This document shows, piece after piece, positions 1 to 64,000 of a stretch of DNA of 64,000 nt. This DNA comes from Verrucomicrobiota bacterium (GTDB lineage Bacteria; Verrucomicrobiota; Verrucomicrobiia; Limisphaerales; JAEYXS01). Each line of letters opens with the position of its first letter. Positions within the stretch are counted from its first letter, which is position 1. A model generated the notes under the pieces. That model saw only the letters and a program-made list of their open reading frames with translations. It made no database searches and was not told the DNA's origin. The stretch lies in contig JAEYXS010000121.1 in the NCBI GenBank assembly GCA_023431185.1, positions 6,261 to 70,260 on the forward strand, in the 5' to 3' direction. Position numbers and translations under genes: made by a program.

Positions 1-2039
1 TCGCGGTGGATTACGGCACCGAGCCCGTGAATAACCGTGTCCTCGCAGCCTGGGCGCAAGCGAATCACTACCCGCTCGCTGATGTCCCGCATCATTTTCA
101 CACTTTGCTTGGCAGCATTGAATATGAACTGCGTCGCTGCGCCGAGCTGGTCCGCTCGTGGATTCCTGAAGCCGAAAAGCTGGAACGCACACCCCAGCCC
201 ATCCGCCACTTGAATCTCTCGCTTCAGTGCGGCGGGTCCGATGCCTTCTCCGGTGTCTCCGGCAATCCGCTGGAAGGTTTCATCGTGAATGAAGTCATAC
301 GCAACGGCGGCAAGGCGAATCTCGCGGAGACGGATGAACTGGTCGGCGCGGAATCCTATGTGCTCAGCAATGTCCGCGATCTCCGCACGGCCAAGGCATT
401 CCTCAGCAAGATCACCCGCTTTGAAGAACGTGTGCGCTGGCACGGTGCCAGCTCCCAGACGAATCCCAGCGGCGGCAATCTCTATCGCGGTCTCTACAAC
501 ATCGCCATCAAGTCCATCGGTGCTAGCCACAAGAAAGCGCCGGATACACGGCTCGATTACGTGATCGATTACGGCCACCCGATGCCCGAGCCCGGCTTCT
601 ATTTCATGGACAGTCCCGGCAACGATCTCGAAAGCGTCGCGGGCCAGATGGCTTCCGGCTGCAACCTCACGCTCTTCAGCACCGGCAACGGCTCCATCAC
701 GAACTTTCCCTTCGTACCCACCATCAAGATCATGACGAACAGCAATCGCTTTCGCCTGCTCTCGAAGGAGATGGATATAAACGCCGGTCGCTATCTCGAT
801 GGTGAATCCTTTGAATCGCTCGGCAACGAAGCTTTCGAGCAAACTATCCGTGTCGCGTCGGGTGAACGCACCGCTGGTGAACGTGCTGGTCACGCACAGG
901 TCCAGCTCTGGCGTGAATGGCAACAGACGGAGCAACCGAAAGTCCCCACTTACGAGCTCACTCCATTACTCTCCGGCAAACCGATCTCACTGACTGCACA
1001 TGCACCCGCAGAGCTCGCCAGCTTGAATCTCCCCACGACCTTTGCCGCCCTGCCTGTCGGCTCGCATCTGGCCACGAGTAGCGTCCGCTTGATCCAGCCG
1101 ACCAGCCTCTGCGCGGCGCAAGTGTCCTTGATGATCGCGGACAAGCTGAATCACGATGCTCAGTTGAATCCCGCGAATGCCCCGCGCTTCGTCACTTTGC
1201 CGCACACGGAAGGCTGTGGTGTCTCCGGTGAAGCCATCGATATTTTGGAACGCACCATGGCAGGCTATCTCCTGCATCCCAGCGTGAGCCAGGCGCTGCT
1301 GCTGGAGCATGGTTGCGAGAAAACGCACAACGACACCATGCGCCAGTATTTGGGCGCAGCGGGCGCTGACCTCACCAAGTTCGGCTGGGCCAGCATCCAG
1401 CTTGATGGTGGCATCGATGCCGTCACCACACGTGTGCATGATTGGTTCGCGCAACAGCCTGTCACCAGCACCGCCGCTGCCCGTCAAAGCGCCAGCATCG
1501 CAAATCTTCGCATCGGTCTCAGCAGTGTTGGTCCGCTCGCGAAGGAAAGCGCGCAAGCTTTCGCTTTACTTGTCCGTCACTTGATCGAACACGGTGCCTC
1601 GGTCGTTGTCGCGAAGAATGCCTCCTTGCTACAAGATGTGAACTTCATTAGCAGCATCGCCAGCGACTTAACACCCACACTCGCCTACGCACAGAGATTT
1701 CAAACACCCGGTCTGCACGTGATGGATTGCCCTACCGATCACTGGGTGGAGACCACTACGGGTCTCGGTGCCTCCGGTGTCGAACTCGTTCTCGTTTTCA
1801 CCAGCGACCGCGTTTTGCAAGGACATCCCCTGCTCCCGGTTTTGCAAATCACCGAGAGCACCAAGCTCCCGGCGGAAGATGTGGATTTGCATCTCGCTTC
1901 CGGCACCAGCACCGAACGCGCCCGCTTGCTTTTCGACCTACTGCTCCGCACTGCCGAAGGCCGGCACGTTGCTGCTTCCTCGCAACGGAACAATCTCGAT
2001 TTCCAAGTCAGCCGCGGCCGCTTCGGTGTCTCGACCTAA
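1..2039 (+). CDS. UxaA-family (altronate/galactarate dehydratase-like) protein, 5' end cut by window edge; carries a second, degenerate UxaA-like module
   Basis: ORF is open to the window start. LQCGGSDAFSGVSGNP and LTLFSTGNGS..FVPTIKIMTNS resemble the UxaA C-terminal half (memory of E. coli UxaA). A second module follows with LPHTEGCG, LLEHGCEK and VELVLVFTSD..LLPVLQITES. Confidence 0.75.
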   Translation, partial: AVDYGTEPVNNRVLAAWAQANHYPLADVPHHFHTLLGSIEYELRRCAELVRSWIPEAEKLERTPQPIRHLNLSLQCGGSDAFSGVSGNPLEGFIVNEVIRNGGKANLAETDELVGAESYVLSNVRDLRTAKAFLSKITRFEERVRWHGASSQTNPSGGNLYRGLYNIAIKSIGASHKKAPDTRLDYVIDYGHPMPEPGFYFMDSPGNDLESVAGQMASGCNLTLFSTGNGSITNFPFVPTIKIMTNSNRFRLLSKEMDINAGRYLDGESFESLGNEAFEQTIRVASGERTAGERAGHAQVQLWREWQQTEQPKVPTYELTPLLSGKPISLTAHAPAELASLNLPTTFAALPVGSHLATSSVRLIQPTSLCAAQVSLMIADKLNHDAQLNPANAPRFVTLPHTEGCGVSGEAIDILERTMAGYLLHPSVSQALLLEHGCEKTHNDTMRQYLGAAGADLTKFGWASIQLDGGIDAVTTRVHDWFAQQPVTSTAAARQSASIANLRIGLSSVGPLAKESAQAFALLVRHLIEHGASVVVAKNASLLQDVNFISSIASDLTPTLAYAQRFQTPGLHVMDCPTDHWVETTTGLGASGVELVLVFTSDRVLQGHPLLPVLQITESTKLPAEDVDLHLASGTSTERARLLFDLLLRTAEGRHVAASSQRNNLDFQVSRGRFGVST

Positions 2040-2045
2040 GCCCAA

Positions 2046-2069
2046 GGAGCGCGGGACTGTGTCCCGCAG
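2046..2069. repeat. left arm of a perfect 24-bp inverted repeat; the arm is itself a hairpin
   Basis: GGAGCGCGGGACTGTGTCCCGCAG. The exact reverse complement is at 2177-2200. Internal palindrome GCGGGAC-tgt-GTCCCGC. Confidence 0.9.
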
Positions 2070-2176
2070 AACCATCCTTTAGAACTCGCTGGATCGAAAT
2101 ATTTCAGCGCTTTCGCAAGAGAAATTCTTTGTCAACGCTCAGGACATATCACCGTTCTGTGAAATCTTCCACCGTC

Positions 2177-2200
2177 CTGCGGGACACAGTCCCGCGCTCC
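2177..2200. repeat. right arm of the perfect 24-bp inverted repeat
   Basis: CTGCGGGACACAGTCCCGCGCTCC is the reverse complement of 2046-2069. The two arms are separated by a 107-nt A/T-richer spacer. Confidence 0.9.
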
Positions 2201-2287
2201 GCCCGGAATCCCTCGTAAGTTTGCGGAGCAAGGCAGATCGATGTTCCACTTTTGAATAATTCCCAGATCTCCTTCGTCAGTTCTCGC

Positions 2288-3664
2288 ATGTCCGAAACTG
2301 CCCAGGAGGTGGAGTTGGCGTTGGACCACCGCTGTCGTTTAGCGGTGGTCCTTGGTATTTGCCTCGTAGCATTCTTTTCGTCGCTGCGACTTGACGCGGC
2401 CGAACTCGAATATGCCCCTCAACTAAAACCCGCTCCGCTCAAGGGCTTGGAATCCTCCCACCAAAGCACAATCAGTTGGAACGTCATTCCCTTGAGCACA
2501 GTGATGAAAGGGCCAAACGAATTTGACTGGTCCTATCTGGAGAACAAACTCAATTATTCCAGTGCGGCAGGCAAAATGATGATCCTACGCCCCGTGATGG
2601 ATTACTTTTCGCCTCATCACCGTTTGCCACTATACCTTACCAATATCCCGGGAGCCACTTATACCGTACCGCGTGAATATGCTTTCCTTAATTATCCGCA
2701 AGGCGCAACCGTGCCCGTTTACACCAATGAATTCGTCCGCGCCGCCATCACAAATTTCATTCGCGCCTTTGGAGAAAAGTATGATGGAGATCCGCGCATC
2801 GGCTTTGTCGAAGCGGGGCTGATCGGCACTTGGGGCGAATGGTATAGCCTCAATCTTATCAAGTATCCGCACACCACGGTACCATTGGAGATGAAGGAGG
2901 AGATTTTGCAGACCTATCAGGATAGTTTCAAACGAACCAAAGTGCTGATGCGCTGGCCGGACAAAGATTTAGCCGGAAGGCCCTTCGGCTATCACGATGA
3001 TTGGTTTGCGCACTGGACTTCTCCAGATTCACTTTTCAGGATGCAAACCAAAGCGGGAACAAATGCGTTGTCACGTTGGCAAACGCACCCTATTGGTGCC
3101 CGGCTGCATCCAGATTTCGACACGGACTACAAATCCAACTCTCTCGACCTGTCGCTGGTCACTGAAGAAAAACTGCTAGCTTTGATCCGACGCGACCATA
3201 TCTCGTGGGTCAGATATCCCAGACCCAACCCCAGATACATTCCCTCAGTTGTGCTGGCAAACTTGGAAAAACTCGCACCCAAGATGGGTTATGAGCTTTA
3301 CGTCTCAACCGCAGACTGGACACTGAACAAGCTGGGTAAAAACCTGCAACTGAGCGCAACCATCACAAACACCGCCGTCGCGCCGTTTTACTACACTTGG
3401 CAGATGGAGGTCGGCCTGTGGCACAATGGCGAGCTGCAACAGACTTGGCCGGTCGATTGGGACATCACCCGCATCCTTCCCGGCGAAGACGCCATCATCT
3501 ACACCGCTACTTTGAATGAGTTTCCCCGCCGCTTGAAGAACGCCCGACTGTTATTGCATGTGGTGAACCCCATGAAAAGCGGCTTCCCCCTGCGCTTCGC
3601 CAACCAGACTCAAGATGCTGATCTGGATGGTTGGCTGACTTTGGGCAGCGTCGAAAACAAATGA
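2288..3664 (+). CDS. secreted hypothetical protein, possibly glycoside-hydrolase-like (DUF4832-like, from memory only)
   Basis: 470-aa ORF. ATG at 2288 precedes a hydrophobic signal-like segment (LAVVLGICLVAFFSS); the TTG at 2252 in the ORF track is an alternative start. Contains a GLIGTWGEWY motif. Looks lower in GC than its neighbours by eye. Confidence 0.55.
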   Translation: MSETAQEVELALDHRCRLAVVLGICLVAFFSSLRLDAAELEYAPQLKPAPLKGLESSHQSTISWNVIPLSTVMKGPNEFDWSYLENKLNYSSAAGKMMILRPVMDYFSPHHRLPLYLTNIPGATYTVPREYAFLNYPQGATVPVYTNEFVRAAITNFIRAFGEKYDGDPRIGFVEAGLIGTWGEWYSLNLIKYPHTTVPLEMKEEILQTYQDSFKRTKVLMRWPDKDLAGRPFGYHDDWFAHWTSPDSLFRMQTKAGTNALSRWQTHPIGARLHPDFDTDYKSNSLDLSLVTEEKLLALIRRDHISWVRYPRPNPRYIPSVVLANLEKLAPKMGYELYVSTADWTLNKLGKNLQLSATITNTAVAPFYYTWQMEVGLWHNGELQQTWPVDWDITRILPGEDAIIYTATLNEFPRRLKNARLLLHVVNPMKSGFPLRFANQTQDADLDGWLTLGSVENK

Positions 3665-5028
3665 CATTCCCTCCGTATGACGTAGCATTGTCGTCTCAAC
3701 CCATGAGGAGAAAGCATGTCATGCTCGTGAGTTGCGCAGTGATCATCATCTGCGCCCTCCTCTACCATTTCACCCGCCCGCCTGACCCGGTCTATGAGGG
3801 ACGCAAATTAAGCGATTGGTTAAAGGACTTGGAGCCACAAACTGCCGGAAGTGGATTCATCCGGTTCGTTGAATTGTATCGCGAAGACGACGAAGGACAT
3901 GAACATAATGAAGCTGTCAACGCCGTTCAAAAGATAGGCACAAGAGCACTCCCCTACTTAAGATTAAAAATCGCCAAGCAATCAAATTTTCTGTGGGACA
4001 ATCTCCCGGATTTTCTGGCAAAACGTCTTGTCTCTCTGGAAGACAGCACAGTCCGTTGGCAAAAAGAACGCAGCGAATTGCATCAATGCCTCTTCGCTTG
4101 CTACATCTTGGGACCATCTGCGGGTGAGTTGACGCCCGATATTTTCGAATCCGCCATGGATGGTGGCCCAACTGTGATTTGGTCGGTTCTCACCAGAGTC
4201 GGCTCGAATGCCGTACCCCATCTGATTCCCATGCTCTCAATCACCAATGAAGGCAGGCATGGTATGGCTTTGGATTTTCTCGAAGGGATTGGCCCAAGCG
4301 CTTCCGCAGCCATTCCTGAAGTTATCCGCATGTTGGACACCCTGAATCAGGATGATCTGAGTTCCGCCGCTTTTACCCTGGCCAGAATTACGGACAATCC
4401 TCAAAAAACAATTGAGCCATTGCTCAAGCTCCTGTCCGGAACCAACAGTCAAATCCATGGAAGTATTGCCGAAGCGATGTTCGATTGGGACTCTGCAGGC
4501 AAGAATGCCGGTCCTGCTTTATTAAGGCTCGCGCAAGACACCAACAGCATCGCCAGAATCTCCGCCACCATCGCCTTGGGCAAAGTCGCTCCAGATCTGG
4601 CCACCAATGTCCTGCACGAACTTAAACAGATCGCACTTACCAATACCTGGCACGCCTACCGGGCCAGGGAAACATTGGTATCTATGGGACCGCTGGCGAA
4701 GCCTGTGGTTGATGAGATGTTGAACCAAGCGATTATCGCGAAGCTGGATAAAGATTGTAACCTGGCAAAAGCGGTGATTGCCATTGATCCCATCAAAGGA
4801 AGACTCCTCGTTCCAGTTTTGATCAAACATCTGGGCAAACACGCTTATGAAAAAGAGATGGCGCTGGAAGCCTTGTCTCTATTGGGAGAATCCGCGCACG
4901 CGGCCTTGCCAGCAATCACTCCGTTGCTCAACGACGAATACCTTGAAGTCCGCAAACGCGCCACCAACGCCCTCCACTCCATCACATCCGCGCCTTCAGC
5001 AGCTTCCACACGCGCAACGCCTCCGTGA
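3661..5028 (+). CDS. HEAT-repeat protein with N-terminal membrane anchor
   Basis: ATG at 3661 overlaps the upstream stop (ATGA). TM segment VMLVSCAVIIICALLY. Repeated helical units such as ALEALSLLGESAHAALPAITPLLNDEYLEVRKRATNAL. Confidence 0.7.
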   Translation: MTFPPYDVALSSQPMRRKHVMLVSCAVIIICALLYHFTRPPDPVYEGRKLSDWLKDLEPQTAGSGFIRFVELYREDDEGHEHNEAVNAVQKIGTRALPYLRLKIAKQSNFLWDNLPDFLAKRLVSLEDSTVRWQKERSELHQCLFACYILGPSAGELTPDIFESAMDGGPTVIWSVLTRVGSNAVPHLIPMLSITNEGRHGMALDFLEGIGPSASAAIPEVIRMLDTLNQDDLSSAAFTLARITDNPQKTIEPLLKLLSGTNSQIHGSIAEAMFDWDSAGKNAGPALLRLAQDTNSIARISATIALGKVAPDLATNVLHELKQIALTNTWHAYRARETLVSMGPLAKPVVDEMLNQAIIAKLDKDCNLAKAVIAIDPIKGRLLVPVLIKHLGKHAYEKEMALEALSLLGESAHAALPAITPLLNDEYLEVRKRATNALHSITSAPSAASTRATPP

Positions 5029-8000
5029 CACCCCACGCTTGAGCGTCGCAGCCACGTTGTTGATGCGGTGCATCGCCATCAATCACTTCCGGGATCTGCC
5101 CCACGCAGCCTTCCACCATCATGCGGTCCATGCTGCCGAGATAAGCTCGCGCCGCCGCGACCGCATCCGGCGAGTGATTCCACGCCACCGCCATCGCTTC
5201 GCAGAAGCCCGGGAACGTCCAGGTCCATGCGGTGCCGTTGTGATACGCCGGTTTGCGCCGTGTGTCCTCATCCCCTTCGTAACGACCCCAATAAGGATTC
5301 GCCGGATCATTCAGCAGCCAGCCGCTGATTGAATGAATGGGCAATTGCAGATCCACAGGCAGCGGTGCCAGTGAACGTAACGCTCCCGGCACCACCAGCC
5401 AGCGCCGAACCGCATCCACGCAACGCCGCGCCCGGTCACCGGCCACGATGCCCAAGCTCACCGCCAGCACGCAGTTGCTGCGCAAGGCCGTGTCCACTGC
5501 CGCTTGTCGTGCAGGCGTGTGCGCCGGTGCGCGGAGACAATCCGCATACCAACCCAGCCGTTCGCTCCAGAAAAGATCTTCCAACGATTTAGTCGCCCGG
5601 TCAGCGATAGTCAGCCATGGCTCATCCAGCTTCGACGCGCCCAACCGCTCCAGTAATCGCAAGAGGCGTATCCACAACGCCTGGATCTCGATGGGATAGC
5701 CTTCACGCGGCGTGCCAGCGGGATAATTCGTATCCATCCATGTAAAATGGCTCGGACTCCAGACCAGGCCCGTATCCGCATCCACACGAATGCCATTCGC
5801 CGTTCCACGCAAGTAACCCGCCGCGATAGACCGCAGCACGTCCAGCACTGTGCGGCCATGCTCATCCACTGCAGTGGTGTAAACGGACGGCCCCATCACG
5901 CCTGCCAAATCCTCGCATACCACGCCATACCAGAGCGGCGCATCCGTCGTATCACGGTTCGAGGCATCCTCGCCATGGATCGTGTTCGGCAACGTACCGT
6001 GCTGCTCGAACCGTCCGAACACCTTCACCAGCTCCATGACCTCCAATGCCCCACCCGCTGCGATATAGCCCCGCGCCGCGATGAGCGAATCCCGCCCCCA
6101 ATCGAGGAACCACGGATAGCCGGCGATAACCGTCTTGCCCGGGCCACGCTTCACCAGATACGCCAGCGCACCAATCGCGAGCTGACGTCCGAACCCATCG
6201 TTGCCTGCGATATCCGCCGCCGTCACCGCCGCTTCCACGCGACGTTGCCGTTGCTCGATGAAGCCATCCACAGCCACCTGATCGGACTGCGCTTCCGCCG
6301 TCGCCAGCAACGTCACCGCCGCACCTGACTTCAATGGCAGATCAAACCACCCGGGACTGTAAGCATCCCCAAAGCCAGTCTGCCCGCGTGAAGCCTCCAC
6401 CGAATGAGACAACCCTTGCGACCACTCAGGTAAGGGATGATATGTGCCCACATCCGCCGTCACCCGCACCTGCCGGTCAGCCGCCGGTGTGAACGCAAAT
6501 CCGACCGCCCCTTGCAGGCCATGGCAGTTGCTGGTGAAATGATGTTCCGAACCACCGTTCCGCGTCGTCTCCCAATGAAAATTGCGGTCCTCAATGTCGA
6601 AGCGCGCCGTGATGCGCACCTCGCATTCACGTGGCAAAGGCCGCCCCATCTCCGGTGCCGCACCCGAGCGATGCAGGCGCAGCACCACGGCATTGCGCCC
6701 CTCCAGCATGTCCACCACCAGATGCACTTCCACCGCCCGGCCATCGCCCGCAGTACAGAGGAAACGCCAATGCGCCGGTGGGCCTGCTTCAAAGCTTAAC
6801 AGCGTGCTCGCATCCAAGGGCGTGATGAAGCCATCCGCATTCACCCACAGCCGCACGCGTTTCAGGAACACATGGCGATCCACCGGTATCTCCGCATTCA
6901 GATTCGCCCCGAGCACGCAATCATACTTGGACTTCACCTTGCCGAGGTCCACACACATGCGTGTCATGGCCCCACGCCCATTCGTCAGCAGCACCAATGG
7001 CGCATTCAACCCATTCGGCAAGCCATGCCCGCCCTGGATGCTCAATGGCTGCAGCACGGACGGAGCCTTGCCCACGCAACGCACGGCGGCCTTCACGGTA
7101 TCTGGAGTCGGCCCGAAGCGTTCAAGTTTCAGTATCGCATCACCCAAAGGCTCCACGATACGGAACAACGCGATGTGATGCCCATCCAGTTGGATACTGT
7201 TCTGAAAACCGATGCGCCGATGGCAACCATTCTCCAGCCACGCGCGGAAGGGATGCTTCTCCTCCACCAGCAACCAATGAAATAGCGGCACTACCGTGAC
7301 CCGGGTGATGTCCTGCGACGTCCACTTCACCACCGGTGAATACAGTTGGAACACCGACACGGCGCGCAAGGCACCCAGCAAGTCTTTGGTCGCGGCCACC
7401 GGTTCGACATGCGCCGCGGCCGTCAAAAAACGTGCCGGATCGCTGGTGAACCAGCCCGCAATTTCTGTCCATTCAACTGGCCCGATCTCCTCTTCCTCCA
7501 ACACGTGTGACAAGGCCGTGAAAGCGAGGGCTGCTTGTGCCCGCTTGCGGCGGTAGCTTGGACCACCGAGACCGCGTGGCAAAGTCTCCGCCGCTAGGCA
7601 ATGCACCGCACCCGGTGCGAGTTTGATTCGCCAGCGGCCCGGCCCATGTGCGTCCAGCTTGACCGGTTCCCGCTCCGTCAACTCCATCGGCATATCGCCC
7701 AGGAATTCCAGCCCGCCCAGTTCCGTTGAATGCGCGTGCTTCTGGTCTGTATTGGCCAGAATGAGAAGCGAATCCTTGCCGTCATTGGAGTCACGCCGCA
7801 GTGCATACACCGGAACACCCGGCGCGGACAATCGCGTGAGTTTGGCGTTGTCGAAGAAACAAGGATGGTCCGTCAGCAGATGATTCAAGGCGCTCAGCTC
7901 ACCGATCAAATTCGCTCCCCCGCCCCAGTTCAGGCCCCGGCTGGAATGGACATTGAACTTCTCCGCCGCCAGCCATTCCACCCCGCAGGTGAAACCAAAA

Positions 8001-9346
8001 CCGCCGCTCACACTCGTCAACGCGCTCAGGCGGTTGCGATGCCGCGACCATTCCGGACTCGTGGCCGCGAGACGGTTGTTATCGTGCGTCTCGCTGTAGT
8101 GGATGAGCAGACCGACGCGCTCACTCTGCTTCAGTCCGTGATCGAGATAACCGGAGACTTGGAGCGCATCAAGATTCTGGAACAACTCAGAGTAAGCCCA
8201 CTGCATGCCGCCCTCGGTGAGCAGATTCGCCGTGTCATCCCAACCACCGCCCAAACCCTCGAGCAGGAAAACTATGTCAGGAAATTCCTGATGTACTTTG
8301 GCCGTGATGTATTGCCAGACGGGCATAGGAATCTTGTAGCCCGCATCACAACGGAACCCGTCCACCCCGCGCCGGCACCAGACCAGCAACGCCTCCGCCA
8401 GATGCTCCCACAAACCGGGAAACCGCTGATCCAATTCCACCAGATCTTCCCATGTCACCCCCCAGGCACCGGGACTTTCAAACTCGCCATCCTTCTTCCG
8501 CACAAACCATTCGGGATGATTCTCCTGCAGCCACGAGCCCCAGCCCGTGTGGTTCAGCACAATATCCAGAAAGACGCGGCCACCGCGGGCATGCACGGCA
8601 GAGGTCAACTCGCAGAACTGGTCCACACCCGTGGTGCGTTTGTCGAAAACGACGAGGGCCGGATCAATCGCCGTCAGATCCTCACACGCATACGGACTGC
8701 CATATCGGCCGAAGCGCGCATACGTCGTCGGCGTGGGATTCACCGGCAACAGATGCAAAATGCGGCTGCCCAAGGTGTCAAAGATATGCGGCAGTTCGGC
8801 GATGAGATCGCGCAGCTTACCCGAGGGTGGGATCACCGTGTAGCCCTGCGCATCCAGCTTCTTCCACTCGGCCTCCTGCTTTTCATCCACCGTTGTCGCG
8901 AGTGTCTTGCTCGGACCAAACATGCGCGGAAACGCACAATAAATCGTATTCCCCGTGCGACACCAATCTGGCTGGATGCTCAGGCCGAAGTCAGCGCCAT
9001 CCGGCCAGTGCTGGTAACCGTGCTCATCGATGAGGTAGGCCTTAGATTTGAAAAAGCCGACTTCTGTCAGCGGCAGTTCCAGCTCCCAAGCATCACCTAC
9101 TCGTTGCATCGGGATATCCCGCCAGGAAGCTCCCGCCAAGGGCAACGGCCGAAAATGGGCAGCGACAATCTCCGCCCGTAGCTGCCGGGCGCGACCGAGA
9201 TTCGTGCGCAAGCGCGCTTGCCAGCGTCCGCCCGCCGTTGGTGCCTCGATGCGAAAACGGATACGATCACCGACGAAGCGCACGAGGCGTTCGCCGGGAG
9301 CTGGCGTCATTTGTGGTCGATGCATCCGTTTATTGCTGCCGGCCAA
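4982..9346 (-). CDS. fusion of a GH13 alpha-amylase-family catalytic domain and an amylo-alpha-1,6-glucosidase (GDE_C-like) domain
   Basis: 1454-aa ORF. The N-terminal half has GH13-like regions DIVLNHTG, GFRCDAGYK, FLLEGLGG and YSETHDN. The C-terminal half has GYPWFLDWGRDS and AYHNGTAWTW, typical of glycogen-debranching six-hairpin domains. Confidence 0.8.
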   Translation of the reverse strand: MAGSNKRMHRPQMTPAPGERLVRFVGDRIRFRIEAPTAGGRWQARLRTNLGRARQLRAEIVAAHFRPLPLAGASWRDIPMQRVGDAWELELPLTEVGFFKSKAYLIDEHGYQHWPDGADFGLSIQPDWCRTGNTIYCAFPRMFGPSKTLATTVDEKQEAEWKKLDAQGYTVIPPSGKLRDLIAELPHIFDTLGSRILHLLPVNPTPTTYARFGRYGSPYACEDLTAIDPALVVFDKRTTGVDQFCELTSAVHARGGRVFLDIVLNHTGWGSWLQENHPEWFVRKKDGEFESPGAWGVTWEDLVELDQRFPGLWEHLAEALLVWCRRGVDGFRCDAGYKIPMPVWQYITAKVHQEFPDIVFLLEGLGGGWDDTANLLTEGGMQWAYSELFQNLDALQVSGYLDHGLKQSERVGLLIHYSETHDNNRLAATSPEWSRHRNRLSALTSVSGGFGFTCGVEWLAAEKFNVHSSRGLNWGGGANLIGELSALNHLLTDHPCFFDNAKLTRLSAPGVPVYALRRDSNDGKDSLLILANTDQKHAHSTELGGLEFLGDMPMELTEREPVKLDAHGPGRWRIKLAPGAVHCLAAETLPRGLGGPSYRRKRAQAALAFTALSHVLEEEEIGPVEWTEIAGWFTSDPARFLTAAAHVEPVAATKDLLGALRAVSVFQLYSPVVKWTSQDITRVTVVPLFHWLLVEEKHPFRAWLENGCHRRIGFQNSIQLDGHHIALFRIVEPLGDAILKLERFGPTPDTVKAAVRCVGKAPSVLQPLSIQGGHGLPNGLNAPLVLLTNGRGAMTRMCVDLGKVKSKYDCVLGANLNAEIPVDRHVFLKRVRLWVNADGFITPLDASTLLSFEAGPPAHWRFLCTAGDGRAVEVHLVVDMLEGRNAVVLRLHRSGAAPEMGRPLPRECEVRITARFDIEDRNFHWETTRNGGSEHHFTSNCHGLQGAVGFAFTPAADRQVRVTADVGTYHPLPEWSQGLSHSVEASRGQTGFGDAYSPGWFDLPLKSGAAVTLLATAEAQSDQVAVDGFIEQRQRRVEAAVTAADIAGNDGFGRQLAIGALAYLVKRGPGKTVIAGYPWFLDWGRDSLIAARGYIAAGGALEVMELVKVFGRFEQHGTLPNTIHGEDASNRDTTDAPLWYGVVCEDLAGVMGPSVYTTAVDEHGRTVLDVLRSIAAGYLRGTANGIRVDADTGLVWSPSHFTWMDTNYPAGTPREGYPIEIQALWIRLLRLLERLGASKLDEPWLTIADRATKSLEDLFWSERLGWYADCLRAPAHTPARQAAVDTALRSNCVLAVSLGIVAGDRARRCVDAVRRWLVVPGALRSLAPLPVDLQLPIHSISGWLLNDPANPYWGRYEGDEDTRRKPAYHNGTAWTWTFPGFCEAMAVAWNHSPDAVAAARAYLGSMDRMMVEGCVGQIPEVIDGDAPHQQRGCDAQAWGVTEALRVWKLLKARM

Positions 9347-9533
9347 CCATGGCCTGAACAGAGGCCCTTTGTTTTGCCCACCTGCCCCGCCAAGTCAACG
9401 CGCAAGGGCGGGCTTTCCTGAAAATGTTACATAGATAAAGCCTTGTGCGAGAAAATGTTTCAACGTTCATGGCAAAAACCGGACAGGATTTGCCATTGAG
9501 CGCTGCCCGGCTCCCGACTAACCTCGGCGCGAA

Positions 9534-10232
9534 ATGTCCGCTCTGCTGCTTAAATCGCTGAGTCTCGCCGCTGCGCTGGTGGCGGGCAGCCTGACGATTT
9601 CAGCCGCTACTGATGTTTCCCCGCACCCGAAAACAGAGACCGAATGGAAGGCTTACTTTAAACAATTGGAAGCGGCCAAAGATGCCCGGTCGGCCTTTCT
9701 CCTAGGCACTTACTATGCCGCCGGTCATCCCATCCTGAGCAAGGGAAAACCCAACCACGCCACCGCTTTCAGAAAATATCAAGAGGCCGCTGAACTCGGC
9801 CACCCAGAAGCGCAATACCGGCTCGGCTATTGCTACGAACACAAGCTGGGCGTTCGCCGGGCCAGCATGGACATGGCCTTCAAGTGGTATCAGATGGCGG
9901 CGGATCAGGAAGTGCCGGAGGCACAATTACGTGTGGGCGAACTGTATTATCAGGAGCAAGGCGCCTACTACGATAAGGAGAAGGCCTATCTTTATCTTTC
10001 CAAAGCCGCTGAGCGCGGAATCCCCGACGCCCAACGCATGCTCGGTGACTGCCACAAACTTGGATGGGGCACTCCGAGAAATGACATCATGGCGCTCAAG
10101 TGGTACCTTATCGCTGCCCGGCAGGAGAACGAGATCGCCATCGGCAACCGGGACAAGCTCCTCCCTTCCTTGAAAAAAGATGAGATATTGGCCGCAGAAA
10201 AAGCCGCCAAGGAATTCCGCGCAAAACCCTGA
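9534..10232 (+). CDS. Sel1-like (SLR/TPR-family) repeat protein, secreted
   Basis: Signal-like N-terminus. Repeated ~36-aa units (A..GH..AQY.LGYCYE.G.GV..) such as AELGHPEAQYRLGYCYEHKLG and ERGIPDAQRMLGDCHKLGWG. Confidence 0.8.
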   Translation: MSALLLKSLSLAAALVAGSLTISAATDVSPHPKTETEWKAYFKQLEAAKDARSAFLLGTYYAAGHPILSKGKPNHATAFRKYQEAAELGHPEAQYRLGYCYEHKLGVRRASMDMAFKWYQMAADQEVPEAQLRVGELYYQEQGAYYDKEKAYLYLSKAAERGIPDAQRMLGDCHKLGWGTPRNDIMALKWYLIAARQENEIAIGNRDKLLPSLKKDEILAAEKAAKEFRAKP

Positions 10233-10277
10233 TTCGCCCATAGCCTCCTCCACCTCCTTTCTTTCGCTCCCGCCTGC

Positions 10278-13200
10278 TCAATTCATCGGCATCGGCACCA
10301 GTACTACCCGGAAACCGATATCTTGCGCCTTCGTATCCACCGCCAGATTCAATTGCATCGCTGGCGCATAGTCGCTGCCATGATACTGCATCCAGGAACC
10401 GCCCAGCACCGTCCGCTGGTTCCCTTCTCCATCCTGGCACCATTCCCACACATTGCCGATCAGATCATAGACCCCGTTGCGTGATGAGAAGTAGCTTGCA
10501 GTGGGAGCGGTGAAGGAGTGCCGATCATAAGAAACATTGTCCGCCAGATTCGCGGTGCCACTGGGCATCGGCCAGACCTTGCCCCAAAGATAAGGACCGG
10601 CAGCATAACCCTCTTTCTGTATCTGCAGCCACTCTGCCTGGGTGGGCAGACGATAAATCGCCTGCTCCAAAACCTTGCCTTTGACCTCCGCTTCCGTCAG
10701 CCACTGGCAAAACGCCGTCGCATCATTCCAGCTCACGGCCACGACGGGTTCCGAAGCAGTTTGTTTAAAGCCAGGATTGTTCCAGCCCGGGCCGGCATTG
10801 TGCCGTGTCGCCTTGTAAAAAGCTTCGAAATCCTTTTTCCTCGTCTCCCACACGCAGACCCATACATTGCCCACTGGCACAAACCGCATCCCCAGACTGT
10901 TCACCCATTCCGTCATGCCCGGTTGCGGCCCGGGATAGCGCTCCAGTTTGCTTTTCACCTCGGTAGTCTTCTGTGGCTGCACCGTGGCCACGACATCCAC
11001 AAACCGATGCCCCGGCAAACGGAGCTGGAACTTCGCCGCTCCCAAAGGCAGTTCATCCGAGACCCAAGGCGTCATTCCCACCTCTTCGCTTCCGCGCATC
11101 ACCACCGCTTTCTCCGGCACAGACTCAATGCGCACCCTGCCAAAAGGCAACGCCACGATCACTTCGTTCGTTTGCCGGCTCTGGATGCTCACCCGGTTCG
11201 TCACACTCCATTGCCTGTAGCTTGATACGAGCTGGTAATCCCCCGTCGGGATATCTCCCAGCGGATCGCCGGAAGCGACAGCCCGATTAAAGCTTGCTCC
11301 TCGCAATTCCGCCCGCGCTTCCACCGGTGTGATCTTCACCAGCAACGTACCTTTGCTGCGTTGCAGATTGACACTTATCGGGCGGTTCTCGCCTTTCTTC
11401 AACTCGAACTCCTGCTTCACCGCGTCATAGCCCTCAAGCATCGCCTCCAGTTTATAACTGCCCGTCGGCAACGCCTTCACCGGCAGGGGCAGCGTGCCCT
11501 CCTCATAGTAGCCATCCGGTCCCGTCAACTTGAACGCCGCCCCGGCCAGGTTCACCTGGATGCGAAACGGCACGCGACTGCGTATCAGGGATACTTCTGC
11601 CGCCTGGGTGCCCTGATTGTCCACGCGCACGGTGAGATTGGTCGCCTCAAACCCTTCTTTCGTGAACGCCACCTGATATGTTCCTGTGGGCAACTGCGGT
11701 TCATCCTTCGGGGTCTTGCCGCTCCGCATCACCTGGTCCGGCCCGCTCAGGCTGTATCCGGCTCCTTCCGGGATGGTGACTATCCGCAGCGCCCCTTTGC
11801 TGCGTACCAGCATCACTTCTTCTCGCAACGTCTGGTTCTTCAACACCTCCACATCGACGATCTTCGAATCATACCCCTCCGCTTTCACCAGCACCTTGTG
11901 CCTGCCCGTCGGTATGCCGCTGAGCAGCTCGGCTGATTTCGCCCGCTTGGACGCCCCGTTCACGAACACCTCATACGTCGCACTGGCGGGCATGACCACC
12001 AATTGCAACTCACCCGCCGTGCGCTCCAGCACGTATTCGCCAAAGTCATTCAGCCCTCCCGCCTTGATCTCCACCGGCACCTCGCGCGTCTCATAACCAT
12101 CCCGCTCGATGCGCAAGGTGTGGTTCCCCACCGTGAAGCTGGGCGGCCGGTTCGTCAGCGGGATGCCATCCATCGCCAGCATCGCGTCCGCCGGGTTGGT
12201 CCTGATCCGGAATGGCCGGCTCATGCGCGGCAGCACCGCATGCAGTTTCAGCGTTTCCCCGGAAAGCACATTGGTCTCGATGCTCACCGGGTCGTACCCC
12301 TCCATCTGCAAGAGCAGGTTGAACGCCCCCGGTTTGACCTCATTCATGGTGTAAGGCGTCCGCTCCATCGGCACGCCGCGCAAGATGACAGTCGCTCCCG
12401 GCGGCTCGCTAGAGACCATCACCGCCGCCGGCGCAAAGTCGAACTGCACCGGACTGACCTTGCCCCGGCTGACCTCCACGATCTGTTCCTGCTTCGGCCA
12501 GTCCCGCAAGATCGCCGTGATCTCATGCCGCCCCGGCGAGACATTGGTCTCCATTTTCAAGCTGGCTCCCAACTGCCCCAACGGTCGTCCATCGATATAC
12601 AGATTCACCCCGGGCAAAGAACTGCTCAAGAGCAGCGTGCCTTGCTCCTTTGTGAGCTGGCGGGTTAACCGGAGTGTCTGCTTGCCCCGCACCTCACCCC
12701 GCACCGTTTCCTGGTTGAAATCATCCTTCACCAGGGTGAACAGCACACCGCCCGGCGGCTCGTTCGTCAACACCAGCGGCGTCTCCCCCCGTTCTTTGCC
12801 GTTCTGCAAAACTTTTGCCCCGGCGGGATCGCTGGTGATCTCCACCCTGCCTGGATAAAACTCAAACGACTCCTTCAGTTCCGCATCCTTGGTCACCGTC
12901 ACTTGGCGTGTCACCGTTGGCCATTGCGCGTACTCGGCCGTGATTTCATGCACACCGGGAGGCAGTTTCGCCACCAGCTTGCCCTCTGCATCTGGCTGCA
13001 CCCCTGCTCCTCCGATGCGGAAACGCGCTCCGGCAGGATCACTCACCAGCACCACGCTCCCCAGATGCGCCAGCAATTCCACTTTCGGCAGGGCGGTGAA
13101 TTTCCCTTCGTTCACCTCCAGACTGAATTTCCGGGGCTCATGATCGGCCTTCTCCACCACCACATCATACACCCCCGGTGCCAGATCCATGATCTTGCCG

Positions 13201-14528
13201 GCACCATCCAGGCTCTTGCCATTCGCCAGCTTCACCGTTGCCCCCGGCGGTAACGCGGTCACTTCAATCCCGCCCATGCCCGCTTTCAAACGCCGATGAT
13301 CCGTGCTTGCCCAATACCCCAGTCCCGCCACGAAGATCAGCAACAGGGTCAGCAGCACCGCCACCGTCCTCCGTGCGACTCGTTGCGGCTTCGTCGTCTG
13401 CGGCACTTTCTCGGCCGGCCCCACTGGCTTGAATCCCTTGCTGTCGATGACGAACTCCATCGGCGGCTGCGCCAGCCGGGTCGTCGTCTTGGACTCCGGC
13501 CCATCAATCTGCATCAATGGCGCCAGTTCCGTCGGTGGCAGATCTGAATGTTCCTTTGGCGCTGCATCCGCCACCACTTCCCCGGCCCGGGTCGTCGTCA
13601 GCCCCGCCGCTTCCAGTCCCGCCGTGTCCGCCAGCCCCAGACGTTGCAACACTTCCAACGCACTCTGCGGACGTTTCGTCGGATCTTTCGCCAGACACGC
13701 CGCTACCGTCTCCTCCCACTCCGGCGGGATCGGCTTGCCCATGATGCCTAGTTGCTTCCTCCGCTCCGCCATCGTCGGCGGGATCTTCTCCCGCACCTGC
13801 GTCATGATCTCACCCGTGAAGAACGGCGGCTTGCTCGTCAGCAATTCAAACAGCGTCGCACCTAGCGAATAGATATCATCCAGCGCCGAAGCCGCCTCAC
13901 CCAAGGCCTGCTGCGGGCTCATGTAAACCAACGTCCCGCTCGCCCCATGCACTGCGGATGACACCCGCGTCATGTTATCACTGATGCTCCGCGAGATGCC
14001 GAAATCCGCGATCTTCAACACCCCCTTGTTGTTCAACATCAGGTTCGCCGGCTTCAGATCCCGATGCGCCACCCGCGCCTCCTTGTGCGCGTAATCCAGC
14101 GCCAATCCGAGCTGCTTCACCCACACCGCCAGATCGGACACCTCGAACACATGCGTCGGCTGGCACACCCGCAGATTGGAAAGCGTATCCCCCGCCACAT
14201 ACTCCATCGATATCCCCGCGCAATGCTCATCCTGCGCGAAGTCATAGATGCGCACGATGTTCGGGTGTGTCAGCTCCAGGCTCCGGCGCGTCTCCCGCTT
14301 CAGACTCTCCACCGCCGCCTTGTCGTGATACACGATATCCGGCAGGAACTTGAACGCGATATCCCGGTCCAGCTCATCATCATGCACCAGCCACACCACC
14401 CCCATGCCGCCACGACCCAGCACCCGCTTCAGCGTGTATCGCTTCAATACCTTCTGCCCGGCTACCAAACCTCGAATCGAGGAATCGGAACCGTAATCGT
14501 CAAAAGGTTGAAAGCCTTCCGTCGGCAT
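10278..14528 (-). CDS. Ser/Thr protein kinase - TM - PEGA-domain array - C-terminal FGE/SUMF1-like domain
   Basis: Kinase motifs GRGGMGVVW, HRDLKPANL, IADFGIS and YMSPQQ. TM segment VAVLLTLLLIFVAGLGYW. About a dozen ~70-aa PEGA-like repeats (e.g. PPGATV.. G.TP..). C-terminus has VSWNDATAFCQWL and GNVWEWCQD, typical of the FGE-sulfatase fold. Confidence 0.85.
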   Translation of the reverse strand: MPTEGFQPFDDYGSDSSIRGLVAGQKVLKRYTLKRVLGRGGMGVVWLVHDDELDRDIAFKFLPDIVYHDKAAVESLKRETRRSLELTHPNIVRIYDFAQDEHCAGISMEYVAGDTLSNLRVCQPTHVFEVSDLAVWVKQLGLALDYAHKEARVAHRDLKPANLMLNNKGVLKIADFGISRSISDNMTRVSSAVHGASGTLVYMSPQQALGEAASALDDIYSLGATLFELLTSKPPFFTGEIMTQVREKIPPTMAERRKQLGIMGKPIPPEWEETVAACLAKDPTKRPQSALEVLQRLGLADTAGLEAAGLTTTRAGEVVADAAPKEHSDLPPTELAPLMQIDGPESKTTTRLAQPPMEFVIDSKGFKPVGPAEKVPQTTKPQRVARRTVAVLLTLLLIFVAGLGYWASTDHRRLKAGMGGIEVTALPPGATVKLANGKSLDGAGKIMDLAPGVYDVVVEKADHEPRKFSLEVNEGKFTALPKVELLAHLGSVVLVSDPAGARFRIGGAGVQPDAEGKLVAKLPPGVHEITAEYAQWPTVTRQVTVTKDAELKESFEFYPGRVEITSDPAGAKVLQNGKERGETPLVLTNEPPGGVLFTLVKDDFNQETVRGEVRGKQTLRLTRQLTKEQGTLLLSSSLPGVNLYIDGRPLGQLGASLKMETNVSPGRHEITAILRDWPKQEQIVEVSRGKVSPVQFDFAPAAVMVSSEPPGATVILRGVPMERTPYTMNEVKPGAFNLLLQMEGYDPVSIETNVLSGETLKLHAVLPRMSRPFRIRTNPADAMLAMDGIPLTNRPPSFTVGNHTLRIERDGYETREVPVEIKAGGLNDFGEYVLERTAGELQLVVMPASATYEVFVNGASKRAKSAELLSGIPTGRHKVLVKAEGYDSKIVDVEVLKNQTLREEVMLVRSKGALRIVTIPEGAGYSLSGPDQVMRSGKTPKDEPQLPTGTYQVAFTKEGFEATNLTVRVDNQGTQAAEVSLIRSRVPFRIQVNLAGAAFKLTGPDGYYEEGTLPLPVKALPTGSYKLEAMLEGYDAVKQEFELKKGENRPISVNLQRSKGTLLVKITPVEARAELRGASFNRAVASGDPLGDIPTGDYQLVSSYRQWSVTNRVSIQSRQTNEVIVALPFGRVRIESVPEKAVVMRGSEEVGMTPWVSDELPLGAAKFQLRLPGHRFVDVVATVQPQKTTEVKSKLERYPGPQPGMTEWVNSLGMRFVPVGNVWVCVWETRKKDFEAFYKATRHNAGPGWNNPGFKQTASEPVVAVSWNDATAFCQWLTEAEVKGKVLEQAIYRLPTQAEWLQIQKEGYAAGPYLWGKVWPMPSGTANLADNVSYDRHSFTAPTASYFSSRNGVYDLIGNVWEWCQDGEGNQRTVLGGSWMQYHGSDYAPAMQLNLAVDTKAQDIGFRVVLVPMPMN

Positions 14529-14953
14529 AATTAATAACCAGCAAAGTCCCTGCCATTATGGCCTTTAACGGCCAAAATGCCAAAATTTAGGGCACAAAAC
14601 TCTGAACCCCGCCTTTGTCGCACAGCTAGAGCCGAAAGGCAACGTCTTGCCACGTCCATTCTTACGACATTTCCTGTCCCCTTTGCAGCTCCCCCGACAC
14701 GACTTTCCTGCACTCCTTTCTTAATTGGATGGTATCACCATCCTCCTTATTCGTTAGCAGCGTCGCCCATGAGCAACTCAAAAGCCACTCGCCACTGTCA
14801 AAAGACTACCATCTCACCCCACAAGCTCAATCATTTTTTCTGAACAATCTTTTAAAGCTTCCTAATCACTTCTCCGCCAAGAAATTACACCCAAAGATTA
14901 TTTTCCTGATAAAGTAGGTAATCACTCCTCGAATCCGATGTGGCTCATTTCCT

Positions 14954-14994
14954 CTGAACGTTGAGCGTTGAAAGTCGGACGTTGAACGTTTCCC
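14954..14994 (+). repeat. heptamer-array module (T1)
   Basis: GAACGTT GAGCGTT GAAAGTC GGACGTT GAACGTT followed by TCCC. Confidence 0.85.
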
Positions 14995-15020
14995 TTCTGC
15001 CCCGCTTTCCGCCCCTTTCC

Positions 15021-15054
15021 ACCTCGGCACTTGTTAAGAAGTGCCGAGGTTTTC
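15021..15054 (+). terminator. terminator-like hairpin K1, with no + strand gene upstream
   Basis: ACCTCGGCACTT-gttaag-AAGTGCCGAGGT gives a perfect 12-bp stem, followed by TTTCTACCG. The same stem and tail recur at 57131-57164. Confidence 0.7.
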
Positions 15055-15080
15055 TACCGCTCAGCCCCTTCCATCCAACC

Positions 15081-15104
15081 GTAGCAGCTGACGTAAGGAG
15101 ACTC
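15081..15104 (+). repeat. GTAG-initiated 24-mer module, copy 1
   Basis: GTAGCAGCTGACGTAAGGAGACTC, against GTAGCAGCCGACGTAAGGAGGCTC at 19450-19473 (22 of 24 identical). Confidence 0.85.
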
Positions 15105-15120
15105 CGCCCACTTGCCCTCT

Positions 15121-15160
15121 CGATGTTCGGAGTTCGATGTTGGATGTTCGATGTTCCCCC
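15121..15160 (+). repeat. heptamer-array module (T2)
   Basis: CGATGTT CGGAGTT CGATGTT GGATGTT CGATGTT followed by CCCCC. Confidence 0.9.
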
Positions 15161-15164
15161 AATC

Positions 15165-15212
15165 ATTGGCCCGCCGGCCTGTCCCGTGCTAATTAGTCGG
15201 GGTGCCACCGGC
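15165..15212 (+). repeat. conserved hairpin motif H1, interrupted copy
   Basis: ATTGGCCCGCCGG[CCTGTCCCGTGCTAATTAGTCGGGG]TGCCACCGGC. Relative to the canonical 23-mer it carries a 25-nt insert and one substitution. Confidence 0.75.
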
Positions 15213-15279
15213 TTCTCTCCCTTTGCCCCCGCCAATCGTTACTGACCATTGAAAGCTATTCCTCGCGCGCCTCTCCCGT

Positions 15280-15303
15280 GCCCCGACACCATTGTGTCGG
15301 GGC
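15280..15303. repeat. GC-rich hairpin
   Basis: GCCCCGACA-ccattg-TGTCGGGGC gives a 9-bp stem. Confidence 0.7.
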
Positions 15304-15364
15304 AGGCAGTCCGCGACGTCCGCCGTAGCCTGCCAAGTCCAGCTCACCCGGTTGCGTAAACCTC

Positions 15365-15468
15365 CACGCTTCCCACTTGGCTTCTATCACACTGCAAGTT
15401 ATTTTTCACCCAAGAGCGAAACCCAAATCCCGCGACAAGCCATATTAGCCAAATCCAAAAGCACTGAT
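15365..15468 (+). promoter_or_regulatory. duplicated ~100-nt leader, copy L1
   Basis: The 20-mer CACGCTTCCCACTTGGCTTC (15365-15384) is identical to 16415-16434. A second conserved block is TTTCAC.CCAAGAG.GAA.CCCA..TCCCG. The element ends at the ATG of the downstream gene. Confidence 0.7.
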
Positions 15469-16164
15469 ATGTTCTCCTCATTAGATCGCGCAGACCTCGA
15501 ATTGAAGCCCGGGCCGGACAACCGGCAGCAGTTCGTGCAGACAGACCACCGGACTGCGGCGGAAATCGAGGAAACGCCCGAACTCTCGGTCCTCTTCGCA
15601 CTTGTCCGCGTCTTGAACCCGAAACGATTGGCCGAGCCCGGTTCGCCTGAACCAGTCATCTTCTACGCGACTCAGGAACTACCACCTGAATTCCTCCGGC
15701 GGGCGATTCACGCCGCCGGAGGCAGGCTGGTCATCGGCAACAAAAAAGAACCAGTTCCCACAGACGCAGGGCCATCCGATCTGCAAGAGCTGATTTCGTC
15801 CGCTTTCGCCAATATGGCTCGTACCGTCACAGACGAATATCAAGTGCCGCTGACCGTGGATGGCCTACAGAAAGTCGAACTCGCTTTGGCAAATGAAGCC
15901 GGTGATCCCGAGGAAGATGAGATCACCTATTGGTCAGCCGTTGTGAAACTCGGCAGCTTCGGCGGTGAAGTGATCCGCGCACTGAACGGCGGCCAATGGA
16001 GAAACACAAACTCGGGCACCTTGCCATTCGTCCTCTGCACGCCCTACCGTGGCGAGGAGGCTAAAATCAACCCCCTCGGCAAAGCCATCAAACGTTTCGC
16101 CAATGGCGAAGAAGACACCTTGGTATACCTCGCCAACCTGATCCTTCATCAGCCGAAAATATAA
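15469..16164 (+). CDS. hypothetical protein
   Basis: Start taken at the first ATG (MFSSLDRADLE); the ORF-track upstream extension runs through repeat sequence. No family recognised. Confidence 0.5.
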   Translation: MFSSLDRADLELKPGPDNRQQFVQTDHRTAAEIEETPELSVLFALVRVLNPKRLAEPGSPEPVIFYATQELPPEFLRRAIHAAGGRLVIGNKKEPVPTDAGPSDLQELISSAFANMARTVTDEYQVPLTVDGLQKVELALANEAGDPEEDEITYWSAVVKLGSFGGEVIRALNGGQWRNTNSGTLPFVLCTPYRGEEAKINPLGKAIKRFANGEEDTLVYLANLILHQPKI

Positions 16165-16204
16165 ACATCCAACTTCCAGTGCCAGCGGCACGCCCCGATG
16201 GTAG

Positions 16205-16389
16205 CCGTGGATGAAATCCACGGAACAAGCCTCCCCTCGGTCACAAGTCGCGTAGCGACGTCCCGATTCCAAACCACACTCACCATCACATCATCCCGGA
16301 GGGATGAAAGAAAGCAGCCGGTGGTCGAGCGAGGCACGAGCGATACCACCGGAAAAGATTCTCATTAAAAGCGCATCCTGAAGGGATGC
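16205..16389 (+). repeat. cluster of five hairpins in one intergenic gap
   Basis: CCGTGGAT-gaa-ATCCACGG (16205-16223). GTCGC-gta-GCGAC (16247-16259). TCATCCC-gga-GGGATGA (16291-16307). CCGGTGGT..19 nt..ACCACCGG (16318-16352). GCATCC-tgaag-GGATGC (16373-16389). Confidence 0.8.
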
Positions 16390-16414
16390 CAGAAATCGCC
16401 CCCTCGACAACTCT

Positions 16415-16514
16415 CACGCTTCCCACTTGGCTTCCCTTCGCCACAAGCATATCTTTCACACCAAGAGTGAACCCATCCCGACAGATAGCGATTCCACTGC
16501 CAACCGCGAATATC
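16415..16514 (+). promoter_or_regulatory. duplicated ~100-nt leader, copy L2
   Basis: Same 20-mer and second block as L1. Ends at the ATG of the lipoprotein gene (16515). Confidence 0.7.
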
Positions 16515-16898
16515 ATGCGGGTGATCCCTTTCATCTCCGCCCTGCTATCTATGCTCTTCTTGACCGGTTGCGTTTACGCATTGCGCCCCGGCAACACCCC
16601 CTCCCAGCAGAAGCTCTGCCTCAAAGCCTCATCGCCAACGGACTACATCGTCCGCGTGGCCGACACCAATGACTTCCCCGTCGCAACAGATGGGAACGTC
16701 ACGATTAACATTCCGACCTTGCCACGCGGTTGCGACACCTATCTCTTCGGCTTCATCAAACTCAACGACGGCAGCCCCGAGCGCATTAAAGCCATTCACG
16801 TCTTGAAAGATGAGAAAATCATTCGCAGACTGTCACTTGAAAAACTGGCGCAGTTGCCTGTGGATGCCGAAGGCTATCACGTTCTGGACCTCAAATGA
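16515..16898 (+). CDS. hypothetical lipoprotein
   Basis: MRVIPFISALLSMLFLTGC has a lipobox-like LTGC. The upstream ORF-track extension lies in the duplicated leader sequence. Confidence 0.55.
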   Translation: MRVIPFISALLSMLFLTGCVYALRPGNTPSQQKLCLKASSPTDYIVRVADTNDFPVATDGNVTINIPTLPRGCDTYLFGFIKLNDGSPERIKAIHVLKDEKIIRRLSLEKLAQLPVDAEGYHVLDLK

Positions 16899-17185
16899 TT
16901 CTTAGCAAATCCATGCCCTATCTCGTCACCAAAGCCCTGCTAGACCTCCACGACAAATACGATGGCGATCTGGATCAAGATGAACGCTACATCTCCAAAA
17001 AAGATCGTGAAGCTTTCAGCAGCGAGCAGATTCACACTCTATATCAGTATATTGATAGGCTAAGCTTCGCCAAAGTAGACTGCCTCTCACCAGAACTTAG
17101 ACTCCAGGTGGAGAACAGGATCAAAGAATTGGAGCAACACATAGATCCTGAAGTGCTTGCAATTTTGCGAGCGAGGAATCACTAA
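16895..17185 (+). CDS. hypothetical small protein
   Basis: 96-aa ORF whose ATG overlaps the upstream stop (ATGA). Visibly A/T-richer codons. No family recognised. Confidence 0.45.
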   Translation: MILSKSMPYLVTKALLDLHDKYDGDLDQDERYISKKDREAFSSEQIHTLYQYIDRLSFAKVDCLSPELRLQVENRIKELEQHIDPEVLAILRARNH

Positions 17186-17198
17186 ACTTGGCAACCCT

Positions 17199-17441
17199 AT
17201 GCAACATAGTGGATACATCAAAGTAAGCTGGCCTTACGATGACACTTTCGATTTCTCGACAAGGTTTCCGAAAATTCGTCCTCTGCTCTTCGCTCACGGG
17301 ATGACTTATCGCGTCGCCACATCGAGTTCCTTTCTCCTTTTCGCAGGCACCCAGGATTCTGCCGCAGCATTGGCGGAAAAAGTTACCGCGATAGATTCTG
17401 GATTCATTGTTGAATGGGAACCTGAAAACGACCACACCTGA
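17199..17441 (+). CDS. hypothetical small protein
   Basis: ATG (MQHSGYIKV) lies 14 nt after the preceding stop. A/T-richer composition. No family recognised. Confidence 0.35.
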   Translation: MQHSGYIKVSWPYDDTFDFSTRFPKIRPLLFAHGMTYRVATSSSFLLFAGTQDSAAALAEKVTAIDSGFIVEWEPENDHT

Positions 17442-17459
17442 ACGCGCCAGCTTCTTTTT

Positions 17460-17494
17460 CATACTTCACACTTCATACCTCATAATTTCCCCCC
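17460..17494 (+). repeat. heptamer-array module (T3)
   Basis: CATACTT CACACTT CATACCT CATAATT followed by TCCCCCC. Directly abuts the DUF2200 ATG. Confidence 0.8.
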
Positions 17495-17848
17495 ATGCCC
17501 ACCAAACACCGCATCTACACCACCCCCTTCGCCAGTGTCTATCCCTACTACGTCGCCAAGGCCGAAAAGAAAGCGCGCACCAAAGCCGAAGTGGACACCA
17601 TCATCTGCTGGCTCACCGGCTACACTCAGAAAAAGCTGGCAGCCCAACTGAAAAAGCAGACCGACTTCGAGACCTTCTTCGCGCAAGCCCCAAAAATGAA
17701 CCCCTCACGCACCCTCATCAAAGGCGTCGTCTGCGGCATCCGCGTGGAAGAAGTGGAAGACCCCCTCATGCGCGAGATCCGCTACCTCGACAAACTCATC
17801 GACGAACTTGCCAAAGGCAAAGCGATGGAGAAGATTCTAAGAACCTAA
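17495..17848 (+). CDS. DUF2200 family protein
   Basis: N-terminus [37 protein letters not shown] matches my recollection of DUF2200 proteins (~115 aa). Confidence 0.75.
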
Positions 17849-17893
17849 ACCGCACTGCTTGCTTGTAAGCTTTAATCCGTCAGAAAGCGTCGT

Positions 17894-18223
17894 ATGAAAC
17901 CACAACCAGTAATCATCCGCTCACCTCCTCTCTATGGGATTTTCTTTCTCCTGCTCGCCGCATCATGCGCTTATCTATGTAAGCTTGGATTTCACACCAA
18001 AGAGTGGTGGCAAATGTGCGGGATGGCCTTCGGAACTGTTTGGTTTGGTTTCCTAGGGTGGGTTGCACTGGGCAGCGTAACTTTGCCCACCTGTTCACAT
18101 GATGATCCCGGCTTTTCTAATTCCCACAAACCGGCACGAATCAAACCCGGCCCAACTCATCATTTGCAAGGAGCCAAAGATTTACCGCCCTCAGACAAGA
18201 CCCATAGCTTGCCAAAAGATTGA
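17894..18223 (+). CDS. hypothetical membrane protein
   Basis: Two hydrophobic segments (GIFFLLLAASCAYLC and FGTVWFGFLGWVALG). A/T-richer. Flanked by the DUF2200 3' end and a relic copy of it. Confidence 0.4.
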   Translation: MKPQPVIIRSPPLYGIFFLLLAASCAYLCKLGFHTKEWWQMCGMAFGTVWFGFLGWVALGSVTLPTCSHDDPGFSNSHKPARIKPGPTHHLQGAKDLPPSDKTHSLPKD

Positions 18224-18228
18224 ACTAG

Positions 18229-18288
18229 GACGATTTGCCGCACGAACTCGCCAAAGGCAAACCCTTGGAGAAGATTCTACGAAGTTAA
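18229..18288 (+). pseudogene. relic of a second DUF2200 gene 3' end
   Basis: Positions 18241-18288 match 17801-17848 at 40 of 48 nt, both ending in TAA. The relic translates to DDLPHELAKGKPLEKILRS* versus [17 protein letters not shown]. It is preceded by an in-frame TAG. Confidence 0.7.
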
Positions 18289-18304
18289 TCAACCCACTTC
18301 CACC

Positions 18305-18652
18305 ATGACTCCGCTGACACGCATCATCTTGAGCTGGATCGCCGTGTTATTTGCCGTGACTCTGCCGATGCTTGGCCTTTTCAGACCCGGAATGTTTATT
18401 GATCCGACGATGGTTACGCCGTGGATTGCCGCTTATGTTCTACGCTACGAGATTCGCCCTGCCATTCCGCGAGGCCGCGCCCCATCCCGACGCTGGCTCA
18501 GCATCCCGCTAGGGTTGTTTGCGCTCTATGTGATACTTCCCGCCACCAATTATCTCCTGGCTGCGATGATCACTGCCACAATTTGGGCCGTGTTGGATGA
18601 CCTCAGCATTTACCGGCATCACGCTCGCTCCCGCAATACTTCACGCCCATGA
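18305..18652 (+). CDS. hypothetical membrane protein
   Basis: 115-aa ORF with 3-4 hydrophobic segments (IILSWIAVLFAVTLPMLGLF, LGLFALYVILPATNYLLAAMITATIWAV). Confidence 0.5.
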   Translation: MTPLTRIILSWIAVLFAVTLPMLGLFRPGMFIDPTMVTPWIAAYVLRYEIRPAIPRGRAPSRRWLSIPLGLFALYVILPATNYLLAAMITATIWAVLDDLSIYRHHARSRNTSRP

Positions 18653-18818
18653 GCCTCCCCGACCTCAACCTCCGAAACGCCAAACTCCTCGCCATCATCG
18701 AAGGACCCGATCCCATCAGTCTCATTCACTTCGTTACCTTCGCGCCCTTCTATTCAAAATCCCTTTCGCGTGTTTAGCGTATTTCGCGGTTTACCTCTCA
18801 CTCGGCTATCCTTTTCCC

Positions 18819-18886
18819 CATCCGTGTGATCCGTGTTTCATCAGTGGCTAGAAACTCCGAGTCCTCCGCGCCTCCGTGGTTAAATC
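18819..18886 (+). repeat. short-unit tandem module (T4)
   Basis: CATCCGTGT GATCCGTGT TTCATCAGTGG.., then TCCGAGTCCTCCGCGCCTCCGTGGTTAAATC. Immediately followed by the H2 hairpin. Confidence 0.75.
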
Positions 18887-19397
18887 ATTGGCCCGCCGGT
18901 GCAACCGGCCGCTGCTTCTTCCGAATCAACTCCGCCTCCGCCCGGATATTCTGCAGCGACAACTGCGTCGCCTGAAACAGTTTGAAACTACCCAGAATCA
19001 ATCCGCCCAAACCCACGAACCCCAGCACCAGACCGATCCCACCCAGAAAACTGAACCAGAACGCCGCCAGATAATGCGCCAGACTCGCCCCCAGCAACGT
19101 CACCAACGTCGCCGCCGCAAAAGCCCCCAGGGCCAGATAGATCGCGTGCAGCGATTGCAGCAGCAACACCGCCTGTTTCTCCACCCGGTCCACCTGCTCC
19201 ACGAGGCGCGCGGATTCCTCCTTTGAGAGCCCGCCCTTCTCCGACTCCGCGAACAACTCCTGCATACGATCCCGCGTGCGCAGCATCCGGTTGATCGTGC
19301 TCATCGCCAGCAGGCTCGTCGCATTCGTCAACAAAGCCGGTGCCGCGATGAACGTCACCACCGCAAAAGGACTGTCCGTTAATGTTCCCGTATCCAC
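18885..19397 (-). CDS. DUF2721-like membrane protein
   Basis: Layout is TM, then coiled segment (RMLRTRDRMQELF..VEQVDRVEKQ), then two TMs, as I recall for DUF2721. GTG start. The last 8 codons plus the stop lie inside the conserved 23-nt repeat. Confidence 0.6.
   Translation of the reverse strand: MDTGTLTDSPFAVVTFIAAPALLTNATSLLAMSTINRMLRTRDRMQELFAESEKGGLSKEESARLVEQVDRVEKQAVLLLQSLHAIYLALGAFAAATLVTLLGASLAHYLAAFWFSFLGGIGLVLGFVGLGGLILGSFKLFQATQLSLQNIRAEAELIRKKQRPVAPAGQ
18887..18909 (+). repeat. conserved hairpin motif H2
   Basis: ATTGGCCCGCCGGTGCAACCGGC with palindrome GCCGGT-gca-ACCGGC. Identical 23-mers lie at 23541-23563 and 52707-52729. Confidence 0.95.
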
Positions 19398-19449
19398 ACC
19401 CCCAATCTACTCAAGTTCCCCCAAACACAACAGCCTTTTACCGGACCAA

Positions 19450-19473
19450 GTAGCAGCCGACGTAAGGAGGCTC
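19450..19473 (+). repeat. GTAG-initiated 24-mer module, copy 2
   Basis: GTAGCAGCCGACGTAAGGAGGCTC. Confidence 0.85.
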
Positions 19474-19493
19474 TAACATTTACCGCGTCAAGT

Positions 19494-19524
19494 TACGTAT
19501 CACGCATCACGTATTACTTCTCCC
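19494..19524 (+). repeat. heptamer-array module (T5)
   Basis: TACGTAT CACGCAT CACGTAT TACTTCT followed by CCC. Confidence 0.8.
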
Positions 19525-19533
19525 ATTCTGTAA

Positions 19534-19552
19534 GCCCGCCGGTGCGACCGGC
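19534..19552 (+). repeat. conserved hairpin motif H3, variant
   Basis: GCCCGCCGGTGCGACCGGC has one substitution in the loop. Lies 25 nt beyond the serpin stop codon. Confidence 0.85.
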
Positions 19553-19577
19553 TCTTGTTAATCCTGTCAAAAAACTC

Positions 19578-20804
19578 TCATCTCGGATCCACCACCCGCC
19601 CCATGAACAGACAAGCCCCGCTCGCCTTGTGCTGGATTGCAAACAAAAACGGCCGGTCCACCCGTACCTCGATCGGTTTCGGTGGCTCCAAATCAATCCC
19701 TCCCATTATCACATTCTGAATCGAGACTGCGGCAGCTTCCGTTCCCTCCTCATCCACCTTAAGATAAGCCTGATGCAGCAACTTCGACAAAGCCAGATAA
19801 TCATCCCCTCGGCGGGGCGCTATGCCCTCAAAGTTTGCGGAACCCTTCGGCTCATCAAAAGCCTGCTTGATTCCAAAATCCTTCATCACCTCGCTCAAAT
19901 CATAGGTCGGGGTCGCCAGTTCGAACTTCGGCAGAAAAAGCCGGACCTCTTGCACCGGCAGACTCTGACACACAGCCAGCATCTCCTGTGTGATTCTCCT
20001 TTCCATTTCGGCCAGCCCGTCCCGGCCGTCGGGCAGCAAGATCAAGAACTGCACTTCCCTGCCGACATAAGGCATGGCCACCACACAAAACCCGTCCTCT
20101 TTTCGATAACCCAAGCTCGCCAACTGCTCCATCGTCGGCACTTCCTCGGGGATTTGGCCCCGTACATAAAATGGCGCATCATGGGTTTCCGACTTTCCGA
20201 ATTGATTCTCCCATCTCGCTTTCAAGTAAATGGCATTCACCAGCACCAACCGGGTATCCTGGTCCATTGCTTCGGGAGAGATCACGTCCCTGATTCTTCC
20301 TGCTGTCTGCTCTTCCACCCAGCCATTGATCACCTTGGCCGCTAGAGCCGGATCGCTCACGTAATCCAGCGCTTCCAACGTCGTCCCATACTTCCTGCTC
20401 AAAAGCGAAAGAAACGGCTGCCGAAATTCAAACCCTTTCTGTCCATACAACCGGTTCGCCATGCTGAGGACAAACGGCGCTTTCTCCCCTTTTCTCGACG
20501 AGTTCAAATGCTCATTCCCTTGGACTTCCACCGTCATCAATTCCAGATCGATCCGCAACGACTCAAAGGAATCGTGCAGCTCCCCTCCATCCTCCGGATA
20601 ATGCAACACCTTCTGCATCTCCGCCCACGTCTCACCTCCGGCCCCTGCATAAACCATCGCCAGCACACTTTGGATGGAATACGGCGATAACAGGGCATTC
20701 TCCCCCGGCGTCGTCGCCAGTGTGAGCAGCTCGACCCCCAGCGAATTGATTGCCTGCGCCGCCGCAGCGGTCGGCTGGTTCAACTTCTCTTGTGTAATTC
20801 CCAT
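19578..20804 (-). CDS. serpin family protein (no signal peptide seen)
   Basis: Hinge/RCL EEGTEAAAVS followed by VDRPFLFAI. Length 408 aa. Starts directly with serpin helix-A-like sequence. Confidence 0.85.
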   Translation of the reverse strand: MGITQEKLNQPTAAAAQAINSLGVELLTLATTPGENALLSPYSIQSVLAMVYAGAGGETWAEMQKVLHYPEDGGELHDSFESLRIDLELMTVEVQGNEHLNSSRKGEKAPFVLSMANRLYGQKGFEFRQPFLSLLSRKYGTTLEALDYVSDPALAAKVINGWVEEQTAGRIRDVISPEAMDQDTRLVLVNAIYLKARWENQFGKSETHDAPFYVRGQIPEEVPTMEQLASLGYRKEDGFCVVAMPYVGREVQFLILLPDGRDGLAEMERRITQEMLAVCQSLPVQEVRLFLPKFELATPTYDLSEVMKDFGIKQAFDEPKGSANFEGIAPRRGDDYLALSKLLHQAYLKVDEEGTEAAAVSIQNVIMGGIDLEPPKPIEVRVDRPFLFAIQHKASGACLFMGRVVDPR

Positions 20805-20838
20805 ATTACCTCCTCATTCTCTGAACTTCGCCCCTCCC

Positions 20839-20878
20839 CATCTGTGTTTATCTGTGTCCATCTGTGGTTAAGTTTCCC
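20839..20878 (+). repeat. decamer tandem module (T6)
   Basis: CATCTGTGTT TATCTGTGTC CATCTGTGGT TAAGTTTCCC. Contains the DUF2237 stop codon (complement of TTA at 20868-20870). Confidence 0.8.
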
Positions 20879-21236
20879 TTCCCACCGCATGCGCCTGCAA
20901 ATCCTCCCTATCCACGAACTCCAGCGCCGTCTGCTGTGTCGCCGCCAGCACCACTGGCGGGGCAAATCCCGCCTCCAAAGCCTCCTTCCACCGCTGCACG
21001 CACAAACACCAGCGATCCCCCGGCTTCAACCCCGGAAAATCATACTCTGGCCGCGGCGTGCTCAGATCATTTCCCATCATGTAAGAGAACTGCAAAAAAT
21101 CCTCCGTCATCTGCGCACACACCACATGCAGCCCTTGATCCTGCCCGCCCGTGCGACAATACCCATCCCGATAAAACCCCGTCATCGGATCGTTGCAGCA
21201 ACACTCCAGCTTCCCGCCCAAAACATTCGTCGGCAT
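20868..21236 (-). CDS. DUF2237 family protein
   Basis: NVLGGKLECCCNDPMTGFYRDGYC, GLHVVCAQMTEDFL and PGDRWCLC match my recollection of DUF2237. Start moved to Met40 (21236) because the upstream extension is encoded by a heptamer-repeat module. Confidence 0.75.
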   Translation of the reverse strand: MPTNVLGGKLECCCNDPMTGFYRDGYCRTGGQDQGLHVVCAQMTEDFLQFSYMMGNDLSTPRPEYDFPGLKPGDRWCLCVQRWKEALEAGFAPPVVLAATQQTALEFVDREDLQAHAVGRET

Positions 21237-21280
21237 ATCGCCAAGGTAAACTTGCGGATGCCCAATGTCCACGCCTTCCC

Positions 21281-21322
21281 CTTTCGATGTTGGAAGTTGG
21301 GCGTTCGATGTTCGATGTTTCC
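21281..21322 (+). repeat. heptamer-array module (T7)
   Basis: CTTT CGATGTT GGAAGTT GGGCGTT CGATGTT CGATGTT TCC. This 42-mer is identical to 23493-23534. Confidence 0.95.
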
Positions 21323-21425
21323 TCATGGTCATTGGAGCTTCGGCGTTGGTCATTTAGCCTCTTTTTCCTCACGAAATCGTATTTGACTCCCGCGCCCGTT
21401 TACCCTCCTATCTTCCCCTCTATTT

Positions 21426-22307
21426 ATGAGCGATCCGGCACAAGTATTGCGTGATTTTAAGCCCTCGAAGGAATTCTTCGTCGGCATTGATTCTGACGGC
21501 TGCATCTTTGACAGCATGGAGATCAAGCACCAGGAGTGCTTCGCCCCCATGTTCATCAAGCATTTCCACCTGCAAGCGGTCAGCAAATACGCCCGTGAGA
21601 CCTGGGCGTTTGTGAACCTCTATTCCAAGACCCGTGGGGCCAACCGCTTCCCGGCGCTCGTCCGCGCCCTGAACCTCCTCCGCGAACGTCCCCAGGTCAT
21701 CGCCCGTGGCGTCAAGATTCCTGACACCAAGGCGCTCGATGAATGGATCGCCCGCGAGACCAAGCTCGGCAATGCCACCCTCGCCGCCGAGGTGAAGAAC
21801 GGCAATCGCGGCCTCGACCAGGTCAAAGTCTGGTCCGACGCTGTGAACGACACCGTGCTGGACCTCGTCCATGGTGTGCCTCCCTTCCCCCTCGTCCGCG
21901 AGTGCCTCGCCAAGATCAATGCGAAGGCCGACGCCATGTGCATCAGCCAGACGCCCGTGGACGCCCTGCAACGCGAATGGAGCGAGCACGGCATCGAGAA
22001 ATTCGTGAAGATCATCGCCGGTCAGGAGATGGGCACGAAGACCGAGCACATCAAGTTTGCCGCGAAGGACAAATACGCCCCCACCAAGATCCTCATGATC
22101 GGTGACGCCCCGGGCGATTTCAACGCCGCCAAGAAAAACGGCGCGCTGTTCTTCCCCATCAATCCGGGCAAAGAAGAAGCCTCCTGGGAACGCCTGCACA
22201 ACGAAGCGCTCGACCGCTTCTTCGCCGGCACCTACGCGGGCGAATACGAGACCGCCTTGGTCAAGGAATTCGACGCCTGCCTGCCCGAAAATCCCTCGTG
22301 GAAGTAG
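21426..22307 (+). CDS. HAD-superfamily hydrolase
   Basis: Motif I FVGIDSDGCIFDS and motif IV MIGDAPGD. Confidence 0.8.
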   Translation: MSDPAQVLRDFKPSKEFFVGIDSDGCIFDSMEIKHQECFAPMFIKHFHLQAVSKYARETWAFVNLYSKTRGANRFPALVRALNLLRERPQVIARGVKIPDTKALDEWIARETKLGNATLAAEVKNGNRGLDQVKVWSDAVNDTVLDLVHGVPPFPLVRECLAKINAKADAMCISQTPVDALQREWSEHGIEKFVKIIAGQEMGTKTEHIKFAAKDKYAPTKILMIGDAPGDFNAAKKNGALFFPINPGKEEASWERLHNEALDRFFAGTYAGEYETALVKEFDACLPENPSWK

Positions 22308-22334
22308 TACCGGCCTGAGGCCATATTAGTTGTC

Positions 22335-23402
22335 ATGCAGCCGATCAACAACCTGCACGTTCAGGAAACCAAACGCTTGCTGTCGCCCAACGAGCTCAAA
22401 CGCCAGTTGCCGCTCAGCCCGCGTGCCGAGCAGACCGTCATCAAAGGTCGCGAAGCCGTCCGCGCCATCTTACGTGGCGAAGACCCGCGCTTGCTGGTCA
22501 TCCTCGGCCCCTGCTCCATTCACGATCCCGAAGCGGCGCTCGACTATGCCCGCCGCCTCGTGAAATTGCAGGAAGAGTTGAGTGACCGCCTGTGCATCGT
22601 GATGCGCGTCTATTTCGAGAAACCGCGCACCACCATCGGCTGGAAAGGTCTGATCAATGATCCGCACCTGAACGGCACATATGACATCGAGGCTGGCCTG
22701 AAAGTCGGTCGCAAACTCCTCCTGCAGATCAACGAACTCGGCCTGCCCGCTGCGACTGAGTTCCTCGATCCCATCGTGCCGCAATATCTCGCCGAGCTCA
22801 TCAGCTGGGCCGCGATCGGTGCGCGCACCACGGAATCCCAGACGCATCGCGAGATGGCCAGCGGCCTCTCCATGCCCGTCGGCTTCAAGAACGGCACGGA
22901 TGGCAGCCTGCAAACCGCCATCGACGCCATGACCGCTGCCCGCAGCGCTCACAGCTTCCTCGGCATCGATCCGGACGGCTTCACCAGCATCATCTCCACC
23001 ACCGGCAATCCCGATGGTCACGTGGTGCTGCGCGGTGGCCGTGTCCGCACGAACTACGATGCCCAAAGCATCGAAGAAGCCGTCACCGCGCTGAACAAGG
23101 CCAAGCTCCCGCCTCGCTTGATGGTGGATTGCAGCCACGCGAACTCCGGCAAGCAACACGCAAAGCAGGAAGAAGTCTGGAACAGCGTCATCGCTCAGCG
23201 CGCTGCGGGCAATCAATACATCACTGGCGTGATGGTCGAGAGCTTCCTGAGCGAAGGCAGCCAGGCCCTCAAGGCTCCGGCCGAGCTGAAATACGGCGTC
23301 TCCATCACCGATGCCTGCATCGACTGGACCACCACCGAGCGCATCCTCCGCACCGGCCACGAAGGCCTCGCGAAACTGACCGCTCAAGCCGCCGTGGCGT
23401 AA
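22335..23402 (+). CDS. aroG: 3-deoxy-7-phosphoheptulonate (DAHP) synthase, class I
   Basis: 355 aa. [26 protein letters not shown] and DCSHANS, characteristic of AroF/G/H. Which isozyme cannot be determined. Confidence 0.9.
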
Positions 23403-23431
23403 AGCTCACGGCTCGTCATCTTTAAAAAACA

Positions 23432-23457
23432 GGCCGTACAAACGTGCGGCCTTTTTC
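23432..23457 (+). terminator. intrinsic terminator after the DAHP synthase gene
   Basis: GGCCGTAC-aaac-GTGCGGCC gives an 8-bp stem with one G-U pair, followed by TTTTT. Confidence 0.7.
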
Positions 23458-23492
23458 TTCCCCCCTTTCTCCCCCTCTCACTTTCTTCCCCG

Positions 23493-23534
23493 CTTTCGAT
23501 GTTGGAAGTTGGGCGTTCGATGTTCGATGTTTCC
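23493..23534 (+). repeat. heptamer-array module (T8), identical to T7
   Basis: Same 42-mer, followed by CCCGAT and then hairpin H4. Confidence 0.95.
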
Positions 23535-23540
23535 CCCGAT

Positions 23541-23563
23541 ATTGGCCCGCCGGTGCAACCGGC
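23541..23563 (+). repeat. conserved hairpin motif H4
   Basis: ATTGGCCCGCCGGTGCAACCGGC. Directly abuts the stop codon (23564-23566) of the minus-strand gene. Confidence 0.95.
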
Positions 23564-24127
23564 TCACCCCCACGTCGGCCACGGCTTCGTCACCTTATAC
23601 GCCTGCCGCTGAAACTCATCCGCCAGCACCGGATACGCCAGGATCAGACACGTCTTCAAAAAACCTTCTTTATCCAGTTCAAACTGCCACTCCGCCCCTT
23701 CCACCTCGTAGAACAGGATGATCTCATCCTTCCCTTCATCCCGCCAATACTCGTCATCAAAGACGGACTCGATCTCCTTCTCCGTCGTATCGCCATCCAG
23801 AGCAACTGCTTTGCCTTTAAAGACGAATGAACCCTGGAATGGCTGAAAACCTTGCCGCAGATAGTCATTCCAGACAAAGCTGTAGCTGCTCACCGTCCCT
23901 TTATATAAGTCCGCGCTGAACCCGCGCGAAAGATAGACGAGTGAATCCTCCACCCTCCGCCGCTTCATCTCGGGTTGACCGAAGATCTGCAACTCTGCCC
24001 ACGGCGCATGCAGCCCTACGCCATTGAATGTGTTCTTGTCGAAATCAAACACCAGCTTCTGCCCGCCGACCAACGGCCATTGTGCCGCCGGGTCTTTGTA
24101 GCCGAAGATGGTTTGCAGCAGGCCCAC
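23564..24127 (-). CDS. hypothetical protein
   Basis: 187-aa ORF ending ..KPWPTWG*. The stop codon abuts the conserved 23-nt repeat. No family recognised. Confidence 0.55.
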   Translation of the reverse strand: MGLLQTIFGYKDPAAQWPLVGGQKLVFDFDKNTFNGVGLHAPWAELQIFGQPEMKRRRVEDSLVYLSRGFSADLYKGTVSSYSFVWNDYLRQGFQPFQGSFVFKGKAVALDGDTTEKEIESVFDDEYWRDEGKDEIILFYEVEGAEWQFELDKEGFLKTCLILAYPVLADEFQRQAYKVTKPWPTWG

Positions 24128-24136
24128 GCGATGTCT

Positions 24137-25930
24137 TTAGTTCGCCGCCGCTTCTTCGAGCTGCGGTTCCACCCACTTGCCATGCTCGCGAATGAGTTCC
24201 ACCAGCTTCTCCACGGCATCTGCCTCCGGGATGTTAAACTTCACCGGCGTCTTGCCCACGTAGAGATTGATCTTGTTCGGCGCACCCCCCACGTAACCGA
24301 AGTCCGCATCCGCCATCTCGCCCGGTCCGTTCACGATGCAGCCCATGATCGCGATCTTCACGCCCTTGAGATGTTCCGTGCGCGCCTTGATGCGCGCCGT
24401 GACCGTCTGGAGGTTGAACAATGTGCGGCCGCAGCTCGGGCACGCCACGTAATCCGTCTTGAACGAACGGCAACCCGCCGCCTGCAAAATATTATACGCC
24501 AGCCGCAGCGACTGACCCGCACCCGATTCACCCCGCACGAGGATCGCATCACCGATACCATCCGCCAGCAACGCCCCGATGTTCACCGCTGCGCGCAGCA
24601 ACGCGATGTTCGGATGCAACGGCACCGGCTCAAACGTCAGACAGTCCTTCAGCAAGATCGGATTCTTGCGGCCCAAGCGCTTCAACTGTGCCACCAGCAG
24701 GCGATACGCCGTGATGACCGGCAACTGCACCCCGTCCTTCACTGCCACCAGTTGCGTGTCGCAATTGATCGCTTCGCTGGAGATCTCCTGCGTCGGGTCC
24801 AGTTCGAGGACGTTCAAGTCTTCGTAAACCGCTTCTGGCTTCACGTCCGCCTTGGGCGAAATCTTCGGCGCGACCTTCTCCCAAGTCGCCTTCGTCACCA
24901 CCACGCGCACGGTCTGCTCACCACCGCACTTCACCGTCTCGTTCAGCTCCGTCTCCGGCGTCAGGCGACGTTCATAATGGAACGGATCGAACGGAAATTG
25001 TTTGTCCGTGATAACATGCTTGGTATTCGACAGAATGGGGATCTGCGCCACCAGATCATTGCACACCGCGATCTCACGCGGTGAATCTTCCGTGAGCGAG
25101 ACCCGGATCGTATCACCTAAGCCATCGCACAGCAGCGAGCCGATGCCGATGGCGCTCTTGATACGGCCATCTTCACCCTCGCCCGCTTCCGTCACACCGA
25201 GGTGGATCGGGTAATTCCAATCCGGACCTTCCTTCGCCAGACGCGCCACCAGCAGGCGGTAGCACTCGATCATCACCTTCGGATTGCTCGACTTCATCGA
25301 GAACACGAAGTTATGGAAATCATTCTTCCGGCAGATACGGGCGAATTCCAGCGCACTCTCCACCATGCCCAGTGGCGAATCGCCGTACCGGTTCATGATG
25401 CGGTCGCTCAGCGAGCCGTGGTTCGTGCCGATGCGCATCGCGCGCTTCAGCCGCTTGCACTCCAGCACCAGGGGCGTGAACTTCTCCTCGATACGTTGCA
25501 GCTCCGCCGCATACGCCTCGTCCGTGTATTCCTTCACCGCAAACTTCTTCGAGTCCGCGTAATTGCCCGGATTGATGCGGATCTTCTCCACCCACTTCAC
25601 CGCTTCCATCGCCGCATCCGGCTTGAAATGGATGTCCGCCACGATGGGCACGTTACAACCCTTCGCGCGCAGCTCGGCCACGATGTTCTGCAGGTTCGCC
25701 GCATCCTTCACGGTTGGTGCGGTGATGCGCACGATCTGGCAGCCCACGGCCACCAGCTCCAGCGTCTGCTGCACGCTGAGCGCCGTGTTCATCGTGTCGC
25801 AGGTCAGCATGGACTGCTTCACCACCGGATGATCGCCACCGATTACGACACCGCCATTGGCCGGATCACCCACGACCACTTCACGGGTCTGACGACGCTG
25901 AAAAGAGAAAGGAGAGGAACAATATTGCAT
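24137..25930 (-). CDS. ispG: 4-hydroxy-3-methylbut-2-enyl diphosphate synthase, long form with insert domain
   Basis: GcpE motifs VRITAP, ACPSCGRT and GCIVNGPGE. 597 aa, implying the inserted domain of the long-form enzymes. Confidence 0.9.
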   Translation of the reverse strand: MQYCSSPFSFQRRQTREVVVGDPANGGVVIGGDHPVVKQSMLTCDTMNTALSVQQTLELVAVGCQIVRITAPTVKDAANLQNIVAELRAKGCNVPIVADIHFKPDAAMEAVKWVEKIRINPGNYADSKKFAVKEYTDEAYAAELQRIEEKFTPLVLECKRLKRAMRIGTNHGSLSDRIMNRYGDSPLGMVESALEFARICRKNDFHNFVFSMKSSNPKVMIECYRLLVARLAKEGPDWNYPIHLGVTEAGEGEDGRIKSAIGIGSLLCDGLGDTIRVSLTEDSPREIAVCNDLVAQIPILSNTKHVITDKQFPFDPFHYERRLTPETELNETVKCGGEQTVRVVVTKATWEKVAPKISPKADVKPEAVYEDLNVLELDPTQEISSEAINCDTQLVAVKDGVQLPVITAYRLLVAQLKRLGRKNPILLKDCLTFEPVPLHPNIALLRAAVNIGALLADGIGDAILVRGESGAGQSLRLAYNILQAAGCRSFKTDYVACPSCGRTLFNLQTVTARIKARTEHLKGVKIAIMGCIVNGPGEMADADFGYVGGAPNKINLYVGKTPVKFNIPEADAVEKLVELIREHGKWVEPQLEEAAAN

Positions 25931-25949
25931 GAGCGCTTCGGGAAATTTT

Positions 25950-27362
25950 CTACGGTGCCTGCTGGGGAGCGAACTTCATCTCCTTCGGGGCCTCAGCCTT
26001 GTCCGGCTTCAGGTCCTGCACGTCGTAGAATGACACGTAAAGGATATAGCCGATTACCATGAAGGCACAGGCCTGATAGACCCAGTTCAACACCTTCGGA
26101 CTCACTTCGCGACGGCTGATAAGATTGATCAACGCCAGTGTGATATGACCACCATCCAGCACCGGCACCGGCAACATGTTCATGATGGCCAAATTGATGT
26201 TCAGCACCACGCTGAACCAGATGGCCAGACGCCAGCCCTGATCGCTCTCAAAGAGCAGATAGTAGATGCGCATGATACCCACAGGACCGGAAAGATGCTG
26301 CGGCTTGATATCTGACTTCGGGGAAAACAGCGCGGCAAACGTGCCCACCATGGAATCGATACCGCTGCGGACCTGTTCCACCGGGTTGGGGTGCAACAAT
26401 GACATCTTGCCCATCGCATCCCATTCGATACCTACTTTGGGCTCTTCCCAGCCGATCGGTTTTTCCGGCTTCACTTCCAGCGTCTTCTCCACTCCAGCCC
26501 GCATCAAGGTGACCTGTACCGGATTATTGCTCGCGATCGCCAGTTGCTGGGCCACTCCGGCCGGATGATGCACCGGCACTCCGTTCACCGCGATGATCTC
26601 ATCATTCACCATGATGCCCGCCTTCAACGCCGGACTGTGCTCTACCAACCCGGCCACCATCGGAGTATAGGCCGGCTCAACTCCGATTTGCCGCAGCCCT
26701 TTGCGCTCATAGCTCTTGGTCTCGGGCAGCTTGGGTGCCACCACGAAGTTCGTCACCATGTCGCCCCGTTGCACCTTCACGTTGATCGTCTCACCTTCAC
26801 TGCTGACGATCCGCCACATGATGCTGTGCTTGCTGACGCCGGAGAAACGGTCCACAGGAAACCCGTCGATCTCAAGGATCTTGTCCCCTTGCTTGATGCC
26901 AACCTCGTCCGCCGGGAAATCCTTATGGACATAACCCACCGTGGTGGTCGTCTCCTTCTCGCTCACTGGACGCCCGATGCCCCAAACTATCACTGCAAAC
27001 GCGAATGCCAGCAGCATGCTGAACAGCGGTCCGGCAAAGGCCACGATGATTTTGTCCACCGGCGAAATTTCCGGAAGATTTTCCTTCGGCCCTTCTACCT
27101 TGCCTTCGATGGCTTCCATCGGTGCCATCTGCGGCAGGGATACAAAGCCACCGGCCGGAATACAGCCCAAGCAGTAAGTCACCCCTCCAAATTTCTTCTC
27201 CCAGATCGGCTTGCCGAACCAGATGCCGAACCGGTCCACATGCAACCCGCGCCACTTGGCCGCAAGGAAGTGTCCCAACTCATGGACGATGATCACCAAG
27301 TTGAAGAGCAAAACGACTTCAAACAGGATGAACAAAAATTTTAATACACCAGCTATGCTCAT
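25950..27362 (-). CDS. rseP: RIP site-2 metalloprotease
   Basis: HELGHF zinc motif in TM1, PDZ region, NMLPVPVLDGG motif. Confidence 0.9.
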   Translation of the reverse strand: MSIAGVLKFLFILFEVVLLFNLVIIVHELGHFLAAKWRGLHVDRFGIWFGKPIWEKKFGGVTYCLGCIPAGGFVSLPQMAPMEAIEGKVEGPKENLPEISPVDKIIVAFAGPLFSMLLAFAFAVIVWGIGRPVSEKETTTTVGYVHKDFPADEVGIKQGDKILEIDGFPVDRFSGVSKHSIMWRIVSSEGETINVKVQRGDMVTNFVVAPKLPETKSYERKGLRQIGVEPAYTPMVAGLVEHSPALKAGIMVNDEIIAVNGVPVHHPAGVAQQLAIASNNPVQVTLMRAGVEKTLEVKPEKPIGWEEPKVGIEWDAMGKMSLLHPNPVEQVRSGIDSMVGTFAALFSPKSDIKPQHLSGPVGIMRIYYLLFESDQGWRLAIWFSVVLNINLAIMNMLPVPVLDGGHITLALINLISRREVSPKVLNWVYQACAFMVIGYILYVSFYDVQDLKPDKAEAPKEMKFAPQQAP

Positions 27363-27470
27363 AGGGGTTCCACCACGGATATGCCCGTGGCGTGAATGCC
27401 ACAGGGTTGACTATACCGGCGCTCCGGCGACTGGCAACCTCGTAAAACCACGGAATTGCCTGCCCACCTC

Positions 27471-28619
27471 TCAGCCGCGCGCCGCCTCCTGCCGCGCCCA
27501 AGCGTCGGCTGCAAGTATTTGGTCCAGAGTCGGATGCGATACGACATTATGCGCGTCCATCACCTTCGCAACCAGCCCCGTGATCTGCGGGAAGTTGATT
27601 TGGCGATTTACAAAGGCTTCGACCGCCACTTCATTGGCCGCGTTCAATACCGCTGGCAGAGTTCCACCGACCTCCCCCGCCCGACGCGCAAGTCCCAGCG
27701 CGGGAAAGCGTTCCGTATCCGGCTCTTCAAAGGTCAACGTGCCGATTTTGGCGAAATTCGTCTGCACCCGGTCGCTCCCGATCCGGTTCGGATAGCTCAA
27801 CGCATACTGGATGGGCAGACACATGTCCGGCGTGGAAAGTTGGGCGATGATGGACCCATCCACAAACTCCACCATGGAGTGCACGATGCTCTGCGGGTGC
27901 ACCACCACCTTCACCCGGGGCATCTCGATATCGAAGAGCCACCGCGCCTCGATCATCTCCAACCCCTTGTTGAACAAGGTTGCCGAATCGATCGTGATCT
28001 TCCGCCCCATCACCCAGGAAGGATGCTTGAGCGCCTTCTCCAACGTGATCTCGGTAAACTTCTCCTTCGGCCAAAGTGTCTTGTCCCGGAAAGGACCACC
28101 CGAAGCCGTCAGCCACAAGGCGCGCACCGACGCCGGAGGCTTATCATCCAAGCATTGGAAGATGGCTGAGTGCTCGCTATCCACCGCCAAGACCCGCACG
28201 CCATGCTTGCGGGCCTCGCTCATCACGATCTCGCCCGCCATCACGAGGATTTCCTTGGACGCCACCGCGATATCCTTGCCTGCCCGGATCGCCGCCAGCG
28301 CCGGTTGCAATCCCGCCGTGCCGACAATGGCGATGAGTACGATGTCCGCATCTGGCATCGTCGCCAGCTTGAGCAAACCTTCGTTCCCGCTATGGACTTG
28401 GCACGCCGTGCCCAGCAGGTTCGCCAGTTCCTTGGCCTTAGCCGGGTCCGTGATGGAGATCGCCGCTGGTTTATGCCGACGCGTCTGCTCCAGCAACAAC
28501 TCTACGTTGTTGCCCGCCGCCAGCCCAATGAGCTGAAACTGCTCCGGCAAGTCCTCGGCCACCTTGGTCGTACTGGTGCCGATGGAACCCGTGCTGCCTA
28601 ATAAAACCACTTTCTTCAT
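27471..28619 (-). CDS. dxr: 1-deoxy-D-xylulose 5-phosphate reductoisomerase
   Basis: Start at MKKVVLLGSTGSIGTST (NADPH-binding motif). The ORF-track start at 28652 is 11 codons upstream. Confidence 0.9.
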   Translation of the reverse strand: MKKVVLLGSTGSIGTSTTKVAEDLPEQFQLIGLAAGNNVELLLEQTRRHKPAAISITDPAKAKELANLLGTACQVHSGNEGLLKLATMPDADIVLIAIVGTAGLQPALAAIRAGKDIAVASKEILVMAGEIVMSEARKHGVRVLAVDSEHSAIFQCLDDKPPASVRALWLTASGGPFRDKTLWPKEKFTEITLEKALKHPSWVMGRKITIDSATLFNKGLEMIEARWLFDIEMPRVKVVVHPQSIVHSMVEFVDGSIIAQLSTPDMCLPIQYALSYPNRIGSDRVQTNFAKIGTLTFEEPDTERFPALGLARRAGEVGGTLPAVLNAANEVAVEAFVNRQINFPQITGLVAKVMDAHNVVSHPTLDQILAADAWARQEAARG

Positions 28620-28653
28620 GTGCGAAAAACCCGGCGATAATGCGTACTCCACC

Positions 28654-29595
28654 TCAATGCGTCAAAACATGCCGCAGATAAAGATACATGAGCGGAGCAT
28701 TGAAAAGGATGCTATCCAAGAGGTCCAAGATGCCCCCGATACCCGGAAAGAACGAACCCGAGTCCTTCACCCCCGACTCCCGCTTGAACAGAGACTCGAT
28801 CAAATCCCCAATGACCGCCGAGATGCTCAGAACCACGCCTAGGATGGTCGCATGCATCAGATTCATCCCCGGCAACCGGTCTCCCGCAAAGTGCACAAAC
28901 GCTAGGCTCACCCCCGTCGTGATCACCACCGCCCCGCCAAATCCCTCCCACGTCTTCCCGGGACTTATACGCGGGATCATCTTGTGCTTCCCGATCAGCG
29001 ACCCTGTCACATACGCGCCCAAGTCGCTGAATTTCGTCACCAGAATGAAATACAGCACATACCAGTGTCCATTGTCACCAATGCGCGGGAAGTAATTGAT
29101 CTTCTGCACGAAATTCAGCAGCCACGGCACATACATCAATCCGAACAATGTCGTGGAGATCGCGAGAATGCCCGCTGTGTTCGTCTTGGAGGTGAACTGC
29201 TTCACACACAATCCCAGCACGAAAATAACAAGGATGCTCGTCTCGAAATCGCCCGCCTTGGAAGGTGCTTCCTTTGGCCCCAAATAACCCGACACATAAA
29301 AGAACGTGCTGGCCATCAGCAAAACACCGCCAAAGATGCCCCACCCTTTGAAGCACACGAGCCCGCGCTTCTCCACCATGTTGTAGAACTCCATGAGGCC
29401 CGTCACCGCCAGCACCGTCATGATGAGAAGAAAGAACCAGTCGGAAACGAGCTTGTTCCCGGAGAACAGCGCCAGGATGACCACCGTCCACAGGACTACC
29501 GAACTGAACAGGCGGCGCAAAAAGACCTTACCCTTGCTGGGACCAGGTGCCGGTGCGGGCGACGGCGGAGCCGCCGATGTGTTTGCTTCAGCCAT
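28654..29595 (-). CDS. cdsA: phosphatidate cytidylyltransferase
   Basis: Multi-TM protein. Signature SLFKRESGVKDSGSFFPGIGGILDLLDS. Confidence 0.85.
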   Translation of the reverse strand: MAEANTSAAPPSPAPAPGPSKGKVFLRRLFSSVVLWTVVILALFSGNKLVSDWFFLLIMTVLAVTGLMEFYNMVEKRGLVCFKGWGIFGGVLLMASTFFYVSGYLGPKEAPSKAGDFETSILVIFVLGLCVKQFTSKTNTAGILAISTTLFGLMYVPWLLNFVQKINYFPRIGDNGHWYVLYFILVTKFSDLGAYVTGSLIGKHKMIPRISPGKTWEGFGGAVVITTGVSLAFVHFAGDRLPGMNLMHATILGVVLSISAVIGDLIESLFKRESGVKDSGSFFPGIGGILDLLDSILFNAPLMYLYLRHVLTH

Positions 29596-29755
29596 TTGAC
29601 GGGCCAGACCCTATCTGGCCAGCCAAACCCCTGTCCAGCCCAACACACTCCCGCACCAACCGATAATACCACGCCTCACCATATGCCATCGCTGGAACTC
29701 CTTCTCCAGCAACTGGCGCTTGACGCTCTCCCCGCTCGGGCGCAGTTTCACCCCC

Positions 29756-31072
29756 ATGATTCCCCGCGTCCTGATGGCTGCCTTGCCTTCGCTTCGCACG
29801 TTGCTGTCCCCGTTTCTTTTAAGCACCGGTTGCTTGGCCTTGCTGACTGCTGATCTGGCACAGGCCAGCGACTGGCCGCGCTTCCGGGGTCCGCTAGGCA
29901 ACGGTGTCGCCACCGGGAAAGCGCCAGAGAAATGGTCTGCGACCGAGAACATCCGTTGGCAGGTCGAACTGCCCGGAGCCGGCTCCTCCAGTCCCATCGT
30001 CACCGGCAGCAAGGTGTTCCTCACGTGCTACTCAGGCTATGGTTTGAGCGAAACCAATCCGGGCGAACCAACAGCTTTACGGCGGCACGCACTCTGTCTG
30101 GATCTGGCCACGGGCAAGTTGCTCTGGTCACACGTCGCTGAACCCACCGGCCCACAGACCGCTTACCAAGGCCGCTACATCACCACACATGGTTACGCCT
30201 CCAGCAGCGCGGTGACGGATGGCCAGAACGTCTATTTCTTCCTCGGCGATTCCGGCGTCTTCGCCTTCACCCTCGAAGGCAAGCTCCTGTGGCAAGGCAC
30301 CGTAGGCAGCGCCTCTCACGATTGGGGCTCCGGTGCGTCACCCATCCTTGATGGCGACCTGCTCATCGTGAATGGCGCCTCGGAAAGTGATACATTGGTG
30401 GCTTTCCACAAGCTGACCGGCAAAGAGGTCTGGCGCTACAAAGGCATCCCCCGCGCGTGGAATACCCCGCTCATCATCACCGGTCCCAACCAACGTCGCG
30501 AACTTCTCCTGGCTATCAATGGCCGCGTGTTGGGCATCGATCCACGCACGGGCAAGGAACTCTGGCGGGCGAAGGGCATCGCTGCAGCCGAGCTCTGCCC
30601 CAGTTTCATCGTGCATGATGGCATGGCTTACTTGATCGGTGGACCGAAAGGTGAAGGCATCGCCTTGCGCCTCGGCGGTTCAGGCGATCTGGGTGCCACC
30701 AATGAAGTCTGGCGTGTCCCCAAAGGCTCCAACGTCGGCTCACCCGTACTGAAAGATGGCCATCTGTATTTCGCCAATGACAGCCGGGGCATGCTCTATT
30801 GTGTGAAAGCCGATACCGGCGAAGTGCTCTATGAAGAACGTCTCCCCGGCCGGGGCGACCGCTTTTATGCCTCTCCCCTGTTGGTCGGTGACAAACTGTA
30901 CTACTTGGGCCGCTCTGGTGTGACCTATATCGTGGCGGCCAAACCCAAGTTTGAATTGCTCGGCACCAACTCGCTTGCTGCTGGCAACATCGTCTTCAAT
31001 GCCAGCCCCGCGTTGGTGGATGGAAAACTCCTGATCCGCTCGGACCGCCATCTGTACTGCATCGGCCAGTAA
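29756..31072 (+). CDS. PQQ-like beta-propeller repeat protein, secreted
   Basis: Signal peptide followed by DWPRFRGPLGNG. Repeated propeller motifs (V.GS.VF, DG.LY). Confidence 0.75.
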   Translation: MIPRVLMAALPSLRTLLSPFLLSTGCLALLTADLAQASDWPRFRGPLGNGVATGKAPEKWSATENIRWQVELPGAGSSSPIVTGSKVFLTCYSGYGLSETNPGEPTALRRHALCLDLATGKLLWSHVAEPTGPQTAYQGRYITTHGYASSSAVTDGQNVYFFLGDSGVFAFTLEGKLLWQGTVGSASHDWGSGASPILDGDLLIVNGASESDTLVAFHKLTGKEVWRYKGIPRAWNTPLIITGPNQRRELLLAINGRVLGIDPRTGKELWRAKGIAAAELCPSFIVHDGMAYLIGGPKGEGIALRLGGSGDLGATNEVWRVPKGSNVGSPVLKDGHLYFANDSRGMLYCVKADTGEVLYEERLPGRGDRFYASPLLVGDKLYYLGRSGVTYIVAAKPKFELLGTNSLAAGNIVFNASPALVDGKLLIRSDRHLYCIGQ

Positions 31073-31131
31073 GTCCGGTGGCAGATTCGGGGTTTGACTT
31101 CACCCCGTGAGCTGCTTTTAGCTCTCGGCCT

Positions 31132-31959
31132 ATGTTTTGGAAAACCGCCCTGCTGTTTCTGGCGGCCCTATTGCCGTTCTCCTCGCTGCACGCCGGCACC
31201 TTCGTGCAGTTCCGCACCTCCATCGGCGACATCGAGATCGAACTTTATGATGAGGACAAGCCCGTCACGGTGACGAACTTCCTGTATTATGTGAAGAAGG
31301 GGTACACGAACGATATGTTCATCCACCGGTTCGTGCCGAACTTCGTGATCCAAGGCGGCCTGTCCTACGTCGCAAACCGCCAGACCTCCCCATCCCTGCA
31401 ATACATCCCCACCAGACCGGCGATCGTGAACGAATACAGTGTCGGGCGGACCTTCAGCAACACGAACGGCACTATCGCGATGGCCCGCGTAGGCGGGGTG
31501 GTGAATTCCGCCACGTCACAATGGTTCATCAACTTGGGTGACAACTCGGGTTTGGATAACGTAGATGGCGGCTTCACCGTCTTTGGCCGGACCATCCGGG
31601 GCTTCGATGTGCTGGCTTCATTCTCTTCCAACTCACCACAAAAAATTTGGCGCTACTCCCTCGGCAGCCAGCCTTTCACCGAACTTCCGGCGACCCGTTT
31701 CACCACTGGAAATCTTACTTATGACGATCTGGTTTACGTGGATATCACCCTGCTCAACGTTCGTCTCACCGACATTGGCACGGGGAAGCAGATTGTTTGG
31801 CGTAGTGTGAAGGACAAGGTGAACTACGTGGAATACACCACGGTCTTTCCACCGGTCTGGCAAGCACTCACCAGTCCGACCGGCACAGGCAATGACATGA
31901 TGGTGACGGATAATTCCGGCGATACCAGGCGTTTCTACCGCATCCGCGTGGAATACTGA
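31132..31959 (+). CDS. cyclophilin-type peptidyl-prolyl isomerase with C-terminal extension
   Basis: TVTNFLYYV, FHRFVPNFVIQGG, GTIAMAR, SQWFINL and FTVFGR. Confidence 0.85.
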   Translation: MFWKTALLFLAALLPFSSLHAGTFVQFRTSIGDIEIELYDEDKPVTVTNFLYYVKKGYTNDMFIHRFVPNFVIQGGLSYVANRQTSPSLQYIPTRPAIVNEYSVGRTFSNTNGTIAMARVGGVVNSATSQWFINLGDNSGLDNVDGGFTVFGRTIRGFDVLASFSSNSPQKIWRYSLGSQPFTELPATRFTTGNLTYDDLVYVDITLLNVRLTDIGTGKQIVWRSVKDKVNYVEYTTVFPPVWQALTSPTGTGNDMMVTDNSGDTRRFYRIRVEY

Positions 31960-32036
31960 ACCGTTCACTGAAAATCCGCACTTCCCCTGCCCGCCTGCTT
32001 GGTGTTTAGATTTCCCCCGATTCGATTCTTTCGACT

Positions 32037-32966
32037 ATGAGCAAGACTGCATTGTTATTCGCGGGCCAGGGTGCCCAGGCCGTAGGCATGGGCAAAGACC
32101 TCGCCGAACAGTTTCCCACCGCCAGGGCTTTGTTTGAAAAGGCCAATTCGGTGCTGGGCTATGACCTCGCCACTATCTGCTTCAATGGACCTGAAGCCGA
32201 GCTGACCAAGACGGAAAATGCCCAGCCCGGCATCTATCTCGTGAGCTGGGTCGCCCTGCAATTGATCAAGGAGAAAGTGCCTTCACTGAAGTTCGAAGCC
32301 ACTGCCGGTTTGTCCCTCGGTGAATTCACGGCCTTGGCGGCGGCGGGCGTGATGAGTTTTGAAGACGGCCTGAAAGTCGTCCAGCAGCGCGGTCGCTTCA
32401 TGCAAGAAGCTTGCGAAGCTACCCAAGGCGGCATGGCGGCCATCATCGGTCTGGATGAAGGCCCCACACGTGAAGCCTGCCAGGAAGCTGGCGTCGTCCT
32501 CGCAAACCTTAACTGCCCCGGCCAGCTCGTCATCTCCGGCCCCGCAGACAAGATCAACCAAGCTTGCGAAGCGGCCAAGGCCAAAGGTGCCAAACGCGCC
32601 ATCCCCCTGACTGTCGCCGGTGCCTATCACTCGCCGCTTATGGCCAGTGCGCAACCGAAGCTGAAAGACGCGCTCGCACAGATCCCCATCAACCGTCCTG
32701 CCGTGCCGGTCATTGGGAATGTCCGGGCCCTGCCTCATGGTGAACCGGCAGAGATCCATCAACTGCTCGTCGATCAGGTGACTTCTTCCGTTCGTTGGGA
32801 AGAGTCCATCCGTTACCTGCTCGCGCAAGGCTTCACCCGCTTCATCGAACTGGGGCCCGGCACCGCCCTCACCGGCTTCATGAAGCGCATCGACAAGACC
32901 GCGCAAGTGCTGAATGTGGCCGATGCCGCCAGTCTTGAAGCAACGGCCAAGGCCCTGACGACTTAA
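32037..32966 (+). CDS. fabD: malonyl CoA-ACP transacylase
   Basis: FAGQGAQ and GLSLGEF (active-site Ser). 309 aa. Confidence 0.9.
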   Translation: MSKTALLFAGQGAQAVGMGKDLAEQFPTARALFEKANSVLGYDLATICFNGPEAELTKTENAQPGIYLVSWVALQLIKEKVPSLKFEATAGLSLGEFTALAAAGVMSFEDGLKVVQQRGRFMQEACEATQGGMAAIIGLDEGPTREACQEAGVVLANLNCPGQLVISGPADKINQACEAAKAKGAKRAIPLTVAGAYHSPLMASAQPKLKDALAQIPINRPAVPVIGNVRALPHGEPAEIHQLLVDQVTSSVRWEESIRYLLAQGFTRFIELGPGTALTGFMKRIDKTAQVLNVADAASLEATAKALTT

Positions 32967-32992
32967 GCGATCACCTGAAACACCCTTCTGCG

Positions 32993-33031
32993 AACAGCGC
33001 GAAGCGAGGTTTCGTTTCGCGCTGTTTTTTA
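32993..33031 (+). terminator. intrinsic terminator after fabD
   Basis: Perfect 11-bp stem AACAGCGCGAA / TTCGCGCTGTT with a 12-nt loop, followed by TTTT. Confidence 0.8.
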
Positions 33032-33116
33032 TTATCTGCCAGTCGCCCTAAAGCGCCCCCCGTTCCTTCTTCCTTGCCTCCCTTACGCATCCCGCCATTA
33101 TCTCCACCCTGTAAAA

Positions 33117-34904
33117 ATGGCCGTGATAACGAACATTTCGACGTATCAGTTTGCCGAACTAAGCGACCTCAAGTTGTTGCGGGAGAAACTCCGTAACCAA
33201 TGCAACGACCGTGGTCTCAAAGGCACCATTCTGCTCAGCACGGAAGGCATCAACATGTTCGTCGCCGGTGCCCGTGCGGATATCGATGAACTCATCGCCG
33301 GCCTGCGCGCCATTCCCGGCCTGGAAAACCTCACGCCGAAGTACAGCGAGAGCGAGCACCAGCCCTTCTCCCGCATGCTTGTGCGCATCAAGAAGGAGAT
33401 CATCGCCTTCGGCGTCGAAGGCATCAATCCCGCCCGCCGCACCTCACCCAAGCTCACCGCGAAAGAACTAAAGCAATGGCTGGATGAAGGCCGCCCCGTC
33501 ACTTTGCTCGATACGCGCAACGATTACGAAGTGAAGCTCGGCACGTTCCGCAATGCTCTGCCCATCGGCATCGATAATTTCCGCCAATTCCCCGAGGCCG
33601 TACGCCAGCTCCCCGCCAGCATGAAGGAACAGCCCATCGTCATGTTCTGCACCGGCGGTATCCGTTGCGAAAAAGCCGGTCCCTTCATGGAGCGCGAAGG
33701 TTTCTCCAAGATCTACCAGCTCGATGGCGGCATCTTGAAATACTTCGAGGAATGCGGTGGCGACCATTACGACGGCGAGTGCTTCGTCTTCGATCAACGC
33801 GTGGGCGTGGACCCCGCCTTGCGCGAGACCGATTCCACGCAATGCTTCAACTGCCTCACACCCCTCACCGAGGCCGATCAGGAAGACGCGCGCTACGTCC
33901 CCTCCAAGTCCTGCCCCTACTGCTTCAAGACCAGCGAGCAGCAGATGGCCGAGAATATCGCGCAACGCCACGCCGCCATCCGTAAGGCCACCACACCCCT
34001 GCCCGGCAGCCTCGCCTACGATAACTACCGCCCCGTCAGTGTGCCCTCCACTTGCGATGGTCTGACCGTCCTCGATTTTCTCGGCACCATCCTCGATCAC
34101 ATCTCGCGTGAAGAATGGCTCGGCACCCTCTCCCAAGGCCGCATCCTGAACCACCTGCGCCTGCCCGTGACGGCGGAACATATCGTCCGCACTGGTGAGC
34201 GCTATCTACACCTGCTCCCTGCCATCACGGAACCCGATGTGAATGCCGACATCCGCATCTTGCATGAGGATGAGGCCATCATCGTGGTGGAGAAGCCCGC
34301 ACCCCTGCCCTTGCATCCCAGCGGCCGCTACAATCGCAACACGCTGCAATCCATTTTACACACCGTCTATCATCCGCAGAAGCCGCGTCCCGGCCATCGC
34401 CTCGATGCCAACACGAGCGGCGTAGTAGTCTTCACCCGCACCCGCCATTTCGCCGGCAAGCTCCAGCCACAGTTCGCCCGCGGTGAAGTGGAAAAAATCT
34501 ACCTCGTCAAAGCCCTCGGCCATCCGGCCGCAGATTCTTTTCACTGCGATGCCCCCATCAGCACCGAGCCCGGTGAAGTCGGCAATCGCGAAGTGGATGA
34601 AGCCAACGGCCTGCCTTCCCGCACGGAATTCAAAGTCATCGAGCGTCTCGCCGATGGCACTTCCCTGCTGGAAGCGCGTCCCCTGACCGGCCGCACCAAC
34701 CAGATCCGCGTGCACCTCTGGGAACTCGGCCTCCCCATCTGCGGTGATCAGGTATATCTCCCCGGCAAGAAACTCGGTGACGTTCAAACCATCACCATCG
34801 AGGATCAGCCGCTCTGCCTCCATGCGTGGAAACTCAGCTTCAAACACCCGCTGCTCCATCAGCGCGTCACGTACGAGACCAGCAAGCCCGCCTGGGCAGG
34901 CTAA
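33117..34904 (+). CDS. fusion protein: TrhO/YceA-like rhodanese domain (tRNA U34 hydroxylase family) + RluA-family pseudouridine synthase
   Basis: N-terminal half has STEGINMFVAG and MFCTGGIRCEKA (E. coli YceA has MYCTGGIRCEKA, from memory) plus a Cys-rich tail. C-terminal half has HRLDANTSGVVVF, the RluA-type catalytic Asp motif. Confidence 0.8.
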   Translation: MAVITNISTYQFAELSDLKLLREKLRNQCNDRGLKGTILLSTEGINMFVAGARADIDELIAGLRAIPGLENLTPKYSESEHQPFSRMLVRIKKEIIAFGVEGINPARRTSPKLTAKELKQWLDEGRPVTLLDTRNDYEVKLGTFRNALPIGIDNFRQFPEAVRQLPASMKEQPIVMFCTGGIRCEKAGPFMEREGFSKIYQLDGGILKYFEECGGDHYDGECFVFDQRVGVDPALRETDSTQCFNCLTPLTEADQEDARYVPSKSCPYCFKTSEQQMAENIAQRHAAIRKATTPLPGSLAYDNYRPVSVPSTCDGLTVLDFLGTILDHISREEWLGTLSQGRILNHLRLPVTAEHIVRTGERYLHLLPAITEPDVNADIRILHEDEAIIVVEKPAPLPLHPSGRYNRNTLQSILHTVYHPQKPRPGHRLDANTSGVVVFTRTRHFAGKLQPQFARGEVEKIYLVKALGHPAADSFHCDAPISTEPGEVGNREVDEANGLPSRTEFKVIERLADGTSLLEARPLTGRTNQIRVHLWELGLPICGDQVYLPGKKLGDVQTITIEDQPLCLHAWKLSFKHPLLHQRVTYETSKPAWAG

Positions 34905-34952
34905 CACCGAACACACTGCGATTTCTGCAGCAGTGACGCCCACATTACGGCC

Positions 34953-34969
34953 CGTAAATCGTAAATCAC
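34953..34969 (+). repeat. short heptamer tandem (T9)
   Basis: CGTAAAT CGTAAAT CAC, just outside the MlaD-like stop codon. Confidence 0.6.
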
Positions 34970-34970
34970 T

Positions 34971-36197
34971 TTATCGCTGCTGCTCCCTTACCCTCGGTAT
35001 CAAGGAATCCCGGCTGGGCACGTTCGCGCCCTTCTCTTTAGGATTCTCGTCTTTCTTTTTATCTTCCTTGAAAGCCCCCCGCAGGAACCAGTGCTTCCGC
35101 AGTCCTTGCAGCATGAAATCTGCATTCGTCACCGTGGAGGAAATCTCCGAAAGGATGTTCGTGTTCGCCTGCACCTGCGCGTTCAGATTGCTGGTGATGG
35201 AGGCCAGATGCGTCAGCGAGACGTTCAGATTGGAGACCAGCAAGGCCACATGGTCATTCGCATTCGTCACGATCTGATTCACCGAGCCTACGGTGCCGTT
35301 TGCCGTCACCAGTGTCTTGTCTAGTTGCGTCATGACGACATTTGCATTCGTCAGTGTGTTCTTTGCCGCCGTGATCGTCAGTTCCAGCTCGCTGCTGATA
35401 TTCGTCGGGATGAGCCATTCCCCCAAAGAACCTTTCGGATTCTTCAGATTCTCCGTTATGAATACGATATTGGAAGCCACCGGCCGGATATCCGCGATGA
35501 TGTGGTTCGCATTCGACATGGCCGAACTGCTGCTGTTCAGCGTGGCTGCGAGCTGGTTCGTCAGGCCCAGGATATTCGGCAGAGCATCCTCCACCTGTTT
35601 CGCCAATTTCTCCAGACGGTCGTTGATGGCCGGGGCCTCTTCCGCGTGCAGCCAGAATTTGGAATCCATTTTATGCGGGATATAGGCCGACGTTTTTTCA
35701 TCCCACATGCCGCTCACGATGGTTTTCACCCGTTGCCCAAAAAACCAGTTCGTCACCATTTTTTCCTCATAGGTGGCCTTGCCACCATTGCCTTTGGTGA
35801 CCTCGATGAAACGGTTGCCCAACAAACCGTCCGCAGAAACCTTGGCCACCGAGCCCTTGGTCCACAAATAGCCGAAATGCGGTTCCTTAACCTCAAATTC
35901 CACGTAGACGTTGAAATAGTAATCATCTGGTGGCTGTGGTTTGATGACCGTGATATTTCCCACCTCAAATCCCATCATCTTCACCGGATCACCCACCTTC
36001 AAACCCGCCGCCGAGTTCACAAACGTGAAATACTTCACCTTGGTCTTGAACCAGCCACGTTTTTCCGCCGTGTTCCGGAAGTAAAAGCCAAAGCCGGCCA
36101 GCAGGATCAGCGTGGCCAGCGCCACAAACAATCCCACCGTCCATTCGAGGCGGCTCAAACGGGTGCGCAACCGCGGTGTCAAATCCTGCAAAGCCAT
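34971..36197 (-). CDS. MlaD/MCE-family protein with long C-terminal helical extension
   Basis: N-terminal TM, MCE-like GLKVGDPVKMMGFEVGNI, and a long Asn/Thr/Ala-rich helical tail. Confidence 0.75.
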   Translation of the reverse strand: MALQDLTPRLRTRLSRLEWTVGLFVALATLILLAGFGFYFRNTAEKRGWFKTKVKYFTFVNSAAGLKVGDPVKMMGFEVGNITVIKPQPPDDYYFNVYVEFEVKEPHFGYLWTKGSVAKVSADGLLGNRFIEVTKGNGGKATYEEKMVTNWFFGQRVKTIVSGMWDEKTSAYIPHKMDSKFWLHAEEAPAINDRLEKLAKQVEDALPNILGLTNQLAATLNSSSSAMSNANHIIADIRPVASNIVFITENLKNPKGSLGEWLIPTNISSELELTITAAKNTLTNANVVMTQLDKTLVTANGTVGSVNQIVTNANDHVALLVSNLNVSLTHLASITSNLNAQVQANTNILSEISSTVTNADFMLQGLRKHWFLRGAFKEDKKKDENPKEKGANVPSRDSLIPRVREQQR

Positions 36198-36213
36198 AAT
36201 ATTATTCCATCAA

Positions 36214-37002
36214 TCAATTTTCACGCAGCACATCACGCAACAGCGGGTCTTCACTGGCGTGCAACTCGGACATGCCGCCGATCCGTCGCCAGGCGGCTTC
36301 ATGCAACAGGGCGAACTGCCGGCCTGCCGCCACCCAAGGTGGCAGATGATTCGTCACCACCACGATGGTCATCGGTTTGTCCCCCACGATCGGGTGCCCG
36401 CGCCAGAGCATATTGACGGTTTCCTGCCACCAGTCCCGCTCGCTGAAATCCACACCCGCCAGCGGATTGTCCAGCAAAAGCAATTCCGGCGACATGGCCA
36501 GCGCCCGCGCCAGACTCGCCCGCTGCCGGTCAGTCCGGGTCAGCGCGCCGGGCAATTGCCCGGCCATGTTCTCGACCCCTGCGAACTTCAGCAGTTCATC
36601 CACCCGTTCCTGGGCCTCTTCCACCCGGCAATCCCGATGGTAGCACACCGGCAACGCGATATTCTCCGCGATGGTCAGTTTATGCAGCAGCCGTGCCCCG
36701 GCTTCAAAGACCAGTCCTACCCGCAGACGCTGCTTCATCAAGTTCGCCTCACCCACCGCCCAAGGGTCCGTTCCGAACACCTCGATCTGGCCAGACAACG
36801 GCTTCTGCAACATGGCCAGCGAGGCCAGCAACGTACTCTTGCCGCTGCGGTGCATCCCGCCCACCACCCAGAAATCACCCAAGTTCACCTGTAAATCCAC
36901 GCCTTTTAGCAACGGCCCCTCCCCCCGGCCTTCCAAGCCCAAATCCGCCGCCTGCAACTTCAAGCAAGTTACTGCCGTATTTTGTGGTTTGGCATCGGCC
37001 AT
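36214..37002 (-). CDS. ABC transporter ATP-binding protein (MlaF-like)
   Basis: Walker A GGMHRSGKST and Walker B LLLLDNP. Start at Met46 (37002), 2 nt after the upstream permease stop. Confidence 0.8.
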   Translation of the reverse strand: MADAKPQNTAVTCLKLQAADLGLEGRGEGPLLKGVDLQVNLGDFWVVGGMHRSGKSTLLASLAMLQKPLSGQIEVFGTDPWAVGEANLMKQRLRVGLVFEAGARLLHKLTIAENIALPVCYHRDCRVEEAQERVDELLKFAGVENMAGQLPGALTRTDRQRASLARALAMSPELLLLDNPLAGVDFSERDWWQETVNMLWRGHPIVGDKPMTIVVVTNHLPPWVAAGRQFALLHEAAWRRIGGMSELHASEDPLLRDVLREN

Positions 37003-37004
37003 GA

Positions 37005-37862
37005 TTAAACGAGCAAAAACAGGGTGATGAAAATGGCATCCACCAGGACACAACCGATTGTCCCTGAAACCACCGCCCGGGAAGTCGCCTGCGCCACCTG
37101 CTCCAGCCTTAGGGGTTGGGCCAACCCTTGGTAACAAGTGACCACGGCGATGATGGCTCCGAAAGAAAGCGTCTTCAGCGCCACCAGCACAAAATCCTGC
37201 CAGGTCAGCGCCGAGGCAATCTGTTCCGCATACGCCACCGGTGTCAGGGGCACGTTCTGCACCAGCACAAAGGCATAACCGCTGAGCAGCGCCACCATGA
37301 TGAGATAGATTGTCAGCGCGAAAATTGCCACCGCCTGGCCGATCACTCTTGGCACAACCAGCAAATGGATTGGATCAATGGCCAGTGCTTCAAGCGCCTC
37401 GATCTCACCCGTTGCCCGGGACATTCCCAGTTCGATGACCGTGGTGGTGCCGATGCGGGCCAAAACGATCAGCGCCGTGGTCAGCGGCCCCAGTTCCCGC
37501 ACCACCACCGCGACCATCACCGGCCCGGTGAACTCCTGCGCGCCCACCCGGGTCAGCAAAGCCACTGTCTGTCCAACGATGACGAAACCCAAGGCCACCC
37601 CAAGGAAAGCGATCATGGGCAGCAGTTTCAGCCCCGATTCATAGATCTGGGTTCGTATCAGCGGGCGGATGACGGCCTTCGCAGAACCAAACTTGGACAA
37701 TGTGGTGCCGAGGGTGATGAGAGCAAACGCACCCACTCCCCGGCCGGCTTCGACGAGTCCCAAGATGGCGCGGCCGACCAAATCCAGATAAACCCGAAGC
37801 ATCCGGCCGGGCAGCCGGAACAGGGAATTTCGTACTGGGATCGTTGCTGGAGTCTGGGCCAC
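37005..37862 (-). CDS. MlaE-family ABC permease
   Basis: Multi-TM. VRELGPLTTALIVLARIG resembles the MlaE signature. GTG start. Confidence 0.8.
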   Translation of the reverse strand: MAQTPATIPVRNSLFRLPGRMLRVYLDLVGRAILGLVEAGRGVGAFALITLGTTLSKFGSAKAVIRPLIRTQIYESGLKLLPMIAFLGVALGFVIVGQTVALLTRVGAQEFTGPVMVAVVVRELGPLTTALIVLARIGTTTVIELGMSRATGEIEALEALAIDPIHLLVVPRVIGQAVAIFALTIYLIMVALLSGYAFVLVQNVPLTPVAYAEQIASALTWQDFVLVALKTLSFGAIIAVVTCYQGLAQPLRLEQVAQATSRAVVSGTIGCVLVDAIFITLFLLV

Positions 37863-37910
37863 GGCAGCAAGGTACGGGAGGAGGTTGCGGGCGTCAAAAA
37901 AAACCGCGCC

Positions 37911-40900
37911 TTATTCCTTCCCGACTTGGATGCCGCCAATCTGCACTGAGCCGTCACCCGGGACAAGGACGAGCACTTCACCGGCAAAATCTTTGGCCGG
38001 TGAGACACTCAACTTGAACTCCTGCCACTTGTCCGTCGGGCGCACTTGCAAATCAAAGACCCGCTCACTGGGGTCGAGGAAAGAACGCGCCGAAAGCAAG
38101 AAAGCCGTGTTTTTATCGGATTTCGCCCAAATGCGTACTGTTTGCTTCTCCCGGTTGCGGACCACAAAACGCGGACCAGCCAGCTGGCTTTGCACCGTCA
38201 GGCTGCCCGTTGTCTTGATTTGCAAGGCCGTCGTGCCCGGAGTCGGTCCTTCAGGCAGTTTAGCGTAATCCACCGACATCGCCAATGCACGATTCCGGTC
38301 CACCCAGCCTTTCGGCAGCCACCCATGCGAGGCATTGTTGTCCCGGTTGCGCAGATTGATCTCCATGCCATCGTTGCCGATGGACGCCATCGCCCGCGGA
38401 TCAAGCCCCATAGCCTTGTTCATCAGCTCATACGCCGGTTCGAACTGGTTGGCCGCCTGCAACACCCCCGCGCGCAGCCAGAGCACCTCTGGATTTTGCG
38501 GTTCATAGCGCAATGCCAAACTGGTGAAGTAATCAGCCGCCGCTGGATCCTTTAGTGAGCGGCCATGCCGGGCCAGCGCCAAGGCATGATTAGGCTGGAT
38601 CAGCAGGACACTATCGATGGCGGCATCGTCCGCAGCCAGCCGCTGGGCCAAATAATCCTTCGTATTCAACTGGGTGAACGCCATCACCGTGCGGTCCACC
38701 GGATCTTTCAGATACCATTTGGCCCAAGTGGCATAAAGATTATCAGCAGAAGCCGCATCGATCGCCTGCCTAACTGCGTTCAGATTGGTCCATGAATCAG
38801 CCAGGGCATTGGCCCCCCCTTCTTCACCAAGCTGATAACCGGCCACACCTTCGGTGAGGGTACGAAACCAATCAGGAACCGTTCCCGGCAAGGCCACCAG
38901 CCACAGCCTGGCCGTCTTGTCTTCTGAAGCGGTGACGATGAAACGTCCGTCACCGCTGAAATTGGCATCACGGACCAGACCATCGTGACGTAATGGCTCG
39001 GTCACCGGTTTCCAGCTCGCCGTATCCCAGATCATGGCGGCATTGGATTTTGAGACGGTCACCAGAAACGAACCGTTGGCGCTAAAACTCACCGCACGTA
39101 CTTCAGCGTCATGCCGCAATGGTTCAGCCGCCGCTTTGCCGGCATCGGCCGTCCAGACACGGGCCGTCTTGTCCTCCGAGACACTGACCACAAATCGCTG
39201 GTTGGAACTGAAAGCCACGGCATTGACGGCCGCATCATGACGCAATTCCGGGGTTAACGGTTCACCGCTGGCCGTCAACCAGACCCGGGCGGTCTTGTCA
39301 TCCGAGGCCGTGGCGACCATGCGGCCGTCGGGACTAAAAATGGCGGAACGCAACTCGCCTTTGTGCGCGAAGACGGGGCCGAGCGCCTGGCCGTTGGCCG
39401 CATTCCAGACTTTGGCCGTCTTGTCTGCGGAGGCCGTCAACACCGTTTTCCCATCGGGACTGAATGACGCCGTCCGGACCGCACGATCATGCTTCATGGC
39501 CTCCCCGATCTGCTTTCCGTCCGCGGTATTCCAAAGTTTCGCCGTGCCGTCTTCGGAAGCAGTCAACAAAACCGTACCATCCTGCCGGAATGCCACGGTG
39601 TTAACCTGCCGGTCATGCGTCACCGGCTGCCCGACCGCTTCGCCAGTATCCGTCTTCCAGACCCGGCCATAACGGTCTGCCGCCGTGGCCACGTAACGGC
39701 CATCAGGACTGAAGATCGCCATCGTGACGCGATAATCATGCTTCAACGGACTGCCCAACAACTGGCCCGTGGCGACATCCCAAACCCGCACCGTACGGTC
39801 ATCCGCCACGGTCAGCACCCGGTCGCCAGCACGGTTGAAGACTGCTTGCGTAAGCTGCGTTTCGTGATTAAGCGCCAAAGACAGGGGGCGTCGTTCCACT
39901 GCACTCCAGACACGTGTCATCCCGCTCGACCCGTCGGCACAACCTGCGCTGACCCAGAGACCGTCCGGGCTGAAATCCACCCATTTCACATCACCCGTCA
40001 GCTCCATGGGCTCGCTCAAGGGCAAACCCGTTTTCAAATCCCAAAGCCGGGCGGTACGGTCAGCCGAGGCCGTGGCCAGCACTCGCACATTCGGGCTGAT
40101 GGCAATCATGTTGATGGCCGCACCGTGCCGGATCGTCTGGCCTATCTGTTTGCCGGTGGGCACCTCCCAAACTTTAGCCGTACCGTCACTGGAGCAGGTG
40201 ACCACGTGCCGGCCATCCTGGGTGAACTTCACCTGATTCACCCAATCATCATGCTTCAAGATCTGCGGTGCCGCATTCGTGCTGCCCATTCCCCATATCT
40301 TCGCGGTCTTGTCGCCTGAAGCGGTGGCCACAAATTTTGCATCCGGACTGAACGAAGCGTAATAGACACCACCATCATGCGTCAGCGGTTGGCCTGTCGG
40401 CTGACCGTTGACAGCATCCCAGACCTGTGCCGTGCTGTCCGAGGTCGTCAACGCCAGCTTGCCGTCATGGCTCAAGGTCGCCCAACGCACCGAGCCCGTC
40501 TGTTTCAAGGGTTCCGTGATCGGCTGGCCGGTGGCGGCATTCCAGACCCGGGCGCTCTTGTCGTGTGAGGCTGTGATGACGGATTTGCCATCCGCACTGA
40601 AACTGGCGGCATACACCCAGTCTCCGTGCTTCATCGGTGCACCTTGCTTCTGACCCGTGGCCGCTTTCCAAAGCTGGGCTGAACCGTCGTCCGAAGCAGT
40701 CACAATTAATTCCCCATCCGGACTGAACTGGGCGTACCGGATATCCTTGCTCGAAGATAGCGTCACCTTCTTGGTCAAGGCTTGCTCACCTGTCTCCCAC
40801 AACACCGCCTCTTTGCCAGAAACGGTCAGCAATGTCTTGGTATCCGGGCTGAACCGCGTCATCACCACCGGTGCCTCATGTTTTAACGCCGCGTAACGCG

Positions 40901-42119
40901 GCAAAGGCCAGTTGCGATTGGCCAACAAGGAGAGGATTCTTGCCTGCGCCGACGCATTGTCGGCCGCACGCGCCAAAGAAGTGGAAAGATACGCCATGCC
41001 CTGCGCCTGACGGTTTTCTCCGATCAACCGGCTGGCTTCCACAAAGTAAGACACGGACAGTGCTTTGGAAACCTGTCGCTCGCTCTGCTCCGCCGCATCC
41101 CGTGCACGTTGCGCCGCCTTCGCCGCCTCCTCGGCATCCTGCTTGGCCTTGTCTGCCGCATCGCGCTGTTTCTTTTCTTCCGCCCGGGCCAATTCCGCTT
41201 CCTTTAGACGCTGGTTGGCTAGATTGGCCGACGCCTCAGCCTCTTCGCGGGCTTTCTCTGCAGCAGCATTTGCCGCCACAGCTTTTTCGCGCTCCACGGC
41301 CTCACGTCGGAGCGCCACTTCAGCTTTCTTTTTCTCCTCTTCCGCCACCGCTCGGGCTACATCGGCTTTCTGCCGCTGGCTGATGGCCTCTTCTCGCTGG
41401 CGCTCGGCCGATGCCCGGGCGCCTTCAGCTTCGCGCTTAGCCAAAATCGCCTGACCGGCCAGCACCAGAAAGCCGCACATGACCAGCATCACCACCACCA
41501 TCGCCAACTGCATCCGGCGATGTCGCCGTTCCGCATCGCGCTGCTTCAGATCGCTGAAGTTCACGCCGAACATGCCGGCGAGGAGCTTCAGCTTCGCATT
41601 CTCCCGACCATCCTTGCCCCGGCGCGCATCCGCCGCGATCGGTTCAGTGCGTTCCTCGGTGATCCGTTTGTTGGCGTCCACCTTGTATCGCACCGGCTCC
41701 GGAAAACACTCTTCCAAACCCAGTTCCGGATGCTCGGAAGCATAAGGTTCACCATCAACGATCAGACACAATACGCGATCTTCCCGACCAATGGATTTGA
41801 AGGACTTGATCTCTTCGTTCACCCAGCGGGAAGCCACGGCCCGCGGCGAGCAGACCACAATCAGGAAGCGCGACTGCATGAGCGCCTGCGTCAGTTTCTC
41901 ACCCAAGTCAGCCGAACTCGGCAACTCATCACGGTCACGGAAAATGGGATAGGCCCGCTTGGGAACCACGCCCACCTTGGAGGTGCGGCCAACCAGAACC
42001 TTCGGCACGCCATAGGTTTCCAGCGATTTGTGCAGCCAGTCAGCCCAATTCTGATCGGCATGACTGTAGCTGATAAACGCCCAGTATTTATACTCTTCCT
42101 CTGGCGGGTGAGTGGACAT
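37911..42119 (-). CDS. TIR domain - TM - coiled coil - 16 WD40 repeats - TPR-like region - C-terminal beta-rich domain
   Basis: N-terminus YWAFISYSHAD..FRDRDEL..FLIVVCSP..SRWVNEEI is TIR-like. TM is MQLAMVVVMLVMCGFLVLAGQAILA, preceded by RRHRR. E/K/A-rich coiled coil. I counted 16 units of the form H...V..A.FSPDG..V.TAS.D.TA.VW. Confidence 0.85.
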   Translation of the reverse strand: MSTHPPEEEYKYWAFISYSHADQNWADWLHKSLETYGVPKVLVGRTSKVGVVPKRAYPIFRDRDELPSSADLGEKLTQALMQSRFLIVVCSPRAVASRWVNEEIKSFKSIGREDRVLCLIVDGEPYASEHPELGLEECFPEPVRYKVDANKRITEERTEPIAADARRGKDGRENAKLKLLAGMFGVNFSDLKQRDAERRHRRMQLAMVVVMLVMCGFLVLAGQAILAKREAEGARASAERQREEAISQRQKADVARAVAEEEKKKAEVALRREAVEREKAVAANAAAEKAREEAEASANLANQRLKEAELARAEEKKQRDAADKAKQDAEEAAKAAQRARDAAEQSERQVSKALSVSYFVEASRLIGENRQAQGMAYLSTSLARAADNASAQARILSLLANRNWPLPRYAALKHEAPVVMTRFSPDTKTLLTVSGKEAVLWETGEQALTKKVTLSSSKDIRYAQFSPDGELIVTASDDGSAQLWKAATGQKQGAPMKHGDWVYAASFSADGKSVITASHDKSARVWNAATGQPITEPLKQTGSVRWATLSHDGKLALTTSDSTAQVWDAVNGQPTGQPLTHDGGVYYASFSPDAKFVATASGDKTAKIWGMGSTNAAPQILKHDDWVNQVKFTQDGRHVVTCSSDGTAKVWEVPTGKQIGQTIRHGAAINMIAISPNVRVLATASADRTARLWDLKTGLPLSEPMELTGDVKWVDFSPDGLWVSAGCADGSSGMTRVWSAVERRPLSLALNHETQLTQAVFNRAGDRVLTVADDRTVRVWDVATGQLLGSPLKHDYRVTMAIFSPDGRYVATAADRYGRVWKTDTGEAVGQPVTHDRQVNTVAFRQDGTVLLTASEDGTAKLWNTADGKQIGEAMKHDRAVRTASFSPDGKTVLTASADKTAKVWNAANGQALGPVFAHKGELRSAIFSPDGRMVATASDDKTARVWLTASGEPLTPELRHDAAVNAVAFSSNQRFVVSVSEDKTARVWTADAGKAAAEPLRHDAEVRAVSFSANGSFLVTVSKSNAAMIWDTASWKPVTEPLRHDGLVRDANFSGDGRFIVTASEDKTARLWLVALPGTVPDWFRTLTEGVAGYQLGEEGGANALADSWTNLNAVRQAIDAASADNLYATWAKWYLKDPVDRTVMAFTQLNTKDYLAQRLAADDAAIDSVLLIQPNHALALARHGRSLKDPAAADYFTSLALRYEPQNPEVLWLRAGVLQAANQFEPAYELMNKAMGLDPRAMASIGNDGMEINLRNRDNNASHGWLPKGWVDRNRALAMSVDYAKLPEGPTPGTTALQIKTTGSLTVQSQLAGPRFVVRNREKQTVRIWAKSDKNTAFLLSARSFLDPSERVFDLQVRPTDKWQEFKLSVSPAKDFAGEVLVLVPGDGSVQIGGIQVGKE

Positions 42120-42417
42120 GTTCAGCGTGAGCGCCCCTCAACTTGCATGAAATTAAGACCCTTCCCAATCATCGGTCGGGAATCGATCCCGAAACAGGCC
42201 GCTGGATTGGTAGAGCATGTGCGAATCACGGGTTCGTTAAATGCCAGTTTTGCCACCCATTGTCAAACAATGTCGCATCACTACCCGGCCAATTTCACCT
42301 GCTTGATGTGCTGAAAATCAGGACTTTGCATAAATCGAGGGCTTGCTTAAGCCATTCGGCCCTACCCATAAAAGCACACCCCGTCCGCAACAGTTCTCCA
42401 TCCTGCCGCCACCAAAC

Positions 42418-42993
42418 TTACCATCGGGCAAGCTCCTCCCGAAGTGCCTCCATCGGCAACCCCACCACGTTGGTCAAGGAGCCATGAATGGACTCCACAA
42501 TCAACTCCCCATACTCTTGGATGGCATAGGCTCCGGCTTTGTCCAAGGGATTGATCCGTCCCAAATAGTCTTGGACCTGTTTCCGTGTGAGTGGATGAAA
42601 TTTCACCCGGGTGCTGACCGTGAAAAGCAGTTCCCTGTGGTTTCTCAATTGCAAAAAGCACACCCCGGTCACCACCTCATGGGTGCGCCCTTGCAGTCGC
42701 AACAGCATCTCTTCCGCCATTCTCTTGTCCGTCGGTTTGCCAAATATTTGGGTCTCCAATGCCACCTCGGTATCTGCCCCGATCACCAAGGCATCCGGAT
42801 GATGCTTGGCCACCGCCCTCGCCTTGCGGTGGGCATTCAACTGGCAAACCTCATGCGGCGTGAAGTGACCCGCGTCGCATTCGGGCGCCTCGGACACCAC
42901 CACTGCAAAATCACGGCTCAGCAACCGCATCAGCGAAGCCCGCCGGGGCGAGCCGGAAGCCAGGATGATGCTTGGCTGTTTTTTTGCCTTCAT
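42418..42993 (-). CDS. maf: Maf-family nucleoside triphosphate pyrophosphatase
   Basis: ILASGSPRR, GADT and AYAIQ motifs. 191 aa. Confidence 0.85.
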   Translation of the reverse strand: MKAKKQPSIILASGSPRRASLMRLLSRDFAVVVSEAPECDAGHFTPHEVCQLNAHRKARAVAKHHPDALVIGADTEVALETQIFGKPTDKRMAEEMLLRLQGRTHEVVTGVCFLQLRNHRELLFTVSTRVKFHPLTRKQVQDYLGRINPLDKAGAYAIQEYGELIVESIHGSLTNVVGLPMEALREELARW

Positions 42994-43000
42994 ACGCCCC

Positions 43001-43570
43001 TTAACTCGTCACCGTTTCCAAAGCCTGTTTGAACTGGAGCAGTTTCCGTGCAAAAGCCTCATCTGAAAGGACCGGCTCCGCGCCCGCAGTCGCAATCTCC
43101 TCCGCCAGCTCAATCCAGGACTTGCATCCGCCATATTCCGGCCGTACCGGCAGTTCGATCCGCTGTGGCAACTTGGATACCCGCACGGCCAGTGCAAAGA
43201 TCGCCTTCTGTTTGCCCCAGTCGAAACGGTCCGCGATCACTTCCTTCCGCCAGATGTGCTGCCCCTGCAAACGCTCGGCTGCCGCCAAAGATTCCAGACG
43301 TTCCCAATGCACGACCTCAGCGCAGTATTCCAGCCGCAAAACTTCAGGAACTGGCAAACTGGGGGCGATCTCATCGAAACGGGCCTGGGCACTCGCGATC
43401 ACGTTGTCCCGTTGCTGATGAAAGAGCGTGGGCCAGAAGAGAAACCGCGGGTGCTCCACTTGAAACCCGCCCCGCCCTTCACTGATCCCGCCTTTGCGTA
43501 GCAGGATGATCTGCTGCCCCCGCCCCAAGGCATCCACCACGATGGCCCATTCTTTAAACGCGACATTCAT
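43001..43570 (-). CDS. DUF1802 family protein
   Basis: N-terminus AFKEWAIVVDALGRGQQIILLRKGGI matches my recollection of DUF1802. Confidence 0.65.
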   Translation of the reverse strand: MNVAFKEWAIVVDALGRGQQIILLRKGGISEGRGGFQVEHPRFLFWPTLFHQQRDNVIASAQARFDEIAPSLPVPEVLRLEYCAEVVHWERLESLAAAERLQGQHIWRKEVIADRFDWGKQKAIFALAVRVSKLPQRIELPVRPEYGGCKSWIELAEEIATAGAEPVLSDEAFARKLLQFKQALETVTS

Positions 43571-43642
43571 GGGCCAAATCTAGCCGTTCATGGCTCAAAG
43601 GTCCAATGCTGGATTGCCCGGCAGCAAGCTGATTCTGCCATC

Positions 43643-44761
43643 CTAACTCCGCTCGCAAACCACCACGGAACCAACCACCCGGTCATTATCCCGCACCGGA
43701 AAGGCCCGAGCCACCACTTTGAACGGCTGCCCACCGCGCACCTTCAAGGTGGCTGACACCCCGATCAGATCACGGCCTTCCTTCAAAGCGGTCACAAAAG
43801 GAGACACCTCACCGCTCTGCTCCGGCTGTACCACATTGGCCAGCGGCTCACCGATCAGATCATTCACCGTCATCCCGGACATCTTGGCCGCTGGCGGATT
43901 GACCCGGATGATGCGCCCCGTCCGGCTGATGACGAAGATGGCATCCCCGATGGAATGCAGGATCTGCTCGAAGTGCCGGAACTGCCGTTCCAAAATGGAC
44001 TGCGACCATTTGCGTTCGAGGTTTTCCAGTGTCAATGTGTCGTTGATTTTGATGATCTCTTCGGTGCGGGCCGTGACCTTTTCCTCGAGCTGCTCATTGG
44101 CCATGCGCATGGCGTCTGCCGCCAGCCTGCGGGACCGCAAATCATGCCGGATCAACCAGAAGATCAGAGCAATCAATCCCACATTCACACCCGCCACCAC
44201 ATACACGGTCCAGCGCGTGGACTGGGCCGCCTGAAAGTTCTCGCGATCCCGCTGTTGCAACAATTGCGCCTGCTCATCCTTGAATTTCACGACCAGCCGC
44301 TTGATCTCCCGCAGGGTCTGGTCCGCGGCATCCGAACTGATCAATTTCTTGGCCGCTTCAAAACCCTCTTCCTTCTGTGCGGCCACCACCTTGCGGGCGA
44401 ACTCCACCCGTTTGCCCGCCAGACCTTCCAGCTCTGTCACCCTTTGCTGCTGTTGCTCATTTCCCTTGGTCATGGATTTGGCCACCTCGAGATGTTCCAC
44501 CATCTCCGAAAACGCCTCGCGATAATTCGCCTGGTCCCGCTCATCTCCGGAGAGCACGTAGTTGCGCAGGTTCGCTTCGGCCGTTTGCAAGGCGGTTTCG
44601 ATGGCCACGGCTTCCAGGATGACCGCGTGGGTGCTGTTCACCCAGTCGCTGCTGATCTCGGACTCGCGCGCGTTCTTCAGGGCGATCACCGCCACGAAAA
44701 TCAGCAGCGCGGCCACCGCGCCGAACAGCGCCATCATTCTTTGCTCGATGTTGTCTTTCAT
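43643..44761 (-). CDS. CHASE3 - TM - PAS protein without a recognisable output domain
   Basis: TM1, then CHASE3-like W.NSTH.V..........A E...R.Y.L.G.. (WVNSTHAVILE..AEANLRNYVLSGDE), TM2, coiled linker and a PAS-like C-terminus. The ORF ends right after the PAS domain. Confidence 0.7.
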   Translation of the reverse strand: MKDNIEQRMMALFGAVAALLIFVAVIALKNARESEISSDWVNSTHAVILEAVAIETALQTAEANLRNYVLSGDERDQANYREAFSEMVEHLEVAKSMTKGNEQQQQRVTELEGLAGKRVEFARKVVAAQKEEGFEAAKKLISSDAADQTLREIKRLVVKFKDEQAQLLQQRDRENFQAAQSTRWTVYVVAGVNVGLIALIFWLIRHDLRSRRLAADAMRMANEQLEEKVTARTEEIIKINDTLTLENLERKWSQSILERQFRHFEQILHSIGDAIFVISRTGRIIRVNPPAAKMSGMTVNDLIGEPLANVVQPEQSGEVSPFVTALKEGRDLIGVSATLKVRGGQPFKVVARAFPVRDNDRVVGSVVVCERS

Positions 44762-44773
44762 CGTCAGGTTGGT

Positions 44774-45418
44774 TCAAAAGTCGATTATGATCTTTTTTCT
44801 GTCCGGTGCAGCCGGCTTCTTGTCTTCCTCTTTGCCAGCATACGCATCCGTCTTGGAAATGGTCTGCACCAGTTCCTTGACTCCGTCGTGATAAGTGAAC
44901 TCGGAAACGGAAGTCCAGTTGGCCTCGAACGAACGGGCAACTTTTTGCGCGATCTCCCGCAGTTCCGGGCCCGCTTTTTCCGTGCGGGACAGATAAACCC
45001 GGTTATTAAAGTCCAAGTAAACCTTTTCCTCGGTCACGTAGCAAACCACATGTGTGAGCAATCCCGGCATGCGCACTGAAATTAACCGCGTAGTAAATCC
45101 GTGTTTGCGCAGCACCATGTCTGCCAGGATGGAATAATCATCACAATCCCCATTCTTTGTCTCCAGAAAGACTTCGGGGGGCTGGATGTCCGCATGGAAC
45201 TTGTATTCGAAATCCTTGAAATAGGCGGCGAACTTGCGGGGCGTCATCTTCTCGGCGGTAAGCAGATCCTCCAAGGTCACCGCCAACAATGTCAATGGGA
45301 GGAAAACGAGCAGCAAGGCTTGCCATAACCAAGTCGGCCGGGCAAATAAAACTCCCGCCAGCCGGGGCGGATCACCCCGGTAAGCCGGTCCGTTCTCTTT
45401 TCGGTTCGATGAACTCAC
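44774..45418 (-). CDS. membrane-anchored transglutaminase-like cysteine peptidase (BTLCP-like)
   Basis: Putative Cys-His-Asp triad: NGDCDDYS, THVVCYV, YLDFN. Hydrophobic anchor WLWQALLLVFLPLTLLAV. Start is uncertain; I chose the GTG at 45418 because the longer ORF would abut the divergent gene start at 45572. Confidence 0.55.
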   Translation of the reverse strand: MSSSNRKENGPAYRGDPPRLAGVLFARPTWLWQALLLVFLPLTLLAVTLEDLLTAEKMTPRKFAAYFKDFEYKFHADIQPPEVFLETKNGDCDDYSILADMVLRKHGFTTRLISVRMPGLLTHVVCYVTEEKVYLDFNNRVYLSRTEKAGPELREIAQKVARSFEANWTSVSEFTYHDGVKELVQTISKTDAYAGKEEDKKPAAPDRKKIIIDF

Positions 45419-45571
45419 TATGGCGCGGAATTGAGCGTGCTGCCTGAATATCCGACTTCGTCCGGTCTTGAAAGCAGCGAAATCACTCTTTTGTTGTGGT
45501 GTCAATATCCCAGCAAAGCCGCTTGCCTCCTTTCCCAAGTATTCCCTATCCTGTCGCGAAGCTAATTCCAT

Positions 45572-46948
45572 ATGAATACAAACGTCCGCCTTCAGCTTTC
45601 CGTGATGATGTTCCTGCAATTCTTCATCTGGGGAGCCTGGTATGTCACGGGTCCAAACTATCTGAGCACCATCGGCTTCGGCGCCAGTGACTTCGGCTGG
45701 ATGTATTCTGTCGGCCCCATCGCGGGCATGATTTCGCCATTCTTCGTAGGCATGATTGCCGATCGTTTTTTTGCCGCTCAACGGGTCTTGGCGGCCATGC
45801 ACCTGCTCGGAGCCGTGTTCATGTTTCTGGCCACTACCCAGATGACCGCAGCAACGCCGAATCCCAATGTCATCAATGCTTTCTTCTTCGCCTACATGCT
45901 CACTTACTTCCCGACCTTGGCGCTGACCAACACCTTGGCCATGAAAAACATGAGCAACCCGGAGAAAGAATTCCCCGGCATCCGTGTTCTCGGCACTATC
46001 GGCTGGATTGCCGCCGGCTTAACTCTCACCGCATTGAAGTGGGACAACCAGATCAGCATGTTCTACCTTACGGCGGGTGCTTCACTGGCATTGGGCCTCT
46101 TTAGCTTTGTCCTGCCGCACACGCCGCCAGCAGCTTCCACCGGACCAATCTCGGCCCGGCAAATCCTTGGACTGGACGCCTTGGTGCTGCTGAAAAACAA
46201 ATCCTATCTCATTTTCCTGGTCTCTTCGATGCTGATCTGCATCCCGCTCGCTTTCTACTACCAGATCACCAGCCGCGTGGTGGAGATGACGGGGCTGCCG
46301 GTGGGCCAGACCATGTCCTACGGCCAGATGTCCGAGATTTTCTTCATGCTGGTGATGCCACTCTTCTTTGCGCGATTGGGCGTCAAGTGGATGCTGGCTG
46401 TCGGCATGCTAGCTTGGGTGGCCCGCTATGCCCTGTTCTCCTTGGGAGCAACGGATGAAGTTCGCTGGATGATCCTGGCAGGCGTGGTGATCCACGGCAT
46501 CTGCTATGACTTCTTCTTCGTAACCGGCCAGATTTACACCGATCAGGTTGCGCCCAAAGAAATCCGCGGCCAGGCTCAAGGCCTCTTGGTACTCTTCACT
46601 TTAGGTCTGGGCATGTTCATCGGCGCGCAAGTCGCCGGCAAGGTCGAGGCCCAACATACGCCGGACGCCTCCAAACAGTACGCCACGCAACTGGTCGCAG
46701 CTGGCAAAGCTTTGGATGAAGCCAAGGGCCAGTTGGCCACCGCCGATCCAGCCGCGAAAGCCCTGCTGGAGCCACAAATCGCCAAACTCGAAGCGGAAAA
46801 GCAGAACCTTCGCAAAAAGGAGCTGAAAGCGATCGAGTGGAAACCGCTCTGGGCCAAGCCCGCCGCTTTTGCTGCCATCATCCTGGTGCTGTTCGTGATG
46901 CTGTTCCGCAATCCTCCTCCGGCAGCGAATGGCGGCGTGAAGCATTGA
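45572..46948 (+). CDS. MFS nucleoside:H+ symporter-family transporter with C-terminal coiled extension and an extra TM
   Basis: N-terminus [21 protein letters not shown] resembles NupG/XapB-type permeases. About 12 TM segments. Confidence 0.7.
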
Positions 46949-46992
46949 GCGGTGGCTTTGCGTTCAGACGATCCACGGATATATTTGCTCTT

Positions 46993-47934
46993 ATGACGCA
47001 CTCATTGAACCGCCGCTCGTTTCTCAAACAATCCTCACTTGCACTGGCCGGTTTGAGCCTCGGCAGCCTCGCCGGCTGCAAGACTGGCAGTGTCTCTGCC
47101 AAGAAACCTTGGTTCGAGATCTCTTTGGCCGAATGGTCGTTGCACGTCGCCATCCTCACCAAACGGGAGATGACCAATCTCGATTTCCCGAAAGTGACCC
47201 GGCGTGAATTCAAGCTGGGCGCAGTGGAGTATGTGAACCAGATGTTCATGGATAAGGCCAAGAATACGGCCTATCTCACCGAATTGAAAAGCATCTGCGA
47301 TGGTGAAGGGGTCCGCAGCGTGCTTATCATGTGTGACCGGGAAGGCAACCTCGGTGACTTCGATGTCAAGAAACGGGCGCAGGCGGTTGAGAACCATCAC
47401 AAATGGGCTGACGCCGCCAAATTCCTTGGTTGCCATTCCATCCGCGTGAATGCCGCCACCGGCAATATCGGTTCATTTGAAGAACAGCAAAAACGGGCGG
47501 CTGATGGCTTGCGCCGGCTCACCGAATACACCGCCAAGATCGGGATCAACACCATCGTGGAGAACCACGGCGGCCTTTCCTCTAATGGAGCCTGGCTTGC
47601 CGGGGTGATGAAGCTGGTGGGGCATCCCAACTGCGGCACCCTGCCCGACTTCGGCAACTTCTACATCGACCGGATAAAGAACGAGCAATACGACCGTTAT
47701 CTGGGCGTGACGGAGCTCATGCCCTTTGCCAAAGGCGTCAGCGCCAAGACCCACGACTTCGACGCGCAAGGCAACGAGATCAACACGGACTACCGCCGGA
47801 TGTTGAAGACCGTGAAAGCCGCCGGTTATCGCGGGTATGTGGGGATCGAGTATGAAGGCAAGACGCTGGGCGAATACGAAGGCATCCACAAGACCATAGC
47901 TCTGCTGGAAAAGGTCCGCGCCGAACTGGCGTAA
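46993..47934 (+). CDS. sugar phosphate isomerase/epimerase (xylose isomerase-like TIM barrel) with Tat-type signal
   Basis: [29 protein letters not shown] is a twin-arginine signal. Also has the ENHGG motif. Confidence 0.7.
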
Positions 47935-47961
47935 GCAGCCGCAATCAGATCAACTTTCATA

Positions 47962-47988
47962 GGCGGGGATATTATCCCCGCCCTTTTT
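47962..47988. terminator. hairpin between convergent genes (possible bidirectional terminator)
   Basis: GGCGGGGAT-att-ATCCCCGCC gives a 9-bp stem, followed by CTTTTTAT on the + strand. Confidence 0.65.
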
Positions 47989-49018
47989 ATTTCTGGCGAA
48001 CGAATTTCTGGAGCCTTTTGCCAATGATATCTCCGGCGTAGATGTTTCCCTTGGAATCCAACGCCATGGTGTGCAACCAGTTCAATTCCCCCGGCTGCTC
48101 CTTGCCATCCTCCGCCTTCGGAGCCGTCCAGAGCTGCAACAGTTTGCCTGCGGTATTGAACTTCATGAACACCTGATCTTTCGGCGGGCAACCCAAGGGA
48201 GCGGTCGGATACTTCGGATCAAATCGCCACGGCATCGGGGAAGATCCGCAGATCCAGATCTCATCCTGAGCCATCACCCAAAAGCTCCACGGCACGATGA
48301 TGTTATCCCATGAGTCCAGCAGCTTTCCGTCGCTGTTGAAGACTTGTACCCTCACATTGTTCCGGTCGGCCACGTAGATGCGCCCCTCGGAATCCGTCGC
48401 GATCGCATGTGGTATGCTGAAGCGGGCTGGCTCCGTGCCCAAGGTGCCCCAAGCCTTGATGAACTTGCCCTGTGCATCGAAATGCACGATACGGTTGTTA
48501 CCGTAGCCATCGCTCACGAAGATGTCACCCTTTGGTCCAAAGGCGACATCCGTCGGTTTGTTGAAATGCCGGGCATCTTCTCCCGGCACTCCGTCCGTGC
48601 CCAAGGTCATCAGCACATTACCATCCGTATCATGTTTCCGCACCGTATGCGTGCCCACGTCCACCAGCCAGACATGACCGGCGCGGTCGAGCTTGAGGCC
48701 GTGCGCAACAGTCTTCGGATTATCCCACCACCCTTTCACATAACGCCCGTCGGCCGCATAGACTTGCACCGCAGGATTTGTGCGCGTGAATATCCAGACA
48801 TTGTCCTTCGGGTCGATGGCGATGGCCGATACTGCTGCCCAATGGATGCCAGGTGGCCGCTTTGGCCACGTCGGGTCCACTACATACCAGGCAGCCAGAT
48901 TCACCTGGGGATAGACGCTCGTGTTCGTGGAAGCTGATGCAGGTGGCTGATTCTGAGCCTGCAAATCAAACAGTGACGCACAGACCAAGGCGAAGAATAT
49001 AAACACTCGTGTCTTCAT
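47987..49018 (-). CDS. NHL-repeat six-bladed beta-propeller protein (peptidyl-hydroxyglycine lyase-like), secreted
   Basis: Signal MKTRVFIFFALVCASLFDLQA. NHL-like units such as F..P.DVAF.P.GDIFVSDGYGN.RIV.FD..G and IATDSEGRIYVADR.N.RVQVF. Confidence 0.7.
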   Translation of the reverse strand: MKTRVFIFFALVCASLFDLQAQNQPPASASTNTSVYPQVNLAAWYVVDPTWPKRPPGIHWAAVSAIAIDPKDNVWIFTRTNPAVQVYAADGRYVKGWWDNPKTVAHGLKLDRAGHVWLVDVGTHTVRKHDTDGNVLMTLGTDGVPGEDARHFNKPTDVAFGPKGDIFVSDGYGNNRIVHFDAQGKFIKAWGTLGTEPARFSIPHAIATDSEGRIYVADRNNVRVQVFNSDGKLLDSWDNIIVPWSFWVMAQDEIWICGSSPMPWRFDPKYPTAPLGCPPKDQVFMKFNTAGKLLQLWTAPKAEDGKEQPGELNWLHTMALDSKGNIYAGDIIGKRLQKFVRQK

Positions 49019-49122
49019 CGTTAAGGAACAGGAACACGTTGAAACAACTTCCTCCTTCCGTAAACAAAAGAAAACCGCCCAAGGCCGAAACCTTGGGCGG
49101 TCCTGCAAATCTATCGGAACCT

Positions 49123-51147
49123 TTATGCCGGTGCCGGAGCAGCAGAACCCAGTCCCGGGTCCAGCTTCGGTGGCGTGGGCTTCGGCACTTCGGGTAGCGG
49201 CGTGGCCGCGAGCGCCCCCATCGGCGGATCACCTGCGCCTGGATTCGGCGGTGGCGTGAACTTGCCAGTCTTCAAGATGTCCATCACCTGCGCCCCATCC
49301 AGAGTCTCATACTCCAGCAAGGCGTTCGCGATGATTTCCAGCTTGTCGCGGTGCGACTCCAGCAAGCTCTTCGACTTGTTGTAAGCCTCGGTGATGATAC
49401 GGCGCACCTCTTCATCAATCTCTTGGGCCGTGCGCTCACTATAATCCTTGCGCGTCGCCATGTCGCGACCGATGAACACATTCTCGTTGTCGTTGCCGTA
49501 TTGCACCATGCCCAACTTCTCGCTCATGCCCCACTGGCAGACCATCGCGCGGGCCAAGTTCGTGGCTTGATTGATGTCACCGGCGGCTCCGCTGGAAATA
49601 TCACCTGAAATCATCTCTTCCGCGATACGGCCGGCCATGGTCATCGTGATGATATCCAGCATCTCCAACCGGCCGTGATTCAACTGGTCTTCCTTCGGCA
49701 AGGACCAAGTGGAACCGAGCGATTGACCGCGGGGGATGATTGTCACCTTGTGCAACGGGTTCGCGTGCTCCAAGAGCACGTTCACCAGCGCATGACCAGC
49801 TTCGTGCCAGGCGGTTAGTTTCTTATTCTCGTCCGTCATCGCCAGGCTGCGGCGTTCACGGCCCCAGCGGACCTTCACTCGGGCCTCTTCGAGATCAAGC
49901 ATTGTCACGGCCTTCTTGCTGGCTCGCGCCGCCAGCAAAGCGGCTTCGTTAAGGAGATTGGCCAGATCGGCGCCAGAGTACCCTGGCGTAGCCCGGGCGA
50001 TCACCGACAGATCAGCCAAGGGATCCAACTTCACGTTCTTGGCATGAACCTTAAGGATAGCCTCGCGACCACGGACATCCGGCAGGTTCACCACGATCTG
50101 GCGGTCGAAACGACCTGGGCGCAGCAACGCCGGGTCCAGCACATCTGGACGATTCGTCGCCGCGATGATGATGATGCCTTCCTGCGTATCGAAACCGTCC
50201 ATCTCCACGAGCAAGGCATTCAACGTCTGCTCACGCTCGTCATTGCCACCGCCGAAACCATGACCACGGCTGCGGCCCACGGCATCGATTTCGTCGATGA
50301 AGATCAGGCAGGGCGTGCTCTTGCGCGCCTGCTCGAACATGTCACGCACACGGCTTGCACCGACACCCACGAACATCTCCACAAAATCCGAACCGCTGAT
50401 GCTAAAGAACGAGGCATCGGCCTCGCCCGCGATGGCCTTCGCCAGCAGCGTCTTGCCAGTACCGGGCGAACCCACCATCAAGATGCCCTTGGGAATGCGT
50501 CCGCCGAGCTTCTGAAATTTTTTGGGGTCTTTCAGGAACTCTACGAGTTCTGAGACTTCTTCCTTCGCCTCTTCCACACCGGCAACATCCTTGAAGGTCG
50601 TCTTGTTCTTTTCCTTGCTCAACATGCGTGCCTTGCTCTTGCCAAAGCTCATGGCGTTCTTGCCCGCATTCTTGATCTGGCGGAAGAGGAAGAAATAGAC
50701 CAGCACCGCGATCAGCAGAAACGGGAGCAATGTAAGCATCAACCCCATCATGAAGGTGTTCGGCTCCACGGTCTTGAACTTGCCAGTCGCGAGGATTTTC
50801 TCCTCCAGCGGCTCATTCAAACGGGTCTTTATCCGGAAGCTTTTCTCCGCCTTGCCGCCCGGAGCCGTTTTGTCCTCGACCGTGTATTTGCCCACTATCT
50901 CACGCAGATCGGGAGACTGCGGATGGTAGTTGATCTCGGCTGAGATGATCTTGTCCTGTTCCACCAAATCTACGAACTGCGTATGCGAAAGCGGTTCAAC
51001 CTTCGTCTGCCCCTTGCCTTGGATCAGGATAAGCGCCGGTATGATGCTGATGATCAGCAGCCAATACAGCCACGTCTTGGGCGGAGCTTTGAAATCGCCG
51101 TTGCTTCCGCCCCGGCCGTTATCGAAATTCTTGTTATCGTCCGACAT
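49123..51147 (-). CDS. ftsH: ATP-dependent zinc metalloprotease FtsH
   Basis: [17 protein letters not shown], an SRH region, and the HEAGHA zinc motif. Confidence 0.95.
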
Positions 51148-51243
51148 TTGTTAATTTTGGCTCACAGTAGCACGCGATCTGGCACCTAGCAACCGGCCTT
51201 CTGCCAATACTTTGGGTTACCCGGGAGGATTCATTGAGAACAC

Positions 51244-52656
51244 TTACGGGGAACTCACCGTTTGCCACTGCCATTTCAACCTTTGACGGGAAGCCTTGTC
51301 GAGTTTGAATTGCTCCCCGATCCGCTCACCTTCCACCCAGAAAATGCGCCCATCCACCGTCTCCGCGACCACTAGTTGCCGTCGTCGCTCTAGCGGCACC
51401 TTCCGGTTCACGAACCAGTCCTGTAACTTTACCGTCCGCGGCATACCCAACGGCTGAAAGCGGTCACCCGGACGCCAATGACGTAACCTGATGAGACCAC
51501 CAACCTTCTCCGCATCAAAGACTTCCAAACCATCAACCCGCTTAGGTTTAGTAAAACCATTAGGAGCTTTACTCCGCTCCCAAGTAATCGCCAGAGAAGC
51601 AAACAGCACTTCGCCCGAGCGGGTAGACAGAGGGCATTCAAGCTCAGTTTCTCGAAATGAGGCAGCTTGCTTCGCACGTTTTTCAATCAGCCCGCTCTTT
51701 TGACGACACAAGAAAGTTTCCGCATCCACTTGTATCCATGTCTCAGGCTCCCTTCGCAAAGCTTCCACCAAATCGAACGACTCCTTCACCCGGCAAAACC
51801 ATAATTGCTGGATCACCACTTGCCGCTGGACCGCCGGATGGAGACGGTCAAAAGCCACCCGTTTCTGATCCCCCAGTAACTTGGTCAGCCACGGCAAAGC
51901 CTCACGACGCACATGTGCCGCTTCCAACCCCACCACCTCCATCGTCCGCAGGATGGGTAACATCACTTCGCCCCCAAAGGTCTTGCTTAAGTAAGGAAGC
52001 AGTTTCCTGCGGATCCGGTTCCTTAAGATATCAGCATCCTTGTTAGAAGCGTCTTCACGAAACTTCACCCCCTGACGCTTCGCATAAGCCAGGATGAGCT
52101 GCTTCCGCACATTCAATAACGGCCGGATACGGCGCAGCTTGGGGTCCATCATCAACATACCACTCCATCCCATCCCGCCCAAGCCATCACCCCCGCTGCC
52201 GCGCAAGAGGCGAATGAAAAATAACTCCGCCTGATCATCTGCATGATGAGCCAAAGCAAGCCGGTTGCACTTCAACCGGATGACCACCTCCTCCAAGAAA
52301 GCATGGCGCAAATCCCGCGCAGCCATCTCGATGGAAATCTTTTTCTCCTTCGCCTGCGCCTTCACATCTCCCCTGCTCACCTCAAATCGCAGCCCATGCT
52401 GTGCGCAATACTTCTGCACTAGATTCTCATCCAGGTCACTCGCCCGCCCGCGTAACTGATGATTGAAATGCGCCACAGCGATCGTGAATCCATCCCTCTC
52501 CGCCAGTTCTCGTAAAACCTCCAGCAGCACCATCGAATCCGCCCCTCCAGAAACTGCCACCAGCACCGCATCACCTTTCTTGATGAGGCTATGCGACCGC
52601 ACATTCTTCCGAACTTTGGAAACGAGTCTATCCACGTCAGGGCAGTTAGCCCTCAA
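51244..52656 (-). CDS. tilS: tRNA(Ile)-lysidine synthetase
   Basis: PP-loop VAVSGGADS. Located upstream of ftsH, a common arrangement. The ORF-track start is TTG; a GTG 7 codons later is also possible. Confidence 0.85.
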   Translation of the reverse strand: MRANCPDVDRLVSKVRKNVRSHSLIKKGDAVLVAVSGGADSMVLLEVLRELAERDGFTIAVAHFNHQLRGRASDLDENLVQKYCAQHGLRFEVSRGDVKAQAKEKKISIEMAARDLRHAFLEEVVIRLKCNRLALAHHADDQAELFFIRLLRGSGGDGLGGMGWSGMLMMDPKLRRIRPLLNVRKQLILAYAKRQGVKFREDASNKDADILRNRIRRKLLPYLSKTFGGEVMLPILRTMEVVGLEAAHVRREALPWLTKLLGDQKRVAFDRLHPAVQRQVVIQQLWFCRVKESFDLVEALRREPETWIQVDAETFLCRQKSGLIEKRAKQAASFRETELECPLSTRSGEVLFASLAITWERSKAPNGFTKPKRVDGLEVFDAEKVGGLIRLRHWRPGDRFQPLGMPRTVKLQDWFVNRKVPLERRRQLVVAETVDGRIFWVEGERIGEQFKLDKASRQRLKWQWQTVSSP

Positions 52657-52706
52657 TCCTCCTACCTGTCAAAGTGTTGCTAAAGGGGCTTCAACTAATC
52701 CCCCAT

Positions 52707-52729
52707 ATTGGCCCGCCGGTGCAACCGGC
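52707..52729 (+). repeat. conserved hairpin motif H5
   Basis: ATTGGCCCGCCGGTGCAACCGGC, preceded by CCCCCAT. Lies 5 nt from the DUF1501 stop codon. Confidence 0.95.
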
Positions 52730-52734
52730 CCGGC

Positions 52735-54183
52735 TCAGGCCAGCATTTTGTGCAATATCTCACCCTCCACATCCGTTAACCGGAAATCACGCCCTTGGAA
52801 TCGGAAAGTCAGCTTCGTGTGCTCCAATCCCAGCAGATGCAATATCGTCGCGTGCAGATCATGCACATGCGCCTTGTCCTGCACCGCGTTGAAACCCAGC
52901 TCATCCGTCTCCCCCAGCACATACCCCTCCTTCACGCCACCACCCGCAAACCACATGGTGAACGCGTCGATATGATGATTCCTTCCCGTCTTCTCGCGCA
53001 CCTCACCCATCGGCGTACGGCCAAATTCACCACCCCAAATCACCAGCGTATCATCCAGCAGGCCACGCGCTTTAAGATCCTTCACCAGCGCCGCGCTGCC
53101 TTGATCCACCTCTCTTGTCACGCGTTCGAAATCTTCCTCCAAATTCTCATTGGGTCCGCCGTGGCTGTCCCAGTTCGTATGATAAAGCTGCACAAACCGC
53201 ACCCCCCGCTCCACCAACCGCCGCGCCAGCAGGCAATTCCGCGCATACGACGGCTTGTAAGGATCGATGCCATACATGTCCAACGTGGCCTTCGATTCAC
53301 CCGAAATGTCGATCAGCTCCGGCCCGCTCGTCTGCATGCGATACGCCATCTCGTAAGCCGAGATGCGTGTCGCGATCTCATCGTCGCCCGTCTCCACAAG
53401 TCGCTTGAGATTCAGATCTCGCACGGCATCGATCGTCCGCCGTTGCCGGTCGGCAGTAATGCCCAGCGGGCTGTTCAGGTTCAAGATCGGCTCGCCCTGC
53501 CCGCGCAAAGGCACGCCCTGATAAGTGCTCGGCAAAAAGCCCGACGCCCAGTTCACCGATCCGCCCCGCGGACCGCGCGGACCCGATTGCAGCACCACAA
53601 AACCCGGCAGATCATTTGATTCACTGCCAATGCCATACGTCACCCACGATCCCATGCTCGGCCGCCCGAAGATGCCCGAACCCGTATTCATGAAGAGCTT
53701 CGCCGGCGCGTGATTGAAGAGATTCGTCGCGCAAGACTTCACCATCGTGATGTTATCCGCGATCTGCGCCGTATGCGGCATCAGATTAGAAAACCACATG
53801 CCGCTTTTGCCGTGCTGCTTGAACTCGCGCCGCGTGCCCAAAAGATTCGTGCGATGGCTGCTGTCCATGAAGGCGAACCGCTTGCCCTCGATAAATGACT
53901 GCGGGATCGGCTGCCCGTTCAGGTCCACGAGCTTCGGCTTGTAATCGAACAAGTCGAGCTGCGAAGGCCCGCCCGCCATGAACATGAAGATGACATTTTT
54001 AGCCTTGGGCGTGAAATGCGGCTCCTTCGGAGCCAGCGGGTTCTTCAATTTCAATCCCGCAGCAGATGCTTTCTGCCCGCCGAGCAATCCTGCCAGCGCG
54101 ATGGAACCCAACCCCATTCCGCAACGGCTGAAGAAGTGCCGCCGGGTGATTTCATGCAATGGATCTTTAGACACAGGCTTCAT
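52735..54183 (-). CDS. DUF1501 domain protein (sulfatase-fold, Tat signal)
   Basis: [21 protein letters not shown] and WGGEFGRTP. Paired with the upstream PSCyt/DUF1553 gene, as is typical in PVC genomes. Confidence 0.85.
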
Positions 54184-54186
54184 CGC

Positions 54187-56655
54187 TTATTCACGGGTAA
54201 TGGTTTCGTCTAAGTTAAGCAGCACACGCGAGACCGTCATCCACGCCGCGAGCTGCACGGAATCATACTTCGCTTTTTCACCAACCAATTCTTTCGCCTC
54301 ATTCGGCGTCTGCGCAAATGCCGCCTTCTCCACCTTCAGCAATTCAGCCAGTCTCTCACGCTCCACCACGTCAGGTGAACGCGAGGTACAAAGCTTGAAC
54401 ACATAATCAATCCTCGCCGTATCGTCCTTCGGCCCATCTCGCATCACGCGCTCCGCCAACGCCTGCGCCAATTCATAATACGCCTGGTCGTTCAGCAACG
54501 TCAGCGCTTGCAGCGGCGTGTTCGAGCGCGGCCTCCGGGTACACGCGCTGAACCCATCCGGCGCATCGAACACCATCAGTGCGGGATTCGGCGTCGCCCG
54601 CCAAAAGAACGTGTACATCCCGCGCCGATACCGGTCCTCACCCGTGCTGGGCACCCACTCTCGCCTCATCTGCCCCAGCGACATCACACCGTCTGGCTGG
54701 GGTGGAAACACACTCGGTCCGCCCACCTTGCGTGAGAGCAATCCGCTCGCCGACAATGCCGAATCGCGCACCAGTTCCGCCTCCAGTCGCAGCCGGTTCT
54801 GCCGCGCCAGCAACTTGTTCGTCGGGTCCACCGTCTCCAAGTCCTTGCGCACATTGGACGACTGCCGGTACGTCGCCGAGGTCGCGATGAGCTGGTGGAT
54901 ATGCTTCTGGCTCCAGCCGCTTTCCATGAACTCCACCGCCAGCCAGTCGAGCAATGCCTGATTCTTCGGGAGCGCGCCTTGCGAACCAAAATCATTTTCC
55001 GTCTCCACGATGCCACTGCCGAAATACACCTGCCAGATCCGGTTCACCGCCACCCGCGCCGCCAACGGATTCTGCTTGTCCACCAGCCACCGCGCGAAGT
55101 CCAGCCGGTCGGGCTTCTCCGCCTTCAGCGGATGCAACACCTTCAGCACCCCCGGCGACATCTTGTCCGCTGGCCGCGTGAAATCACCTTTGATGAACAA
55201 GAACGTATCGCGCGGTTCCTTGCGCTCCTGCATCACCAGCGTAGTCGTCACGCTCGGCACCGCCTTCTTCAATCTCGCCGCATCCGCCTGCTTCTTCTTG
55301 TAGCCCGCATCCTCCGCCAGGATCGCTTCGGCCAGCAATTTCTTCTGCGCCGCCGTGCGTTTGTCGGCGGCCACTCCCAATGCCTTTTGAGCATCCCCCT
55401 TCAGTTTCTTACGTGCCGCCTCATCCAGACCGGCTTCCCACCCAGCCACCTTGCCTTCAGCCGCCTTCACTTGCGCGGCCAGCTCGGCATCTGCCTGCTT
55501 CACCTTTTCCCGATGCTCCGCGAGCCTCTTGGCTTCCTCAGGCGACGGCAGGCTCAGTGTCGGCTCATCCGCGTTATTCAAGAACGCGAACATCTGGTAA
55601 TATTCCTTGTGCGAGATCGGATCGAACTTGTGGTCATGGCATTGCGCGCACGAAACTGTCAGCCCCAGAAACACCGTGCTCGTCGTCGCGACCCGGTCAA
55701 AGATGGACTCGATCCGGAACTGCTCCTTGTCGATGCCCCCCTCCTGATTGATCTGGGTGTTTCGATGAAACCCCGTCGCCACCTTCTGCTCGGGTGTCGC
55801 GTTCGGCAACATGTCACCCGCGATCTGCTCGATGGTGAAGCGGTCGAACGGCATATCGGCGTTCATCGCATTGATCACCCAATCCCGGTATTTCCAGATC
55901 TGACGCGGCGCATCGATGCTGTAACCGTTCGAATCCCCATAACGGGCTGCATCCAGCCAATGCCGCGCCCAGCGTTCGCCAAAATGTGGCGAAGCCATCA
56001 GTTGCTTCACCCACGCCTCGTAAGCCTGTTCGCTCGAGTTGGCCAGATAAGCGTCCACCTCGCTCAACGTCGGCGGCAATCCCGTCAGGTCAAACGCCGC
56101 CCGGCGCATCAACGTCACCTTGTCCGCCTCAGGCGATGGCTTGATGCCTTTCTCCTCCAGCTTCGCGAGAATGAAATGATCGATCGGGTTCTTCGGCCAG
56201 TTCCTATCCTTCACCGACGGGATCGCCGGACGCTGCGGCACTTGATACGCCCAATGCGTCTTGGCTGATGCGTAAAAATCCTGCGGTTCGTCGTTCGCCG
56301 GAGCCACCGCCCCCTCATCGATCCACTTCGCGATGATCGCGATTTCCGCCTCCGTCAGCGGGGCCATCTTCATCGGCATCTGCTTCATCTCCGGCACCAT
56401 GCCCCGCACCGCCTGGATCAACCGGCTCTCGCTGCTCTTGCCCGGCACGATGGCCGGCCCGCGTTCCCCGCCCTTGAGCGCCAGCGCCACCGTATCCAGC
56501 CGCATCTTGGACATCTGCTCCGCTGCGCCGTGGCATTTGTAGCAATTCCGCGCGAGGATGGGTTTCACCTCTATCACGTAATCCACTGCCGCGCTCGCCG
56601 GCATTACGCCCGCGACCATCATCATCAGACCGGCAATGACGCCATTTCGTGCCAT
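54187..56655 (-). CDS. PSCyt/DUF1549/DUF1553 (planctomycete cytochrome c domain) protein
   Basis: CYKCHG near the N-terminus. DUF1549-like [19 protein letters not shown] and DUF1553-like [11 protein letters not shown]. Start taken at Met48 (signal-like [17 protein letters not shown]). Confidence 0.85.
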
Positions 56656-57130
56656 GTTCAAATAATCAGGTTTTACTGCCTCAATATAACCAAACCCCGC
56701 AAAAGAAACATGCAAAATCCCGCCAACCCGATGTGTCATTCTGTCGCCCCTGTTTTCCATTTTCCGTTCTTCCGTTGTCCTCATGTTTCGTCTCACTTCT
56801 ACTTTTCTGCCTCATACTTTAACAAGGTCACTAGGACAACCGCTGTCCTACCCCCTTTTCTTGAAAAATATTTTAAAACCACATAACCCGTTCCGTATGA
56901 AGTGCTTAACACTCAAATCACGCTTCAAAACCTGACCGTCGCAAATAAATAACAGTGTATCTCACAATTTGCCCGCATCTCGCCCAAGAACGTTTCCCAC
57001 TCATTATTAGGGGTGCGATCTCAAACGTCAGAGACCCGGTGGCTGTGCCGAGGCAACTGGCCCCTTGCTGCCAGATTCTCAGTAACAGTCGTCCGTGACC
57101 TCCGCCGCAGCCCCACTCATCATTGAATTC

Positions 57131-57164
57131 ACCTCGGCACTTTTACATAAGTGCCGAGGTTTTC
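57131..57164 (+). terminator. terminator-like hairpin K2, with no + strand gene upstream
   Basis: ACCTCGGCACTT-ttacat-AAGTGCCGAGGT followed by TTTCTACCG. Same 12-bp stem and tail as K1, with a different loop. Confidence 0.7.
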
Positions 57165-57558
57165 TACCGATTTCGCCGTTTTTGTACCCAGGCAGCCAGC
57201 GAAGTTCCACCCTGACCAGCCACCATCCTTCCTCACGCGTAGCCAGGATTTTTGGGTTCGGGCGAGGCTATGGCGAAGAAGCAGGTTTTTATATACCCTG
57301 TGACTGAACCGCAACGATGCTCGAACCCATAGACCGCTCTCCCAGCTCTTCACTCACTCGGTTACAGGAACATTCAAACCGCTCTCACCTACAGATGAGG
57401 CTTCCGCTGCCACCTCAAAATCGGCACCATCCCTCCGGATTTTATCCGCGCCAAACAACGTCCATTATGACCACGAACTCCCTCGGTGTGGATTGAACTC
57501 CTGAGAGGCTCCTGCCGGGCCGGCTTGCGTCCGGCCCGCTGGCAGTTATCATGACGTG

Positions 57559-58365
57559 ATGGAACTGCTCAAGCATCCACTGCTTCAGTTTGATCCGTCT
57601 CCCTCAACCAGATGGGCACCGGAGGACAAGCCCGTCGTGATTGTGGACGGAGTGTTGCATTACTTGAAGAAAATGTCGGATCCCATTACCGGCTCGGCTG
57701 CTTATGTTGTCGGCGCAGGTGACAAGGACCTGCGTAAACTGGTGACTCAGTTGCAAGTGGAGTATCTCCATTTCTACGAACTTCGCGCCGCCGATCTGGC
57801 TCCCTTGACCGAACTGCATTCGGTGCGTTATCTCAAAATTCATTGGAATACCAAACTCAAGACCTTGGCTGAGATCGGAAAACTGCGGGCACTTAGAGCG
57901 CTGATCCTAGTCGACACTCCAAAGACAGTGGACCTTGGCCCTCTAATAAATCTGACTGAGCTTACGGCACTGGAGTACTCCGGCGGCATCTGGAATCGCA
58001 ACCGTGCTAAGTCCCTTGAGCCCCTGACAGCCCTGCCCAAGCTTACAGAACTCGCCCTTGTGAACTTAACTGTAGATAACGGCGGTCTGCGTCCGCTTGC
58101 AGGTTGCACCTCCCTAAAAAGTCTTTCTCTCTCCAACCAGTTCGAGACGAGCGATTATGCTTTTTTATCAATCGCACTTCCTTCTCTCGAATGCACCATG
58201 CTTGCCCCCTGGGTGCGAGTCAAACTCCTCGATGGTTGTGACACGATGATCGTTGGCAAGAGGAAACCTTTTCTCGACTCAAAGAAAGATTCTTCGAAAA
58301 TCGCGGCCTACGAAGCGGCTTTTCGCCACCTCCAGGAACTCTCCCGCGTCCAGCGGAATACCTAG
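57559..58365 (+). CDS. leucine-rich repeat protein
   Basis: Successive L..L..L..L units such as LRALILVDTPKTVDLGPLINLTELTALEY, LTALPKLTELALVNL and LAGCTSLKSLSLSN. Looks lower in GC by eye. Confidence 0.65.
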   Translation: MELLKHPLLQFDPSPSTRWAPEDKPVVIVDGVLHYLKKMSDPITGSAAYVVGAGDKDLRKLVTQLQVEYLHFYELRAADLAPLTELHSVRYLKIHWNTKLKTLAEIGKLRALRALILVDTPKTVDLGPLINLTELTALEYSGGIWNRNRAKSLEPLTALPKLTELALVNLTVDNGGLRPLAGCTSLKSLSLSNQFETSDYAFLSIALPSLECTMLAPWVRVKLLDGCDTMIVGKRKPFLDSKKDSSKIAAYEAAFRHLQELSRVQRNT

Positions 58366-58383
58366 TTAATCCTTCGGCCAGAC

Positions 58384-61005
58384 TCACCTGAACATCTTGT
58401 TCTTCGGATCACCACCGCTCAACACATACGCGGTGAGGTCGAGGATTTCGTTCTCGGTGAACATGTTCAGCAAGCCATCGGGCATCGGAGACACCTTGGA
58501 GTGCTCCATCTTCACCACCTGCTTGCGGTCCACGCCGATGCGTTGGTTCGGATCGGTGAGATCCGTGTTCACCTGCACCGTGTCGCCATTCAGGTTCACG
58601 ATGATGCCAGAGATGGTTTCACCATCCGCCTTCGTCAGCACCACCGGCACGAACTGCTCGTTGATCTCCTTGCTCGGATCGATGATCTGCTCTAGGAAAT
58701 CGCGCGTGTTATAGCGGCCTCCAGCACCCGTCAGATCCGGCCCCGTCATGCCACCTTCATTGCCGAAGCGATGGCACGCAAAGCACGCCCCCGCTCCGAA
58801 CATCTTGCGACCATTCTCGAAATTTCGGCCCTTGAGTTCCTTGGCAGCAATCGCCTCGATGTCCTTCACCGTCCACTCCTTCACCATGCTGCGTCCGGCG
58901 AACGCCTCCGCCAATGCTTCCAACGGCGATTTCTTAACCGGCTTCTTCGCCAGCAGTTCGGCCAGCTCGGTCTTCTCCGCCGCGCTCAACGTCGCCTCGG
59001 AATCATTGCGGATGAATTCGATGAACTTCTCGAAGCTCGCCCCACCACGATAATTCGCCGCGCGCAGGAACCAGTTGAACTGCTCCGTGCGCAGTTCCTT
59101 GGTCCAGCCCGTCTTCAGCATGCGCAAGGAACGCGCATACTCCATCTGCTCTTCCTGGCCGGGAGCTGCCTTGATCGCCGCCATGCCCTTCGCGGCGATG
59201 GTCGGTGATTGCACCGCCACCAGCGTCTCGCACAGCATCCAGTTCAACGGGAAGTTCTCCGCCGGGAACAGCGGGTCCAGCTTCGCGATGATGCGCTGCG
59301 CCGTCGCCGTATCCGGCTGGCCGAAACGCACCAGAGAGATTTCATATGTGCGGAGCATCGTCAGCCGTTGCTCCTGGTTCAGCTTCTTCCAATCCAGCTT
59401 GTCCAGCGCCGCATAGATCTTCGCCGCGATGGCCGCATCCACCGGCGGGTCCGTCGGCTTGCGATGTTGCGGGTCGATGCCTGCGGCACGTGCCAAGCCC
59501 ATCAAAGCCTCCACCTGCTTGCCTGCATTCTTCTCGCTCAGGGCCTTGTCCGCCCACGCGGCATAAGGCTGCCACTCCAGCGCTGTCCGTGCCGCCCAGC
59601 GCAGATATCGGTCGCTGCTGTCCAGGTGCGGCCACGCGGCCGTGATCGCCTTCGGGTCCGCCTTGCCATGATACGCCTCCAGCGAATGCCGCACCGCCCG
59701 TGCCTTGGCCGCCGCAGAATCCGCTTTAGGTTTGGCGGGCGCAGTGGATTCACTTCCCGTGTAAGTCACACGATAAAGCCCCGACTGCACCTTGCGCCCG
59801 CCGATGGCGAAATACATCGCCCCATCTCCCGGATGGATGATCGCATCCGTCAGCGGCAATGGCGCTCCCGAGATGAATTCCTCCCGCGTGGCCGTGTAGC
59901 TGGAACCATCCGGTTTCAGATGCACCGCGTAAAGTTTGCCCCAGCTCCAGTCGAGGATGTAGAACGCGTCCTGATACTTCGCCGGGAACTTCGCCCCGTA
60001 ACCAAACGTCACGCCCGTCGGCGATCCCGGCCCGATGTTCACCACCGCCCCGAGATTGTCCGGATACCACTCCGGCCGTTTGCCCGCGCCATTGCGCCAG
60101 CCATATTCGCTGCCGCTGGTCACGTGATTCACGCGCGTAGGCCGGTACCAAGGCGTGTTGAAATCATACTCCATGTCCGCATCATACGTGAACAGCTCAC
60201 CATCGCGATTGATCGCCGCATCGAAAATGTTGCGGTAACCCGAGGAGTAAGCCTCAAAATCTTTCCCATCCAACGACACGCGATAGATGATGCCGCCCGG
60301 TCCCAGCACCTCGCGCATGAACCCGCGCCCATCCGGCATGCGCGGCAGGACATGATCCTCACCCCAGATCAAAGGCACGCGGGAGGAACTGAACTGCGTG
60401 GCCTTGGTGGAATTGCCCGTGATGAGGAAAATGGATTTGTTATCCGGTGCGGGCACGATGGCATGCACACCGTGATCGCCCCGCGCTTGCAATTCGCGCA
60501 ACATCTCCACCTTGTCGAGCGTATCATCACCCTTGGACGAAGTGATGCGATAGAGCCCGCTCGGGATCTTGCCCTCGTAATCGTTCACCGCCGCATACAA
60601 CCCGTTGTTGAACCAAAGCAGGCCGTTCACCGCCCGTATCTCAGCCGGGATCTTCTCGATATTCGCGGCCTGCAAGGGCTGGCCGGGCGCAGGCGGCGCG
60701 AAGCGGTACAACCCACCGTACTGATCGCTCGCGATGATGCGACCCTTGCCATCCGTGCAGAGGTTCACCCATGACCCCTGCTCGGCGGAAGGCACGGAGT
60801 AGAGCAGTTCCACCTTAAAATCCTTCATCGCCTTGATGCGCGAGACTGGTGTGGCCTTATTCTCGTTCACCGCTGGTCCGGCCGTCTGGCGCGGCGCGGC
60901 TTTTTTGGCCTTCTCCTTCTGTTTGGACTCCGCCGCATTTTGGGCGGAGACGGTCAAAAGACCAAAAGTCAGCGTCAGGGCAGCACACTTGAGCAAAATT
61001 TTCAT
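58384..61005 (-). CDS. PVC-type heme-binding (CxxCH) dehydrogenase-like protein: propeller + HEAT-like + C-terminal cytochrome c domain
   Basis: Signal peptide, an N-terminal propeller-like region, and C-terminal CFACHRFGNEGG. 873 aa. Confidence 0.7.
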   Translation of the reverse strand: MKILLKCAALTLTFGLLTVSAQNAAESKQKEKAKKAAPRQTAGPAVNENKATPVSRIKAMKDFKVELLYSVPSAEQGSWVNLCTDGKGRIIASDQYGGLYRFAPPAPGQPLQAANIEKIPAEIRAVNGLLWFNNGLYAAVNDYEGKIPSGLYRITSSKGDDTLDKVEMLRELQARGDHGVHAIVPAPDNKSIFLITGNSTKATQFSSSRVPLIWGEDHVLPRMPDGRGFMREVLGPGGIIYRVSLDGKDFEAYSSGYRNIFDAAINRDGELFTYDADMEYDFNTPWYRPTRVNHVTSGSEYGWRNGAGKRPEWYPDNLGAVVNIGPGSPTGVTFGYGAKFPAKYQDAFYILDWSWGKLYAVHLKPDGSSYTATREEFISGAPLPLTDAIIHPGDGAMYFAIGGRKVQSGLYRVTYTGSESTAPAKPKADSAAAKARAVRHSLEAYHGKADPKAITAAWPHLDSSDRYLRWAARTALEWQPYAAWADKALSEKNAGKQVEALMGLARAAGIDPQHRKPTDPPVDAAIAAKIYAALDKLDWKKLNQEQRLTMLRTYEISLVRFGQPDTATAQRIIAKLDPLFPAENFPLNWMLCETLVAVQSPTIAAKGMAAIKAAPGQEEQMEYARSLRMLKTGWTKELRTEQFNWFLRAANYRGGASFEKFIEFIRNDSEATLSAAEKTELAELLAKKPVKKSPLEALAEAFAGRSMVKEWTVKDIEAIAAKELKGRNFENGRKMFGAGACFACHRFGNEGGMTGPDLTGAGGRYNTRDFLEQIIDPSKEINEQFVPVVLTKADGETISGIIVNLNGDTVQVNTDLTDPNQRIGVDRKQVVKMEHSKVSPMPDGLLNMFTENEILDLTAYVLSGGDPKNKMFR

Positions 61006-61278
61006 AGGACTTGGAAATGATTAGAGCAGAAGTCCCGCCGAGTGCAAACCGGGAGTTGGTTATAGCTGAAAATAAACCCGCCCCACCAAGCATTTTATCT
61101 GATACCTCCGGCCCGCTCATCCCGTCTGGCTAGTTTGTCTCTTTTCAAATGCCAATCCATGAAACCACCCGCTTGGCATACTCTGCCGCGCTTATGCTTG
61201 ACCAACCTGCCGGATTGAACTTTCGTTCACTGAACCCAATGTCGTCCGGTCCATTGAATATTTTAACCCTCACACCAT

Positions 61279-62166
61279 ATGAAAGCGATTCTCAGCCTCC
61301 TCATCGCCGCTTGGATGCTCACCCCGGCCCTCGCCCAAGATGGCGGCTCCAAGCTAACCAGCAATATCCCCTACGTGCCTAATGGACACGACCGACAAGT
61401 GCTGGACATCTACGCCCCCATTGGCGCGAAGAACCTGCCCGTCGTGTTCTGGATTCACGGTGGTGGCTGGCAGGCGGGCGACAAGACCAGCGTGCAGCTA
61501 AAACCCAAGGCCTTTGTCGAGAAAGGCTTCGTCTTCGTCTCCACGAACTACCGACTGCTCCCCCATGTGGAGATGGACGCCATCATCAAGGACATCGCCA
61601 AATCCCTCGCGTGGACCCATCGGAACATCGCCCAGCACGGCGGCGATCCCAAGCGCATCCTCGTCATGGGCCATTCCGCTGGCGCACAACTCGCCGCCCT
61701 CATCTCCATTGATGACCGTTACCTGAAGGCCGAAGGCCTCGACCTCTCCTTCATCAAAGGCTGCGTGCCCGTCGATGGCGACACCTACGACATCCCCGCC
61801 ATGATCGAGACCGCCGAGACCCGTAATCGCGTGCATGGCCTCCCCCAGCCGAATTACGGTCACCGCCTGAAATTCGGCAACGACCCCGCCAAGCACATCG
61901 ATTACTCCGCCATCACCCACATCGCCCCCGGCAAAAACATCCCGCCCTTCCTCATCCTGCATGTAGCCGATCATCCGGATAACACCGCCCAGGCCAAACG
62001 CCTCAATGCCAAACTCACCGAAGCCAAGATTTCCTCCAAAGCCTACGGTGCCAAAGAAACCAATCATACGCGCATCAACGCTAATTTAGGTATCCCAGAT
62101 GATCTTTCGACCATTGAGCTTTTCGCCTTCATCCAGCGCGCCCTGCAAACAAGCCCGACAAAATGA
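61279..62166 (+). CDS. alpha/beta hydrolase (esterase/lipase-like), secreted
   Basis: Signal peptide. HGGGW oxyanion motif and GHSAG nucleophile elbow. Confidence 0.8.
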
Positions 62167-62244
62167 AACTACGTCTGATACTGGGCGTACTCGGACAATG
62201 CCCCCGAATTGCCAATGGCTCAGGAAAGCCAAACGACGCTCCAC

Positions 62245-62295
62245 CACCCTCGCCCCTCGGAGGGGAGAGGGCCGGGGTGAGGGGTGCCGGTTTTT
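62245..62295 (+). repeat. GC-rich imperfect palindromic element followed by a T-run
   Basis: CACCCTCGCCCCTCGGAGGGGAGAGGGCCGGGGTGAGGGGTGCCGGTTTTT, between the esterase and sulfatase genes. Confidence 0.6.
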
Positions 62296-62336
62296 CGCAT
62301 TCTCCTTTCTTAACTTTCTTAGCGGGCATTGCCAAG

Positions 62337-63809
62337 ATGCGCCCTCTGTTACTTCTGCTGTTGCTCTGCACTGTCAGCGGGAATCTCCTCGCTGCCGCCC
62401 AGCCCAACATCGTTTACATCCTGGCGGATGACCTCGGCTACGGCGATGTCCAGGCGCTCAATCCACAGCGCGGCAAGATCAAGACCCCGCATCTCGATAA
62501 ACTGGCCGCCCAAGGCATGACCTTCACCGACGCGCACAGCGGCTCCGCCGTCTGCACGCCCACACGTTATGGCTTGTTGACCGGACGCTATGCCTGGCGT
62601 ACCCGCCTGCAAAGCGGCGTGCTCGATGGCTACGTGGAACCGCTCATCGCCGCCGACCGCTTGACCGTGCCTGCCTTCCTGAAACAACAAGGCTACCACA
62701 CCGCCTGCATCGGCAAATGGCATCTCGGCTACACCATCGTCGGAGCCGGAAAAGATGGCGGCGGCAAAGACGCTAAGAAACTCTCCATGATGGGCGCGCC
62801 CATCGGAGCGATCACTCGTGATGGCCCCATCACTCGCGGATTCGACCTCTTCTACGGTTTCCATCACGCCCGCATGATGCGGTCATTCTTCGAGCAAGAT
62901 CGCGTGACCCAGCTCATCGAGCCCGTGGACGCCTTGTCCGCCCTCACCGCTCGGGCCGCCAGCTACATCACCGAACGGGCGAAGACCGGGCAACCCTTCT
63001 TCCTCTATCTTCCGCTTAGCTCACCTCACACACCCATCGTCCCATCTAAAGAGTGGAAGGGCAAAAGCGGCTTGGGCGAATACGCCGACTTCGTCATGCA
63101 AACTGACGCCACCGTGGGCTCCGTGCTGGCCGCCCTGGATTCCGCAGACGTGGCGGATAACACCCTCGTCATCTTCACCAGCGATAACGGTTGCTCGCCC
63201 GCCGCCAAGGTGGACGCACTGGAGAAACAGGGCCACTTCGCCAGTGCCCAGTATCGCGGTTACAAGGCCGACATCTGGGAAGGCGGCCATCGCGTAACTT
63301 TCCTGGTGCGCTGGCCAAGCAAGGTCAAGCCCGGTTCGCAGAGCGGCCAAACCATTTGCCACACGGATCTCATGGCCACTTGCGCCGATCTGTTCGGGGT
63401 TAAGCTTCCCACCACTGCCGCTGAAGACAGCCTCAGCATCCTCCCAGCCCTGCTGGGCAAGGATAAGAAACCCCTGCGCGAAGCCACCGTGCATCACAGC
63501 ATCAACGGCAGATTCGCCATCCGCCAAGGTTCCTGGAAACTGGAACTCTGCCCCGGTTCCGGTGGTTGGGGTAAACCTGGCGACAACGAGGCGAAGCAAC
63601 AAGGCCTGCCTGAACTGCAGCTTTACAACCTCAGTGACGACCCGGCCGAAACGAAGAACCTGGCCGATAAAGAAACCGCCGTGGTGAACCGCTTGCGCAC
63701 GTTGCTCGAAAGCTACGTCACCCATGGCCGCAGCACTCCCGGCCCCAAGCAATCCAACGACGTCGCGGTTGAACTCCTAAAGACTGACCGCAACTCCAAA
63801 AAGAAATGA
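62337..63809 (+). CDS. arylsulfatase (formylglycine-dependent)
   Basis: Signal [29 protein letters not shown] and [10 protein letters not shown] (CxPxR). The ORF-track upstream extension crosses a GC-rich repeat element. Confidence 0.9.
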
Positions 63810-64000
63810 GCGTCATGCGTCATTCCTCAAAAATCTTCAACCTCCTCATCCTGCTGACCGCGCTTGCCACAGCTTTGGAAGCAGCGGACGCCCGGAAGCC
63901 CAATATTCTCCTGATCTATTCCGACGATCACGGCTGGGCTGATCTGGGCGCGCAAGGAATAGACAAGGACATCCGCACTCCGAATCTGGACCAACTGGCC
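63806..64000 (+). CDS. second sulfatase, 3' end cut by window edge (not in the ORF track)
   Basis: ATG at 63806 overlaps the upstream stop (ATGA). The frame is open to the window end: [44 protein letters not shown]. Confidence 0.75.

Follow-up and report, generated by a model that had tools for sequence, protein, structure and literature searches.

A predicted membrane-spanning TIR protein with a WD40-repeat ectodomain from Verrucomicrobiota, and its relatives

Many TIR domains are scaffolds. Those of the Toll-like receptors (TLRs) belong to this kind, and are carried at the C terminus of type-I single-pass proteins. In TIR enzymes the glutamate column of the alpha-C helix, found in SxWCxxEL or WxxxE motifs, is catalytic, and the known enzymes require head-to-tail assembly for activity. 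The known Thoeris ThsB proteins, which are phage-responsive, are not described as having a transmembrane (TM) segment; Thoeris type VII combines a TIR protein with the SLATT effector ThsH, and type VIII combines one with the TPR/CMP-hydrolase effector ThsI, both being cADPR-responsive (bioRxiv 10.64898/2025.12.03.692087). The STAND/NLR-like proteins of bacteria and plants have the order TIR-NTPase-WD40/TPR, in which a TIR effector is joined to a repeat sensor and induced oligomerisation is the expected means of activation (PMC7159879).

The window, that is, the whole 64-kb stretch of DNA analysed here, encodes a 1402-residue protein in which a TIR domain, a TM helix, a stalk, 16 WD40 blades, a helical repeat and a CBM-like jelly roll follow each other. 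Its gene starts with an ATG at 42119 and ends with a stop codon at 37911-37913; the coordinates 37911-42119 of the earlier note were exact, and the strand, which it left unstated, is minus. The features are as follows.

37911..42119, minus strand: whole open reading frame, 1402 aa and stop codon (ORF list and translation)
41715..42089, minus strand: TIR domain core, aa 11-135 (Pfam TIR_2, ThsB_TIR; AF2; Foldseek)
41811..41825, minus strand: W99-x-x-x-E103 motif (profile-to-PDB alignment; codons checked)
41520..41714, minus strand: family-specific TIR extension, aa 136-200 (family alignments, AF2 model)
41436..41519, minus strand: single TM helix, aa 201-228 (mean Kyte-Doolittle value 2.58)
41070..41435, minus strand: Ala-heptad, E/K/A-rich coiled-coil stalk, aa 229-350 (heptad Ala count)
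40923..41069, minus strand: helical linker or cap before the propellers, aa 351-399 (family consensus, sequence only)
38901..40922, minus strand: 16 WD40 blades, aa 400-1073 (Pfam WD40, manual blade parsing)
38385..38900, minus strand: helical TPR-like repeat region, aa 1074-1245 (AF2 model mcbbb087253e3)
37914..38384, minus strand: C-terminal jelly-roll beta-sandwich, aa 1246-1402 (AF2, Foldseek)
34971..37862, minus strand: mlaE-mlaF-mlaD-like ABC transporter genes (MlaE 3e-51, ABC_tran 1e-19, MlaD 5.5e-14)

The domain matches are all far beyond chance. HMM searches, AF2 models, Foldseek, hydropathy and blade parsing together bear out the giant TIR protein that the earlier note had described. 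About 35 full-length homologues were found, with identities of 40-93%.

The TIR module and the membrane helix

The TIR domain, placed by the earlier note at residues 11-135, is matched by Pfam TIR_2 over residues 15-133 (E 5.4e-17, 62.9 bits, cutoff 28), by ThsB_TIR (E 1.3e-10, 42 bits, cutoff 21.2) and by Pfam TIR (E 3e-5, 24.3 bits, cutoff 21.3). Its AF2 model (pLDDT 89) has the flavodoxin-like TIR fold, and the top 37 Foldseek matches in the PDB are all TIR domains (probability 0.98-1.0), including those of TLR1, RPP1, SPARTA, SARM1, AbTir, RUN1 and L6 with a probability of 1.0. The sequence SRWVNEEI occupies residues 97-104, and the codon of E103 is at 41811-41813. Profile-to-PDB alignments with AtTIR (3jrn), L6 (3ozi) and Roq1 (7jlv) put E103 in the column of the SxWCxxEL glutamate, in agreement with the by-eye alignment made earlier. 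E103 is invariant in three family alignments (A1, A2 and A3), and the conservation of W99 reaches 90% or more. By its motif the TIR domain appears to be of the enzyme type, with E103 as the putative catalytic residue. This conservation is no proof of catalysis, however, because the non-enzymatic TIR domains of animal TLRs keep a glutamate at the same position, as was seen in the alignment with TLR2.

The TIR core is followed by a family-specific extension with the consensus ECFP...TEPIAADAR.GKDG..NAKLKLLAG...LKQRD.ERR, which ends in a basic juxtamembrane stretch. Residues E137, E159, P160, A162, D164, R166, G182 and R194 are invariant. In the AF2 model the extension forms three strands and a helix packed against the TIR domain, and the last helix of this N-terminal model (residues 188-261) runs straight into the TM segment as one continuous helix. 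The N-terminal module is the best-conserved part of the protein, with 50-76% identity across phyla, whereas the C-termini differ.

The TM helix is preceded by the sequence RRHRR, as the earlier note had observed, although it spans residues 201-228 rather than 203-227. Hydropathy analysis of the 1402 residues revealed neither a second hydrophobic segment nor an N-terminal signal-like segment. The helix is present at the same place in the proteins of 84 of 84 related loci, in 82 above the hydropathy threshold and in two, below it, by inspection. Lysines and arginines are more frequent on its N-terminal than on its C-terminal flank in all 133 relatives compared (mean 6.4 versus 3.2); in the 1402-residue protein itself the bias is small (6 versus 5). 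The protein thus has the properties of a type-II single-pass protein, namely one TM helix, no signal peptide and a positive-inside bias. Sister proteins with the same TM helix continue after it with PEGA, FG-GAP or BamB-like PQQ propeller domains. Such domains, and the CBM-like fold at the C terminus, are typically extracytoplasmic. Together these features support the earlier proposal of an N-in/C-out topology, in which the TIR domain would be cytoplasmic and the propellers outside. When every check open to computation was run, neither a failure to match TIR profiles or structures, nor a displacement of E103 from the catalytic column, nor anything that puts the WD40 region in the cytoplasm was found.

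The stalk and the ectodomain

Alanines recur in the stalk with a spacing of 7, occupying 15 of the 17 heptad positions from 231 to 343, and these positions are also kept in orthologues. This bears out the E/K/A-rich coiled coil reported earlier at about residues 228-350. The stalk resembles domain II of TolA, in which a membrane anchor at the N terminus is also followed by a helix rich in Ala, Glu and Lys that is long enough to span the periplasm. The match to the NCBIfam TolA models is, however, compositional and far below the cutoffs (E 3e-4; 19.9 bits versus 213 and 16.4 versus 59.45). TolA, moreover, has neither a TIR domain nor propellers, and there is no Tol-Pal context here. The linker that follows has the family consensus ALSxSDFxEAxRLIExG...LAYLSRSL.

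The WD40 region is recognised by Pfam WD40 with an E-value of 8e-107 (345.6 bits, 14 scored stretches), and many other beta-propeller families match it as well. Manual parsing gave 16 blades of 41-45 residues each, with a mean pairwise identity of 35%. The number of units is that given in the earlier note, but their bounds are shifted, from residues 413-1085 to 400-1073. No tandem repeat was found in this region at the DNA level. The 16 blades probably form two 8-bladed propellers.

The AF2 model of the C-terminal part (pLDDT 90) consists of helical repeats at residues ~1083-1245, with helices at model positions 6-167, and a beta-sandwich at residues ~1251-1401. The helical repeats and a weak TPR_19 match (E 1e-3) agree with the TPR-like region proposed earlier. 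The beta-rich terminal domain is also present, but it comprises ~150 residues rather than ~170, because the sandwich spans only residues ~1251-1401. It is modelled with a pLDDT of ~93 as a jelly roll, and Foldseek matches it to CBM4 (CBM4-2), CBM22, CBM11, CBM16 and CBM61 structures (E 1e-6 to 1e-5, probability 1.0; TM-score to target 0.5-0.71, identity 10-16%), and also to domains of Cry toxins and phage tailspikes. No Pfam CBM family matched it at E-values up to 1. The domain may accordingly be described as resembling a CBM, by fold alone.

The locus and the cassette family

The gene is chromosomal and vertically inherited within Verrucomicrobiota, and its neighbours are of the housekeeping kind (Maf, DUF1802 and mlaEFD). 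The mlaEFD genes lie downstream on the same strand, and a search for a terminator in the 48 nt that separate them from the TIR gene found none. The earlier note had called for a survey of orthologue neighbourhoods. Of 10 distinct full-length orthologue loci, 6 keep this adjacency, also when other genes lie upstream; there is no Mla linkage in the wider family. The Thoeris-style antiphage context hinted at in the earlier note is absent: the PADLOC match to ThsB1 is insignificant (E 0.025), the locus is no defence island, and no NCBIfam defence system matched significantly (Thoeris type III ThcB4, 18 bits, cutoff 220).

The 1402-residue protein is no rarity, since its family has thousands of members. 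The TIR+TM cassette occurs in at least 3,846 clusters (at 50% identity) from many phyla, with swappable C-termini. Only 9 of 72,556 plasmid records contain the family and it is absent from phages, a distribution that mobile defence genes do not typically show. Partner genes are found within ~2 kb, and in most cases on the same strand, in 36 of 82 related loci from several phyla. There are two partner families, which have one unnamed SLOG-like domain in common (hhalign 94.8%, E 5e-8, homologous). In partner A this domain is combined with RyR, TPR-S and Guanylate_cyc, and in partner B with SLATT-like modules (2TM or 4TM). Both partners are present at L040 and L073. Partner A divergently adjoins two full-length orthologues (L005 and L088), the other 8 of the 10 orthologue loci having no adjoining partner, and no partner homologue was found in the window by tblastn and profile searches.

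By analogy, the partner association in the relatives is Thoeris-like wiring. Like ThsB, the protein has a TIR_2/ThsB_TIR-type domain and a glutamate in the catalytic column, and the partners of the relatives contain SLATT-like modules or the TPR-S sensor repeat, as in types VII and VIII. Nevertheless, the TIR domain here continues into a TM helix and an ectodomain of ~1170 residues, an adjacent effector gene, which related loci possess, is missing, and the cyclase-containing partner is no listed Thoeris effector. The cassette's hallmark motifs are absent from the rows available of the TIR table in bioRxiv 10.64898/2025.12.03.692087.

Toll-like and IL-1 receptors share with the protein, in its predicted topology, the single-pass layout, the repeat-built ectodomain and the cytoplasmic TIR domain, whose fold matches the structures of TLR1, TLR2 and TLR15. 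The homology is limited to this domain. The polarity is opposite, with an N-terminal TIR domain in a type-II protein, the ectodomain is of the WD40/TPR/CBM-like rather than the LRR or Ig type (Pfam found no LRR in the 1402 residues), and the TIR domain looks like an enzyme instead of a scaffold. The family is a very large, unstudied bacterial one that resembles a Toll-like receptor in reverse domain order. The earlier note knew of no characterised prokaryotic outside-in TIR receptor with a double propeller; the literature search found neither such a receptor nor a characterisation of the cassette. Unlike the STAND/NLR-like proteins, the protein lacks an NTPase switch, its TIR domain and sensor are separated by a TM helix and a coiled coil, and the sensor is predicted to be outside the cell. 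In summary of its affinities, the protein belongs to the TIR superfamily and has a WD40 propeller, a CBM-like jelly-roll fold and the catalytic-column glutamate; it displays no Thoeris pairing or model match, no type-I layout with LRR, no TolA equivalog match, and no match to a CBM sequence family.

Possible modes of action

The explanation that we favour, and regard as fairly probable, is that of an outside-in, type-II single-pass TIR receptor that makes an NAD-derived signal. The first 200 residues would constitute a cytoplasmic enzyme-type TIR domain with its extension. The TM helix would continue into an Ala-zipper coiled coil with 17 heptads or more (at least ~17 nm), whose probable role is to make the protein a dimer and to take the sensor across the periplasm. 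Made of the WD40 blades, the helical repeat and the jelly roll, this sensor would bind a ligand outside the cytoplasm, a glycan- or envelope-associated one being the likeliest. Binding would re-pack or cluster the stalks and bring the TIR domains into head-to-tail assemblies, so that NAD+ is cleaved into an ADP-ribose-derived signal, possibly of the cADPR type. In many relatives this signal might be read by the adjoining partner with the SLOG-like domain. Since there is no reader within 64 kb of the present gene, its output would be read by a distant gene or would be NAD+ depletion itself.

That depletion might indeed be all: a self-contained abortive-infection or stress suicide switch, built on the same receptor plan, would need neither second messenger nor reader. 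The missing partner, in the window and beside 8 of 10 orthologues, agrees with this, as does the presence of NAD+-depleting SARM1 and SPARTA among the structural matches. We nevertheless think it improbable, because the shared-domain partners do occur in 36 of 82 family loci and beside two orthologues, the absence was seen in 64 kb of genome, and the context is no defence island. It is similarly unlikely that the protein is an envelope-spanning structural tether working with MlaEFD, with the TIR domain as a protein-protein interaction module only and the TolA-like stalk and propellers linking the inner membrane with either peptidoglycan or the outer membrane. The junction with mlaEFD, kept in 6 of 10 orthologue loci and with no terminator detected, the composition of the stalk, the vertically inherited housekeeping setting and the frequency of scaffolding among TIR domains speak for such a tether. 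Yet the wider family lacks the Mla linkage, and the SLATT and TPR-S/cyclase partners to which relatives are connected are of a kind typically seen in nucleotide signalling. Furthermore, conservation is much stronger in the TIR module, W99xxxE103 and the extension included, than in the ectodomain, a pattern that suits an enzyme or transmitter better than an anchor.

A wrong topology, with the helix merely tethering a wholly cytoplasmic TIR-WD40 protein or never inserting, is very unlikely. The WD40 and TPR repeats would then sense cytoplasmic proteins, for example of phages, as in STAND/NLR-like TIR-WD40 proteins. In bacterial conflict systems, classical WD40 repeats and TPRs often serve as sensors in the cytoplasm (PMC7159879), and the charge bias of the protein itself is weak. 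Against this stand the uniform bias of the 133 relatives, the sister ectodomains and the CBM-like C terminus. A single TM segment of ~25 residues, with no re-entrant second one, makes it impossible for both ends to be on the same side of the membrane. For Sec/YidC insertion, export of a folded N-terminal TIR domain of 200 residues that lacks a signal peptide would be highly unusual.

The layout of the favoured receptor is also that of the PknB-like receptor Ser/Thr kinases, where one TM helix joins an N-terminal cytoplasmic catalytic domain to a large repeat or sensor region outside the cytoplasm, although the output there is that of a kinase and here of a TIR domain. STK-WD40 relatives (P0041 and P0050) occur among the WD40 matches. 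The window itself contains a Ser/Thr kinase of this N-in/TM/ectodomain build, the STK-TM-PEGA-FGE-sulfatase protein at 10278-14528, which speaks for the proposed topology.

Domain structure and predicted topology of the TIR-TM-WD40 protein

The protein is encoded by one ORF that starts at an ATG at position 42119 and contains 1402 codons; its translation agrees with the positions and residue numbers of the earlier note when read on the minus strand.

37911-42119 (-): TIR-TM-WD40 protein, 1402 aa

The Pfam family TIR_2 matches residues 15 - 133 with an E-value of 5.4e-17 (62.9 bits versus a cutoff of 28), and matches to ThsB_TIR (1.3e-10) and TIR (3e-5) overlap this region. An AF2 model of residues 1 - 262, built on 23 family sequences, has a pLDDT of 89. 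It consists of a TIR core, a three-strand-plus-helix extension (residues ~141 - 184) and one continuous helix, residues 188 to 261, which crosses the membrane segment. In a Foldseek comparison with the PDB this model matches TIR domains only, with probabilities of 1.0 and TM-scores to the target of up to 0.68. The matches include TLR1, TLR15, RPP1, the SPARTA TIR-APAZ, TIR-1/SARM1, AbTir, RUN1 and L6. The Pfam and Foldseek results thus establish the TIR identity of the N terminus, which had been proposed by eye.

Single-sequence and profile searches of the PDB sequences align S97-R-W-V-N-E-E103-I with S-K-W-C-L-M-E-L of L6, S-S-W-C-L-D-E-L of AtTIR and S-T-W-C-L-E-E-L of Roq1. In plant TIR NADases the catalytic residue is the glutamate of the SxWCxxEL motif. 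W99xxxE103 also has the form of the bacterial WxxxE motif. No substitution of E103 occurs in the orthologue alignment or in either alignment of the cassette (the TIR and TM module shared with relatives), and W99 is at least 90% conserved. The pairwise alignment with SNC1 is shifted by one residue, onto E102, but the profile alignments speak for E103, as does the canonical spacing of W and E. The assignment of E103 to the catalytic-glutamate column, made earlier by eye, therefore stands. TLR2, whose TIR domain is non-enzymatic, also has a glutamate in this column of the PDB profile alignment, so that the conservation of E103 permits catalysis without proving it. Judged from its sequence, the domain appears to be a conserved TIR of the enzyme type, with putative catalytic activity.

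Hydropathy analysis finds exactly one transmembrane-grade segment, residues 201 - 228 (mean Kyte-Doolittle value of 2.58), preceded by ERRHRR, and no signal-peptide-like segment at the N terminus. The single TM helix after RRHRR is as previously described. It leads into a stalk, in which alanine occupies 15 of 17 heptad positions from A231 to A343. These alanines are invariant or nearly so among the orthologues, and the stalk is thus an unbroken alanine-heptad coiled coil of at least 113 residues, as the earlier reading of this region suggested. Its length, calculated at 0.15 nm per residue, is ~17 nm.

WD40 repeats are recognized by Pfam with an E-value of 8e-107 in 14 stretches, together with dozens of β-propeller families. 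When the sequence is divided at the terminal ...[KR][ILV]W motif, all 16 units counted previously are recovered, as blades of 41 - 45 residues between residues 400 and 1073, with a mean pairwise identity of 35%. Tandem Repeats Finder detected no DNA-level WD40 repeat array in the gene; the blades are old and diverged, and not of the hypervariable, concerted-evolution type. An AF2 model of residues 1078 - 1402 (pLDDT 90) contains helical repeats (residues ~1083 - 1245) followed by a jelly-roll β-sandwich (residues ~1251 - 1401), in which the TPR-like region and the β-rich C-terminal domain of the earlier note can be recognized. The best Foldseek matches of the sandwich are the carbohydrate-binding modules CBM4-2, CBM22, CBM11, CBM16 and CBM61, and further matches are to domains of this fold from Cry toxins and phage tailspikes (E-values of 1e-7 to 1e-5, TM-scores to the target of 0.5 - 0.71, identity of 10 - 16%). 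Pfam matches no CBM sequence family in the protein, and the modelled sandwich may be called CBM-like by fold similarity alone. By computation, the protein has a conserved TIR of the enzyme type, a heptad stalk that continues its TM helix, and a large C-terminal region of repeats and a CBM-like domain.

The topology was judged from the number of Lys and Arg residues in the 15 positions before and after the TM helix. This number is greater before the helix in all 133 non-redundant members (mean of 6.4 versus 3.2), a family-wide positive-inside bias. PEGA, FG-GAP, BamB-like and CBM-like modules are characteristically extracytoplasmic. Because there is a single TM helix and no signal peptide, the N-terminal 200 residues need cytoplasmic NAD+ and the ectodomain modules are extracytoplasmic, N-in/C-out seems the only comfortable topology for the family. 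The prediction of a cytoplasmic TIR and external propellers is in accord with these data.

The window contains its own precedent for this layout, a kinase with the same N-in/TM/giant-ectodomain arrangement.

10278-14528 (-): Ser/Thr kinase, 1416 aa

Its Pkinase domain (residues 31 - 294) and one TM helix (residues 383 - 409) are followed by repeated PEGA, CarboxypepD_reg and a C-terminal FGE-sulfatase domain.

The TIR-TM cassette in relatives and its partner proteins

About 35 full-length homologs (1371 - 1427 aa, 40 - 93% identity) are found in Verrucomicrobiota MAGs and metagenomes, named only as 'TIR domain-containing' or 'WD40 repeat' proteins. The first ~245 residues are 50 - 67% identical in Acidobacteriota, Gamma- and Alphaproteobacteria, Magnetococcales and Verrucomicrobiota. 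A scan of one genome per GTDB species gave at least 583 confirmed stretches of the cassette. Among 1.84 billion cluster representatives, the 234-residue module matches at least 3,846 clusters at E ≤1e-30; in the best 150 of these it lies at the protein's own N terminus, in total lengths of 208 - 1596 aa. The protein is thus one member of a very large, uncharacterized family, spread over Verrucomicrobiota, Acidobacteriota, Alpha- and Gammaproteobacteria and Firmicutes. A hydrophobic segment occurs at an equal distance from the TIR in 84 of the 84 cassette proteins of the loci fetched for comparison; 82 pass the TM threshold, and the other two, just below it, were seen by inspection. The region after the TM helix varies.

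Regions following the TM helix in cassette relatives
WD40 propellers
TPRs (Dyella, Rhodanobacter)
PEGA, FG-GAP and BamB-like PQQ propellers
Helical domain without assignment (Pyrinomonadaceae)

Some members come from cultured strains (Dyella, Rhodanobacter, Sinorhizobium), which makes the receptor hypothesis directly testable; RefSeq names their proteins only as 'toll/interleukin-1 receptor domain-containing protein'. The cassette occurs in 9 of 72,556 plasmid records, mostly non-mobilizable megaplasmids, and has no match in 50,697 phage records. One plasmid, pNP243, belongs to the Gram-positive Firmicute Butyrivibrio fibrisolvens.

L090:6983-9427: Butyrivibrio cassette protein, 36% identity over residues 10 - 221

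The C-terminal part of this protein would be truly extracellular. A 604-residue hypothetical protein downstream of it matches neither of the partner families described below.

When the neighbors of cassette genes at 82 distinct loci were clustered, two families were found to recur across phyla. Partner A, present in 20 loci, has 590 - 830 residues and comprises RyR, TPR-S ('Tetratricopeptide Repeats-Sensor') and a C-terminal adenylate/guanylate cyclase domain. Partner B, present in 16 loci, has 500 - 720 residues and gives sub-threshold SLATT/DUF4231 matches in two 2TM modules. Most partners lie within ~2 kb of the cassette gene on the same strand. Beside the full-length orthologs of loci L005 (52% identity) and L088 (42%), partner A is divergent and 93 - 413 nt upstream. 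Relatives of the protein have partners of the nucleotide-signaling type, in which NCBIfam and PADLOC find only sub-cutoff SLATT or 2TM matches.

The middle region of partner A is homologous to the N-terminal region of partner B (hhalign probability of 94.8%, E-value of 5e-8). The shared domain has ~170 residues and the motifs GH[RM], ALAxGxD..AE, LP.P and WDG...GGT.

Proteins with the shared partner domain, by locus of relative
L005:5339-7618 (-)
L088:3578-5908 (-)
L038:11941-14262 (+)
L017:7502-9328 (+)
L046:8035-9852 (-)
L089:11459-12016 (+)

The domain also stands alone, as a 185-residue protein ~2 kb downstream of the cassette gene at a Sinorhizobium megaplasmid locus. Its profile adds two loci, raising those with a partner to 36 of 82. 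No Pfam family matches it even at E-values of up to 1, and neither does any PDB sequence. It may be called SLOG-like from the resemblance of its motifs and from the 'SLOG and 4TM' effectors that are listed, unvalidated, in a preprint (bioRxiv 10.64898/2025.12.03.692087). The domain, common to SLATT-type and cyclase-type partners, points to a new nucleotide sensor and is a candidate sensor of a TIR product. Together with the cassette itself, it is the most valuable by-product of the analysis.

Relation to Thoeris and a possible signaling route

To our knowledge, the known bacterial TIR systems (Thoeris, SPARTA, CBASS and Pycsar effectors, and NLR-like proteins) sense intracellular events. The literature searched contains no TIR coupled to an extracytoplasmic sensor and no description of a TIR-TM-WD40 receptor, for which a prior mention is possible in Burroughs et al. 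2015 (NAR 43:10633). The architecture is not described in the accessible portions of a TIR-diversity survey (PMC7075850) and of two surveys of bacterial conflict systems (PMC8195603, PMC7159879).

In Thoeris type VII, as described in a 2025 preprint (bioRxiv 10.64898/2025.12.03.692087), the TIR is accompanied by a SLATT effector, and in type VIII by one with CMP-hydrolase and TPR domains; each type responds to canonical cADPR, and occasionally one operon encodes both effectors. The arrangement of partners around the cassette in relatives mirrors this pairing, and the dual-effector operons are echoed by two TIR-TM loci, L040 and L073, which have both a TPR-S/cyclase and a SLATT-like 4TM partner. 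The same preprint makes no mention of transmembrane or WD40-bearing TIR proteins, and the hallmark motifs of the cassette do not occur in the accessible part of its TIR table.

At the locus itself there are no known defense genes. The best PADLOC matches (PDC-S66, E-value of 3e-5 over 49 residues; ThsB, 0.025) are insignificant, as are those of NCBIfam, and the protein is therefore not assigned to Thoeris. By the tests applied it is not a member, since the locus has neither an effector nor a defense island and no model is matched. The antiphage, Thoeris-type context raised by the earlier note is thus absent here but has a counterpart in the partners of relatives, and the protein probably acts in the manner of a Thoeris TIR that receives its input from outside.

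In such a mechanism the stalk would dimerize the receptor, and the binding of an external ligand would re-pack or cluster the stalks. The TIR domains would then assemble into an active oligomer, which is required by the characterized TIR enzymes SARM1, plant TNLs, AbTir and SPARTA. NAD+ would be converted to a cADPR-type signal, to be read by the shared partner domain or TPR-S. Neither a second TIR cassette nor a partner homolog was found in the 64-kb window by tblastn and profile searches (best E-value of 0.5 over all six frames). The reader is therefore not in view at this locus, which would imply either direct depletion of NAD+ or a distant reader. As to the ligand, a glycan or an envelope cue is no less plausible than a phage particle, given the CBM-like fold and the genes in the window that point to polysaccharides (sulfatase, debranching enzyme, dehydratase).

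The observation of a receptor-like TIR protein is confirmed, and its reading as a receptor is supported as far as computation reaches. If true, a TIR connected via a TM helix to a ~1170-residue sensor would add an outside-in input to NAD-derived signaling and provide a testable bacterial analog of Toll-like receptor logic. A wider proposal can be offered tentatively, with the balance somewhat against it. The cassette would represent a class of bacterial transmembrane receptors, large but so far overlooked, in which the TIR is the transmitter and which would be the prokaryotic outside-in counterpart of Toll-like receptor signaling. Recognition by WD40, TPR, PEGA, FG-GAP, BamB-like or CBM-like ectodomains would yield an NAD-derived second messenger, acting on a SLOG-like domain fused to cyclases, giving a messenger relay, or to SLATT pores, leading to cell death. 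In this Verrucomicrobial lineage the protein would sense envelope state or glycans, perhaps coupled to Mla, and would be encoded on the chromosome and inherited vertically rather than by a mobile antiphage gene.

Gene neighborhood in the window

Upstream of the gene, on the same strand, are Maf, DUF1802 and a CHASE3-PAS protein. Homologs of mlaE, mlaF and mlaD begin 48 nt downstream.

43643-44761 (-): CHASE3 + TM + PAS protein, 372 aa
34971-37862 (-): mlaE-mlaF-mlaD-like ABC transporter genes

No terminator was detected between the gene and mlaE by scanning the 48-nt gap for promoters and terminators and by folding its RNA. Since the listed mlaF ORF and mlaE share 133 nt, the true start of mlaF is probably internal. 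Of 10 distinct loci with a full-length ortholog, 6 have the transporter genes directly after it (the window, L001, L085, L003, L005 and L006), even where the upstream genes differ. This adjacency is not seen in the other four (L002, L086, L087 and L088) or in the wider cassette family. The linkage is treated as a lineage-specific association. The MlaD homolog has 408 residues in the window versus 668 in L003:12320-15991, a locus of 43% identity. The CHASE3 + TM + PAS protein has no recognizable output domain and is conserved at the same position in L001 and L085.

All 2-kb bins of the window have a negative GC skew (-0.02 to -0.24; positions 1-64000). The cumulative skew falls monotonically, indicating that the window contains neither an origin nor a terminus of replication. 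Several other genes deserve mention.

19578-20804 (-): full-length bacterial serpin, 408 aa (Pfam Serpin, E-value of 8e-98)
33117-34904 (+): unusual fusion of UPF0176/rhodanese and RluA-type pseudouridine synthase, both modules of the RNA-modification type, 595 aa
54187-56796 (-): PSCyt1/PSCyt2/PSD1 protein
4982-9346 (-): alpha-amylase + GDE_N + GDE_C debranching-type enzyme, 1454 aa

Proteins with PSCyt1, PSCyt2 and PSD1 are typical of the Planctomycetes-Verrucomicrobia group, and this protein and the GDE enzyme are consistent with a Verrucomicrobial polysaccharide degrader.
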